Source of the DNA: Patellaria atrata CBS 101060
Lineage: Eukaryota
DNA length: 64,000 nucleotides
NCBI GenBank assembly: GCA_010093705.1
Contig: MU006095.1
Coordinates: 1,157,016-1,221,015, forward strand
Direction of reading: 5' to 3'
Both the position numbers and the translations under genes were made by a program. Positions 1 through 64,000 of this stretch are shown one piece after another (positions within the stretch are counted from its first letter, which is position 1; each line of letters begins with the position of its first letter). A model generated the notes under the pieces. It was not told where the DNA came from, ran no database searches, and saw nothing but the letters and a program-made list of their open reading frames with translations.

Positions 1-659
1 TAGGAGGAGTAGAAGCATAAGGGTAAAAGGGAAATTTAGAGGAAAGGGGAAAGGGGGGAAGGGGGAGGAGTAGACAGTAGCCATATCGAAGGGAGGTCAG
101 AGATGGATAGGACGGTATAGACGGTATAGGGACCGGAGGGTATTTCGAAGACTCTGGATTAGTATCAAGGCTCAGTCAGTCACTCATCACATCTCAAACC
201 ACACACGGGGAAGGAGATGATATCCAGTAACCGTCCTATAAGGTCTGGTTCTACACGCAAACTAGCCAAATCACCAATTCAGTTCTCGTTCCAATCGTGT
301 ACAAAGGGAGAGAGGGGGGGGGGTAATCACTGGGGTGCACGTTCATATGATGCATGGAGGCAGGCAAGGGCAGGAAAAGCGGAACGGAGAATGGAACTAA
401 GGTGTAACAGATCAAATGAATGATCCATCACTCCATCTCCGAACACACCTGATTTGAGGTCTCAGCGAGAAGCCGAGACTTCCAAAAAGTTAGATTTACC
501 GTCGTCTCAAGGACGGGGTAGATAACCTCCTACCGTGGAGCGTACCCCTATTCATATGATAAAAACCGTAAAAGACGCCGTGGGTTATGCAACCAATTCC
601 ACCCAAATTAACACCCCCGCGAAAGATAATGAAAGTAGAATGAATCCGAGATAACATCC

Positions 660-3600
660 TCAGAGCTTCCCGTAATGAAGCAACACGACCATTATGACAA
701 TGATTGCGACCAGAAGCACGCAGAACACCGAACCGACGTAAAGTGCGGCCCTCTTTTGCTGATGTCCAACGTGTCTCACATCTCCATTGGTAATGGAGGC
801 CATCACCCAATCTCCGGCTCCAGCATAGAGACCGATCAAGAAGGGTGGGAAGAGGCAACAGGCTGCAAAGAGGATCCAACTCCACTTCCTCTTCTGGGTG
901 CCGATATGAACGTTACTCTCCGTAATGATGGAGCTCGACCGACGTTTGTTATGACCTAGAGTCGGGAGACTCATGCGAACCGGCCTAGTTCCTACAGTTG
1001 GGAAGGGAAAGCTGCCTGAAAGAGGGGTGCGAGTGTCTGTGGACTCGATAAGATCGCAGGGCACAAGGTGCGACAGACGAGTATTGTTGGTTTGACCCGT
1101 ATCGTTGGTATTCGCCGACCTGAGACTGTATGTCGGCGTGCCGAAACGTCCATCAGGAGTTTGTATCGGGCGGAGATTGAGCGGTTTGAGCTCTTTCTGG
1201 TGGAAAACAGAAGCGCGACGTTGAGAGCGGGTTCGTTGCGCGTTTCGAGTCGCGGAGAGAAGTTGCTCCTGCTTGCGGCGGGCTGATTGTGCTTTCTCTA
1301 TGTTTAGGGACGATTTAGAACCAGTAGGGGGAAGCTTCGGTTGGTGCTTGGGAGATGCATCGGACTGGGCCAGTGGCGAGCTCTTGAACGGCTTGCTGCT
1401 AGAAAGGAAGAGAGAAAAGGATTTGGAGCGCGGTGTCCCTGGTGTGCTGCTGAAATCAGCGATACTACTGCCCGTTTCGCGCATGTTGGTGCCATTTGGA
1501 GTACCTGTAACATTTCCTTTTGGGCCAAGAACCGTATACTTCGCGAAAGATTCTTCGCAATTTTCCGGAAGTGGACTTGAAGAGCCTGATGGATCCTTTG
1601 CTAAGGAGTTCATGAGATGCTCATACGAACTCGCCTGTGCTCTAGGATCCCGAGTCTGTTTGCGGGCTGCTCGATGCCTTTCTTCACGCACAACTTCAAC
1701 GTCAAGATCACGCTCCATTTGACGCTCCTCGTCTAGCTCCGCATAATAAATATTATCGCTTGGACCTGAATTCAGCAGTTCCTGTTCCACCTTTGACGTT
1801 ATTTTTGAACGTTCGATACTGCTAAGACGCATAACGGCGCGTTCATGATCCGACAATCCATCAGGACTACGCGTTCGTTGCTCTTCATTGACGAAATCTG
1901 CTAGGTCGTTATATAGACCATGCTCTGCAACTAGAAATGCCCTCTCGCTCGGATCAGAGGTGAGAGTTAAGGCCGGAGGGGAGGATTTGAATGGATGGAC
2001 GTGGTCTGCCGATAGAGGGGTAGGTTGAGATTGAGATGGGCGACGAGCACCAGAAGGAGTTGTCCTCAGTGGAGTCAATACATTCCGAACAGGGAATCCT
2101 ATACCATTTTGGAAGTTGTATGCGGGACCAGGAACTGGTGGGATTCGATAATCACTGAGATCTGGAAGACTAGGTAGACTCTCCGACGTTGTAACGTTTG
2201 CAATACTGTCGTCCATGCTAGGACGAGAGACGGAGGGTCCACTTTGCTCACCAATAGTCTCCCACTCTTGCTCATCGAATTCATCGGGCATATCGGCATA
2301 AGAATCTTGTGTTTCAGAAGAATGACGCTCTTTACCATCGGAGAGGTGTGAATGGCGCCTTTCCCGATTGATGAAGAGGGCTCCAGGACCAGGAGACCGT
2401 TTTCTCCAGATCTCCGGAATTTGATCTAGATCATTGGATTCTTCTATTTCCTGTGCGGTCGCTTTGGACTTTGATTCTTGTCTGAGCTTCATATTCGCCG
2501 CATGTTCACTTGGTGAACTCGCCCTAGAAGACGAGTCGAGGAAATCATGAGTGTTTGTTCGAGGGGCGAGACGAAAATTTTGTCGTTCAACTTCACCGGC
2601 ATCGTTGATCCTATTTTGCTCTGGAGACGCAAAGATGTTCCTACTACTTCTCTTCTCTTCTCTGAATCGATTCAGGTCGTCAATAAATGCTTGCTGATAG
2701 CGTGAGACTGGCTCATTCGGATTTCCTGATCTAACCGCCGGTGGTCGAGAGTATAATCGGCTTCCAGAAGGAGATCGATAGCCAGCCTGTCCTTGGAAAT
2801 CATTTGGAAGCGCTATGGCTGATCCCCTCGCAGAATTCATTGACTCGACTCTAGATGTGTTATCTTTATCGAGTCGTAAAAGATCACGCGTGTCTCCATA
2901 AGACGAGCCGTAAGTAAGTGCGGTCGACTCATCAGGTACATGGCGAGCAAACGCCGGGTGGGGACCACCTAGATTTTCGAGAGAGACCCCAAATGCAAGT
3001 AGCTGCGACGATGCCACTGATCTACGAGTTCCCGCAGGCGAGAATATCTCACTATCGGGAGAGTTATGTGCATGTAAAGTGGTCTGGCTGGGATGCTGTT
3101 GAAGCCCGAAATCGAATTTGCTATAACCTGATGTCGATGGTAATTGAGTTGTTCTCTCAGTCGTGCTGGTTTCCGCTTCCTTTGTCAGGTCGAATAGATC
3201 CGGGTCCGTGTTTCCCTCACCCTGGTATCGATCAATGATGCTGTCCAGGGTGTTATCTTTCGTGTTACTAGGTAGACTGGGTACACGTGGGGGTTGAAAG
3301 CGTGAGAGCTCTTTCTGTATCCGATCACGCGAAGCTCTGTGGGTGTGCGTGCTTGTGGTGTCATCCTCAGCAAAGGGAAAGGGATATGAGCTCATTACTT
3401 CACTGGAGTAGTCCGTTTCTCCGACCTTGACCCCGAAAGGAACACTTCGGCGTTTGGAATTGTAGATACTTGTAGGGTATATTGAAGCTGAGTCAAAATC
3501 CCCCCCATGCGAAGAGGAAGGGTAGATCGAATCCGCGTCGTTGTATCTGTGAGGAAGGACGTTTTCAGACATCGACATCATAGGAACGCGAGGAGCGACT

Positions 3601-4988
3601 TCCGGGTTAAATTCTGGCATTGGAATAACCGGAGCTGAACTGGGCACTTGTCCTAATGGCCAATCTTGATAATCAGATGTCCTTCGTGCGGGTAATGGTA
3701 GAAGCTCATTCCCGGCTTCACCGTTTTCATCATGATTCTCATTCGTGTTCTTCTTCCGAGAGAAGATCTTGGAAACTTTTTGAGTGAAAGTTGCAGGCAA
3801 TGTGGGAGATTTTCTGTCATGAAACAAGGGTTTTGGTCTGATGTCTTCTTCTGTATCCTTGGGGGTTGGAGAAGTTGGATAGAATCGCGCAGTTGGTACA
3901 GGATGCAACGGAAGTTCCGGTGCTAAATTTGAATTGCTACCCGAATGGGGAGGAGTTTGCTTGATATCGCGATAAGCAGACTCAAAGTCCGAAAACTGTT
4001 TCCTTGTAGGTGCCGTTTTCTGGCCGCTCCCACCGTCAGTCGGTAGTAATGACGTCATATCGTCTTGCGTCAGTAATTGCGATGACGATTGTGAATGGAA
4101 ATAGTCTAACAAATCTGCATCGCGATCTGCTGGTGTTTCAATATTCGAAAACAGAAGTGATTGATGAGGGTTCACAACGTCAAAAGATGTACCGCGATAA
4201 TGTAAGATGGTCGGAGTTGCTGGTGGCGTCGCAAGAGATGAGGTTTGTGTAAGCCGTTGCGCTTTATCAGAATTGGTAGGCCACTCGTGTTGAGGTGGTT
4301 GTGGAAAGCGCGAGAGAGAAAAGGTTGAAGTGTCTGTAAACCCACTTGGAGAAAGAGGATTGAAAGTTGACGCTTCAGATCTTAGTGGAGAAGGTTGGGC
4401 AGGTTGTGTGCAGATGTTGTTACCTGGACGCGGTAGCCGTTTGATTGGCTTATGAGCTTTGGCGAATTCACGAAATCGTTTGTCAGAACGATAGAAATTC
4501 TCGGCTTCGTCGGTGGAAGGGTACTCGAACGCGCTGACGACCGATTCACGCGAAACGTTGGACTTGTACGAAGGATGTTGTTGAGAAAAGGCGGGAATAT
4601 TTGGTGATGATTGCGCGTAATGGTTGTTTCTGTATCCAAACTTGTCGACTGGTGGATTGTTCTCTTTGCCGTTCCAGGCGCGTGACGAAGGTTGATCGGT
4701 TGCAAATGAGGGTGGTGGATGAGGGTGTTGAAGTCGCGGGGAAGTGACAAAGGGTACTCGCTCAATTGAATTAAGACTAGTAGCTGCAGCCTTTCTCTTG
4801 ACCCTCTTCAAGCCCTTGACGCTGATGGCCGGTGGACTTGGAGTTGCCTGTTGTTTGCGATATTCGTGGAGAGTCAAGTTGTGGATAGGCGTCCGCGTTC
4901 TTGAAGCCGTCGAGCTAAGCGAGGCGTGAGGTGAATGCACTGGGGTAATCGGCTGCGCGACGCGTTGATACGGGTATTCGTAAGTCAT
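660..4988 (-). CDS. Large low-complexity hypothetical protein (1442 aa) with two C-terminal transmembrane segments
   Basis: Uninterrupted 4.3-kb ORF, S/P-rich, with a hydrophobic C-terminus (WSWILFAACCLFPPFLIGLY...VFCVLLVAIIVIMVVLL). Confidence 0.85.
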   Translation of the reverse strand: MTYEYPYQRVAQPITPVHSPHASLSSTASRTRTPIHNLTLHEYRKQQATPSPPAISVKGLKRVKRKAAATSLNSIERVPFVTSPRLQHPHPPPSFATDQPSSRAWNGKENNPPVDKFGYRNNHYAQSSPNIPAFSQQHPSYKSNVSRESVVSAFEYPSTDEAENFYRSDKRFREFAKAHKPIKRLPRPGNNICTQPAQPSPLRSEASTFNPLSPSGFTDTSTFSLSRFPQPPQHEWPTNSDKAQRLTQTSSLATPPATPTILHYRGTSFDVVNPHQSLLFSNIETPADRDADLLDYFHSQSSSQLLTQDDMTSLLPTDGGSGQKTAPTRKQFSDFESAYRDIKQTPPHSGSNSNLAPELPLHPVPTARFYPTSPTPKDTEEDIRPKPLFHDRKSPTLPATFTQKVSKIFSRKKNTNENHDENGEAGNELLPLPARRTSDYQDWPLGQVPSSAPVIPMPEFNPEVAPRVPMMSMSENVLPHRYNDADSIYPSSSHGGDFDSASIYPTSIYNSKRRSVPFGVKVGETDYSSEVMSSYPFPFAEDDTTSTHTHRASRDRIQKELSRFQPPRVPSLPSNTKDNTLDSIIDRYQGEGNTDPDLFDLTKEAETSTTERTTQLPSTSGYSKFDFGLQQHPSQTTLHAHNSPDSEIFSPAGTRRSVASSQLLAFGVSLENLGGPHPAFARHVPDESTALTYGSSYGDTRDLLRLDKDNTSRVESMNSARGSAIALPNDFQGQAGYRSPSGSRLYSRPPAVRSGNPNEPVSRYQQAFIDDLNRFREEKRSSRNIFASPEQNRINDAGEVERQNFRLAPRTNTHDFLDSSSRASSPSEHAANMKLRQESKSKATAQEIEESNDLDQIPEIWRKRSPGPGALFINRERRHSHLSDGKERHSSETQDSYADMPDEFDEQEWETIGEQSGPSVSRPSMDDSIANVTTSESLPSLPDLSDYRIPPVPGPAYNFQNGIGFPVRNVLTPLRTTPSGARRPSQSQPTPLSADHVHPFKSSPPALTLTSDPSERAFLVAEHGLYNDLADFVNEEQRTRSPDGLSDHERAVMRLSSIERSKITSKVEQELLNSGPSDNIYYAELDEERQMERDLDVEVVREERHRAARKQTRDPRAQASSYEHLMNSLAKDPSGSSSPLPENCEESFAKYTVLGPKGNVTGTPNGTNMRETGSSIADFSSTPGTPRSKSFSLFLSSSKPFKSSPLAQSDASPKHQPKLPPTGSKSSLNIEKAQSARRKQEQLLSATRNAQRTRSQRRASVFHQKELKPLNLRPIQTPDGRFGTPTYSLRSANTNDTGQTNNTRLSHLVPCDLIESTDTRTPLSGSFPFPTVGTRPVRMSLPTLGHNKRRSSSIITESNVHIGTQKRKWSWILFAACCLFPPFLIGLYAGAGDWVMASITNGDVRHVGHQQKRAALYVGSVFCVLLVAIIVIMVVLLHYGKL

Positions 4989-6908
4989 TGTAACTTCCTG
5001 TCCTGGCTATCCGGCTCTTATGTGAAAACAATGGACAATCCTCACGCTGTCCCGGCAACCATAGACAACTTATCCTCAACCGACACCTTTAGATCTGAAC
5101 TTTGCAGGCCAATATATCTCCTTTCTCTTCATGAACTTTTGTTTACCAATACCGTTGGTGGCCCCTCGTAGCATCCATCTTAGGTTCCCTTACGGTTCAT
5201 CCGAAGAACTTTGCAGCTATACCTCGTATACTTCTCCAGGGCGATCGAGTCAATGGTAACGCGTGCTTATACAGGAGGTCTTCATTCGATGGGTAGTCTC
5301 GTCTTTGAGCTCGCACTGGAGTTTGGGTATCCAGAATGTTTCACGCCAGCTGAAAAAAATCCCGACCTCTTCCCTATGCTTTTCAATATCCCACCTAGGA
5401 CCTTAACAGTATGGATATGAATGACACTGGAGAAACACTTCTATCTTTACGTAAAAGGAATCCTAGGAGAGCTCTCAAGTTGGTCAAAACGAAAGGGTAT
5501 GACAATTGATATGGGGTTTTGGGTCAGTTCTCGGACGACTCGACCAGCATACAGGGAACAAAGTGAGAAGTATTATCAAGAACCGAAATTACGATTAAAA
5601 GAAGAACGGAGATACATCCAGCTGTCCACAGGATGGGAAAGAGAAAAGAACAGAAAGGGTAATCACTCTTGCCGGTTTGCTGAAAGGGAAGCAGCAACAG
5701 TGTGCTATGCTCCTGCCCTGGAACTACCAGCGGGGGATAGCAAAATAAAGTATCAAGGCCTCTTCCAAGCTTCTCACCAATCCCTCCTCCATCAGCACGA
5801 ACCTGGCCTACCAGTCTACACCATCTCCACCGCTCAAGTACCATCTCCCCATCTATTCTCCCTGATTTCTCAATGTGTGGACGACGAGGTGTCGTCGGCA
5901 ACGACCCCTAGCAGATCGCCACCCTTGCCTTGGTCCCGCACGCACCAATCACAACTCCAAAGCGCACAATAGCCACCCTCGCACCCACCAATGGCGACCC
6001 TTCAGCCGCGAAACCTCGAAAGCAGACCGGAAGAGAGCAGCGAAGAACTCACCCAGTCGCTGTCCTGCAACGTGCTCCTGGAGGCTAATGCGTATCATCG
6101 AAGCTCACACATGCTCCCACCCTATCGTAATCGATAATGTCGCGCCAACCAATGGGATCTACTCGCAAGGACCTTACGATAGGGATACGAGATGACGCCG
6201 GATATGAAGGTCTGAAAAATGACCTTCTTGGGCCCGTTTCCGCGGTCTAATCCATATTTTGCCTCGCACACCAGAGATTTCAGAAAACAAACATTTTCTC
6301 GTGGCTTGGGATTACGCAGGCGCACTGAGGAGAGCTAAGGTACGGTACCTTAGAATGGGAGCTGGAAGGGAGAGAGCTATTCGTCGTGGCTCCGTAGCAG
6401 AGCAGACGGGATCCACACCTGCGTCTCCCACTCTGCCCCTCCTCGGTTGGCGCGTTCACCTCAAGCAGTAACAAACATCAACACCCGCGACCTCTCCACG
6501 CTTCTTTGACATCAACGAGCATCGCGGGCGTCTCGCCTTATGGATCAAACATATTCCCATCTGCAAGAAGACGTCAACATGCAAGATATCACCTCAGTCA
6601 CTTTCTTCAAGCACAACGTTTCTACATTATCTGCAAGACCCGTTCAGAGACCGCGCGCTTAGGATAACGGTCCAGAAAACTGCTTGTACGCCATGTAGAG
6701 TGACGACATCTGCTGAGATTCTAAGCGCGTCGATATCAGAAATTAGTTCTGCGTATCACCAGATACGGGATCTTTTCTAGAGTTGAGATTTGGCCTCGAG
6801 CGGACTATCACGTTTATCATTGCTCTCTATACCGAATAACCGCTGGAAGACGAATAATTGCCCACTATCAACTCCCTGCCTTACGTGTGTCATTTGTACA
6901 TTATGAGC

Positions 6909-6991
6909 CTTTCGTATATTTCGAGTCCTTCGTACATTTCGAGTTTTTCATACATTTCGAGTCTTCGTACATTTTTGAATTTTTCATACAT
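6909..6991. repeat. Degenerate ~18-bp tandem repeat, about 4-5 copies (TTCGTACATTTCGAGTYY)
   Basis: Directly visible head-to-tail copies with no spacers, downstream of the urease gene. Confidence 0.8.
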
Positions 6992-7172
6992 AAAAGAGTC
7001 ATAACCCGAAGGAAGAACATCCGGTAGACGTCAATTGGTACGACAACGAATGGATACAGTGATTTTCCAAATTGAAAATTTGTACCGTTTCAACAACCTG
7101 GATAAGATATAATTCGTGTTTTACCATATGAATAATTTCCTCCATCCTCCCTTTCAACTTCAATTCAAGTCA

Positions 7173-10100
7173 TCAATAAACAAAGTAAGTCTGTGTGAGT
7201 GGCAGCGTCTCTGATGGTTCTGCTTCGCACTTCATTCCGTCCGCTTCAACATACTATACAACATTATCAGCGCCTAATTTCACGAGTTTGAGGTTTGGTC
7301 ACTACTCACGTATGTCTCCGGATCGATCTTCATCTTTGGCATCGTGTCGTTATACTTCATATCCTTCTTTCCAATCTTCCTACAATTCTTGACTGCCTCG
7401 ATCCGTTTGCGCAACCCGTATTTCTTAACTGCCCCGTTATCGAGCGATGCCTGACTCACCCAGGTGATGCTTGTTGCTGGAACCAAGGGCTTGTTTCCTT
7501 GTTAGTCAAGTTCCTCTCGCTGGATGGAGAGATGGATGGCTTACTGCAAACATTGGACGCATTATCACAGGTTCGACTGTCGGGATACTACGTTTCATTA
7601 GTTTCCCACCCCTTATTAGTCTTGTCTCCTCACTTACGAAGCATTCGGATCACCCTATTCCACTGTTAGTTTTCATACACCCAATTCACACACTTAGAAC
7701 TCACCATCTGCGCATAAGAAATCATCCCACTTTTAACCACCAAACTCGGTTTTGTCCCAAAATTACTCGGCGTCCAGAGTACCAAATCCGCCACCTTCCC
7801 GATCTCCACGCTCCCAATGAGATGCCCCATCCCCTGCGCCACCGCCGGGTTAATCGTATACTTACTCACATACCTCTTGACTCTAAAATTATCCGCGTTG
7901 GATCCCTCATCCTCGCTCAAACGCCCCCTCTGCACCTTATTCTTGTGCGCCGTATTCCACGTCCTCAGTATGACCTCTCCGCACCGTCCCATCGCCTGAC
8001 TATCGCTGCTCATCATGCTGATGGCACCTAAGTCATGTAACACGTCTTCGGCGGCGATGGTCTCGGCCCTAATCCGCGATTCGGCGAACGCCACGTCCTC
8101 TGGGATCGACCGCGAGAGGTGGTGGCACACCATCAGCATGTCGAGGTGCTCGTCGAGTGTGTTCCGCGTGTACGGCCGCGTCGGGTTGGTGCTGGACGGC
8201 AGCACATTAGCGTGCTCGACCACGGTCATGATGTCCGGTGCGTGGCCGCCGCCAGCGCCTTCGGAGTGGTACGTGTGGATTGCGCGGCCCTTGAAAGCGG
8301 CGATGGTGCGTTCAACAAAGCCGGATTCGTTCAGCGTGTCGGTATGGATGAGGCACTGGACGTCCATATCGTCGCAGACGCTGGGGCGAGTTAGACTTTT
8401 CGCGTTATGGGGATGAGAAGGGAGTGGATGGTACTGTACCTTAGACATGCGTCTATAGCCGCGGGAGTGGTGCCCCAGTCTTCGTGCAGCTTAAGACCTA
8501 CCGCTCCGGCTTCTATTTGTTCTTCTAGCGGCCTCTTCTCATTGTCATTGCCTTTGCCGGTTATGCCGAAGTTCAGGGGGAGGTTGTCGAGCGCTTGGAG
8601 CATTTGACGTATGTGGTTTGTCCCCGGTGTGCACGTCGTTGCGTTTGTTCCCGTACTATATGATCGGTAAGTTACCTCTTGTCTTCTATTGTCTGGAGAG
8701 GGCTTACCTGGGCCCTGTCCCGCCTCCAAGCATGGTAGTCACTCCGCTCGAAATTGCCTCGTAAGCCTGCTGTGGACAGATAAAATGGATATGCGAATCG
8801 AAGCCTCCCGCCGTGATGATCTTCCCCTCGCCCGCGATCACATCCGTACAACTTCCTACCACCAACTTCGGGTCAACGCCATTCATCACGTCCGGATTTC
8901 CTGCTTTGCCGATTCCGACGATGATGCTGTCCTTGATGCCGATGTCGGCTTTGTAAATACCGGTGTAGTCGACGACGAGTGCGTTGGTGATGACAGTGTC
9001 GAGGGTTTCGGAGTCAGGTCGACCACCCGCTTGTCCCATGCCTTCCCGCAGCGTTTTGCCACCGCCGAAGGAGCATTCGTCGCCGTAGGAGGTGTAGTCT
9101 TTCTCGACTTTGATCCAGAGGTCTGTGGCGCCTAGACGGATCAGGTCACCGGTGGTCGGGCCGAACATAGTACAGTAAGCTTCCCTGTCCATGGTTGCGA
9201 AGTCGATGTGCGCGGAGTCGGCATGGGGTTCTGGCACGTGCAGGAATCCTCCCTCTTGGAGTCTATCGATGATGTTTGCGGCGATCGAGACATCGTGGAT
9301 AGATCCGGTCGCTAGGCCGTTGCCTCCCTTGATGACCTGATTTCCGGCGATCTGAACGAGCGTTACGGTCTTCGCGTCGCCTGGTTCAAAGCGAACAGAT
9401 GTACCTGCAGGGATGTCTAGACGGAAGCCATGCGCGCGTACGCGGTCGAATTCGAGCTGTGGGTTCGTCTCGGTGAAGTGGTAGTGCGAACCAACCTGTA
9501 TAGGGCGATCCCCTTTACTAACGACCCTCAAGCAGATGCGCTTCCGTCCTTCGTTCAGCTGGATCCTACCCTCTTTCACCGCCACGACTATCGCGCCCGG
9601 CTGCTTCTCTGCTTCGTACATCGACGCGTCCGGCAACGGGAACTTGTCTTGCGAGGGGACCGGGAGGAAGGAGCCGTAAAGTGCTTTTTCGAGATCGCCG
9701 TCGTCGGACGCGATCGGGTGGTGCACGGTTACGAGATAGGTGCCGCTGGGGAAGGTCCCTTCGATCATGAGTTCGGAGAGCGTGGTCGGCACGGAGGGGA
9801 GGACGTGCCGTCGGCCGAGCATTTCCGTCCCGATTACCATGAGGTCGGCCACCGTGTGGTTGCCGTCGCGGACGAGCTATAGGGGTGAGTAAGATGGATA
9901 TGTATCTACTGCGTTGGGGCTCTAGGGGCGCGGGGAGCGGTAAGCAGAAGAAGTACCTCTTGTAGGTTATTCGCGATCAATGCCTGGATATCTGTATCAG
10001 TATGAAGGTATCAAGAGAGGGGGAGGGATAAGGGAAAGGGGGGAATACTGTAGCTTCCGCATGGTTCAACTTCACGCCCCGAGCCAGCCTCCGCTGGGCC

Positions 10101-10253
10101 AGGAGCCCGAGCTGGGAGATTACGAGCTTGTCGAGCTAGAATGTAGGTCGTTAGCGGATGAGAGCATATATGTGGATACAATTGTAGTTATTAGAAAGGA
10201 ATGGAATGGAGGAGATGGATCAAGCGTATTACCTCTTTAGGCTCGAGTTGCAT
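7173..10253 (-). CDS. ure1: Urease (single-chain eukaryotic type), multi-exon
   Basis: Spliced start [27 protein letters not shown]; motifs [54 protein letters not shown]; ends [10 protein letters not shown] at 7173. Confidence 0.97.
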
Positions 10254-11020
10254 CGTCGCAAGTGTGTGTCCACGCCGTTGAACAATGGATCATGAAAGGG
10301 AGATTGGAGGGAGGTATGGTAGAAGGTTTGAGGGTGGAGTAAAGGAAGTGTATGGATACCATTTTGGCGTTGGCACCGTTGAGATGGGAATGCTGTTTTG
10401 GTTCTGGTGAGCTGATATGACTGTGGGGTATTGCTGATACGAATGCGATAAGGGCTGCTCGAGGGAAAGGTAGGAGGGGTAAATTGATGAGATGAGATGG
10501 GAATGCGGAAGGATCGGAGGGGTCCGCGGGGGAAGGTAGCAGCTAAGGTGGGAAGGGTATAGTTGGTATGGAAGGGAAGCTTATGACAGACGACAACGAC
10601 TTCATAGTTTGAGAAAAACACCTGAGATAAAGACTGCGCCAGCGTTATTTGCAAATGTTTTTGTAATGTAATGTACCATAGCCTGTATCTGAACCCGGAC
10701 CTAAGAGGAAAGACGACCCAACAAACACAACACGAGCGTGAAGGAGAAGCGCATGCTGGTGACACTCCTACGCATTATGAAAACCCAAGAAGCACGCAAA
10801 TGTCAGATACAGAAGTAGAGAAAACCTTGCGGGCCCCACTTCGAGGCCGCCAACATGAAGCCCTTACCCTATTCTACCCTATGACCCATAATCGCCAATG
10901 GGACTCACCACCGAACTGATACACATCAAGGCCTCTCAGAAAGACGAACAACTTTTGTTCGATGAGTTACTTCAATAGCATAAGTAAGAAGATACAACAA
11001 GTACCCTACCCCAGGGACAC

Positions 11021-12367
11021 CTAAGCGTCACCTTTGCGCTTCCTCTTCTTCCTCTCGGCAGGCGCAGCGACAGGCTCCGGTTCAAGCTCCGGTTCCTCCT
11101 CGACCTTCTTCCCCTTCTTCGGCTTCGTCTTCTTCGCGACCTCGGGGCTCTTCTCCTTGGTGCTGCTTCCGGGAAGCGGGACCGAGGTGTTGGGCTTGAC
11201 GGCGCTCGGGGGAGCTGGGCTGTCGGATGGGACGACGCCGACGCCGTTCTCCTTCGTCTTGCGGCGCTTGGAACCCTTCTGCGCTTTTGCTGGGGGTGGG
11301 GTGGGCTCCTTAGGAGGGGGTGTGGGTTCCTTTTCGGATTCCTCGGCGTCGGAGGATGAGGCTTCTTCTTCGGCGTCTGAGGGGACCGAGGCGGCGTCGG
11401 GGGCCTCTTCGGTGACTAGTTTCGCCGCGGCTTCGGTGTCGCCTTTGCTCTTTAGGTATTCGGCCATGTCGATTTTCCATTGGGCGTGCGAAGTCTGGTA
11501 GGATTCTTTCCAGGCCTAAGGAATGGGGTTAGTACTTACAGTCCAAGATTGGGGGCCGGGGGGAGGGACTTGGATATGAGGGAAGGACGGTGAGAAGAGA
11601 CTTACAGCTTTTTCAATTTCGGGCATGGCGTTCCATCGTCTGGTGGCCTCTTCGCCGATATCACCAGGCTTGGCGGTAGGTCCCAGGTCACTCTTGATGA
11701 TAGGACGTGCATGCTGGGCATAAAGAAAGTAGGCAGTCAAAGGGCGTGGAGGTGCATTGGGATCCCTCTCTTTCTTCGCCCTCTTGCGTTTAGGTTTGCC
11801 TTCAGCCGTGACGCCGGTAGGGAGTTGCAATCCACCAGTAAGGGCGTTGGAGATATTCAAGGTGTCGAGGGTGGTGAAGGGACCGCCGGCGAGTATTCTT
11901 TGCGAGTGACCGAGGAACGCGGTGAGCAATTGCTCGCAGTTGTTCTTGAGCGCGGTGATCCCGACGACGACCTGCAGTACAAATTGTGTGTTAGGAGGCT
12001 GCTTCGCAAGCGCTAGCAAAATGGAAATTTGAGAGCGGACTTGCTGGAAACGTGAGAGTAGCTCGCTGCAAGACTCGATGAAGGCGCGAGTTTGCGCTGG
12101 CGAAAGCGACATTTGCGCGCTCATTGTTGTTCGTGGAGATATAAACAACGGGCAATCCTAATATCGTGACGCCGATGGTGAACAACAAGCAAGAGGCGAG
12201 GCGCAACGTGCAAACTGGCTCTTTTCGCGCGACTTGGAAAGCGGGACAAAAACATGGCGAGAATTAGGACTTACGGCATCACGGGTGCGAGTGAAATCAT
12301 CAATGGAGATGGAGTCGACCTGCTGGCCTGGCTCTTTGGCTTTCTTATCCTCTTTGGGACGCGTCAT
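11021..12367 (-). CDS. HMG-box chromatin protein (Hmo1-like), multi-exon
   Basis: KKERDPNAPPRPLTAYFLY...WNAM HMG box; acidic/Lys-rich tail; exon 1 MTRPKEDKK...TRTRDA|gtaagt. Confidence 0.9.
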
Positions 12368-13059
12368 GATAGACAGACGCGAATGTTGAGATGGAATCAA
12401 ATCAAAGAGGTTGGTGGTCGTGAAGTTGGGCGTGGGAGGTGCCAAAGGTTTTGGTGTTCTTGGGCGGAGGAGGTGCGACAAGTTCGGGGGTAGAGGCTCT
12501 TATACCATTCCCAGCCCAGCACGCGCTTTCTAGTTGAGTGCCCAGCCTACCTAGACACCACCACCTATTTTTGCACACACACACCCGACGCCTTTTGTTG
12601 GGTCGAAACCCCCCGGGGACCCCCCAGCCCGGCGCTCCCCTTTCAACTTTTCTGTACTTTCGGGCGGTAGAAGTAGGGGTTGTTTGCAAGCCGGTGAAAG
12701 CTCCAGCAAGATCGGCACAGTCGTAACAATATTTGGGCATCCTTAACCCTGAAGCTATGCCTACTTTGAGCCTGTTTATTTGAGCTTGTGGCACCCCTTG
12801 AGATTGTTTTTCCGCTCATTACTTTGGAGCCCTTGGAGGCGCACATTCACTTCACGCTTTCTACAGCAACGCGCGGGTAACGCTAGAAATTCCCTGTTTG
12901 CTTCCGGTGTTGTTGACCGTAAATTTGAAATTTTCCATTTTCAACCGTATCAAAGCATAGTAACCTTGAGTTGTAAGTTTTGAACGCCCACTTTCTCACT
13001 CCTCGGCGCGAAGTAAATCAAGGATCTTAATTGCGCGTAATATTTGCGTAACAAAAATG

Positions 13060-14620
13060 ATTTGTTCTGAAGTCCTAATAACAATACTATACACATAACT
13101 CCACTTGGTATCATGCTATTTCGCCAACGCCTTTTACCAAGCAACACCGTACCCATTTGCAACTATTCGTGCAGTGATCCAATCCACTGCCATCCCCTAA
13201 CTCCCAATGCAAATGCAAGCACTCTATACCGGGCTGCGAGGTGCCACACCGATTTCCTTCCCCCTAACCCAGTATAACCACCGCGTGATTTCACTTAAAC
13301 TGGTGTTGACCACCATGACCTGAGGGCGGACCATAATTGTGCATTGGTAAACCTTGACCTTGACCCAAGTGGTTCTGAACGTCGGGACGGTATCTGTGGA
13401 ATCATCAGTCAGTCCCTACGCGCATTCCGGTAACCAGAGTTACAATCTCCCATGACAGTGTGCGCATCAAACGTACTTGATATCCTGGTAAAAGTTGCAG
13501 ATATGGCATCCTACTTCCCTCCAGGGTTTGAATGAGAAAGGCACAATTGGCTTTGCGAACGGGTTAGTTAAGGAAGTACGCGTTTGACGATATCGGTAAA
13601 CGTACGATGAAGCAGAAGGTAAACCATTCCCTACAGCGCGTTAGACTAATGTATTCCCGTGCATGAGGATCGCCCCCCAGATATCAAAACTGACCATCGC
13701 TTGTAGACGCGACCGCTCATGTTACCGCAATTCTGACATTGGACAGTAACGTTCTCGTATCCTTTCAATCTGCTTGTGAAGACTAGATATATCGTCAGAG
13801 GAAATGATTCCAGCATAGGGATTTACATATGAGCTCTTACTATGCGTGCCACACGTAAAGAAGAAGAACATGATGGTTTATGTTTGGGGACTCGAGCGTC
13901 TGCGCGGAGTATGCTGGAAGCTCTGAAGGTCGCAATGAAGCTTTTGGGATGATGATATTCAGATGAAGCAGTGCAGAAGTGTAGCCGCCAGCTAAAGTAT
14001 CCTGAGGAGAGGCGATTCTCTTGGACTTTATTAGGTTTTATTCAACGTTAGAGATGAACTATGTTCGGCTTCTCTTGTATTGAGCTTGGCCCGAGCTTGG
14101 CCGTGACGACAGGATACTCAGCCACATTTCTGGGAAACTGGCCACGGATATGACAGTCAACATCAAACATTTCATGTCAGTTCATACTATTCTAACAGAC
14201 CATCCAACTCTCCAAAGAATATCTAGGGACATAAAAGGAAGCAGTAGACTTGATGGTGCGTCGAATAAGGTCCTGACTGTAGAAAGACATTGCTGCTATC
14301 CTAGACACAGTATCTTTGACACTCACTGAAGTTTCGTTAGCAAGACCAGGTGTAATTTCCACGTAGTGACTTTATGTCTAGTCCATATGGGGTTTTGGGA
14401 TTTCAATTCGATGTGGGTTCAAGACAACGACACCGCTCATGTTAAGGGATATGAGCAAGTGATTTCAATTGACAAAACAACGCCGTCCGCGCCTGGTTCA
14501 AATATCACTTGTGGATGGGATAAACGGAGGCAGGTGAGTGTATTTCATAGGTCGGAGTTTATTCGACTAGGGAACTAGACTATCCTACGATAATGAGAAC
14601 GACTAGTCATAAGAAACAAT
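13060..14620 (+). ncRNA. TER: Telomerase RNA candidate (5' end approximate)
   Basis: Template CCCTAACCC at 13262-13270, pseudoknot at 14006-14237, CR4/5-like three-way junction at 14319-14541, ATAAGT at 14619-14624; no long ORF in the region. Confidence 0.72.
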
Positions 14621-14753
14621 AAGTTAGGGGTTGACTGGATACTCGAGCATAAACTCTAAGCAGCGAGATCAAACGCTGTGGTATTGCGGGTAAAAGAACC
14701 AAGTCGTGCTCGTCATCACTGTAGGTACAATCTATGAAATCTATACAGCTCCA

Positions 14754-15395
14754 TCACTGGGTCTTGAAGAGTAAGATCGCACAGTGGCCAAGGTAGAAAT
14801 ATATGAAGTGTTTCGTTTCTGTAATCACATCAACAACCAGGTTCAAGAAGGTGAACTTAAGATAGTTGCGTTGCTCACCGTGAGTGACGAAACTACCGAA
14901 GTTCCTTCCTACAATGCAGTGCCATGTAGCCCCCTTTTTAGAATCAAACTATAGGATCAAAATGTTAGGTTACCTTGGAGTATCATTTAGGTTCCAAGGT
15001 GGAAAATCGTACTTCTTTCTTGATATACATAGCTATGTCCTACCATTCCGATGTTAGAAAGCGGGGATTCGCAAGCATATAATTACTATGATCATCTCAC
15101 CTTTTCGACACTGAACTTGCCCATTGCTTCAGTTGCTGTAAGAGAGTGAGCATATGTAATTTTACGCATGTCTTATTAATCGGAAACGGGACTTCATACC
15201 GACTTCAATAGCTTCTTGCTGCATATCCTCGCTCTAAAGGACCTATTAGCTGTAACAAAACGTATCACTTTAAATCGGTTGCTACCATGTCGGCAGATTT
15301 AACCTGAGCTGAAAGAATGTCAAAAGGTCTTTCCCTTAAAATTTCACGAGCGCGATTAGCTTACCCTCTAGCTTTTCAGACTTTTCGCTACTCAT
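14754..15395 (-). CDS. nudG: Dynein light chain LC8, split into 7 short exons (missed by the ORF track)
   Basis: Spliced [82 protein letters not shown]. Confidence 0.95.
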
Positions 15396-15711
15396 TGTTT
15401 TCGACGGAAACTGATCGGCAGTATTGGAGGTGCTCCTGAAAGGTCAATAATATTCCTTCTATTTAGGTGCTTGCGAAACGTGTAGAACTAATGTTTTCCA
15501 ATTCAAAACATTGAAGTCTGAGGTGAGAGAGCTGGCAGGGCAACTCCCTGCAGCCGACGGGACAACCGAACCTAAGCTTCACTAAGCTAAGCGTCGTAGC
15601 CACAGTGGAGTGGCTTGAAATATTCCATCCGGTCCGTGCGTGCAGTGGAACTCTCCCGTCAGAAGTTTTTCCTTGCTTTACAGCACACACTTGCGCATCT
15701 ATGTTCATATA

Positions 15712-18526
15712 ATGGCTTCCTCGCGTATTTTCGTGAAAGGTCTACCGCCGACGTTTTCTCAAGATGAATTCAACAAGCATTTCTCCAGGCAATATCCAAT
15801 TACGGATGCTAAATTCTTCCCACATCGGAGGATTGGCTATGTGGGCTACAAAAACCACGAGGACGCCGCAAAAGCGGTAAAATACTTCAACAAATCATAC
15901 ATTCGTATGTCTAGAATATCTGTTGAAATTGCCAGACCAGTATGTGATATACTAGTTCCTGCAAACTGTTCGAAGACTGCATGTTTACTCAGCAAATCTG
16001 TAGATCGATAATACCGTGCCTATCCCCAAGGGGGAATCTTCTCATAACGTCAATTCAAAGCAATCGCCGCACCAAAATGAAGACCAGCCCCTTGATAATC
16101 CCCTGAAACGTAAAAGGACGATCCGAGAAGGACCTGGTACAGATCCAAAGTTGACGGAATATCTAGAGGTTATGCAACCGCACTCTAAGAGAAGTATCTG
16201 GGAGAACCACAACAGTAATGCGCCTGTGACTTCAGAACCAGCACATGATGTAGAAGAGCAAACCATCGTCGAAGACGGTGATAGCGATTCTGAGTACGAG
16301 GTCGTACCAAAGAAGTCGAAAAACGCTTCAACTTCCATCTCAAATACAACTTCCGTAGGACAGGCGATCAGTTCCACTAACCAAGATCAGGAGAATGACC
16401 AAGCGAATCCGCCAGCTATACCTGACGAGGAAGTACCCACAGTCGTTCCGAGAGATACCTCACAGTCTGATGCAGACTGGTTGCGCTCGAAAACCAGTCG
16501 TCTACTAGAGTTAGATGATGGTTATAGCGGCGCTGAAGGAACCCGAGTGTCTATGTCACAGGATAAGGATACCGGTCCAGCTGAAGAGATGCGCAATATC
16601 GCGGTTGCTCTTCCCAATCAAGATACTCTAGAAGAAACAGGCCCAGCTACTGCCATCTCGACTGATCAAGTGAAAACTGAATCTGACACGAACAAGGATA
16701 CAGGAAGGTTATTTCTGCGCAATCTACCCTATACTGTTACGGAAGATGACCTTCGAGAGTATTTTAATGCGTTCGGTTCTTTAGATGAGGTGAGCATCTT
16801 CTCGTTTGTGCTCATTTGAAAGTCTTTTATGATGAATACCTGATAGGGACATCTGATGCAATGTAATTGATGTAACTCAGGAAGAGTATTTTAGTAGATG
16901 CTTCTCAATTTCTGAATTCGCCTTATTTGCCACGTTACAGAATATCAATGTCTTGGAGACTTTGCTAACTCTCTTAGGTGCACATTCCAATTGACTCTCG
17001 AACCGGCGCCGGAAAAGGCTTCGCATATGTACAGTTTTTGGAACCGTCTGAAGCCATTCGATCGAAGGAAACATTAGATGGCACGATTTTTCAGGGTCGT
17101 TTGTTGCATATCATCCCAGCGAATGTAAAACGTGAAAGCCGCCTTGATGAGTATGCAATATCTCAGTTACCCCTTAAGAAACAGAAGCAGATACAAAAGA
17201 GAGCTGAAGCAGCATCTTCTACTTTCAACTGGAATGCTTTGTATATGAATGTAAGTATTAACCTGCTCTTTCGAGAGACTAATCAACTGATTCTTCTAGA
17301 CCGATGCTGTCATGGCGTCCGTTGCCGATCGCTTAGGGGTGAATAAAGGCGAGTTGCTCGACCCAACCTCTTCGGATGCTGCAGTCAAACAAGCTCACGC
17401 AGAGACGCACGTTATTCAAGAGACGAAATCATATTTCGTGCAAAACGGTGTTGATCTAGACTCATTCAAGAGAAAAGCAAGAGGTGATACGGCCATTCTT
17501 GTGAAGAACTTTCCTTATGAGACCAAGGTGGAAGAGCTTAGGAAGCTATTCGAGGAGCATGGCAAAGTACTAAGAGTACTCATGCCCCCAAGCGGTACCA
17601 TCGCCATCGTGGAGTATGCACAAGCACCAGAAGCACGTGCAGCTTTCAAAGCTCTAGCATATAGAAAGATCAAAGACTCCGTTCTTTTCTTAGAGAAAGC
17701 TCCAAAAGATGTGTTCGATGGAAAACTAGGTAATATCAAGAATGGTCCTCGTGCGTCTTCGCCAACGAGTGTAGCGAAGCTCTCAACAACCGACTTGCTT
17801 GGTAAAGAGAGTACCATCGATACTTTCGATACGGCCACGTTGTTTGTTCGAAATCTTAACTTCACTACGACATCTGAGCGCCTTACTGAAACGTTTAAAC
17901 CTCTGGACGGGTTCATGTCAGCCGTGGTGAAAACAAAGCCAGATCCTAAGAATCTAGGCAAAACACTTAGTATGGGCTTTGGCTTTCTCGAGTTCCGCAC
18001 CAAAAGTCAAGCTCAAGCGGCGCAGGTTATAATGGATGGCTACGATCTGGAGGGTCATAAACTTGTTATCAAAGCGTCCCATAAAGGATTAGATGCCGCA
18101 CAGGAACAAATTCGAAAGGATCAGGCTAAGAAAGCCGCTGCGGTGAAAACAAAAATAATTATCAAAAACTTACCTTTCCAAGCAAGTAAAAAGGATGTGC
18201 GAGCTCTATTTGGGGCTTATGGACAGCTCCGCTCTGTCCGTGTCCCGAAGAAATTCGATAGCTCTACCCGTGGCTTTGCGTTTGCCGAGTTTGCTACGCC
18301 GCGAGAAGCTCAAAATGCAATAGATGCGCTCGGAAATACTCATTTTTATGGCAGGAAACTTGTCCTCGACTTTGCCGAAGAAGGGGCGGCTGACGCTGAG
18401 GAAGAGCTTGAGAAGATGCAGAAAAAGGTCGGCTCCCAACTCAACAGAGTTGCTTTGCAACAACTCACTGGTGTTGGCCGAAAGAAGTTTAATGTCTCAG
18501 GTAATGAAGACGAGCAAGATGTTTAA
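15712..18526 (+). CDS. MRD1: Multiple-RRM pre-rRNA processing protein Mrd1
   Basis: MASSRIFVKGLP start, five RRMs, FNWNALYMN and SSDAAVKQAHAETHVIQETK motifs; three introns. Confidence 0.95.
16825..16920 (+). ncRNA. snR64: Intronic box C/D snoRNA, snR64/SNORD74-like
   Basis: C box ATGATGA at 16829; guide GATAGGGACA followed by D' CTGA at 16853, complementary to the conserved LSU rRNA tract TGTCCCTATC; TAGTAGAT accessory pairing; D box CTGA at 16912; lies in MRD1 intron 2. Confidence 0.85.
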
Positions 18527-19101
18527 AGGGCTGTGTCTATTAGAAGACTTTTGGTAGGTCCTCAATCTCCTTGCTTCTTAGCTCCAAAGGTTTTTAGTGC
18601 CTACTTTCGCCGCGAGCGCGAGCGCGCCCTACCAACCCCTTGGTTACGCCCAATATCACGAGGGATAGTAAGATATAAATCATGATTCACGAAATAGAGG
18701 AGATAATAGTGCTGTATTCCTCATACGAGCTACTCAAACTACGCGTCTCTTCGCCTTGCATCTAACAGCGCCTCATAAAAGAGAGCTGTTACATAGTATT
18801 TGTTACCCTACGTATTGCATTCCTGCCTATCAAGGCGTTGCTACAGCTACCTATTCTTCTATCATATCCCTGGCACAGAATGATCGAGCGAGTTTACTAG
18901 TTCTAGACCCTTGCTTTCGAATGTTTGTTAGGCATTCTTTGCCTCCCTCTGGAACTCGGATTTAATGAGTCTGCAGTAGCAGAGCCTATCCCTTCTATAG
19001 AGATATGAACATCGTATAAACATATGCCTCATTCTTTCCCCAGGTTCAGCATCGGTACATTCTCGATCCGTAGACCATTCCTCCCCAAATATCCTCAAAA
19101 T

Positions 19102-21165
19102 ATGACAATTCAGAATCCATGCATCCTCCGTTCAAATGCACCCACCTATGGCTACTTGCCTGAAACAACTGATGTAGGATCAAGTCGTATTCTACAAGAC
19201 AGTTGTGGCAATCGTCAACAATACGATGTACCATATACACAAGCTGGAGAAAGGAAGAGAGCTTTCTCGCCACTCTCACCTCCAACTAGACGAAACGTTG
19301 CTTCTTATGGAAACCACCCCTTTTATCCTTCCTATCGAAAACTCACTGCACAGGAGGAAGAAGCAGAATTCGAACGAAAATGCAGTCAGTTACTACACGA
19401 TATCCACCAGTCCTCAAAGTTTGTCAACTACCGTCGACGGCAAGAGGAGAGTAATACCAAGGATGGCGACAAGAAGTGGCCCTGGCCCTTGGAGCTCGCC
19501 TTTTTCAGAGGTATGGATCTAAGTTTTGCAATTGACAGAGACTGACTTCATCTAGCCCTAGTGAGATGGCCACCGGTTGGGAAAACTAAAGTTATCATCC
19601 ATGGAAAGCAACGAGGAAGAAATGAAATGATTGCGGAGTATATCAGAGAGACAACTGGATATATCCGAGATAGAAAGCAGGTGTCAAGTCATATCCAGGT
19701 GCTCAGGCCTTACTTCAAGGCACATCCCTCTGGTGAGTATAACCTCCTGCCAACGGAAACCCCTGTCTGATATCTTTCAGTCATGGTATACTTCTCCAAA
19801 CCAAAAGAGATGTCCGCACAGCGCCGTACTTCAGTCATCTCTCGGCGTTTATCTAGTCAATCCTCGGGATCCCATTTGACCCGTTACTCAATGAATCATG
19901 CACCAGTAACTACTTTACCATATAATGGGTGTACTAAAGTCGATACCCCGTCACATGACGTAGGCTCTCACGCTTCGGACCTTTCCCGTCCTGCGATTTT
20001 CCCATCAAAGTTCGACATGTATTTGTACACTGAAGACCAAAACACTGGATCTCAATTCATACAGAAATTCACCGAACTCTCCCCGCACCCTCAACGCTCA
20101 GACTATCAGCTCGCTGAGCTACAAGACCTATTGCAAGACTTTCCCGATCGTCTTGATATGAACGAGCTCAGCACTAACAATAACATTCTCTTTGTCGAAG
20201 TTTCCTTATCACTAACCAAGAATATTCCCAAAGGTGCATCATTAGCGGTTGATTTGACGTTTCGAAATGATTCTTGCACCGCGAATGATTTTGGCAGCTT
20301 TGAGAGCGACACGTGGTTTTATGATGGAGATGAGGATACATGTGTCGACGGCCGTATTATTTTTGACGCGAAATCGAGGAAACTATACAAGATACCCTTC
20401 GGTAGTAAATTCTGGGCCGCAAAGTTCTTCAAAATTGGGAAAATGATAAGTCACGCTTCGACAATTTCTGATATTGATACAAGGTTCGAACTTATGGAGT
20501 CAGCAAAAGCTCAAGTGGAACGAATTAAAGCCGTTCAAGTGTTATATGGGGTCCCCGAAGACCTTGGCGAACGAACAAATTTGCTGACGATTTTGTGGAC
20601 ATTCAAAGCTGCGGAGGACAATCACGCAGGAGTAGCAACATGGATGTGTTTAGCATCTTCAGATTCAACCATCAAAGACGAAATACAGGATTCACAATCT
20701 TACGGCTCTCTCTCCTTAAACCTCTCTAATAGTATGCTCGTCAATGGTGCTCAACCTTCCGATCAGTCTCATTTTGACTTCAACGACATATCATCGATAG
20801 GTCTTGCGGGGATACCTTCGGGGATCGACATACCTCAGGCGATACCTGAGGACGGTCTTCCACCCGAGAATAACATCGATTTCATAGGAGGCCATATCGA
20901 TATCTGCTTGGAACCGGCCGTCTTGATGGAAGGATACACCGACCTTGCAGACAACGCAGTATTCGACGTCATGTCGTCATCCGCGCAGCAGTGGCAATCA
21001 TATGGTAACCCTTACGAGCAACAACATTATGACATCCCTCACTTTGCTCAAGATCACGAGGTGCCGCATGATGAGGATGGTTTAGGACAGGCGGATTACT
21101 TAGGGGAAGCATTACAGCAGTTTCACGAAAGGGATAACCCTCTTGGTGGTCTTCACTCAACGTAG
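19102..21165 (+). CDS. TEA/ATTS-domain transcription factor (AbaA/Tec1 family)
   Basis: Spliced [22 protein letters not shown]...[10 protein letters not shown]...[16 protein letters not shown] signature; the start could instead be 19024. Confidence 0.88.
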
Positions 21166-21766
21166 CTTACTGTGGTGTGATAGATGAAGGATAGCATTGG
21201 CTTATTTGATCAAGATACGAATCTGTCCTTTAGAGTGCTCCTTCATGTAGAACTACACTCGAGGATCAATCGGGATGATATTCTGCAGTCACCCGTTTAT
21301 CATGGCGCAGCGCCTTGGAAGACCTGCATGCAGTAACTAACTCGACTGTTTTTCTACGTGAACTACCATGTGTTCCTACAATGTTATCATCAGTATTTGG
21401 TAGAGATGTTCGAAACCTTTGCAATATACGTCAGCAGAGCCACCAATTTCTGCATATAAACGGAACTCCTTATCACGGTATGTCTTGTTACAAGTTCCCA
21501 TATATATACTTACCTATTCATCACGCACTTACAAGTGAAGAAAAACGTTTACGTCATTCAGTGGTTGACTTATTGAGACTTGTCACATTTTATTAGATAC
21601 TAAGGTTAAACTTCACATTGACAAATCAAACGGCTACACACAGCCTGCAACAATTCGTCGTAAAATGCCCACTAGAATACTGGCCTTTCGTGTTCCCACA
21701 AGTTTACATCTAAGAACACACTCACCTTGTCGATTTCGCGTTGTCTTCCACACGTAACCAATCAAA

Positions 21767-23178
21767 ATGGATCTTCGCCGAAGCCTCATCGTTCCAAAAC
21801 GAAAACGTGGATCGACGCCAGAAGATGAACCCCAAACTTCTTCAACTATGACAACCCTTAATAATGAAATTGCCCCCGCGACTTCTGCTCACGTACAAGC
21901 GACTGATACCTCTACCGACGCGTCATTTGAACATATAACGGGTTTTACGAGCGTAGAAGTATTCGACAAAATGCAAGATGAAGGAGCAAAGTACGATGAA
22001 CTCAACAAACCCCTACACTAGTTTGTGCAACGCGTCCTGGGAGACAAAGCTGATCAACGTAGGCCTAGAAACACCGGACCAGTCCCACTGGGACTTCCAC
22101 ATAACCCAGAGAACATCGCCCAGCTTTACCACGAATGTCAGACCCGGGGCATAGTGCTAAACATCAGTTACGAAGAGGTAGAACCGCAGAGGTTTACTGC
22201 GCGTCTGGAGTTTGCAGGTCGGGTTAGCCGGGTTATCGACACCCCTGGCAATTATCATAGCAAGAAAGAAGCTAAAGGGGTAGCCGCAATCATGGGATTG
22301 AAATTCTTTGAGGAACTGGGGCCGGAGCCGAAGAAGGCCGAAAGAATTGCGAATGGAGCTGGCGAGAGTATGAACTGGGTGGGAGATTTGATTGGTAAGT
22401 CATGTGACCATATCTCCTATATGCAGAGCATTCGGTATGAGATGCAAAAGGGGTTACACTATTCCGTATACACCGTTCATAGGCTGATGGAGCACAGAAT
22501 TCATACACAAAAGGGGAGCTGTGGCGCCCATTTGGCAGGACTACCAGAGCGGCTCACTCTTTTCCTGCGAGGTTATTGTGGATTTACGCCCTGACCGTGA
22601 GAATGTTCTCTTCGGCGGCAAGGAGAAACTGTTCTCGAACAAGAAAGCAGCAAAGACGAACGCTGCTCAAGAAGCTATAGAATGGCTTCGTGAAAACGAT
22701 TACTTGAACGATCAATCCCCGACCAAAAAGCAGAAGAGAGCCAAAGCCAAAGCTGCAGCTCCAACCATGGATGTCAAAGAGGTCGTAGAGTGCGCAGCAA
22801 ATGTCGAGAAATCTGCGGCGCAAGAGGTCAATGGTGAGTCTTTAACCCCCACCTGTGAAGTTTATACGGGTTCCCTCGAAAGTGTGTAATAATATTCCCC
22901 TCTCACATCATGTAGAATTATGCCAGCTTCTCGGCCTGTCATGCCCTGAGTATCATTTCACCTCCCTCAAGCATGCACCAGGCATGCTATCCGGGTATGC
23001 TACCTTCAAAAACAACCCCGAAATTCCGAATCCTATCGGTGAAGCGGACAATATCTTCGGCAAGAAGAGCGCCAAAGACCAAATTGCGAAGGGCGTCCTT
23101 GCCTATCTAACGCGGTTGTCCAAGAAGAGGCAGGAAGAAGCAGACAAACTAATAGCGGACATAGATGCTATGGAGTAA
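21767..23178 (+). CDS. Protein with tandem dsRNA-binding-motif-like domains, multi-exon
   Basis: Three dsRBM-like ends (YHSKKEAKGVAA, FSNKKAAKTNAA, IFGKKSAKDQIA); intron 21991-22062 joins the frames. Confidence 0.75.
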
Positions 23179-23595
23179 TCCTATATCCATATGCCCTTCG
23201 TTAGAGTTCATTCAGCGGCATAGTAGGCGAAAGGACCTTGTCTTGAAGAAAAAAGGCATTAAGGATAGAAGATGGCTAGACCTTGAATTCGCATGGATGT
23301 GGCGTCTTTCATTTGGGATATGAATATCCAAGGCAATACCCTTATCGGAAAATGGTTAGATAGATCTCTCAAGTCACAAATTCAAAATCATATATCTTTG
23401 TGCCAAACCCTACAAAGCATTTGCCTATTCTAGAAACTAAGTCTCGTAATCATGAATTCCTAAACGAAATGAAAGTCAGATAGTATTCTACATCCCTAAA
23501 TAGGCAGTAAGAAGTCCCCAAAACCAATGACTCTTTCGAATATATACATAGCTGAAAGCAATTTTACGGTATGCCTTGAAACAGTTGGAGTATTT

Positions 23596-24540
23596 TCACC
23601 GTTTCCTTTCTCTAACTTTGAACTTGACCCCGTTTTTGTTCACCCCTCCGATTGCTCCACTCATCCTTGCTCGCTGCCCCTCTATCTCTTCCTCGGCGAT
23701 CTTCAACTCTTGTTCTCTCTTTCTCAATTCTTCGATCCGTCTTTGTTTGGTCTCCTGCTGTTTCTGCCTCTTCTTCTCTTCTCGGTACTTCTGAATCTCA
23801 GCTACCCTCTCCCGCGCAGCCTGTCTCTCTGAGACGCGCCTGTCTATTTGATAGACGTTGTTCATACTCCCAATTTCCCCATTCAAAAGTTCCAGACTCT
23901 CCCCAACTAGATGGGGTGAACTTGAAGATTCCATACCCCTCTTATCTAACTGACTTGTGGCATCGAAAGCATGTTGCTCTATCGCATCATTGACAAACAC
24001 CGTATATTTGCCTGATCCACTTCCCTTCCCTGGCTTGAACAGAGTGATCCCCGGACGTTCCTCCTCACCCCTCTCATCTTCATCTTCTTCATCCTCAAAT
24101 CCCCAAGCATCATCCTCCTCAAAATGGTCCCCCAAACCTCTTATCTTCCCTTTTTTACCGACGTCCCCCAGCGTAAACCCTTCCCCCTCCAACCTCTCCC
24201 TCTCCTTCCTCGTCACATTCGCCATAGTTCTGATATACCTCACATCCTGCGTCTTCATCAATTTGACCACATCGACACTTAGCGCCTTGTTCCCGCGATC
24301 TCCAATTCTCGTTCCGTCCCGCCCCTGCTTGCTCGACATCATCGAGAAGGCGAACTCATCTGGATTGCGTTCCGCGGCTTTCTGCCGCAGGGTTCGCAGC
24401 TTCCGCCTCTTTTCCGCAAAGTTCTTCGCGCGGAGACTGTAGTCTTTGTGCTTTTCGAGGATGCCCCATTTGCTGCGCTCGAGAGGCTGGGCGCGCTCTC
24501 GATGAGTGGGTCGCGCGACGGCGTTGCGGAGGGAGGACAT
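23596..24540 (-). CDS. UTP11: U3 snoRNA-associated protein Utp11
   Basis: [19 protein letters not shown]...LEKHKDY...[11 protein letters not shown]-terminal KFKVRERKR. Confidence 0.95.
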
Positions 24541-24857
24541 TGTGATGAGTTCGTTGACAGAAAGTGGTTTTTATTGTAGACAACAGACCAGATATAAGCT
24601 TCCTTGTCTTATATCGTCACAGATCTGTAGTTTAGAGTAAAGTGTTGCTGATATCGAGCTCCTAGAAAAAAAATTAGCTTTTCCAAAATTATTTCGTTGG
24701 TGGAATATTCGCCAAGACCGCCCCGCGGAAGTCCGAGCTCCAACATTTACGGAGGTTATCCCTCCACCTCCACGTCCTTTCCTACAATTACCATCTCAAC
24801 TTTACAATTTCCTTTCAGACACTACACCATCAATTGCTCAGATAGAACTCCAATATA

Positions 24858-25754
24858 ATGGCACGCCTACTCAAACAACCAGTTAAACTCGCCCTCATCC
24901 AACTCGCCACCACAGCCGACAAAGCCCACAATCTCTCCCACGCCCGCAGCAAAGTCCTCGAAGCATCGCGTGCGGGCGCCCGCATCATCGTGCTACCCGA
25001 ATGCTTCAACTCACCCTATGGCACAAAATATTTTCCCAAGTACGCGGAGACGCTACTCCCCTCGCCCCCCTCCAAAGAAAAGTCTCCTTCCTTCCACGCG
25101 TTGAGCGATATGGCGCGGGAGGCTCAGAGCTATCTGATAGGTGGGAGTATACCGGAGTACGAGGAGGATACGAAGGAGTTGTTTAATACGAGCTTGACAT
25201 TTGGACCGAGCGGGGATCTGTTAGCGACGCATAGGAAGGTTCATCTTTTTGATATCGATATTCCGGGGAAGATTAGGTTTAAGGAGAGCGAGGTGTTGAG
25301 TCCGGGGAATAAGATCACGTTGTTGGATCTCCCGGACTATGGGAAGGTGGCTATAGCTATCTGCTATGATATCAGATTCCCGGAATTGGCGACAATTGCC
25401 GCGAGGAAGGGTGCGTTTTTGTTACTGTATCCCGGCGCTTTCAATTTGACCACTGGAGCACTGCATTGGGAGCTCCAGGCTAGAGCTAGGGCAATGGATA
25501 ATCAGGTGTATGTGGGGTTGTGCTCGCCGGCGAGGGATATGGATGCAGACTATAATGCGTGGGGACACAGTATGATTGTGGATCCTAATGCGGCAATCAT
25601 AGAGCAGCTGGATGAAAAGGAGGGGATTGTGTATGCGGAACTGAACGGGGACAAGATCGAAGAGGTCAGAAAAGGTATCCCGATATATGGACAGAGGAGA
25701 TTCGATGTATACCCGGATGTCAGCAAGGATGCAAAGGTAGGGGAGGCGGAGTGA
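24858..25754 (+). CDS. NIT3: Carbon-nitrogen hydrolase, omega-amidase Nit3-like
   Basis: Catalytic triad motifs LPECFNSPY, HRKVHLFD and ICYDIRFPE. Confidence 0.93.
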   Translation: MARLLKQPVKLALIQLATTADKAHNLSHARSKVLEASRAGARIIVLPECFNSPYGTKYFPKYAETLLPSPPSKEKSPSFHALSDMAREAQSYLIGGSIPEYEEDTKELFNTSLTFGPSGDLLATHRKVHLFDIDIPGKIRFKESEVLSPGNKITLLDLPDYGKVAIAICYDIRFPELATIAARKGAFLLLYPGAFNLTTGALHWELQARARAMDNQVYVGLCSPARDMDADYNAWGHSMIVDPNAAIIEQLDEKEGIVYAELNGDKIEEVRKGIPIYGQRRFDVYPDVSKDAKVGEAE

Positions 25755-25880
25755 TATACACATATACATATATACAATATTTTTCCGGCGGATCATCGAT
25801 ATCCATTAAAGCGGAAACCCAAACCCACCCAACGCCCGGCAATGCCCTCTCTTCTCAAACAATTCATCAAAATGTTTCCA

Positions 25881-26503
25881 TCATCTCCTCTTCTTCACCT
25901 CGGCACCCCCTTCTTCATCCCTCTTTCTCTCTTCCTCTCTAGCCTTCGTTCTCACCTCCTCATCATACCTCTTCAACCGCTCCTCATCCATGACTCTTCT
26001 TCCCTGCTCATCCAACCCCCACCACTCTCTATGGAACTTCTCCTGTTCCACCCTCTTCCGCTCTTTCTCCTCTCGCTCCGCCCGCCGCTGCTCTCGCGTC
26101 GCAAACCACTCTTCCCGCGCGATATCCTGATTCTCCCGGGTCGCGTGCAATATCATGCATTTGTTCATAGAGAGCCGTTGGGCGCGGCAGGCCCATGTCG
26201 CGCTTATCGTGCGGTTGAGGGCGCAGGAAGCGAAATCTAGGACGGGTCAGTTTGAGGATTACTTGAAATATTTGGGCAGGATTTGGGGAGTCGTTGGGAC
26301 TCTTCGGAGAAGATGCTGTTTATCGAGGATTATAAAGGAGTGGTATCCGTACCTCTGATTTCATCCGCGCATATCGTACGCACGCGCTTGTAGTATAGTT
26401 CCCGTACTTGTTGCTCCTGGCCTGCGGAGAGCGGGATGGGGTTTCGTGAGGGGAGGGAGGTGTGGGCAGCAGCTGTGGGGGAGCTAGAGCTCGTGGACGC
26501 CAT
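25881..26503 (-). CDS. Cmc1-like twin-CX9C mitochondrial protein
   Basis: Spliced ICADEIR|DFASC...WACRAQRLSMNKCM (CX9C pairs) followed by a coiled coil. Confidence 0.8.
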
Positions 26504-26918
26504 GCGGGGTGCGAAGCTCATCGAGTTTGATCTCAATGACTCGTAGGTGGTCAATGAGGGCTCGATGTGTAGGTTGTGTATGACGGTTGGAGGTTGTTTG
26601 TGGACCTGGACCTAGAGCTTTGATTAAGCACGGGAAGCGCTGCCGCGGAGTTTTTGCGCGCGGACCGAGGTGGGACGACAAGTGAACGTCTGATGGGACG
26701 GCAGTTGTGAGTATACCTTTATTCGAACTTGTATTTGTATTTCTCTTCTTTTTCCTATTTTTTCATATTTGGGGACCTGCTCAAGTTTAACTCAATTACT
26801 ATCAGGAACAATATTCTACCGGTTGCTTTTGTCTAGTTCTGAGCTCTTCTTCTCATCATCATTTCTTCACTTATTTCAAGATTTGAGATTCCAGCTTGTG
26901 ATACACCTTTGTACCAAT

Positions 26919-27761
26919 ATGAAGATTCAGGACCGTACTTTCATAGTGACAGGAGGGTAGGCACGATGATATATACGACTACACAACCGACAATTAACAG
27001 ATATCAGCGCCTCGGGTCTCGGATTAGCAACAGCCAAAGAGCTCCACAAAAATGGCGGCTACATCTCAATCATGGACATGAATTCCGAGGCTGGCGAAAC
27101 CCTAGTCAAAGAACTCGGCACCGAAAAAGCCAAATTCTTCGAAGTAGACGTCACCAAAACCGAGAGTATCCAAACCGCGGTAAACGAGACAGCGCAATGG
27201 ACCAAGAGCACGGGAATAGAGTTAGGCGGCGTCATCACTGCTGCAGGTGTTGGTTTCCCCGGCAAGATCATCGATAGGCATAATGAACCTCTCGCGATGG
27301 AGTCCATAGATTTTGTACTCAATATCAATCTAAGGGGAACTCTCGATACTATCCGCCTCGCTCTTCCGCATATGACACAAGTCACACCTACCCATCCCGA
27401 TGGCGAGCGTGGAATCATCGTTATGGTAGCATCGTCCGCTGCTTTCGACGGCCAGCCGGGCCAGGTGGCTTATGCAGCATCAAAAGGGGCGGTGGCATCA
27501 ATGACGCTACCCCTGACGAGGGATATCGCTCAGTACGGCATTCGAGCTGTTACGATTGCGCCAAGTTTGTTCGAGAGCAATATGACGAAGTTATTGTCGA
27601 ATAAGGTGAGGAAGAGTTTAGAGCGCGTGATGGAATTTCCGGTCCGAGCAGGCAAGGCGGAAGAGTTCGCGGCGCTGGTGAGGCATTGTATTGAGAATTC
27701 TATGCTGAATGGGACGGTGTTGAGATTAGATGGAGGGATGAGAATGCCTAGTAAGTTATAA
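26919..27761 (+). CDS. Short-chain dehydrogenase, HSD17B10-like 3-hydroxyacyl-CoA dehydrogenase, with PTS1
   Basis: TGG|ASGLG Rossmann motif, YAASK catalytic motif, ends SKL. Confidence 0.92.
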
Positions 27762-28069
27762 GATGCAAATAGAATGAAATTATGGAGTGACGTTGAACTC
27801 ATTCATTTCCTTCCCTATTCGAATCTTTTTGTCTGCAAAATATAAGGTAAGAAATAAGTAAACCCATGGTCTAACAAGGCTTTCGCTGTAATATTCAATA
27901 ATTGATTGTGAACCTGTTTGGTATGAAGCAAGTAGACGTATTTTAAAATCTCATAGTAAACCCTTTCATACCTTATCTAGGTGCAAATTTTAACTCTTCC
28001 TTAAGATATACGTGATGATATTAGAAGCAGAAAGAAGCAGAGAAAACAATTAGCATAAAAAAATTAAAA

Positions 28070-28250
28070 AAAAATTGCAAAACAATGAGCCCCGTAGGAC
28101 TTCTTGAACCCCCCGGACGAGATTTTTGCTACCGCTACTCCATTGACCTGAGGTTTACCGATAATCCCGCCCGGAGGGAGTTTCGAACCGCCGACGTTTG
28201 CGTTTCGGGGGGGATCGTAGTCAGACTACCTGACCGCTCTACCATTGTTA
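28070..28250 (-). ncRNA. Unidentified ~170-nt Pol III-type structured RNA
   Basis: A box TGGTAGAGCGG, B box GGTTCGAAAC, closing stem AACAATG/CATTGTT, cUACGg tetraloop hairpin, downstream T-run. Confidence 0.65.
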
Positions 28251-28937
28251 ATTATTATTTGGTCACCTTCTTGGTAAATATAGGGAATAGGCGTGGGGGA
28301 CCGGAAAGGGGGTATAACGTGCGCTGTTGTTACTGTTTCGCGGTGGCCGGGATTCATTAGGGTGAGAGGAATTGCAACTTGCACAGTGACTCCTGGTAAA
28401 TTTTGAGCGGCATTTCGGCTACGAGGGAGGGTTTTTCCCGTTTCCTAAGTTGAGGATGCATGTTTCTTGATTACTGACGTCACTCAGGGGGTATTTTCTC
28501 CTATCTACTCTTCATCTATGGACGATTACAGCTATATCCTAATCTCACTCTTTATCCATCACCGATAAGTCCACTTAAGAAATGAATCCCGCATAACTGA
28601 CGGCCTTTAGAATTCCCGTTCAAAAGGAGCCTCAGCAGTGGGGATGATGATACAACTCTAAAAGAGGAAGACGGTGAATACGAATAGGCATCGTTCCCAC
28701 TTCTACAAACTATTGTCTCGTAAAGAGTAATGAAGCTTTGGAGAAGTAGAGCTGGTCGATCCTACAGTAACAAGTAATGACAGTTCAGACGCGAGACTTT
28801 TGAAATATTATCATTTTCTACTAAATAAAAGTATAAAAGTCGACTACGTCCCCATCTTAACTGAGTAAATCAGAAAATAAGAACCGATTTCATCAGGTCT
28901 ATGAATTACAAAGAAGAGTCGTTCATGATAGTCAAGC

Positions 28938-30950
28938 TCAAACTAGGACAAATGCTTTCAATTCCCTATCTACCATGTTATTCAGATCCTCAACCTCCTT
29001 TTGCAATAAGTCATCTATTTCCCTAACCCAGATTTCCCCGTATGCTCTTTTCAGTGACTCCATTGCTTCCCCATTCATGAAGCCATGAACGAAGCATCTT
29101 CCTATAAATTGATATCGCACTCGATTCGGTTCAACGCTCGACGAGTCGCACCTTCGGAGGACAAAGGGGGTCGAACTTCCCAGAGCAATGCAGATGATGT
29201 CACTTTCCTGGGCCATACTCGGACCTTTCGCGAAATATCCTTCAGGTGTGACAGAGAACCTCCAGCCTGGCAAGCGACCATTCAACACCGACCGACGTCT
29301 TCAATATTTCTTCTGTCAGTGCCTCAGACCTCGATGTTTCCGAATAAGCTCCTTTTGAGTGAATTAGCCAATCTTCGGTAGACCCACCAGTGGCCAGTAA
29401 GGTTTTCATGAAAGCAACTAGTATAGGTTCACTGGTTGGCTCGTATGTTTCTTTTCTGGGTAGAAGAGAGCCCCATAACTCAGCAGCGTCCTCTGGATCA
29501 ATTTCGAATCTGAAATCCTTTGGGTTAAGTCGTAGGTTCGATCCGGACTCTCCCACAGAATCTAACAATATTCCCTTAATTGTCAGTTCACCCGGGAGTT
29601 CCTCTGGGCTGCAGTTTGATGCAACTGAACTTAATGCGGAGCAAGTCGTAACAGATTGGCCATCTGCATTTCAGCAACTGCGTAACTTTTCCCATGGCCT
29701 ATATGGATTAGCAAGATCTATCGCAGCAATAGTCAGCATTGAGACGCGCAGAGGTGATTTGCGATTAGCTGGAACATTGTCTATAATGTCAACGCTGTCA
29801 AGGTATTCGTTAAAGTCGGGAACCCAGCTTGGAATACCATTAGTATGTTGGCGTTTTTATATTGTGGATCTGCTTTAGATAATCGAGACAGCGGATCTTT
29901 GGAGCGCGATGTGCGATAACAGATTTCAAGATGCTCCCGTAGAGGGTTTGAAGCGAAAAGTTATAGTCCACAACAATGGATGGGCATACCTGCGAGATAT
30001 TTAACAGCGAATAAATCTTGTCCTAAGGTAGTGCAGCTCGGCGACGTTGGAATTGCCATAGTAATTGATTCATCCGATATGGATCTTCTTTCTTCCGCTG
30101 CTTAAGAATTTCTGCAATGATCCTTACCCTGATTCATATTGGAAATTTCGGTAATGATCCCCGCTGGTATATCTTCGCCGGTCATTCCACCTGCTTCAGA
30201 CTGCTAGAAATCCCATATTTTGGAGAAAAGGTTTGGGAGAGAGCGTCTTTGTGAGCTATAAGGACTCTCAAAAGGGATATTTATGCGGTCATGAAAAAAC
30301 CATACTGTCAGAAAGCGAAGCATAAGGTATCTCCACCCCCTGGTATAAAACACAAGCTTGCTATCCAGAAAATACCTCCTGCACTACCCAAACCCTCGTC
30401 CACCAAGTCTGTGCAAAGACACCTTCCCAGTATGCCTTTGGGGGTTGCACCGTCACGTTGCCGAGTGGAAACATCCATAAGCCAAACCCATACCCATTCA
30501 GCACCAGAATAAACCCGGTGCATAATCTTCACCTGCTCGTTCCTTTCCTCTATATCTTCTTGATTGATACATATAGCATCTGCCCATATCCTGAACCTAT
30601 CGGTTCGTTTATGGGCGCGAAGATAGCGCATGGCATCTGCCAGATTTTTAGTCACCTCAAGCTTGTTTCTACCACTGTACAGGTCATCTTCTCTAGGACG
30701 GTTACCGTTAGTGACTACCATGTCTTTGTTCGAAGGATCTCCCCAAATGTAAGACAAAGCATGGGATGTTGGAGCATCCTCAAGAGAAACCGTCTCTAGG
30801 TTATAGAGTAGCGGATCCGAATCGTATTCACTTGCCAGAAGTGTGATTAAACGTGTTTGCCTAGAAGGATCTGGTAGGGCGGAGTAAGCGTACTTGGGAA
30901 GGGTGTTAGGCAGGCCATCTTCAGTAGGTTCAAAAATCCGCTCGCCATCT
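28938..30950 (-). pseudogene. HET-6-like heterokaryon-incompatibility gene, disrupted
   Basis: HET motifs ALSYIWGD, IWADAICINQEDIEERNEQV, PSWVPDF and FIGRCFVHGFMNGE; in-frame stop before DKIYSLL, frameshifts, and no ATG in the HET frame. Confidence 0.8.
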
Positions 30951-31819
30951 CTTAGGTGACCAGCTCGGACCGAGAAAGTGCAGGAATCACTATTATACAG
31001 TCATTAGCGTACTCGATCGACCACGTACCAGTCTCAGATTCAAGTCAGCTACTAAACAAGAGATATCAGCTTCTGGATAAAATGAAACAGCTGTATTTGA
31101 GCTGAACTAAACCTGTAGGGTGCGCTAACATAATAGGATAGAACTATTGGTTACTGTCGAAGGAGTAGTCTTGAGCAGTTGACAGTAATTCTATCTCACC
31201 AATTCAACAGTAGTATGAAGAAACATCAATTATCAGGTTATACCAGAGGACGGTTTATCCGCATCTCAGGAAAAATACTACGGTGATGGTGCTAGCGAAA
31301 GGAACTGAGAGACGGGCTATGCTAGAATTTAGCAACAAGCCTAGAGGAATAAAGATACGAAAAGAATATGTTAGTCATATCCTGACTGGATGTCCTACCC
31401 GAAACATCTCCTATGCCACGAGCTGTGCTAGTATTAAGTATCTAACATATGGTTGTCCTATTAAGAACTGTTATTTCTACTTTACCCGTGAGTCCAAGAG
31501 GCAGCAAGTTCAAGAAATCCAAAAAAAAGAATATAGTAGAACTGAGTATCTACGAAGTGGAAAGATGATGTTGATATTGACTAAGATCTGATATTGCGCC
31601 AGATAGCGCTAACTCAAAAGCTCTAAATTGACCCCTTTGACCCTCCGCAACGAATTCTACTTCATTAAGATCGGAATATCTGTTGATAATTCTAGATATA
31701 GAACTGCGTGATGCAAGCTTTAGGACTCGTGAGAGTTTAACGAAACATAATTTTAGAATACGGATTTAAAGGAAGCTACACCTCTTAAGGCAGGGCGAAC
31801 TCATAAGGTAATATATCAC

Positions 31820-32530
31820 GGTCACTTATAGTGAAGTGACAGTGCAGTCTCAAATTGTCAGGTGAGAGACCGTTAGCCGTATAAGCAAAACGTTGTCGCA
31901 TACATTGGGCTTAATCGACACTCACATTTCAGATGGAGCAAGAAAAGGGGTATGGTGCGAAATGTCGTACAGCCATTCAAACAAAGTAAGAATGCGGACA
32001 TGGACGAGTCAAGGGTCCAGCTAGCGATACCGTACGGCTAGAGGAATCGTTCTTGGAAAGTGCTCCGTCAGCCTGCCACACAGGTCTTTCGCGGAACGGA
32101 GGGGCTGAGGTTCACATGTACTGCGGTTCGGTCAGGGTGAAGAAGTGACGGTGCAGACTTTTGGCTGTGGACTCAACAACTCGGCCGTGCGGGTACACTG
32201 TGAGAACCTATAGTTGGATACAGTGGCATCGGTGTGTCGGTCAGCTTTCGCAAAGTGCGTGAGAAGCGCCGTTAGCGTGAAAAGCCTTACAACCCAGCTA
32301 GCGAAGAAAAGGTATGTCATCTGCTGGTGAGTGGAAGACAGCTAATCCTTTTTTCGATACTGCCGGGTTAATCTGCGGGACAGGTACGCGGGTAAAGTAT
32401 AGATGTGTTCTTATCGTAAGTGCTATACGGCTCAGGCGGCAATGTAGCTGTGAGACCTAATGTTATTCAGTTGCAGACAGTTCCATGTAGGATATAGTGA
32501 AAGATATAGTCTCGAGGGATAGACTCTAAA
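31820..32530 (+). other. Large structured non-coding element of unknown class
   Basis: Nested long-range helices 31847-52/32451-56, 31875-87/32421-32 and 31919-36/32317-33; T-loop-like motifs. Confidence 0.55.
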
Positions 32531-32623
32531 GATATATCTCACACACTCTGGGAAGGGCTGGTTGTGGACTTTACATATATATACTGATAGACCTCAAGTC
32601 CGTTCATCAACCTCCATCTCTTT

Positions 32624-34155
32624 CTATCCCTGACCGTTCGTACTTCGCTTTTGAGAAAATCCTAGACCTTTCCCGCCAGTCCATATAGCGGTCTGTTGCC
32701 TCTTAATCGGTGACAGTGCATCCTGCTCTCTTCCCCCGTCAGTCCTCTTATCTTCCAAATCAACAGTCTGAGTCTCATTATCGGCCATTTCTTCCCTGAT
32801 CGCTCGGGTAGGTGAATCAATCGTCCTTGCTCTCTTTCGCGCATCATGTTGGTTCTTCCATTTCCTCGCCACCCCGTGAGCACTTGTGATACCAGAAAAG
32901 CTCGTTCGGCCGGAACTGCGAAGCTTCCGCCAGTCGACACGCTTGACGGGAAGTTTCGAATCCTTCGCTGCTTTAGCAAGTGCTCGAGAAAGAGTCTTGA
33001 TCTCTTCATCACTAAGGCGGGAGACAGTGAGAGGAAGACTTAAAGTTAGCAATGAGCGAGTCTGGTCCTGGATGAACTCTCTTCTGCGGTCCTCAGGAGA
33101 GTTTTTGAGGGGTCCTAGTTGGATATGGCGGTCGTAACGTTTGAAGCGGGACCATATCTGGGATTGAAATTTCTTGCGCGCCTCTTGGACGTTGATACTT
33201 TCGCATAGTTGGCGGGTCGTAAATTGGCCCCCCTCCGATTCCTCGAGTAGTTTTGACAGGGATGTGATGAGGGCACGGGTGAACGATTTAGGTCCCGGAG
33301 CCTGGGTGGGTTTATCGTGCCCGCTAGCTGTTAGCATCTCGTATGTTCGTGGATCCTGGCGTTGAACATTCTTGAAGATGTTGCTCGCGTAGCAACAGTC
33401 AAAGATGCTCAGCATGTCGCAGTCTGAATGTTCGATAAGGGAGTTCTCCGCTCGATTCCATACTGCAAAAGCAGGATGTGCGTCTACTGGTATCTCGTCA
33501 ATGTCCGATGAACTAAACGATCAGTTTCGTCGTTCTATGAGACCAGGCGTTGGTCCTTACGCGTGTAACTTCAGTTCTTCCGTTTTGTAAGTGAAGCTTC
33601 CGTGCCCGGTGTAGTACACGATCAGGAGATTGTGTGGACCATTATGAGCGTCGACGAAGTTAATCAGCCCCTTTTCGAGTTGCAGTTGCGGCCGAGCTCT
33701 TGGGGTGTCTGTATTTAACTCAATCACTTCGATAGAGTAATGAAACTTTGCCTCGAAGAGTTCTTTAAGCTCTTTGACCTAATCAAAGTAAATATCACTC
33801 CAAATATGTCAAGAAACAACTGGTAACATACCTCTTTGCTACACTCCAGTTCATCAATCGCGTCTGCCCACTTGATGATAAGAACAGCGACCTCCTGATA
33901 CCCTAATGGAATCTTCATTTCCGCACACATGGCCGTATTCCAAGATATCTGCATCTTCGAATTCTCTTCCTCGGTGACCAAGTCAGGTAACACAACATCG
34001 GGTCTCTCATGGTTGCCATTGGTTAGGCTTGGTTGCCTTCTTCGTGGAGATGTTGGTTCTATGGTAGCGGAACCAGAAGCTTCAAAATCGATCTTGCCGT
34101 CCTGTCCTTGCTTGGAAGACACTTTCAGATCAGTAGCCTTAATCATTGGAGCCAT
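32624..34155 (-). CDS. Caspase-like (peptidase C14 clan) protease, 3 exons
   Basis: YQEVAVLIIKW, LLIVYYTGHG (His) and LSIFDCCYAS (Cys) catalytic dyad, SFTRALI. Confidence 0.85.
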
Positions 34156-35510
34156 TGTGATTTTACAATATAGAACAATGTTTAATGCAGTGGCTAGGCT
34201 TCCATGAAGGATAGCCGCGTCTAATAGACATCAGAGTCTTCATAAGGCTGAGAAGGTAAGGTCAGTGGCCCCCTTCCCGTCTGATAGATCGTCCATCACA
34301 ACGGGGGCCAAATTGTGGAGCCAGGGGTCCGATATTGCTTGAAACATATCAAAAGCGGGTAGAAATAGCTGACCAAATGCTTGTTACCACCTTCTGGTCT
34401 CGTAGCTGACAACAGTATTATTGTTTCTCGCCTGCTGCCTAGAATTTACTTACTTTCGAGAGTTTCCGGTCAATAATTGAACGCATGTAAGCAGCTCAAC
34501 TCCAGAGGAGCGAATCTGTCGTCTGGCCAATTGTCTTCCCGCTAATGCAATAAGCCCCTCCAATTGGGGGCCAAAAAATCTTAAGACCCTCAACTAACAT
34601 CTGCACTCGTAGATGGCGCAGTTAAAGCATAGTGTCATTGAGGCCGTCCATAACATGGGGGTATTGCACCGCTCATAGCATGGGGCTCTTTAGGTCCGTC
34701 TATGACTCTATAATAAGGGATATACCTTTATGCGAATCCCAAGGCATAAGTAGGACCCATCTTACGGACGCCCGACTCATAACAATTTGATAGCCGTACG
34801 CAATTTATACATTGCTCCAAACATAAGCCTAGTGGACCTAGGCGAGACGAAACGCAATAGCGAGGCGAGATGACCGAAGCAAAGCTGAATGTAACCGCGA
34901 AGCATTCCATACTATGTTAGTTCTAGCTGACCAAAGGCATACAGATGTTCGAAGATGGAAACGAAATTTTAAAGTCATCGGTGGACAAAACCAAAGCGGC
35001 TCCTCCTGTTGGTGATAACCCTTTGCAGTGTGAAATGCATAGTCTGATGTGGTTTCCAGCTTCCAGCAGCCTACAAAAAAAACGAGCGTGTCGGCCTATC
35101 CATCATTGAGAACGGCAGAATCCTGACAAAAAAGATGGTGGTCGTGGAACCTGTGCCAATGAACGGTCAGTGGTGGTATCGGCTGAAGACCCCAGGCGCA
35201 ACAGTGAATTACAAAGACGAGCTGGGAGGGGACTTGTTTTCCGAGGGCAATCTTGTTGATTAGTTGGTTAGGAGACGATCGTCCGGCATGGACGGTTTTG
35301 GTGAGGCGGTATGGGCGCATTTTGCAGCACAGCCTCAGCAGAGGGGGTGTTATTGGGGGCTAAAGCGTAGCCATTTCAGTTCACCGGTGGCACAGGAAGG
35401 CTGTGAACTTTGTTGCTTATAGATCTCTCATAGCCGTCGGAGTTTTTTGCACAATAATTGATGATATCTTTTTCTTAACCAAAAGTTTTTTTGCCTTATT
35501 TTGCTTTGAA

Positions 35511-36858
35511 ATGATGGCTGCTGGTACGGCGTCCCTAACTTTTGTCGATGAGAAGTTTGACCCTTCAACACCAAGTACTGTCTCGACAGGCGTCTTCGAG
35601 AAACGTTACAATTATGACTGCGAAAATGGAACAGTCACCAGTCCACCAGTAAAAAGTTTTTGGCCCCAGCCCCCAAACTTCCGAACAGCTTTTTTCTAAC
35701 CGCTAGATAGAATCGTGGCGCTCGAGAATAACAATGTCAAGGGAGCCGAATCCCGATCTCGATACAACTTCTTTAATTACCAGAACGGTGGAAGATAGTC
35801 CCAATGGCTATCCTCGCCTGGCCGAATTTTTCGCTAGTGATCACAGTTTCAGTTGCTATCGGAGCTTTGGATATCTTCATGCTCGTGTGCTTCTCAATCT
35901 CCAAGATAAGATCGCTACCTTAGAGCGAGAGCTTGACAGAAGAGACAAAGCTACGAATGATTGTGGTGACGGAATTCGTCTTCAATCTCGTGCTAAAGAC
36001 ATGAAGCTAGACGCAAATGAAACTCTGGAGTTCCAGGAGCGTAGAGAGTATGCTAAAAAACGCAAAGCAGCAGCGCAAACCGAAGAGCAAATCGAAGCTG
36101 CAGATGCTGAGGTGGAAGAGATTGAAGATGAAATTCGAAACAATCGTCCTCGTGAAGAGATCATCGAAGAAATCCGCGTTACCCTAATGAAGTACGATGA
36201 AGTCCTCGTAAAAGCGAGAGATCTCGTCGCTTTCCAGAAACCCTCGAATCGTGACTACGCTAGTATTCGAAACTGGATCTGCAAGAATAAACCTCTCATT
36301 GAGCGGGATCAAGAATTCGTCAAGCGCCGAGAAGATGTCTTATCTCTGCATAGTGGTCGAGAGTGGTCGGGCTTCGACGGTGCTATCGAATCGCTTCTGC
36401 TCAAGCTCGATTGTAAATTGATTAGGGTGAGTGATCCTCCACCTCCAAACCTGGTTTTCTTAATCTCATCTGTCTGTCATGATACGTGTCCTCTGGAATA
36501 TCGTAACTTACAGATCAAGCAGTGGATGTTTATAACGCCAGAACTCCGAAACAAAACTATGGATGACTCTGTCCATTATTATAGCCGCTCCCGAGTAGAC
36601 ATCTTCGTTGGATTGATCATCACTATAATCATTTTCATTCTCCTGATCTTGCCTGTAGTGGCCATGTATCGATTGACCGCAATGAGCACTTCTCCTAATT
36701 CCACTTTCAACGCCATCGGCGTTCTCGTTGTATTTACTCTCCTGTTCTCTGCAGCTATGTCTCTACTAACGAAGGCACGAAGACACGAACTCTTTGCGGC
36801 AAGTGCGGCTTATTGTGCTGTACTGGTGGTCTTCATCAGTAATTTCAGCACTGCTTGA
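35511..36858 (+). CDS. DUF6594-type protein with C-terminal transmembrane helices
   Basis: GYPRLAEFFASD...YRSFGYLHARVLLNLQD and ELFAASAAYCAVLVVF motifs; upstream exon 35511-35648 splices in frame to 35707. Confidence 0.85.
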
Positions 36859-37267
36859 ATGAGTCATCTTTCTGTAATAGTCTTTTGTAGATACCTTTTT
36901 TAATATTGAATACTTTCCTGGTGCATTCATCGACTATTGATCTCTATACAAAAGGTATGATGAATGTCGAAGAAGAAAATCTTAAGGTAGACTCGAAAAG
37001 ACCGTAAAAAAGGTATAAAATACTGTATGTCGTCTAACAAGGTAGTTTGTACTATACCTTTCCCTCTAGTGCTGTCAAATGAAGTAAGGAGACCAATATG
37101 TCCCTCTCTAGTCATGACGTTCCATCTTGCAGGGTCTCTAACTTTACTATCCAGGAAGGACACATGAAAGAAGAGAGACTTATGAAGAACAGATAAGGTA
37201 CATTTACAGTAGAGATGAAGTCGACTTTCAGTTAAGGTAAGTCGTGCAACTACTCCTAACCAATCAG

Positions 37268-37456
37268 TGTCACGATCTGGATCTATGATCGCAACAGCGG
37301 CTCGGCATACTACGGGTCAGCTAGTCGGCCCGAGCCTTGGCATGGGAAAATATCTCTCCCTTGATTGTAAATAGCTTTCTCTCCTCAACTTATTGTTCTT
37401 AGTCAATTGAGTACTGCTTAAGCCCATGCTACGTATCGAAGATACTCGCTGTGACA
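37268..37456 (+). mobile_element. Solo LTR (short family)
   Basis: TGTCAC...GTGACA termini, 5-bp TSD ATCAG on both sides. Confidence 0.9.
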
Positions 37457-37735
37457 ATCAGGATCATTCTCCCCGCCCCTAGGAAACCGCTCTCGCAGGC
37501 TGTAACTCGGCTGACGTGCGGAAAAACTCAGCTGATGTAGCCGAACCTCGGCTGACGTCGGCAAAACTCATCTAATACAGTAGTTTAGCCGACGTGCGGA
37601 ATAACGTATCGCCGGCCTTAGTAACTACCTTATGTCTCCTTTAATAAACTTAAACTTCTAACGTTAACTTATTCTTCCTATATGTAAATCTTAATTTACC
37701 ATTAATTATATTAATTTTTTTTTATTCAATTATAA

Positions 37736-38773
37736 TGTTACAACGGGAGTTTATACTTATAAAGACAAAACAAGACAAGTCTAGAAACGCGCTGTTACGG
37801 CCACAGAACGCAACAGCGAGCAGTGGGCGAGTGGGAGGAGGAAGACAACCACTCGGCACAACCACGGGAAGAGTCAGTGATATGGAGATCACGTGACTTG
37901 AACGTTTGGACGTTTGGTCGCAGGGAAACAACCAGACGACCAGAACGACCAAACTACCAACAGGAAATGGGACGGTGAAGAAGGAATACTTAAGGACGCT
38001 CCTTTACGCATGTATTTAGATTCTTCGTAGTTCTTCTTACCAATATATCTTTCTATAAGATCGGATGTTACGGTCTACGATTTAACTCTACTTTGCCACG
38101 CTGTTTCCATACAGTACGCTTTGTCTCTAGTTGTGAGCCTTGCCCAAAGAGTTAAGGACTCAGCAAATTATATCGTTAATTTGAAGTGCCTAACTCACAC
38201 GACCTCCTATCATTAACAGAACCTACCTTGAGGTTGATCACGTTAGTGAGAAGCCTGGCGCGTTTATAGACTTGTCTTGTTTTGTCTCGATAAGTATAGA
38301 CTCTCGTTGTAACACGCGCCAGGCTTCTCACTAACGTGATCAACCTCAAGGTAGGTTCTGTTAATGATAGGAGGTCATGTGAGTTAGGCACTTCAAATTA
38401 ACGATATAACTTGCTGAGTCCTTAACTCTTTGGGCAAGGCTCACAACTAGAGACAAAGAGTACTGTATGGAAACAGCGTGGCAAAGTAGAGTTAAGTCGT
38501 AGACCGTAACATCCAGTCTTACAGAAAGATATGTTGGTAAGATTAGAGAGAAGAACTACGAAGAATCTAAATATATGCGCAAAGAGCGTCCTTAAGTATT
38601 CCTTCTTCACCATCCCATTTCCTGTTGGTCGTTTGGTCGTCTGGTAGTCTCGACGACCGAGCGACCGAACGTCCAGATCACGTGATCCCTGGTCACTTAC
38701 TCTTGCCCGCAGATCTCCCGGGTAGTTCCCCTCATCCACCGTCTACGTCCCTTTACAACTTGTGGCCGTAACA
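37736..38773 (-). mobile_element. Solo LTR (long family), interrupted by a same-family LTR
   Basis: TGTTAC...GTAACA termini, TSD TATAA at 37731-35 and 38774-78. Confidence 0.9.
37793..38314 (+). mobile_element. Solo LTR (long family) nested in opposite orientation
   Basis: TGTTACGG...GTTGTAACA termini, TSD CGCGC at 37788-92 and 38315-19. Confidence 0.9.
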
Positions 38774-38937
38774 TATAAATAAGTTTTTAATCTATATTTG
38801 TTTTTTTAATTAATTATAAATTAATTACTTTAAAAATATAGCTAATTTTTTGAAAGATTATATAAATAAGTTCTATTTAATTTCAATATTATAATTATAA
38901 TTAAAATATAATTTTTTAATTAATTTAAATTGTTATA
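38774..38937. repeat. Extremely AT-rich, probably RIP-degraded repeat relic (continuous with ~37625-37735)
   Basis: Near absence of C/G and excess TpA, flanked by LTRs. Confidence 0.6.
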
Positions 38938-39120
38938 TATCACAGCGAGTATCTTCGATACGTAGCATGGGTCAAATCAGTACTCCATTGACTAAGAACA
39001 ACAAGTTGAGGAGAGAAAGCTATTTACAATTAGGGGAGAGAAATATTCCCATGCCAAGGCTCGGGCCGACTAGCTAGCCCGTGGTAGCCCGAGCCGCTAC
39101 TGCGATCATAGATCGTGACA
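38938..39120 (-). mobile_element. Second copy of the short solo LTR, inverted relative to 37268-37456
   Basis: Reverse-complement match along its length; left terminus mutated to TATCAC; TSD not clean. Confidence 0.85.
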
Positions 39121-39292
39121 ATATGCCGAGTTTATCCTCTTAGCGCCTACGTCAGCTGAGTTTTTAGGACTCACCAGTAACCCGAGCTCACTCACTCCTA
39201 GTTATAGCTCTACAGACTTCGAATTTCAAAATGTAGCTCTCGTACCTCCTATTCCCCAGGAACACAAATCTCAGCAGAGAGCGAAAATCAAG

Positions 39293-40429
39293 ATGCCCAA
39301 CCCACCTCCGGATATCTCCCCACCCCCCTCTTACACCACTCTCCCCCTAACAACCCTTAAACTCTCGCATCATCCTCTCTCTTCCCCAACAGCAACCCCC
39401 ATAGTCATCGTCTCCCTCTCGCGGCCCGGCGCTCATAATGCCTTTACCAACACCATGATGCTAGAGCTCGAGCAAGTGTACAGCTATTTCGACGTCGATG
39501 ATAGGGTCCGCTGCATCGTTTTGACAGGGGAGGGTAGGATATTTTGCGCGGGGGCGGATTTGACGCCTGAGCATGGATTCAAGGGGGGATTGGAGAGGGT
39601 GAATGATCATAGGGATGGGTAGGTAATTTCCATCATTATGGGCTGGAAGAATAGAGGTTGCGTGAGGAGCTAGGCGAAGGATGTAGCCAGTGAATGGAGG
39701 TAAGATAGGGGTACGTGTATGCATTCAGCTGACGATGAGTTAAACAGAGGCGGCCGTATCGCTCTCGCAATCCACAACTGCCGCAAACCTACCATCGGCG
39801 CACTCCAGGGCTCCGCTGTTGGGATTGGAATCACAATGACTCTTCCCATGAGCATTCGAATCGCTTATTCTGCCGCAAAGATCGGGTTTGTGTTCGCTCG
39901 ACGGGGTCTAGTGATGGAAGCATGCAGTTCCTTCTTTCTACCTCGTCTAATTAGCTTTTCTCGGGCTATGCATCTTATCACGACTGGGGCAACCTATCGT
40001 GCTGATGACAAGCTGCTGGAGAACTTGTTTAGTGAAACGCTCGATTCGCCAGATAAGGTTTTGCCGAGGGCGTTGGAGATCGCGGAAGAGGTGGCAAAGA
40101 ATACGAGTACGGTGAGTACGTACTTGATGAAGGAAATGATGTATAGGGATACGGGAAGTCCGGAAGGCCAGCATTTGCTAGATTCGAAGATTTTGTATGA
40201 TCTGTTCCAGAGTCCGTAAGTAGCGTCTTGTTCTTCTTCTGGATAGCAATAAAATTAATGATAAAACAGGGATAATAAGGAGGGTGTGAGGGCCTTCTTG
40301 GAGAAACGAGATCCCAAATTCTCCGATACAGTAGAGACGTTTGCACCTGATGCATATCCTTGGTGGGAACCAGTTGACGTCTTGCGGAGAGCGAAGCCTA
40401 AAGGGTATGCTTGGAAACCTAAGCTGTGA
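39293..40429 (+). CDS. Enoyl-CoA hydratase/isomerase, probably peroxisomal
   Basis: LSRPGAHNAF, FCAGADL and AVGIGITMTLPM motifs; spliced end WKPKL*. Confidence 0.92.
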
Positions 40430-40603
40430 GATTAGACGTGAAAATATAGATTAGTCATGAAATCAAGATATAGTGCTCCAGTCCTAGATCGATTTTCAAG
40501 GTTCATCATTTGTATTTTGTTACTTTCAGAGTATTTGAAAGCTATGCCGAATTCCCATCATAACCACACCTGCAAGTGAACTGTCCATGAATGAAATACA
40601 CGC

Positions 40604-41524
40604 TCAATAGAAAGTGTTTGGCCTGGTAGCGCTGAAGATCCTCCTGGTTGATCTCTTGGCGATGCGATGGGGGAGAGGGAACTTGAGATCCTTCTCGAGG
40701 AGCTGCTTAATATACGGGCGTCTGATGTCGACAGTCTTCTCGACCTCAATAACCTTGAGAATCTACAAGCTCAACGTAAGCATTGTTCATAGTCTGGAAA
40801 TTGTTTATACTTACGTGGATCGATCGGAAACGGGATCGATGCCTGGCAGCCATATCCTGATAAAGGGCCTCAACTGCATCTGTCCGCGACAGCTCACGGT
40901 ACTCTTTGTACATGTTGTGTGTACCGGAGCGCGAGTCGTATCGAATCCAGATACCAAAGTTCTTGACTTTCTGTGGGCGCTTCTCGTGGATCTGATACCG
41001 CTTAGTATTTCTTCAATCCCTAGTTCAAAGGCGACGACTTAAACCCACCTCATTGACCGTAACGATCTCACCGGTTGTCTTCTTGACCTTCCTTAGCTTG
41101 GAAAGGAAATACCAGAATCGTGATTTGGCAACGACTTGGTTAGGAGCAAAGATTCGCATGCGGTAGAGCTTGGGCGTCGGGTTTGTCTCTGTGGGCAGAT
41201 GACGCCCGATCACCTGGTATTCCTGAAGACGACCTACGAAAATTCTAATCAGTTCAAATTCTTGAGAAAGCGCTGTTCTCTAGATTCCATGGGTGGATTG
41301 CGAGATTATTCCTTGGGCACGCGATGCATGTCTATTCCTAGCATGACAGCGTAGTATATATACGTCGTGTTCACATTCTAATTCCATTGAATATTCACTC
41401 CATTGCTGATACCCTTTGCTTGCGTCTGTACGGTGTTGTGGTATCATAAAGTGACGTTCCAGGTTGACCGCTTCGAGGTTGTTTCCATCGGGAGTGAGAG
41501 AATGAAGAAAATGCGCTTACCCAT
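40604..41524 (-). CDS. RPL20: 60S ribosomal protein eL20 (L18a)
   Basis: [16 protein letters not shown]...[20 protein letters not shown]...SATRPNTFY*. Confidence 0.96.
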
Positions 41525-41969
41525 CTAAAAGAATGTCAGTTATAGCTTGAAAAGAGAATAAGGATCAAGTGCAATCTCACCTTATGTTTTCTGTTGTCGT
41601 TCGTCGGGGATGGTCGTCGTCGGCTTGAAAATGAAGTTGGTCTACTTGCGAATTCGCGGTTGTGGGTGACCAATTGCTCGTTACGAAATTTAGCCGAAGA
41701 GCCGCATCTTATAGGCGGGCAGAACAACAAGTAGCCGAGCCTTGGGAATGAATGTCAACAATACAACTTTCCTTCTTCAGGATAAATTCTCTTTAGCTGG
41801 GCCGACTTTTGGTGGACTTAATTCCTTGGATCACTGCAAACATGCTTTGATCTATCAATTACTCTCGTTTTGTCGTACTGTCATACCCACATGGACGTGT
41901 GTTGACAGCAAGAATTGCTTTGGTTAATCTAGGTACTCCAGAAATTTTGCTAAAGAACCGACGTAGACA

Positions 41970-43698
41970 ATGTCCAAGCTGTTTGAAGAATTCAGGACTG
42001 CTATGAACGATTGCAACGGCAATCTACTCTCGCAATGTATCACACCAATAAACCCTTCATATGATTCAGACCGACTACAATCTTTCTATGAAGCATCAGA
42101 CGCCTCGGGGGTCGAAACTGACATCCGATACGAGATTATCTATCACAGAGATATCGATCTTCCGAAGGATGAAAAGAGAATATGGCTCGATATATTCGTG
42201 TTATACTGGAAAGCTGTAGCCGTGATGCAAACTAGTGAAGACTTTATGCACACAGGTATCGCGACGACCAATTGGAATAAAGTCTATGTTGTTTGGAAAG
42301 AGGTAGCAAATGCGGTTCTTCAGGGTTTTCAGAAGGAGTTCATCCATGTATGGGCTATACCGTGCCTATATGTGGTGGGCAAGTACCTTAGAGTATTCGC
42401 AATCAAGGCCGACAGACAGTTCGCAGATTTGCCAACAAATGGTTTCCAAAATGCTTTACTAAATGCTTTCGGTGATCTAATCGGTAAGCACGATAATCTG
42501 GAGGATTCAGCAAGACAAATCAACAGGATATTCAGTCTTTGTATTGGTGATAGGTATGTAGCGATATTATACTAACTTTGGACTACTTGTACTGAGAACG
42601 TGATAGAAATTCACTTGACGTCTCGCGTAAATGGGCTATCTACTACACAGCGAATTTGTTATTCAAGACATATTTCAAGTTGAGCTCTTTCAACCTTGCA
42701 AAGAATATCCTCAAATCATTCGCAGCAGCCAAGGATGATCTACCTCCTCTAGGATCATTTCCTAAAGCTCAACAAGTGACCTTTCTGTACCACGCTGGCA
42801 TTGTATATTGCATAGAAGAGGACTACAGCAAAGTAGAATCTCCAGGTACTTTTTGATCGAAAATAGCTAACATACTCTCTATCTAGGCCGAAGAACACCT
42901 CTTCGAAGCATTCCGCCAATGCCACAAGGATGCGCACAGGAACAAAGAGTAGGTATTCTGAAACCCAGGTTCATCCAGCGTCCACATTACTAATCATATT
43001 TCAAGGCTAATACTAACCTATCTGATCCCCATTCACCTACTCACCTCTCACCAGATACCTTCAGCTGCGCTCTTAGCGTCTTATCCCCGTATCCAATCCT
43101 TGCTCGGTCCTATCATAACTGCCGTCCGCCAAGGGGATCTGAAGACATTTGATGCCACCATGAGGAGAGAACTCGTTAACCTTACAAGACTCCGGATCTT
43201 TCTAACGGTTGAGCGAAGTCGTGACATCCTTATCCGGAACCTGATACGCAAGGTATACCTTCTTGGCGGTTATGAGGATCTTAGAGAAGGTCAAACTGAA
43301 GCAGACCGTGTACTGCGAAGTCGCATTCCTATTTCGGAAATCCAGGCCGCATTACATTTCAGCCTTGGATACGAAGAAGATATGCTAGATTCCGACGAGG
43401 TGGAGCAACTTCTCGCCAATATGATATACAAGGTTTGTAATCTCCTCTCATTTGTCTTCTCACATGATCGCGCGAAAGGGTGGCGTTTCTGCCTGACGTC
43501 CTGGCTACCTTCCTCGGCTAGCGACACGTCAACCCCATCAAAATGCGACCGTACAGAACTTTACGCGTCGCATATTCGATTCACACCCTAGTACAAGGCT
43601 GACAGCTTCTGCAGAATCATATGAAAGGCTACATCGCTCGAGACCGTGGAATCCTTGTCCTGAACAAGAAAGGAGCTTTCCCCGGCACAGGGGCCTAG
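41970..43698 (+). CDS. CSN12: PCI-domain protein Csn12/PCID2-like, multi-exon
   Basis: LYVVGKYLRVFAIKAD, LLFKTYFKL and LLANMIYK|NHMKGYI motifs. Confidence 0.85.
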
Positions 43699-45316
43699 AT
43701 TAACCCACACATTGACTCTAAGGTAGGATACAGAGTAAGACCTTCAGGAGCTCAGGAACACCGATTTTTGTACAGTAAATAAGCCCACAATTGCAAGCAG
43801 ATTGTTGAAACTCAGCCTGATATGTTCAACATCGGCATTCGTACTGGATCACACCAAAAGTTATCACAACAGCCTTTATCAAGATATCCATGGATTACAC
43901 CACTTGCTCCTTAAGACTCTTCCCTCGCTAATAGATACCCAACTGCCCAATCTTGCCCTTCCACAACTCTAACCTACTTTATCCGACCAACACGCCTCCC
44001 CAATCATCACCCTACCGCCCGTCATGCCCTCAAAAGTATCACCCGCCCAGACCCCGATCAAAAACTAAGGCAGTGTTCAGCCTATCTCACACCACCTCCC
44101 TTCCTCACTCCTACCTGGTGCGTGTAGTACCTTCCATAACCCCCTTACACCCTGCATCCTCCCGCCTCCTGTACTCTAACCTGCGTGCAGTAGAGGTCTG
44201 CAATAAATCCCACGACCCACCCCCGTCTTCCCATGATGACTCACCCTATCGTAATCGTATATTAACAAACCATCCCATCATAACCCGCTATTCAGTACTA
44301 TAGAAACCAGCAGGACATGAATCTCCTAATTATGAAGACGACTCCCATCTGTTTCACAACACAATACAAAACAAGACATAAGAACCCAATTCAATAACCT
44401 GCATACAATTCCGTTAGCAGCTAAAAAAGAAAGAAAAAAAGGGTCCTAGCCTGCAGAACCCTCTCCCCTCCCCACCGACAATGAGACACTAGTTTACACT
44501 TGAAACATGGATTCGAGTTATATGCTGTGGCAGTGTGGGAGAATCCATTTCAAAGATAGTCAGTTCTATATTGTGTTCGGTTCCCGACTTTTGCGTTTCT
44601 GCGCGGTTGCGATCAGCTCTGTCGATACCTTAATGATGGGTGTGTGATATGGAGTCAGTCTTGAGAGTGTGATGCACCTGTATGTGAATTGTAGCATACC
44701 CTCAATGTAAACGACAGAGTGTGTATTTTCCGATTAAGGGTGTTCTCTCTCACGTGTGCAAGTGAAATTAGATATGAGCTACATCAGGTAGAAATATTCT
44801 TTTCTCCGCAAGATCTCCATATCTATCCAAACCAACAGCGGACACATTTAAGATGCCTAACTCGACTCACAACACTAAGCCGTTGACAAGGGAAGAAAGA
44901 ACAAAACAATTACATCGATGAGACACCTTCCAGTGCAAAAAGAGGTATCGCACAATTTTCTCTTTGAGCGCGGACCCAGACAATTTGATGTCCGCAGTAT
45001 TCAGCCCGCTTACGCATCTATCCAGAAGCGGCCGAAACAAGTGAGTAATAGTACATGATATCGCTATCATCCAAAGAACGCCATGCAAGAAAACACAAAA
45101 ACCATGGGTATAAGTATAGGACAAGAATCGAAACCGGATCAGTCGAGTTAGGCTGAACGAGAGTGCTGAATGGTATGATAGGTAAGACGGTTGCAGGATG
45201 TAGAGAAACGAAGATGAGACGATGAGTTGTTCGTAACGGTAGAAGAAGAGGAGATGTGGTAGAGATGGAAAGGGTGAGTTGTGATTGCGTGGTGGACGCG
45301 TGGAGTTGATAGATGC

Positions 45317-46323
45317 CTAGCGTGGAGATCTAGTGCTTGCAATATCGTCCTGTAGGCGGCGAAAACACGTCAGCTTGATTACAAATATATTCAGAATTTC
45401 AACAATGAGTAGAACGTTTCTCCAAATGGAACTTACCATGTGATTCACCATCGCAACGAACAAGTCGAAGAACAGTTTCCCACCCGCTTCCATCTCATTC
45501 TGCATCGTACCGCTTCGCTTGAAGGTATGTCTGCTTCGAATGATCAGAGCGAGGTAATGTGATCGTAATTTTGCATCGTTGTCAGGTGTGTTTGCGTAAG
45601 CGTATCGAGCGCTGGTGAGAATGGTGCTGCATTGAACACCAGATTGTAGGCCTTGCTTTCGAAGAGCAAGCTTCTTGAGTTCATCGAGACCATACCTTTC
45701 AGCTGTGCACTGTAAAGGAACTTAGTATACGTGCATGTCGCGATGTCCAGAGCAAACCTACGTAGATGATGGTATCCTTCAATATTGGCACACCAACTCC
45801 ATCAATGTAGACTACAGACTCAGCTCCGCCATTGTTTGCATCTTCCAGCACCCAAGTACTTCGTCGTTTGTCATATTCTAGCTTGGGATAGTAATCGCCT
45901 TTGTATAAATATTCAAGAATGGAGGAGAAAATCTCGGGCTGTTCGTCAGGGAGATCGATACGTTTGGAGGCAGACTCGAAGAACTGCCCACGGCACGCAG
46001 CTAGAAAGTATGGAGAGTGACAGAGGACATCCTCATGGGCTGCAAATAGTCGTTGTTCGGTACCCACGCAAAGTGTAACGATTGCGCTGGTTAACGTCCT
46101 TTAGATATGTTAGTTGGGAACCTTGAGACGAGAGAAACTGAAGAGAAACTTACGGGCTCTGATGAGCTTTAGATAGAGACTGTTTCTCAACCTTCTCTTC
46201 TCTTCTAGATGTTGATCCATCTCTGAACGATCCTGTCGCTTTTCTCTTGCTAGACGACTTTCCAGCACGATACTTCGAAAAGCTCTCATTATGATGTCTG
46301 GCCTTATGTCCAGAGCTGAACAT
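45317..46323 (-). CDS. Conserved fungal BTB/POZ-domain protein, multi-exon
   Basis: IVTLCVGTEQRLFAAHEDVL...IDLPDEQPEIFSSILEYLYKGDY. Confidence 0.9.
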
Positions 46324-47831
46324 TCTGATTTTATAGAATTAGGAGTTTTGATAGTGCAATAAAGACGAAATATGGGAAATGCTAGATGGGATGTTGAGCT
46401 TTTATATTGAACGACTGTAACAAGGCAACAGGAGAGGGTTGACAAGATGCAAAGGAAATCTTGAGGCAACAACTTCGAAAAGCGAAGGCAGAGATGGAAA
46501 AGGTCTCATCAAGGGGCCATCGAACAAATATATAGTTTATCGGCTCTATCTATCCAAACCCTTGACGGAGGCCGGGGAGCAGAAAGTGGCTCACTCGCGG
46601 GAGACGTGATTGGGCGCGGTCAACGTGTCGGGAAGCAACGCGTTATCACGGGACTTTGGTTCCCGTGATTGACTCATTTAAATTGAAATCTTCGAGGTTA
46701 CACCACTACACGGTATTAGCGTTAATTATCGCCGCTTTCGTACAAGTGCAGGTGCTCTTGCAGTTCGCTTCGTTGCCTTGTGAGACTGGAACCAAGGGGT
46801 CGGTACGTATGGTTACTCCAACATGTTCAAGCAATAACATCTGTATTATTCCGATACATACTGAAAAAGCAATTGATCATATCTAGTTTCAAGAGTATTT
46901 GGTATATCAAGTTGTGTATCAGGCGACGCGGCGTCGATATGGAGGCATCTAGAGCAATATGAGCAATGTAGGCGGTATTAGAGTAACAGAAAATCGTTGT
47001 CGCACCAAAACCGATAATATAGCCTTGTGTGCAACAACTGGGCATCACCCCCTCAGTCTTGCTTTTTGCCCACAGACCCTAGAACCTGGTGCGCGGAGTC
47101 GGATAATATCGCAAAAGGTTAGCAAGCAACGACTTGTTTGACTTGTGGCCGGCCTCGTCGGACGAGTGGCAAGTTTATTGGACCGTTCACAGTGGCTTGC
47201 TAAAGACGACAATCACAACTCGTGGCACGGAAACGAGGTAGAAAGCTCATAAAAACAGCCTCAACATTGAGGGGATAAAGTAGATAAACTATTGTATGAT
47301 GTGAAATGTCTGTCTGAGACCAATTGAGAGATGAAGCAAAACTTCTGATGATGATGAAGATGTGAACTTTTTCATGATAATGGAGTACATAGTAGGAGCG
47401 CAACCCTTGCTTGCCACGCTAACCCCCCAACACTTTGACATCAAGCTAACTGTTGTTAGTCAGGGACAACCCTTCCTGAAGTCCCCACCTAGAGCGCCGA
47501 GAAACGCCCCTTTTTCGTAAAACCGTCGATGTAGAAAATGTGATGCATCTCCTCACGGTAAGTTAGTTAGGACGTATAATTCCATCGACGACATGATACG
47601 ACGCTCAAAAGTAATCCCACTGATATAATAATATCAGTGTGCAGCCGTGGAAGCGCTCGGCTCTCTAGTCTCCGCGCGCTTTCGTTTCCTCTGACCATCG
47701 CCCGTTTCCTTTACAGCCGTTAGCAAGGTACCATCTTCTCAATCACATCAAATAGAGGAGTAGCATCCATACCTCGTTCTTTCTCCTCTCCTCGCTTTGC
47801 TCAATTTGGCGTTTCATAGCCATGGAGAATT

Positions 47832-48437
47832 CTACGACAAACCTCCCACCCCCGGAAACACTCCAACGCATCCCATATGGGCCGCCAACCTGGTGATGTG
47901 AAGGTTCATGTAATTTCTGATATATTGTTGGAGCGGTCCTTCTGTCTCTTCATGCTTTTTGTACATCTGTTCGGCAATGATGAAGAAGATGGCGGCTGAA
48001 AAGGGCTCACAGGCCGTCAAGCATCGTGTCAGGAATGGCTTGATGCTCATCAGGCCCAGAGTGTGAGCCATGCAATATGCGTCCAGCTTATCCAACGCCG
48101 CGCGAAGTTTAGCATCCTGGTTTGCAAAACTGAGAGGGAGGACTTTGACATCTGGTGGTGTGTTATAGAACCTGTAGAGGAATTTCAAGATGATGACAAA
48201 CGACGAGATATTCCCAGGGATATGAAGCGGGTTGTTGTTCCCTGATTCCTTCAATTCTAGCTCTTCTAGGCACGAAGGTATCCGGTCTAGGATGGACCGA
48301 TGTACTTTGAGTGGTGTGGATTCTGTTCCCACTATAACTTCTACAATGTCACCATGGAGCACTTGAATGAAATCGTCGATTCTGTTGAAAGTTTCCATCT
48401 TGAATCTGTGCTTTCTGAAGTTAAAACAGAATGACAT
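47832..48437 (-). CDS. Divergent BTB/POZ-like protein, possibly frameshifted at the 3' end
   Basis: IVEVIVGTESTPLKVHRSIL, FVIILKFLY and AYCMAHTLGL patterns. Confidence 0.6.
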   Translation of the reverse strand: MSFCFNFRKHRFKMETFNRIDDFIQVLHGDIVEVIVGTESTPLKVHRSILDRIPSCLEELELKESGNNNPLHIPGNISSFVIILKFLYRFYNTPPDVKVLPLSFANQDAKLRAALDKLDAYCMAHTLGLMSIKPFLTRCLTACEPFSAAIFFIIAEQMYKKHEETEGPLQQYIRNYMNLHITRLAAHMGCVGVFPGVGGLS

Positions 48438-49108
48438 GACAGCTTGACTGCACTCACTTGAGTGACTCCGTATAGAAGCTATCGAAGCTTGCTAGATCGA
48501 CGGTGGTAGTGGCCGAGAGAGCGTGCGTTTCTATTTATCATGAGTGATGACGTTACAGATATGCTACGAAGTGATTGACACAACACGTACCGTGCTTTAA
48601 TCCAATGGTGAAGCAATATCAACCAAGAGGCCAACCAGAACCCGTCAGTCTGTGAAGCAAGAATCTAGACTGGGGACCGATGTGGAAAATTTCAGATGCA
48701 ATGTCACGCTGGCTAAGAAAGATGTGAATGATGGGAGATGGGACCGAATGAAAACCAGATCAAGGTACAAGAGCTAGAAGGGCTGATGATGTGTGGAAAA
48801 AGTTGAAATGCAGTGGAATTGGTTAAATGATATAGATGTTCGAAGACGGAAAGGAACAGAGATATATATACCGTCGCCACGAGCGTCGTTGGTTGGATTT
48901 CACCTGACGTGCTTGAAAACAGACACGCGGTAGCCTTAATTTGTTTGTACACTACAGTAGATCAGCCAACGGCGTGATAGGAGGTGATTGCAAACTCTGA
49001 GAACGGGATGAGCTAGCGATACCTGCAGAGCATAGTATAGAAGTAGAAGCAGTAAATGAAAGTTCTATAAATTGCTTATGTTCCCTATCGCGAACCTATC
49101 TCTGTCTC

Positions 49109-50466
49109 CTAATTCAACGACTCACAAGGAAAGTGAAACCCTTCATCTTCAAGAAGCGGCTCCTTCCTCGACCGAAACCCCCTGGAGCAAGACTTCGGCG
49201 GCGGTCTAACATTCCCTCCAAGCTTTATAACAGCATCATAAAGCTGCACCGCCAAGCTCTGAGTGGGATCTCTCTGTAAGTTTGCCAATTGAAGAACACA
49301 CAACGCCAACGGGCCGTTCAAATCCGAGTAATTCTCGTAGACCATTTCCGCGAGTGCAATCTTGAACTCCATCTCGTACGAATCCCCTTCAATTAGTAAG
49401 AGAACCTCTTCAACAACAGCGAGGCACAGGTTAGGAACACTGAATTTGTGGCCCGTGCTGTGGATATCGGCTGCTAGGTAAAGCTGCAACATCTTGTGGT
49501 ACGCTGATCGAAAATCAATATCTAGAATGCGAGGTTCTGGTCTCTTGTGCGTTAATTTATTAACTAATTCTAGTTGATGGGTAATCATATATTTCGAGAT
49601 CCTGTCTTCAGCCAGTACCCGTGCTATATCGTTCCTGTATCGAGCGTTGTCAGTCAAGTTTTTCGCGTGCCGATGGAGTTTATATGATAAACGAACCTCG
49701 TTACAATACAAAAGGCAGAGCACCGCGTTTGAGTACTTGAAGGAAGTGAAGAAGGTACATTAAGCTAGCTCGATTTGCGAGTCGCAGACTGACGAAGCTT
49801 TAGAGCGTATCAAGCAATAATTGAACCTCTCCATCTCCATCCGGTGACGCCGTAACACGTCGAATATCTCCCGAGCTGAATAGAACTCAATGGCTATTGC
49901 CTAGCAAATCCAATGGAAACCCTTAGACTTGAATCTAAAATGCGAAGCTCGGATGGTCCCACTTCAGGAACATATCGCCCGTCTCATCCGACAAAGATAC
50001 GTGTAGTAAGCTGACATGCCTAAGAACGAGAGGCATATAGAATACTAAATCTAGGTGAAATCTACGAAGCATTGCGAGTTCTATTAGTCTTGATATGGTT
50101 TCCTTGCCGTGGGTCTCGATGTGAGTGGTCAACTTGTTCATATAGTCCGTGGCCTCCCATAGCTTGGGTATTGGTCGGAACATGGAGCGGGTTACGCAAA
50201 GTGGATCTTGATCTTGACAGAAGGTTAAATCCACATAAGGGAGCAAACTAGGCAACATCAAGCTGCGAGTTGTTAGCAGATGTGAGTGATATACGGGCTA
50301 TATGTTACTTTTCTTTGAATCTATTGCTTGACATAGTCCCAGGATTTATGACTGTTGATTCGATGTTTTCCGGGCTACTCTCGAAAACAGGAAACTGGGA
50401 GCCGGCGACTAAAAGGGTTGTAGGATTGAACCAGCGGGCTGCGAGGATAATCTCTCTGTGCGTCAT
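49109..50466 (-). CDS. Hypothetical multi-exon protein with a weak BTB-like C-terminal half
   Basis: Consecutive minus-strand ORFs with splice signals; VLCLLY...MLQLYLAAD pattern; boundaries uncertain. Confidence 0.45.
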
Positions 50467-51038
50467 TTCTAGTAAAGGATTTTCTGGTCTTGATGACTGG
50501 CCGCCTTTGATTAGTATTTGATTCGGGTTCTATTCGTTAGACTTGATATTATAAAAGACTAAAGGGGGCCAACTTAAAAGATGATTGATATAGAAGCTTC
50601 TACAGTTTTTTAAATCGATTGTAAGGAAATTTATTGGTGTGGGAAAATGAGCGTTATGAAATCATAGATGAATATCAAAAACTTCGCGACGAGTACATGT
50701 AACGATTAAAGAATCTACGAAGAAAACACTAATATTATCCTCACGAGTTTTTGGTAGCTTCACCTTGGAGAAAATGAAGGTGTGAGCGAGGTAGTACTTG
50801 TTCGCTCCTCCTAAAATAGATTCGAGTCAAATGTATGGCGGGCAGATTTGTTGGTATGATATAGCATGATAGGATCCACTCTTTCCACAAAACTAGTTCT
50901 TAATGAGAATGGTCTCCTAAATCTTATGGATACCCTCAAGACATTGGGTTTTTTGAGATAGCTTGACGTGTAACTTCTCGAACATAAAGATGGTACTCAC
51001 CATCTAGAGTCAGACTCGGGGATTGTAACCAATATCTC

Positions 51039-53780
51039 TCATGTCTGCGGGGCTCTACCTAGACCAGTTGCCATCCTAAGTATCCAGTGTAGCCACCCCT
51101 CCTTTTCTTTCGTTTCATCCTCATAGTCTTTCAACTTCCGCTCCACAAATTCAATTCTCTTTTCAAACTCCTCAACGCTGTCTTCAACGTCCTCGACCTT
51201 TCCTCTCAAGGCAGATACCTCATATTCCAGCTTCGCAGTCACATTTTCGACATCCGTAATCGACTCTTGTAGGTGTGTTTTTTCCTCTTCGAGGATCTCT
51301 TGGACATCAGCAGAGAGGGTACGGAACGTCTCGAGACGGGGCTGATACACTTGCTCCAGAGTTTCATTGTCTTGATCTGCAAGGTTTTCCAAATCTTTTA
51401 CTCTCGAAAGTTGGGAATCTACCCAGGTTCTTAGTGTATCTTGAATAAGTACTATCCGGTCGCGCGTTTGCTTTGCCAGCTCTGCAGCAACTATCTCGTT
51501 CACTAGTGCTTTCTTTGGATCTGTAGGTAGGCTAGATTCACTTTCTGAAGCTGGAACGATATTCTTCCAAGTGAGGATACTCTCCTCAGCGATGCTAAAA
51601 GATAGATGACGAGGCCACCACTGGTCGTTTCGAGCAGTCGTCCGTAGACTTCTATACCTTGAAAAACTCTTTGTTCGACGGAGAAGTAGTCCAACATGTT
51701 TTTCGGGACCGTCATGTTCCTGAAATATCTCCTCAAGATCGACTCCTTGGTAAACCGACCCAGCTATGGAAGGGTCGGCCGTTGGGATATTGTATTCTGG
51801 TTCATCGTCTGGAGGAACAACGGCGCCTAATTCCGGTTGCTCGTCATTAGTAGACGGTGCAACATGATCAGGGAAGAATGCAATCTTCGATTCATGAGGG
51901 GTCTCCGAGTATACCTTAGTAAAGGTTGGGGAGGATGTGACATCGTCCCGTTCGCGGGTTGGCGGTCGCTTCACAGCATTCTTTGTGTCTTTCGTAGTGA
52001 CTAGTCTATCTTTGAATTCTCCAGTAGTTGGGGATATTCCCATATCACCCGAATTCTCGGTCTCAGTCCGCCTGAGACCATTTTCAGCATCACTATGTCC
52101 AGGATATCCGTTCTCATCTCTCGAGGATTTGTTTGTCCCATGCTCTCGGCGACCCACAGCGTCTTTGATACGTCCAAGTCCACTTCGAGCATCGGTCATT
52201 TTACCAGTCGCTCGTTTGAGCAATGTTTTCTTTGAAGATTGATCTTTATCGGTACTGTCAATCAAGGGCTGTTCTTCCGGAGAGTATCTCTCGTAGGTCA
52301 CAGATTCCTTCCGGAGTTTCTGTATGTCTACATTCGTTGAATCTTTCCTTTGGGTGCCCCATGCGTATCCACCTTGATCGTCCTTCTGAAAGACAAGACC
52401 CTCACTTCCGGGTAGTCTATTGAACATGTCCCCGGAGTTCGTCTTGCGTGGTTTTGCGTGCCAAAGCCATTTTGCTTTCTCGCCTTGAACGAGCTGAGCA
52501 AATCTCTCGATATCAGTAGTCTCTATCTCAGCAATTCCTACTTTGTCTCGGGCACCAACCATGTCCATAACCATTTCCCCACCCTTACCACTTAATTCCG
52601 CCACAGTAGACTTCACAGCATGTGGCATTTTCCAGCCTTCGCTACTAGCAGCTTTTGCAGTCGCTTTATGGATACGCTCTAGGGTAAGGCGATCTAATCT
52701 GCGCGTCTTTTTGATGCGCTGTGACTTCTGAAAATATGCTATCCCTCTTTTGGTACTCTCAATGTCGAAGACATCTTTTGCAACAGGTGCAGAATATGCA
52801 TGTAACCGATTTCTCGCTCCCATGAGCATACCTAGAAGTGCAGCCACAGTCGTAGGACCTAAGATACCGTCATGTGGTTCTATCATGAACCATTCAGTTC
52901 CGAATTCTACCCACCAGTCATTGATAGCTTTCTCCGTAACATCACATAGTAACCCATCAGCGTATTCGGGTTCAAGTTTGTCGAATAGCATCAATGCAGC
53001 TTGGCAAAGTTTTACCAGTTCGATAACAGCACTGTATAAAGGAATCTTATCACTGATTTTGTACAATTGGTGGAATTTGGCTTGCGTAGCGCTATTCGGT
53101 GTGGTCAGGGTAAGGGCCACACGCCCAGAGCAGCCGAGCCTTTTTAAGTTCTCGTTGACGAAAAAGTCTTCCCTGTGTTTTCTGACATCTCCTTCAGGTA
53201 CGGGGATAACAGTTAAGGATGAAGGGAATGCGCTAAGATTTGTAACCATCAATATGCCCAAATGAGTTTCCCTCGGACGAGCATGGTATTGATTCAGCGC
53301 TTTGAAATACACAGAGAGTCTGGGTGACCATTCTCGTTCATCCGTTGACACACTGAATACATTTACAGCCACAGAGTGTGTTGGATCCCCTGAGTAGGTG
53401 GTTATAACAAACGTAGGATGTGTTCGGGAGCAAGCCCACTGCTCCACGATATAGCATTCGAAGCCCTCGAGCTTTTCGCGGCGAGCAAGGACTTTGACGG
53501 AGGGATCTTCTTCGAGGTACCTGTAACACTTGTTAGAGCATGATTTGACGAGTAACATTAGAACTTACTTGAACGCTACCGGATCAGTGAGAACAAACCG
53601 TTGGTGAGACTGCTTAGGGCCACCGAGAGAGGATCTTTTCGGCGACGTGGACTTCCTAGTCGAGTTGACTGAAGCGGATGATCGGCCGAGATTGGTATTA
53701 TAGAGCTGTGATGTCTTAATTTGTGGAAGTCGTCTGCGCAGATCGGCATCTGTAGGAACAAAGCGAGAGGGTGTAGCCAT
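51039..53780 (-). CDS. Sin3-binding protein Stb2/Stb6-like
   Basis: FVLTDPVAFK|YLEED...YIVEQWACSR, YADGLLCDVTEKAI; C-terminal coiled coil. Confidence 0.9.
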
Positions 53781-55312
53781 CGTGGTAGCTTGAAACAGTA
53801 TCCGGAAATTCTAGCCACAGCTAATTGCGAAAAGAAGACGGTTTTAGATCCACGGTGTAAGGGAATTGAAATAAGAGAAGGGCTCCCCCATCGCATAGAA
53901 TGAGAAGAAGGCTCAATCTGCGGACATCCCGAACATTCACGGAATGACGTCGTGTGTAGTTCTAGGATTAAGAGAGACTGCCCGCAGCATAGTGAAAGAC
54001 GCCAAAGTTCACGTCGGAAAAGACTAGGCCAAATATAAGGAGAGGATAGTGCTCAACGAAGCCCGCATACACGGGAGAGGGTGCAAAGGTTCTCATTTCA
54101 ATTTAACGCGTTGTCATCTGCTCTAACATCGCCCAGCGACGAGTTGTGGCCAAAGCTCCTCAACTTTATTTGAACCATTTCTTGGCTGCAATGACAACCT
54201 TACCTTATTAACACCTGGAAGGTTAAATATCTCCTATACGCTCTTTCTTCAAACCATCTTCCACAGTGCTTACTATACAGTATAAGAAAATAGAAAACGT
54301 AAGGGGACCCGGAGCTACTCAATCGACTTAGCTGTGCAAACCGTGAGGATTTTAAATGAACCAACTAATGTTGAGCAAGCGTACAGAGGCAGATAAAATG
54401 CCCAATCCAGCACGGGAGGACATGCTGTGCCGCGACTTGGTGTCCACCTCATAAAGGTGATCTCCATCTTGACTGTTCGTAACATGAATACTATACAACG
54501 GACCGAACCTAGCAGCGTCTCAATTCATATACTACAACTTCAGAGCAAAAAGTATCACTGAACCCGACGAAGACGACAAGCCAAGTGCCCAACTGCTGCC
54601 ACAGTCATCCGTGACAAAATCATAACTACTATTGGAGCGACCTCCAGCTCGTCCATAGGGATCGTACAGACCACAAACTATGACAGAGTCAATAGTACCC
54701 TACTCTCCGTACAGCAATTGTATATTGTTGATGGGTGTGCGCTCTGATTAAGCGCTTCAGAGTCTAGGCATGGCTAGCTGTATGATTCGCTCTGACGGAC
54801 TCTGACTTAACTGTACAGATCACGGAGATCTCCAACGGGGAGGAAGTCAATAGTAATCCATTAGATATGCAGGAACCGTACAGTAACTGAGGAAGCGAAT
54901 ACTAGAGTAGTAGAGCAATAGTGATTCCTTCAAAAACGGTATCTTAAAGGAATTCGGACCAAGTGATGCCGTAACCGTTTAACGAGTCGGCTGCACAACC
55001 TCTCAAAACAATCTCCGACTTGATTATTCCGATTACGAAGATCCCGACTTGCGAAACGATTGGTAGTATCCCGTTATAGGTATAGTAAAGCGCAGAAAGG
55101 GACCGATACAGTTGTCTACAAGCGTAGCATTGTTAAACCTTATTATGATTCATTTCAGTCATGGCATTAGATTGTTCTTCAGGACAACACCCCCTAGTCA
55201 CCGTCTCTAAAATCCCTCTCTGCATTCCTACCCTTCTCTTTCGATCTGCCTCTCTCATTCGATATACTGCTCGCTTTAGATTTGCGGCTCCTTAGCGACT
55301 GGGTTTCGGCGG

Positions 55313-57763
55313 TTAGCCCAATGCTATTGCCCGCATGCTCCCCTTCTGCAGTCCACGCTTCGGAACATTGAATGTATCTACATGCTGCTCCTTCTCTTCA
55401 TTCTCGAGTTCGGCGGGGCTACTCTTCGTCGTCCTCACACTCTTATCATCGTCCGGGTTCAGGGACGCATGGATGAGTTCCTTCAGCTTCTCACGGGCCA
55501 TTTCGCGGGACTGCGCAAGGACGTGTTCGCGACGGACGAGCTAGCGTTATAGTCAGCATCAGCACTCACAAGCGCATAACTGACCCGACATATTATTCAG
55601 GAATAAGAAATTATTAACTCACCAGCTCCTTACACTGCAAATCCATCTCGACCTGTCTATTCATCGAATCCCCGAGCATCCTCAACTTCACATTCGCCTT
55701 CAGATACCTCGAGCACGGCACGACCTCCTTAATATACTTGTCCAACTTCTTCTTCACATCCGCCAATGTCTCGTACGATAGCTTCGATGCAAAATCCGGA
55801 AGGTTCACCGTCTCCTTCAGCACCAACCCCTTCGATCGCGACAGGTTAGAGATCCAAACATCAACAATCTTAATGTGGGCGATTTGCTCCGTGACGCCGT
55901 CGCAGGTACGGTGGAAGACGGTGTAGAGGAGGAATATCTCGTCTACGATGAGTTCTTTGGCTTCGATTATCACGTGGTCGCCAACGTCGTAGGGTTGCTT
56001 GGAGAAGACGAAGGAGCAGGATTGAACGAATTCCGTGACTGTGTCCGCGAGGGCGAAGGAGAGACCCGTTATCGTGGTCCAGATAGGGGTAAGGTAGTTT
56101 CCGAGGTTATTTGTGAAGAAAGCGGCTATGTGTTGTTAGCTACTATGTTATACTCTTCTAACCTACAACCTTTCTGTTCAATGATGATGTGGCTATAAAA
56201 TACTACAGGGATGAAGTGGTAATCATAGACAATCCCCAACCGAAATGGGCAGATGTATGATCCGACAAAGTAGGTAATCACAAACTTACCATATATGATG
56301 GCCATGATCACAAGCATAAGACCAGATACAACAATATTGACACTCTTAGCCGTCTTCTTGATCCCATCCAAGCTTTTGTTAATATCTCTTAGAGACATAC
56401 GAATCTCCAAATCGACATCAACCCACTCTTGCAGGCTCGCTTCCTGGTTTCCATCTTTATCCAAAATCTCAATGATTTCCTTCGCCATAAATGGCCGGTT
56501 GCCCAGATACTCAAATGTGTTCATCTTATCTAAAGGTGGCGTATCAAGCATCTTTTGGATAGATTCTTTCGTGAAAATCGTCTGTGATAACTCAATAGTC
56601 TCGAGTTTTAACTTTGCTTGGAACCAAGCCGTGAAGCTTGCCTCAAGTTGCTTTCTGAGAGCGCGTAAGAATGTTACACCATCAGTGTCAAAATCCTCGT
56701 CCTTGCCTTTTCCGTTCCAGTACCGGTCGGCGAGGTTGTCGAAGTCATGAGGACTTGGTGGCTTGGAACGAAGGAGAATATTTGCTTTCCTGAGTTTCTG
56801 GTACTTCTCACCGAAGTAATCCGTGAGTTTCGCCCAAGTCGATCTGCTCGTATTTGCCCGATCCTCCACGAGGAGGAGATGAGCTTGAAAATGCCGCAAT
56901 ACTTTTTTCAACCTGGACCTCTTCAGTCTCGTCTGCGACCTTGTGATGATTAGTTGCATGAGGAGGTCTTTGGCAAGGAAGACAGCACTCGCAGGCAGTG
57001 TAGCCAGTAGGACTGTTCTAAAAATCTCAATCCAATGCACACCGCAGCTGTCGCTCTCATTGTAACACATAATGTCGACCGTACAATATGCGATGATCGC
57101 GAGGAAGAAGGCGTTTATGGAGGTTTGGCTCTCTAGCAAGAAGCTTTTGTACGAGTTCAAGTGGGCTTTTTCGCACACTTGGTACCATATCTTTCCAAGG
57201 GCCCAGGCAATGAAGTACATGAGCCACGCAGCCGTCCACAATACTTCAAGCCAGATCAGAAACCCGGAGACTCTAATACCATCCATATTTCTATCGGAGT
57301 AGGCGGTTGCCGTAACTACCAGCGGGGGAACAATCAAAATTGCTCCCATGAGCCACCATGTGGATGCTCGAGTTCGTTTGACCACCTGACTAAACCTTTG
57401 GGGTTCTTTTTGCTTCACCTCTGCGACAGTGGCCTGAACAGGTTGTTCCTCTTCTGCTGCTGCATTTTCTGGAGTCGATTTAGTGGTCCGCTTAGACTGT
57501 GCCTCTAGATGATTGGAGATTTCAAATACTCCGGGTTCCTCGTCCAGTTGAAATCTTGTAGAGCCAGCTTTCCCAGTATCAACACTTTTGCGTACAATTA
57601 TACCGGTGTCGGTTTGAATCTCTGAAGACTCGGTGCTTCCGCGTACGTCGATGCTCTTGTTCGTCTTACTCGTGAATTCAACGTTGTTCCGGACATTGGT
57701 ACGGCCATCATATCCCGGTGGTTGCAAACGAATACTTCTACGAGCACTCTTCCCGATGTCCAT
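55313..57763 (-). CDS. MscS-like mechanosensitive channel with an EF-hand (Msy-type), divergent
   Basis: Multiple TM helices, LDKDGNQEASLQEW EF-hand, TVFHR...ISNLSRS motif. Confidence 0.85.
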
Positions 57764-58181
57764 GGTGTCTAACGGACAAGATTGAAATCTAGGTAGCAGA
57801 AGGAGACGGGCTGGAAGGCGAGGCTGGACGCGCACACACGCGGCGGATCGTCCTCACAAATTCTCTAGTGGTATGACATATTGCGAAAAGCACTGAGGAA
57901 CCTAGGCAAGATAAATAATTGAGGATGGAATACCGCGTCGAATACCTAACTCTTTCGCCTACCATTTGAAAGTAGAACAGAGCCCCGTCGGACTCTTTAT
58001 ACCTATATACTAGAAGTTGAGGAGAAAAGAATTGTTACAGTCTTGGGACGCCAACTTTGTTCCTCTCTCAGCTGAATCCTTCAGCCTCTTGCTCGGAAAC
58101 GGACATGATTGGCATGATATTGTGCCAATCATCCATACGCTAGACTCTTCACAGCTTGATTGGGAATTAAGATGCTAGCTG

Positions 58182-58458
58182 CTATCTCAGAAGGGCTTGA
58201 AGATGCTACCAAACTTCTGTCCAGCCGATGAGGAGGTGTATCGTGGTCCACTTGCGCAGTCTTTTTTGGTGTTGTAGTGATCTTGCCACCTACGTATTTT
58301 GCCTTATCTTCTCTAGGCCAGTCCTTATTTTTCTCTAGGTGCGTCTCTCATTCTCTAGGCCAGAGGTAGATCTAGTGCACGACCCAAAAAGCGGCTCAAG
58401 CCACCCTAGAGATCTTCAGCTAAGATTTTGGTAGCATCTTCAGGTGCTTCTGGGATAG
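58182..58458. repeat. Imperfect ~280-bp foldback, MITE-like or hairpin-RNA-like
   Basis: 58182-58213 is near-complementary to 58427-58458, with additional inner complementarity. Confidence 0.6.
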
Positions 58459-59335
58459 TCTGAACCACGGATCAAGATTCAGATATTGCTCAATTATTAG
58501 CGTAAATTGCAAGATCATCGCAAGGAGGAAGAATATCTTGATACCTGCAATTTTTGGATGTTGAATATCGTTTCTATGACATGAGATATCGACAGTCCTA
58601 ATATTTAGGTCCTTTTAAAGTTTGCCAGCCTCTTTACTTCAGGCTTGCTCTCATCGCCGACAAGTTATGGGTACGGATTAAGCACTGATGGGAAGATCAA
58701 GCGTTTCATGTGATGCTGGTTTCCGTCTAGCTCTTAGAAAGCGGAACGGATCCTCTTTCTAGCGCCGCTCTATTCCTGTATAGCTATCGCTATGCTGTTA
58801 TTGTGAACTCACGCCGAGGGTTTAACATGTGCGTAATCGCTGCTGAAAGTTGGTTGACGACTCTGGCACATAGAGGAATACCTATCTACTAGAAATATAA
58901 GTAGACACGTTTTAAGACATGAGGTCGTAATAAAGTAAGTTCTTGAAGCAGTCAAGAATGGTTCAACCAATCATAAGCCTAATGTATATTTGGATCGTCG
59001 TGTAACGTTACTTACTCGTAGCTTCTTTCAGATCAACCCCAAGGAGACGTTTCTATTTTTCAGGTATATTCATGATATCCCAGGAGATTTAGAAGAAGCA
59101 ATATTGAAACTACATCTCGCGTTATAAAGTTGTACAATAGCCCTAAGAGGCTAAACTAAGATAAACACAAGAATCCACATGCCTGGATATCCCGTCCTTA
59201 TGGAAATCAAGGATAAGAAGACCAAATTATTATTACTACCGTATCATGCTCAAAGCCTATCAATACTCTATGCGTCCAGCCCATAGTTTCCAGACGCCAA
59301 GCTTGATGCCTTAGTTAAATCATTTAAAATGAACA

Positions 59336-61087
59336 TCATCGCTTTTGATCAATCGCAAAAGTTGAGGCGCCCTCTGCGGGAGGAGGAGGCGCGTAATCTC
59401 GTCGCGGCCCATCGATAGGAGGCATATCTGATGCAATAGCATCTTCATAGCTCGGTGGTGCATCATCATAACCAGGGGCTGCTCCACTATGAGGAGCAGA
59501 CCCTTGGTAAGGCTGTGCAATGGAAGGACCAGCTGGAGCCAAATATTGTCCTTGCTGTGGTGAAGGATATTGGTGAGCTCCAGGGGAGTCAATGGGAGAA
59601 TGGGGAAACCCAGCGTGCGAATTTGGTCTCGGCGGTAATACAGGTTCTTGGCTCGCTGCATTCAGCATCCGTTCAAGCAGAGCCGGTGGAGGTGCGATGC
59701 CGGAAAATATCTTGACCGGTAATCTCAAAGGAAGGACGATGAGCTGGTCTTTACCATGTTGGTATGAGCCATAACCAAGCCCTACGCGAACTTCTAATTC
59801 ATAGTATCTGGAGATGTTACAGGTCTGGAATGACGGTGCAATCGTATTTGGCAATGTCTTCCCAGCCCAGTATTCCCTGTTGATGCTAACCTCAGTTCCA
59901 ACTGGATCAGTTGGTGAGCCGAGTGGTATAGCCATATTACTCATACTCAAGACGACCCAACCGTTCGTTTCCGTTCGCACAACATCGTGGGCTACTATTT
60001 TAGTATAACCTATGATCTCTATTTGAACCATCTGCAAGTAGACGTTTTCATCGCGTTCACTAAGTTGCTTCACAAGGATTCTAAGAGGGATTTCTTCATT
60101 GCAAGTAAGGATTGAAGGATTTGGAAGACGAGCATCGACGCTGAAACGAGCAAGAGGCATTTTGGATTCCATAGGAGAAATAGGTGTAGCTGCAGGCGTG
60201 CCTGCAGGTGTAGTAGCAGAGTCTGTAGAAGATTTCCTCGAGAACCATTTTTCCACCTTCTTGCTCGCACTGGGTTCCGAAATGCTAGGTCTGAACTGGT
60301 GTTGTCGTCTCGCGTATGCTTCTCCATCTGCCTTCGGTGGTCGCGGTGGCTCAATAGGGAGGAAATTGAAAGGTGCAAACTAATACCGCGTATCAGCCAG
60401 TGATCGAAACGGACACCTCGTCGAACTTACCGCACGAGGGTTCTCCTTGAGAAGAGACGGTCTGTTCACTGTCACCTTCACATAGTACTTTATCTCAGCT
60501 TCTCCCGGGAAGCCGCTCAAGGATGGGGGTAGTGTTTGTTTGACATGGCGTGTGGGAGTCTTCGCGACCTCGACTTGGAGACCAGCGAAATTGAGATTCG
60601 TGGATAAACTATTTGCGGTATTGCAGGCATTGTTGATAGGTAACTACTCGACATACTGATTAGCTAAATGCTATATAGCATTAAGGATGTAGTGTTCACC
60701 TTGAATTGGAAAGGATACTCATAATTTCCGGCAGTTAATGTATAGCTTGTGCCTAGTGGTGGGGCATTGCCGTTCCCTTGGAAAGGTGGGAATACGCAAT
60801 TCACTTTGTAGAGAAGCTATGTATGCCGCGTTAGTTCTAATCCTGTCTCTCTTTCAAAAGCGTGACCTTTATTAACTTACTTTATGAACCTCAAGAACAG
60901 GTTTGGCTCGGTCATTATAGCCGGGCCGTGAGGGAGCTAGCAGGCGGGTTTTACTCTCACCTTCAAGTTTGACGACTATAGAAGAAATATTGGCATTATT
61001 GGAGACCCTCAGATAGACCCTCCCAGAGATGAAATCGATATTGGTAAAGTGGGAGTGCGGTCGATCGAGGACTATTGTGACGTTCAT
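59336..61087 (-). CDS. Alpha-arrestin-like protein, multi-exon
   Basis: ISGRVYL...IVVKLEGESKT, YEYPFQFK, PSFQTCNISRYYELEV and PPSY motif. Confidence 0.9.
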
Positions 61088-62125
61088 GGTCCGAAAATAA
61101 CGGGACTGTACAAAAATTTAGTTGCCTCAAGTGAGCCTAAGACAAGAACAACGCGGGTTAAGACGCGTTAAAGAGTCCAGATCAAGCATGACTACCTGAC
61201 TCTCCAGGTATTGTTTTGCAAACTGTATTGATCGGTTCACCAAGCGCTGGTTCGTTGTGCATAGCCACGATACTGACGATAGCCTCTTGTCACTGACGCG
61301 GCAGAAGGCTCGTTAGGCTTTTACATCACTGTTAAGCACCAAGTCAAATTTCTCCGACTTGGGTTTCCATGCCTCTTGCCTGCAGGTCAAACGCCTGCGT
61401 GCCCACAAGCCACGCGAACACGACTGCCTGCATCTTTATGGTGACTCCTTTCAGATGTATCAGTTTTGAAGTTCAACCGTAATGAGAAAGTGACGATGAG
61501 AAGGGAAATATATCCGAGCTGCCTCGTTTCGACTTTCCCCTCCCCTGACGTTACCTGTTAGGCGTGCCACACATCTCAGCCACCGATTGCGCATATCAAG
61601 CTTCAGCTACGGTACCTTATCAACCTAAAACGGTTCTATCGAGCGCTTCAAGTACTAGATATCTACTACACTTTACATGAATCGTTGACTCGACCCAGCC
61701 AGGCCTCCTATAGGTACAGAACTCCGTAATACATCTTATGAGTGTAGTGTAGTCAAGGAGTGTAGTTCGAGCTTAAACTCAAAAACGCAAGGCAGAATAG
61801 GTCCGAATGTCTTCCTGATCCTATCCCCTGTTTGATTGGTCTGCATACCATTATGCCGATTACTCATAAGATGGCCCCTTTGCTAATGACAGGGCTCCTG
61901 CGATCATCAGTCGTACAGAACAGCACAAACCTGAAGCATAGTCGGGCCCTTATCTGATAATAGGACCACAGCTTCTACTGCCCTTTAAGGGACCCAAGGT
62001 TTTGGTTTCGTCTAAAATATGTTTGCCGTTATACAGAATACATTGGTCGGGCTCTATAATGCTGCGTTTGTGCACGATATGACGACTTTTGGTTTGCCTC
62101 TCGTATATAGGAATAGCCTCTTTCA

Positions 62126-63662
62126 TCATAGCCCTTCCTTTGCTAGCATGTCTATAAACACATCACGTCAGCGAGAACTAATTACAGGGTTACTGATGAG
62201 ATAGCACTTACCAGCAATATCGAGGTAGAAAGCGATAGCGTTGAATCTGTAAATCGTAAGCGAAGTCCGTAAGACATGAAGTTTATGCCCACTTCCGTCC
62301 TTGGCCAGTTATGGAGTAGAAGAACCACTGTGAAACCGGTGAGAATGATGATCTACTTGATTCTAGCAAGATGGAACTCTAACCTTCATACGATTTGACC
62401 AGTTGATCAGATCCAAATGACTGACTCCAACTAGAGTTCCCTTGTACTCCCCCCATTGACTACTAGCAACACTAGGAGATATTAATTCAGTAATGATTCA
62501 TATAAAGATAGGGTATAATATTCACCTGACGAGCCCATCATTCGGAGAACCCTCCATTCGCTTAATGATTGCATGGGACGGACGGAAGATCGAAAAGAGT
62601 GTTGGTTCAAGCGTAGCCCCGTAGGAGTAATACCTGATACCTCAGTGATGGTAGTTCTAAAACAATCATTATAACGGAAATACTTACCGCACTCCTCCCC
62701 GGTCAGGAGTTTTCGGGTTAAAATTTTCTTGCATATATTTCCTCGTCAATTGTGGGAATGCCGCGTGTTCGAAGCCAAACCATTCCATAGCCTTAAATAC
62801 TCTAGGCAGTCGAGTAGCTAGAATAGATAAATCAGAACATTTGCGTGCTAGCTAAAGTTATAATTCAACTCACTTCCAATGAGATCAAATGTGTAATCTG
62901 CAAAAGCCGACCCTGGGAATTATCAGCGTCAATCACTCATAGGAGCTTGGTGTGGTTCACCTCTATGTGGAGTAGCTATAGTGGTCAACGATAGCGCGTT
63001 GACATTGGTTGGTTTGAGTTGACTGAGCATATATCTCGAATCGAGTCCGCTTATTATACATTAGTTTGAGTCCTTCACTGGTATCAATGTGCATACCCCT
63101 ATAGCAGTAAGCATCACATTTTGAAATATTATTCATATACCACATATTACCATGCTATGTCTGTTAGTCGAATTAGCATCATTTCTTTTACTAGTAGAGC
63201 GAAAGAAAACGAACGCTATGATATTGACGCTCTTTCCGGCTGCCTTTTGAGCGATGATTTCAGATAGCTTTTCAGCTCTAGCTTCGATCGATCCGGATGG
63301 AGGAACCGTTGCAATAATCACTTCGATGTCCTTTTCACGCAACGCTTCGGTAATGCCACGCCAGTACTGAACGCCTGGTAAATTTGGAACCAGACGAAGC
63401 TCGTTGAATCCTAATAATCCGTGGGCAAGGATCAAGGGATTCTTGGGCTTTTCTGCACACATTCATGAGCTCGTGACACATTGCCAATGGAAGTTCATTG
63501 ATATTTACCATAGTTCTCGCGGATGATAGCATATTCACCTTCGATAACTCGACCAAGATCACCAAGTTTGGGGTCATTTAACAAGACTCTTGCAGTACTG
63601 AACGCTCGGTGTTGATAGGGACCTCTGCAAACTGCTGCGCAGAGTGAACGTTGTATATACAT
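62126..63662 (-). CDS. Triacylglycerol lipase (Tgl2-like alpha/beta hydrolase), many exons
   Basis: LILAHGLLGF, spliced IIAHSMGGLDSR nucleophile elbow, ends MLAKEGL*. Confidence 0.9.
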
Positions 63663-64000
63663 CGTATGAGTTGATTTCTGCAGTATGCATATTGAAGTAG
63701 GACCCATCAATAAAATAATCACAAAGATGAAATGGGTAGCAGTTGAGATGAAGCTCTTCACGCGTTTACAGGGTGAGCTCGCTTAGTATGACGTCGTTAA
63801 AAGCGAACTGTAAGAAGTCTCTGCTGGGCGAATATTTTTCTTATAACAGATATTATTTTGATACCTGGGAAATTTGGCTGATGAGTATTTTGATTGGTGC
63901 TTAACATGCCAAAGAATTTTCATTGTAGCATACATCATAAATTTAGTCCAGAATAGACCTCCCTTCTATGATATCAGTACAGGACGCACCAAGTTCATTG

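Follow-up and report, generated by a model that had tools for sequence, protein, structure and literature searches.

The stretch at 28067–28250 on the minus strand of the window (the whole stretch of DNA that was analysed, 64 kb in length) is one copy of a multi-copy dispersed repeat. In the initial annotation it figured as an orphan Pol III ncRNA whose structure included a cloverleaf-like junction, a description which is given up in view of the tens of copies, of two proposed helices that are weak or absent and of a TATA-like motif that lies in the flank. With a probability of about 0.6, we read the repeat as a tRNA-type, Pol III-transcribed SINE-like retroposon, of which the window contains a slightly 5′-truncated copy. 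Its SINE-like features are a length of ~185 bp without coding capacity, dispersal, an A-box-like motif, a conserved B box and an end formed by a T run. Pol III transcription, RNA-mediated copying and tRNA ancestry are properties which we infer for the repeat from its sequence.

Copies, limits and presumed insertion site of the repeat

The evidence for further copies derives from the contigs of two public runs of the same organism, X1 and X2, which were aligned to positions 26500–29500 at identities of at least 80%. Both runs represent one sample and are not independent, and their contigs are probably of DNA. The window's own locus is reproduced with 0 differences by two contigs, 26500–28207 and 28178–29500, which break inside the candidate, as assemblies do at repeats. 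The repeat stretch itself attracts 41 contigs of X1 and 36 of X2 at identities of at least 80%, distributed over the identity classes 99+, 95–99, 90–95 and <90% as 3, 7, 20 and 11 (X1) and as 3, 6, 16 and 11 (X2). Among the contigs listed (12 of the 77), all pieces from other loci fall within 28072–28250, and the flanks differ from copy to copy, as indicated by the loose ends of the aligned contigs. The summed depth in the bin 28116–28216 amounts to 11383 in X1 and 13214 in X2, compared to 313–327 and 412–481 in the flanks, and rises at position 28161 to 15006 and 21213, respectively. The ratio of the repeat to the single-copy flanks is thus ~30–47; because the summed depth of contigs cannot be equated with a copy number and two contigs may represent parts of one copy, the size of the family is given as some tens of copies, roughly 20–45. 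The other contigs among those listed have a depth of 289–332 (X1), which corresponds to the single-copy level, and lengths of up to 24 kb; they accordingly represent distinct loci within a single genome. An origin of the extra contigs from another organism in the sample is disfavoured, as their depth equals that of the window's own single-copy contigs.

The repeat is accordingly short (<1 kb), interspersed and non-tandem, as SINEs are: a unit of ~183 bp recurs in 41 and 36 contigs between unlike flanks, and no second or tandem copy was found in the 64-kb window. Given its recurrence at many sites across the same genome, the stretch is no orphan, and the orphan status assigned to it by the initial annotation is not borne out. 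For the same reason a chance assembly of motifs in AT-rich intergenic DNA, or a single-copy orphan ncRNA, is scarcely credible, despite the facts that the single motifs stand at chance frequency and that no known family matches. The search for related sequences elsewhere gave one match of a 20-mer of the core to the metagenome contigs (contig L001, 601–620) and nothing more; it was dismissed as chance, as this segment reads as a bacterial coding stretch with no further likeness to the repeat and no tRNA. A 25-mer of the core gave 0 matches in prokaryote genome contigs. A full-text literature search for words of the core likewise gave 0 papers, and these words did not match the text supplement of PMC5063351, a paper whose AfuSINE sequences are contained in its figures and other supplements.

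In the window the unit spans ~183 bp on the minus strand, from 28250/28249 (5′) to 28067 (3′), as defined by the contig alignments. For the family a unit of ~180–190 bp is obtained, and the flanks are unique beyond ~185 bp. Loose ends at 28244, 28247 and 28250 on the 5′ side and at 28067 on the 3′ side enter unlike sequences and, as this holds for both sides, the unit is discrete. The limits rest on few copies, because at identities of at least 80% the 3′ part is covered by only ~3 other contigs and the 5′ part by ~7–10. At 28067–28084 (minus strand) the window copy terminates with TTTTGCAATTTTTTTT, composed of T4 and then T8, and one other copy is common with it through TTTTGCAA and T8 to position 28067, from where the two diverge. 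The T4/T8 end presumably serves both as Pol III terminator and as tail of the element. On the opposite side, three other copies have TTC(G)AACTAAC in common 5′ of the aligned part, where the window reads AATAATTAAC; the family unit therefore starts a few nucleotides upstream of 28250. The ~7–10 nt of 5′ sequence common to these three copies and missing from the window copy correspond to a truncation that is typical of retroposed copies.

A candidate target-site duplication surrounds the window copy. The 5-bp sequence TAATT is present at 28250–28254 on its 5′ side and at 28062–28066 on its 3′ side (minus strand), in each case abutting the homology limit. 5-bp repeats that abut points 183 bp apart occur at 67 of 63300 window positions when an exact placement is demanded and at 610 of 63300 with a slack of 2 nt; in equally AT-rich flanks the corresponding values are 3 and 35 of 1844. 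The chance of such a pair is thus 0.1–2% overall (0.11% exact; 1.0–1.9% with 2 nt slack), and the TAATT pair, which comprises just 5 bp in DNA with 20% G+C, provides fair but not strong support for a target-site duplication. As the window copy sits between these repeats, is short of its 5′ nucleotides and carries changes private to it, a dead insertion is more probable than a gene that is expressed.

Motifs, predicted fold and conservation within the family

The motifs named in the initial annotation were all re-located on the minus strand where they had been placed. The A-box-like motif TGGTAGAGCGG at 28244–28234 agrees with TRGCNNAGTGG at 7 of its 9 specified positions and is located 55 nt from the B box GGTTCGAAAC at 28189–28180. 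The inverted ends AACAATG and CATTGTT occupy 28249–28243 and 28087–28081, and further complementary pairs are GTCAG/CTGAC (28234–28230 and 28224–28220), CGGGATT/AATCTCG (28169–28163 and 28124–28118) and AGTCC(TACG)GGGCT (28101–28088). T runs of four, nine and seven nucleotides are found at 28082–28079, 28074–28066 and 28063–28057. The TATA-like motif TATATTTA at 28282–28275 is positioned in the unique 5′ flank and outside the repeat, as the homology between the copies ends at 28244–28250, and is a fortuitous part of this flank. Taken singly, the A- and B-box motifs stand at chance frequency: GGTTCGANNC is seen twice in the window versus 2.09 expected, and the A-box consensus with at most 2 mismatches 227 times versus 240.9 expected, which leaves the A-box-like motif weak on its own. 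A second B-box word, GGTTCGATCC at 29535–29544 on the plus strand, was rejected as a chance occurrence, since it lies in ORF-like sequence with neither an A box nor a T run nearby. In other copies of the repeat the B box reads GGTTCGAATCT or GGTTCGAG (loose ends at 28176 and 28179), the former being nearer to the consensus than GGTTCGAAAC of the window; differences inside the box at 28185, 28187 and 28189 are carried by only 1 contig each.

The chance frequency of the individual boxes has to be considered together with the 7-bp inverted ends of the window copy, the short direct repeat around it and the presence of the core in many more contigs than the ends, as if larger elements shared a module. 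These observations would be compatible with a MITE, or else with a piece of some larger repeat, be it an LTR or a different transposable element, in which the box look is coincidental. However, the homology to another copy passes the 3′ inverted end by 14 nt and proceeds through the T run to 28067, and the 5′ inverted end differs in three other copies, which read TAACTCAATGG or TAACCTCG at this position. The inverted ends are for these two reasons no feature of the family; the 7-bp terminal stem is seen in the window copy alone, and terminal inverted repeats at the unit ends, which would characterize a MITE family as a whole, are not found. Moreover, the B box is near the consensus in several copies and the flanks become unique within ~185 bp. 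The unit has no TG start or CA end on either strand; as neither strand begins with TG and ends with CA, a solo LTR was ruled out. Altogether, a MITE or a fragment of a larger element appears to be an unlikely source of the family, and the SINE-like retroposon is retained as the preferred reading.

A 175-nt RNA read from the repeat has a minimum free energy of −63.8 kcal/mol (z = −2.26), and 4 of 200 shuffled sequences fold equally well. Two small hairpins of the initial annotation are firmly predicted on the minus strand, GUCAG-GUAGU-CUGAC at 28220–28234 with pair probabilities of 0.96–0.97 and AGUCC(UACG)GGGCU at 28088–28101 with pair probabilities of 0.73–0.99. Minimum free energy and pair probabilities also predict a long imperfect hairpin (CCCUCCGGGCGGGAUU... 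/ ...AAUCUCGUCCGGGGGG) at 28109–28178 (minus strand), which includes the inner CGGGAUU/AAUCUCG helix; in the ensemble, five pairs of this helix have a probability of 1.0, followed by 0.79 and 0.34. The GUCAG, inner and tetraloop hairpins of the earlier proposal thus persist, whereas its 7-bp terminal stem AACAAUG/CAUUGUU reaches an ensemble probability of only 0.19–0.26 and its C-run/G-run helix one of 0.0, the latter because the G run pairs within the long hairpin 28178–28109.

The copies have diverged by 5–20%, but not evenly along the unit. The most conserved and most repeated part is a core at 28123–28198 (minus strand), which comprises the B box and the 5′ strand and apical part of the long hairpin and coincides with the depth peak; among the differences listed, none reaches 10% at 28123–28160 or 28166–28184. 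Nearly all of the summed depth falls on this core. The most variable stretch is 28196–28216 with indels of 1–9 nt; these, together with the spread of identities, look like the decay of old insertions. At position 28165, U is found in 19 of ~20 contigs and A in the window, and the strand opposite to it reads AAACCCGUCC in 2–3 contigs compared to AAUCUCGUCC in the window. As the helix is kept in both versions (28165 A>U plus AAACCCGUCC), the difference is two-sided and pairing-preserving. Conversely, 28114 G>U and 28161 U>A, each occurring alone, disrupt predicted pairs. The 3′ hairpin at 28088–28101 is covered by ~3 other contigs, and in one copy its pairing is lost by single-base deletions at 28099 and 28089. 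The evidence on an RNA structure of the repeat is therefore mixed.

This pattern of conservation bears on a reading of the repeat as a family of functional ncRNA genes that are transcribed by Pol III, present in many copies and specific to the lineage, in which the window copy would be expressed and the core and the hairpin would be functional. It would account for the conservation of the core far above the 5′ and 3′ parts, for the T-run terminator in both copies that are seen through the 3′ end, for the long-hairpin strands that both differ with their pairing kept (28165 A>U; 2–3 contigs) and for the folding z-score of −2.26. Divergences of 5–20% with indels of 1–9 nt, the loss of predicted pairs through single changes (28114 G>U, 28161 U>A and single-base deletions at 28099 and 28089), 5′ ends which vary between the copies, a 5′-short window copy flanked by a direct repeat and the lack of any matching Rfam family argue against it and render a family of functional genes rather improbable. 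For the SINE-like retroposon it nonetheless has to be stated that the core is far better kept than the 5′ and 3′ parts, and that plain neutral decay predicts neither this nor the helix-keeping difference. As a long shot, a 55–75-nt core that is nearly invariant over some tens of copies might be kept by selection at the RNA level, as hinted at by helix-keeping subfamily changes, and would then be a fungal counterpart of the conserved central domains in animal SINE superfamilies or mark a lineage-specific Pol III ncRNA family born from a SINE. If this were true, the SINE-born ncRNA could act as a small-RNA precursor or as a TFIIIC-bound boundary element.

Within the core, CAATGGAGTAGCGGT (28130–28146, minus strand) resembles CAATGGTAGAGCGGT in the head of the repeat (28231–28247, minus strand), with 12 of 15 positions agreeing by eye. 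The core word at 28142–28132 also fits the A-box consensus with 2 mismatches and is followed downstream by GGTTCAAGAAG. The likeness of CAATGGAGTAGCGGT and CAATGGTAGAGCGGT may go back to an internal duplication or to an origin as a dimer, although by a rough estimate it is within chance.

Relation to tRNA genes and known RNA families, and the surrounding locus

The claim of the initial annotation that the stretch is neither a tRNA nor a member of a known RNA family has held up. ARAGORN detected 0 tRNA genes in the whole 64-kb window, and the Rfam tRNA model RF00005 gave no row at E values up to 10, neither on 551 nt of the locus nor on the 101-nt head. No row at E values up to 10 was likewise obtained at the locus with the generic Rfam models of 5S and SRP RNA. 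The best row at the locus is RUF6-5 (E 0.18, 20.4 bits), besides IhtA (E 7) and Methylosinus-1 (E 5.8, with the 101-nt head alone); all of them are far under the gathering scores and chance-level only. RUF6 RNAs of Plasmodium (RF01581) have a gathering score of 70 compared to the 20.4 bits found here, and the alignment is based on the T run and on generic G+C-rich pairing; the likeness was set aside as a chance match. The ARAGORN and Rfam nulls also rule out an intron-containing tRNA. The hairpin GAAGUCC...GGGGCU displays what we take to be a resemblance to the P4 strands of RNase P/MRP RNA, but an RNase P/MRP-like reading was dropped, as the hairpin has no Rfam row and the unit is multi-copy. 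In sum, neither ARAGORN nor RF00005 recognizes in the stretch a tRNA cloverleaf, with its acceptor stem, its anticodon loop of 7 nt and its T arm, and the covariance models of Rfam do not assign it to 5S, U6, SRP or RNase P/MRP RNA, to snoRNAs or to any other Pol III or structured RNA on record there.

Certain features of tRNA genes are nevertheless traceable. The B box GGTTCGAA, which is the T-loop sequence of tRNA genes and pseudogenes, is common to the repeat, and CAATGGTAGAGCG of the window presumably resembles many eukaryotic tRNAs in their D loop and 3′ D-stem strand. It is followed by a 5-bp hairpin at the place of the anticodon arm. In contrast to tRNA genes, the repeat is devoid of an acceptor stem, its hairpin loop has 5 instead of 7 nt, 27 nt separate the hairpin from the position of the T arm, the T stem lacks a complementary 3′ strand and ~95 nt of extra body are attached thereafter. 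By tRNA numbering, we take as the homologous A box the TAAC(TC)AATGG-type sequence which is carried by three fuller copies and precedes the A box chosen in the initial annotation by 8 nt. The alternative classification offered there, a tRNA-derived SINE-like unit, is the one favoured by the copy number, the B box, the T-run end, the 5-bp repeat and the 5′-short copy; its derivation from a tRNA is putative, a likeness to tRNA having been found neither by ARAGORN nor by Rfam. Besides this missing likeness, the chance frequency of the single boxes, a copy number below 100, the shortness of the direct repeat and the absence of a LINE or reverse transcriptase from the window count against a SINE.

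The copy is housed in the intergenic gap between a gene for a short-chain dehydrogenase (ending at 27761, plus strand) and one for a HET-domain protein (30308–31000, minus strand), and the DNA around it is ordinary and gene-dense. In this DNA of a filamentous ascomycete, the ORFs of the window encode a urease, an HMG-box protein, RRM proteins, Utp11, a carbon-nitrogen hydrolase, the short-chain dehydrogenase and the HET-domain protein, and no reverse transcriptase, transposase or LINE was found among the 33 window ORFs scanned. Three long open frames, 660–5006 (minus strand, 1448 aa), 51039–53564 (841 aa) and 56126–57853 (575 aa), match no Pfam family at E values up to 1e-5. At gathering score, Rfam 15 has no match at the locus and only two matches elsewhere in the window. 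The first is a full-length match to the Afu_335 C/D snoRNA family of Aspergillus fumigatus at 16825–16917 (plus strand, 82.7 bits); it is flanked by two RRM-encoding ORFs (16004–16819 and 17300–18526) and probably stems, for this reason, from an intron of a gene for an RRM protein. The second, to the Helicobacter 5′ ureB sRNA (5_ureB_sRNA; 8758–9051, plus strand, 74.2 bits), is antisense to the fungal urease ORF 8704–9876 (minus strand; Urease alpha, beta and gamma domains) and most likely reflects the conserved urease coding sequence rather than an sRNA.

Proposed propagation and comparison with known SINEs

For the repeat as a SINE-like retroposon we propose the following scenario, which is deduced from the sequence features described above. 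In source copies, TFIIIC would bind to the A and B boxes inside the 5′ head, and Pol III would begin a few nucleotides upstream and stop in the T8 run of the element itself. The resulting RNA, predicted to consist of the head, the long hairpin body and the small 3′ hairpin, might be copied into new sites by a reverse transcriptase supplied in trans by a LINE, and each new insertion would leave a short target-site duplication.

By this assignment a false lead is removed, as the supposed structured Pol III orphan proves to be a repeat copy, and a compact Pol III-type repeat family joins the sparse record of fungal SINEs. A family with tens of copies, an end defined by its own T run and a well-kept core would lend itself to strain typing as a marker and to repeat annotation. 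It would also help to ask which fungal LINE mobilises oligo(U)-ended RNAs.

The repeat family is not a new kind of system. As far as the available text of PMC5063351 describes them, tRNA-related SINEs of 140–493 bp with degenerate boxes and non-cloverleaf heads are on record in the fungus A. fumigatus. Compared by description only, AfuSINE2, MgSINE and Foxy share with the repeat that they are short, non-coding and dispersed (PMC5063351, in the same portion of text). Further parallels to the fungal SINEs portrayed there are a 5′ part with degenerate A and B boxes and no cloverleaf fold, a body that shows no relation to tRNA, flanks with short direct repeats and a location in gene-rich regions. 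With some tens of copies the repeat ranges between the low-copy AfuSINEs (1 to ~5) and MgSINE and Foxy (~100–160), other fungal SINEs having 11 to ~160 copies according to the same text. It differs from them by its compact size of ~185 bp and by a T8 end in place of the A-rich or trinucleotide tail reported in that text.

SINEBase, in the accessible part of its description (PMC3531059), asks for 100 copies, with an exception for repeat-poor genomes, and for a head at least 60% identical to tRNA, 5S or 7SL RNA over at least 60 nt. The ~35–39 other contigs and the depth ratios of ~30–47 place the repeat below 100 copies, and the exception clause, as worded in that part, may apply to a compact fungal genome. 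The T-run end is compatible with SINE practice, since poly(T) is among the accepted SINE tails in the available sections of PMC8825457. The poly(T) SINEs of plants presented in these sections have the same layout as the repeat, namely box A, ~25–55 nt, box B, body, T run and, immediately behind this tail, the target-site duplication. They belong to another kingdom, no homology is claimed, and their target-site duplications of 8–16 nt contrast with the 5 nt of the window copy; the order of the elements is common to both.

Follow-up and report, generated by a model that had tools for sequence, protein, structure and literature searches.

The window analysed here, a stretch of 64,000 nucleotides from the dothideomycete Patellaria atrata CBS 101060 (class Dothideomycetes), contains a caspase-like protease gene and a gene for a DUF6594 protein that lie head-to-head. 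In two sequencing runs containing the window, the contigs are collinear and without joints, and most likely represent DNA. Both genes are real, and they and the elements around them have the following positions:

29242..31000, minus strand: HET-domain gene, disrupted, immediately downstream of the caspase-like one (Pfam HET and frame analysis)
32624..34155, minus strand: caspase-like (Peptidase_C14) gene, 476 aa (exon model from DNA, Pfam and AF2/Foldseek); three exons, 34155-33832, 33778-33561 and 33512-32627, with the stop codon at 32624-32626
33392..33604, minus strand: catalytic dyad, with the His167 codon at 33604-33602 (YYTGHG) and the Cys221 codon at 33394-33392 (FDCCY)
34945..35263, plus strand: small ORF between the pair, tentatively 34945-35011 plus 35067-35263, ~87 aa
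35511..36858, plus strand: DUF6594 gene (Pfam PF20237, splice signals in the DNA and homologues); exons 35511-35648, 35707-36426 and 36520-36855, then the stop; introns 35649-35706 and 36427-36519 (or to 36513)
35977..36000, plus strand: basic motif RLQSRAKD (family R-L-x-S-R-x-x-D), between the first two long helices of the DUF6594 protein
36586..36849, plus strand: three predicted membrane helices of the DUF6594 protein (AF2 helices 294-326, 331-354 and 359-381, ORF numbering)
37280..39114, no strand: nested inverted repeats, with arms of 175 nt at 90% identity and 229 nt at 97%

The exon model of the protease, read from the DNA, is identical residue for residue to the P. atrata database protein P0001. 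Pfam assigns residues 104-294 of P0001 to Peptidase_C14 (PF00656) by a small margin (26.4 bits against a cut-off of 21.4, E 6.7e-06), and finds no other family in it. A profile of the caspase-like family searched against PDB sequences recovered metacaspase-4 alone, at E 0.85, with YYTGHG aligned weakly to SGHG of the Arabidopsis protein. Evidence for the fold came from an AF2 model in which the core (residues 60-410) mostly has pLDDT > 90. Comparison of this model with the PDB by Foldseek gave 326 matches at E<=0.001, led by MALT1, fungal, trypanosome and plant metacaspases, and caspases-7, -8 and -9 (best E ~1e-8, probability 1.00). As modelled, the protease is a clan CD, family C14 enzyme with a metacaspase/paracaspase-like (caspase-hemoglobinase) fold.

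In a family alignment of 40 sequences, G166, H167 and D219 show no variation, and at least 90% of the sequences have C221; the Cys motif is also found in the distant paired metagenome loci L016 and L019. Asp219 lies two residues ahead of Cys221, at what we take to be the position of the S1-pocket Asp in Arg/Lys-specific metacaspases and MALT1. Solely from the invariant D219, we infer a probable preference of the protease for a basic P1 residue. The extensions of the core are a disordered N-terminus and a family-specific conserved C-terminal domain of ~110 aa (residues ~300-412); neither Pfam nor the AF2 model reveals a metacaspase prodomain, repeats, a NOD, or a recognisable sensor or membrane-targeting domain. 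The protease family comprises 1,506 representative clusters at E<=0.001.

The first intron of the DUF6594 gene is 58 nt long and has a ctaac branch site. The public model of this gene, P0009, begins at 35734 and is shorter than the model from DNA; it drops two in-frame pieces, the first of which contains a motif conserved across the DUF6594 family. Relatives of the protein align from 35572 onward, upstream of the annotated ATG. The protein therefore has an N-terminal extension with exon 1 at 35511, which sets the start-to-start spacing of the pair at 1,355 bp. It matches PF20237 along the whole profile (1-238 of 238; E 6.1e-62, 210.1 bits, cut-off 30), contains no second Pfam family above cut-off, and has 319 relatives at E<=0.001, with ~50-65% identity between classes.

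The AF2 model of the DUF6594 protein starts with 60 residues of low confidence, followed by long helical hairpins and the three C-terminal helices. The predicted membrane helices are the most conserved part of the protein, with near-invariant columns in the alignment. A KARRHE loop joins helices 2 and 3, the loop from helix 1 to helix 2 carries an N-x-T sequon, and the positive-inside rule would place the N-terminal domain in the cytosol. The columns of the RLQSRAKD motif are well populated across 53 sequences (R 85%, L 89%, S 75%, R 85%, D 96%), and a Patellaria-specific acidic insertion of ~38 aa follows directly after it. In L016 and L019, whose DUF6594 genes are the most distant of the paired ones, the motif is less conserved or not maintained. 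Speculatively, the RLQSRAKD region is a candidate cleavage region. Structure searches with the model yielded no match in the PDB at E<=0.001 by Foldseek and, in a wide VIA search, generic helical bundles at best (Z 9.3, below the level of ~13 that VIA itself gives for helical proteins). A feature-based Atlas search, with DUF6594 itself excluded, gave no usable match. Gasdermin is absent among the Foldseek and VIA matches, an absence that would not by itself decide the matter; the candidate identity of the protein as a gasdermin is ruled out, given that Pfam finds DUF6594 only above cut-off and that the AF2 model consists of helices throughout, three of them in the membrane.

A preliminary description of this DNA had proposed a caspase-fold protease with an intact His/Cys dyad, which Pfam, the AF2/Foldseek fold and the 40-sequence alignment all confirm. 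Its account of the DUF6594 protein, with a disordered N-terminal extension, a coiled coil and 2-3 C-terminal TM helices, agrees with Pfam and AF2, the latter predicting long helical hairpins and three C-terminal helices; the divergent arrangement at about 1.35 kb also holds, at 1,355 bp once DUF6594 exon 1 is included. The pair had further been placed between a HET pseudogene and an LTR nest. The former stands: ORF 30311-31000 matches Pfam HET at E 8.2e-23, the HET pieces are spread over several frames, and there are an in-domain frameshift without space for an intron and a premature stop after QEVFSG. The LTR nest is rejected, since 37280-39114 holds nested inverted repeats and the window has no direct repeats of at least 60 nt; nor does this interval contain ORFs of at least 130 aa. 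The small ORF between the two genes matches no Pfam family. In tblastx it aligns with the upstream flank of L002, the locus of the closest caspase-like relative, at the same relative position (41.5% identity over 65 aa, E 2e-16). It was rejected as a universal third component, being conserved only between the window and L002, with no counterpart in the other paired loci.

Evidence that the two genes belong together came from 20 metagenome loci collected by caspase-like homology alone. DUF6594 is present in 10 of these loci, or in 8/14 lineages once near-identical loci are merged, and Pfam confirms it in L003, L004, L006, L009, L014, L016 and L019; it is absent from two lineages with good flanks (L010; L011/L017/L020). 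The gaps between the partners are 440-2,330 bp. All of the DUF6594 genes counted (9/9) lie within 4 kb of a caspase-like gene (75.9 kb), with none in the 98.3 kb beyond, a distribution that by our own arithmetic has a probability of ~6e-4 under a uniform expectation. Divergent, convergent and tandem orientations all occur. The pair is divergent, with 1.3-2.1 kb between the genes, in the window, L003, L004 and L006, and the close relatives L004 and L009 keep the adjacency in different orientations. The remaining neighbours of the pair are unrelated from locus to locus. Linkage covers three deep tiers of both families, with DUF6594 identity down to 27-31%.

Among the matches listed, the two families are also linked in 16/18 named assemblies, spanning Dothideomycetes and Lecanoromycetes, with the linkage in 9 assemblies taken only from contigs of equal size (0.5-2.5 Mb); in 2/18 the listed copies are on different contigs. 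Where assemblies have serial locus tags, the partners are 1-2 tags apart in six of eight (Coniosporium H2201_008433/34; Oleoguttula LTR36_009081/82; Botryosphaeria 04343/45; Venturia ATG00035/33; Xylographa 006135/37; Icmadophila 001940/38), with a one-tag gap in four of these genomes. The count omits Bathelium, where the two proteins have different tag prefixes; Boeremia, Alternaria, Trypethelium and Diplodia, where the two families come from different assemblies or species; and caspase-like proteins from species without a DUF6594 protein among the 120 of 319 DUF6594 relatives listed. A Melanomma gene model, P0242, fuses both partners (caspase-like 6-226, DUF6594 325-512). The pairwise distances of the partners correlate (Spearman 0.68; 0/5,000 permutations reach this value in a Mantel test), and the two trees have 6/11 splits in common (0/5,000 shuffles reach 6), both tests being inflated by shared ancestry. 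Within the core group, identity is 46-74% for DUF6594 versus 25-68% for the protease. The proposals that the pairing exceeds random expectation in other genomes and that the two phylogenies correspond were thus both clearly borne out. Since both comparisons are positive, the two genes form a module that is conserved in Pezizomycotina and are not neighbours by chance.

What is established is the presence of both genes, a protease with this fold and this dyad, and a linkage that is conserved and co-inherited. Our working model is that the protease cuts the DUF6594 cytosolic domain at the membrane and so switches the membrane part. We give this model a probability of roughly 40%. A soluble metacaspase/paracaspase-like protease would act directly on the cytosolic domain of DUF6594 at the membrane, and the cut would probably fall after a basic residue in the R-L-x-S-R-x-x-D region. 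Cleavage would then switch the membrane part, such that the membrane is permeabilised or the helical domain is released. In relatives, a HET death domain fused to the protease family would stand in for the DUF6594 neighbour. Direct contact, cleavage, the cut site, a basic P1 and the cell-death outcome are all steps that we infer. Several observations speak against this model: the candidate motif is not kept in L016 and L019; the protease is without a recognisable sensor domain, unlike most het-Q2-like proteins in the published text available; DUF6594 is far more strongly conserved than the protease; and two metagenome lineages with good flanks have no DUF6594 gene, as two named assemblies have the listed copies on separate contigs.

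The cell-death context comes from HET. Fusions of HET and caspase-like domains, in both domain orders, are found in P0184, P0200, P0210 and L010. They lend indirect support to a possible link between the pair and cell death, and their recurrence suggests, by analogy, a modular “protease plus output” design, as in the immune modules of bacteria and fungi. Such fungi carry HET genes in great number, and HET next to the pair in the window may therefore be chance. A specific relationship of the window HET fragment to the HET domains of the fusions was rejected, the similarity being generic (28-32% identity). A more far-reaching reading takes DUF6594 proteins as new protease-gated membrane executioners, with the C14 partner as their dedicated activating “caspase” and HET as an alternative output. 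We consider this reading doubtful. Under it, DUF6594 would be a helical class of executioner without a match to gasdermin or to a solved fold in structure searches. If it is true, this protease family, large and hitherto overlooked in fungi, would consist of cell-death or immune switches. The high conservation of DUF6594, with its near-invariant membrane helices, is a pattern seen more typically in proteins that serve a conserved function in the cell than in rapidly evolving effectors of immunity; a physiological role that is conserved would explain it no less well than an immune one.

The same conservation, above all that of the membrane helices, would suit a fixed scaffold. DUF6594 may cooperate with the protease as its membrane anchor, receptor or regulator (activator or inhibitor), with the substrates elsewhere. 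This arrangement would explain the conserved linkage and co-inheritance as well as the cleavage model does, and it fits a protease that has no membrane-targeting or sensor domain of its own. The fused Melanomma model and the HET fusions, however, fit both readings, and known protease-neighbour pairs of fungi and bacteria, in the available text of two sources, are mostly protease-substrate pairs (PMC8851545; bioRxiv 10.1101/2025.11.14.688446). We regard an anchor or regulator role as possible, if questionable. A further explanation is that the two genes are co-regulated in one pathway, such as a stress or developmental response, and that their products make no physical contact. The divergent loci, with 1.3-2.1 kb between the genes in the window, L003, L004 and L006, have the layout expected of a shared control region. 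However, linkage outlasts the change to convergent or tandem order, where a shared promoter is impossible, and the adjacency of L004 and L009 survives a difference in orientation; in addition, the two genes are separated by a small third gene in the window, and a fused gene model exists in Melanomma. Co-regulation without contact is thus unlikely.

Inherited synteny or chance, which would make the adjacency functionally meaningless, is already disfavoured and very improbable. Many of the linked genomes are from related Dothideomycetes, such that shared ancestry inflates all counts, and 9 assemblies show only that both genes are on the same large contig. Neighbours other than the partners are not conserved between loci, however, and three orientations occur. 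Moreover, linkage extends across two classes and three deep tiers of both families, to the 27-31% level of DUF6594 identity, and the 98 kb lying more than 4 kb from caspase-like genes contain no DUF6594 gene.

Fungal regulated cell death is at present accounted for by a few executioner types (gasdermins, HeLo/MLKL-like, HET/TIR-like domains and patatin), and the roles of caspase-family proteases in fungi are disputed. The caspase-like/DUF6594 pair points to an undescribed module of a protease plus a membrane protein, with cell-death control as its possible role. A literature search for DUF6594 / PF20237 found no paper in the library covered. In the available text of a 2025 review, C14, metacaspase and DUF go unmentioned (PMC12881547), as do caspase and C14 in that of an NLR domain survey (PMC9815663). 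A metacaspase-like protease tied to one membrane protein across two fungal classes is a concrete, testable pair; it offers a first functional handle on the widespread DUF6594 family, and gives a possible role to the large fungal C14 family represented by the 1,506 clusters.

The best structural matches of the protease are yeast Yca1 (4f6o), the Candida glabrata metacaspase (7qp1), T. brucei MCA2 (4afv) and human MALT1 (3v4o), with Foldseek E values of 8e-9 to 4e-8, probability 1.00 and target-normalised TM of 0.46-0.62 (caspase-domain chains). The protease shares with these enzymes the His/Cys dyad and the Asp two residues ahead of the Cys; it differs from them in sequence, with only 12-14% identity, and in having its own conserved C-terminal domain. 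The parallel with the HET-domain proteins of heterokaryon incompatibility in fungi is that relatives of the protease carry HET on either side and that a disrupted HET gene adjoins the pair in the window, whereas the window protease has no HET fusion.

Closer parallels come from pairs of a protease and a membrane-acting partner. In the available text of Clave et al. 2022 (PMC8851545), a CHAT (caspase superfamily) protease is present in 19% of fungal gasdermin clusters, 93% of het-Q2-like proteins have long sensor or repeat extensions, and cleavage was shown for het-Q1 and Q1-6. Like the het-Q1/het-Q2 clusters described there, which are often of immediate neighbours, the present pair combines a protease with a membrane-acting partner in a long-kept adjacency. 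It has a cell-death context in common with the gasdermin clusters and conserved genomic clustering (8/14 metagenome lineages and 16/18 listed named assemblies) in common with the het-Q2-like ones. However, the partner here is an all-helical DUF6594 protein with, as modelled, three constitutive membrane helices, and the protease is of the metacaspase-like C14 type instead of S8 or CHAT, and lacks the long sensor or repeat extension reported in that text. In prokaryotic defence, according to the available text of a recent preprint, EACC1 is the partner of a caspase-like protease, and loses an autoinhibitory part by cleavage to form membrane pores (bioRxiv 10.1101/2025.11.14.688446). As described there, EACC1 differs in being a bacterial, soluble monomer with beta-strand-mediated assembly, with no sequence or fold relation to DUF6594, and in its modules the protease is joined to an immune sensor, for instance Avs. 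The likeness, on the same account, is one of design: in both cases a caspase-like cysteine protease with swappable partners stands beside a non-enzymatic protein, small in the case of EACC1, of previously uncharacterised function.

The following features of the window, from Patellaria atrata CBS 101060 (Dothideomycetes), bear on the preliminary description, which proposed a caspase-like protease and a DUF6594 (PF20237) protein as a protease-activated cell-death or immunity module.

34155–33832, 33778–33561 and 33512–32627, minus strand: three exons of the caspase-like gene, model built from DNA
35511 onward, plus strand: DUF6594 gene, alternative model from DNA and homologues, with its start at 35511, a 58-nt intron at 35649–35706 with a ctaac branch site, and a second intron from 36427
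34945–35263, plus strand: small ORF of ~87 aa in two exons, between the protease and DUF6594 genes
29242–31000, minus strand: broken HET-domain gene, adjoining the protease gene on its downstream side
37280–39114: nested inverted repeats, with an outer pair of 175 nt (90% identity), an inner near-palindrome with 229-nt arms (97%), and further arms

The public protein model of the protease, P0001 (476 aa), is identical at every residue to the product of the DNA-derived exons, and narrowly passes the Pfam Peptidase_C14 cut-off (26.4 bits versus 21.4). AlphaFold2 (AF2) modelling from a 40-sequence alignment gave a confident core between two disordered ends, with pLDDT exceeding 90 over most of residues 60–410. 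In Foldseek, the best matches to this core were MALT1 paracaspase and the metacaspases of fungi, trypanosomes and plants (E 8e-9 to 1e-6, probability 1.00), animal caspases ranking behind them. G166, H167 and D219 are invariant in 40 relatives, and C221, the putative catalytic partner of H167, is kept in at least 90%, bearing out the caspase fold and His/Cys dyad described earlier. In Arg/Lys-specific metacaspases and in MALT1, the S1 pocket is lined by an Asp that lies two positions ahead of the catalytic Cys. From the position of D219, the protease here may likewise prefer a basic P1 residue. Judged by the C14 criteria examined, the protein belongs to that family, on a distant branch that is specific to fungi and has a C-terminal domain of its own; a full HMMER search recovered 1,506 representative clusters at E≤0.001, of which 130 reach E≤1e-30.

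The divergent neighbour encodes a full-length DUF6594 protein (Pfam E 6.1e-62), an ordinary member of PF20237. The public model, P0009 (315 aa), takes out two in-frame pieces and has its start at 35734. Relatives conserve coding sequence upstream of its annotated ATG, and the second intron of the alternative model starts (36427) at a position common to relatives, so that DNA and homologues favour the start at 35511. The first P0009 intron is doubtful because it would delete the family motif R-L-x-S-R-x-x-D. With the alternative model, the two genes lie 1,355 bp apart from start to start, matching the distance first described. In the AF2 model (mean pLDDT 72.8) the N-terminus is poorly ordered, and there are long helical hairpins as well as three helices at the C-terminus, in agreement with the proposed N-terminal extension and C-terminal transmembrane helices; no solved structure resembles the fold except generic helical bundles. 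The three C-terminal helices and the KARRHE loop between the second and third are almost invariant across 53 sequences. Given the positive-inside rule and an N-x-T sequon that is conserved in the loop joining the first two of these helices, the large N-terminal domain is probably cytosolic, which would put it within reach of a soluble protease. A Patellaria-specific acidic helical insertion of ~38 aa directly follows the conserved basic motif (35950–36140, plus strand); it is missing from all 52 aligned relatives, and an in-frame piece spliced out by the public model overlaps, but differs from, it.

Evidence for linkage in named genomes came from matching the names of caspase-like relatives against the best 120 of 319 DUF6594 relatives. 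Among the matches listed, at least 18 assemblies with the same tag prefix were common to both lists, and 15 of the 18 have members of both families on a contig of identical size; linkage in Venturia nashicola is shown by locus tags, and in Ascochyta lentis and Plenodomus biglobosus the listed members are on different contigs. Eight assemblies have serial locus tags, which are consecutive or two apart in six:

Coniosporium apollinis: H2201_008433/008434
Oleoguttula mirabilis: LTR36_009081/009082
Botryosphaeria dothidea: BOTSDO04343/04345
Venturia nashicola: ATG00035/00033
Xylographa bjoerkii: MMC18_006135/006137
Icmadophila ericetorum: MMC33_001940/001938

Both genes are borne by a single 18,176-bp contig in Glonium stellatum, and JGI ids 253097 and 253094 share one contig in Lindgomyces. 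The other nine assemblies provide weaker evidence, their linkage consisting of the same 0.5–2.5 Mb contig only. Xylographa and Icmadophila are Lecanoromycetes; the remaining assemblies looked up are Dothideomycetes. A Melanomma pulvis-pyrius gene model, P0242, combines a caspase-like domain (6–226) with DUF6594 (325–512), and may be a true fusion, or else the annotator joined two tandem genes; its C-terminal part appears degenerate.

JGI metagenome contigs, scanned with a pattern from the caspase-like alignment only, yielded 20 loci (L001–L020). When 120 DUF6594 proteins were run against these by tblastn, 10 loci proved to hold a DUF6594 gene, seven of them above the Pfam cut-off (L003, L004, L006, L009, L014, L016 and L019). 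When loci 92–100% identical were merged into 14 lineages, DUF6594 was present in eight. Four of the six others have too little sequence: flanks are below 1.3 kb in L001, L005/7 and L015, and L002 extends only 0.9 kb in the direction corresponding to the window's DUF6594. Two lineages with informative flanks, L010 and L011/17/20, lack the gene. Paired genes are 440–2,330 bp apart. They are divergent, as in the window, in L003, L004 and L006; L012 and L013/14 have convergent pairs, and the pairs of L009, L016 and L018/19 are tandem. L004 and L009 are mutual closest relatives for both genes, yet differ in orientation. Other Pfam content varies among loci (dehydrogenases, polyketide-synthase parts, zinc-cluster factors, glycosidases, a nuclease). 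As an internal control, the sequence no more than 4 kb away from a caspase-like gene, 75.9 kb in total, proved to contain all nine DUF6594 genes (eight lineages plus the window), and the other 98.3 kb none; under a uniform expectation, our own arithmetic puts the probability at ~6e-4, and adjacency in these loci thus exceeds random expectation. Extra caspase-like fragments occur less than 2 kb downstream of the paired gene in L006 (11756–11884, minus; 12912–13309, plus), and in Aplosporella prunicola the contig bearing the DUF6594 gene also carries two caspase-like genes; both suggest local duplication of the protease.

The histories of the partners were compared for 14 pairs, from eight loci (proteins stitched from tblastn hits) and six named genomes. 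Pairwise distances correlate (Spearman 0.68; 0 of 5,000 permutations as high) and the FastTree trees have 6 of 11 splits in common (reached by 0 of 5,000 label shuffles), both tests being inflated by shared ancestry. The same three tiers appear in both trees, and the comparison of phylogenies came out in favour of the pairing. In both, the Patellaria pair clusters with the Xylographa/L003 pair, not with other Dothideomycetes, which suggests that the pair travels, or is sorted, as one unit.

The protease family also has other partners. A HET domain lies N-terminal to the caspase-like part in three longer members, P0184, P0200 (from Boeremia exigua) and P0210 (from Didymella pomorum); in L010 (7747–10317, plus), which belongs to the two lineages lacking DUF6594, the caspase-like part precedes HET in one reading frame. 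HET fusions in both orders imply at least two independent events. In L016 (227–2122, plus) the protease is fused to DUF7580, with DUF6594 2.3 kb downstream and a TPR ORF beyond. Taken with the DUF6594 pairing, these fusions indicate that the partners are swappable, one being HET, an established fungal cell-death domain. The HET gene in the window has a frameshift with no space for an intron and a premature stop, confirming the reported pseudogene; given the HET fusions of protease relatives, it may be a decayed third member and not a chance neighbour. The reported LTR nest was not upheld: the stretch has no direct repeats of 60 nt or more, and the A+T-rich inverted repeats, which lack a long ORF, look like the remnant of a foldback or TIR-type element. 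The small ORF has no Pfam family and is conserved only in L002, holder of the closest caspase-like relative, with a counterpart (353–34, minus; 41.5% identity) at the corresponding place upstream of the caspase-like gene. Tags of the pair in four named genomes allow one gene in between. The rest of the window holds ordinary genes, among them urease, an RRM protein, Utp11, a nitrilase-type hydrolase, a short-chain dehydrogenase and an enoyl-CoA hydratase.

Linkage in different orientations and classes and through deep paralogue tiers, as well as the fused model P0242, argues for a direct functional tie between protease and DUF6594. Adjacency through chance or plain synteny is very improbable. 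The reading ranked first, with a probability of roughly 0.4, is that the protease would act on the cytosolic domain of the neighbouring DUF6594 protein. It is preferred because the nearest precedents are protease–substrate pairs, as the cited accounts describe fungal gasdermin clusters (PMC8851545) and bacterial protease–effector modules, EACC1 among them (bioRxiv 10.1101/2025.11.14.688446), because the topology permits it, and because of the conserved basic motif, which AF2 places between the first two long helices, though in a region itself predicted helical. Against this reading, R-L-x-S-R-x-x-D is not retained in the most distant pairs, the protease lacks a sensor domain, and the conservation of DUF6594 is far above that usual for immune effectors. 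DUF6594 might instead be a scaffold or regulator of the protease, which is less likely, or the pair might be retained for co-regulation alone, which is slightly less likely again.

A literature search found no paper naming DUF6594 or PF20237, and two recent surveys, covering fungal cell death and NLR domains, contain nothing in their main text on C14 proteases or DUF6594. Compared with published accounts of the gasdermin/het-Q2 system, the protease-plus-partner module here would work alike, yet falls outside that system: its partner is not a gasdermin, and its protease is neither S8 nor CHAT. In view of these differences and of the literature search, the pair is best rated as a protease-plus-partner module of known type, in which the new element is the uncharacterised partner family, DUF6594.
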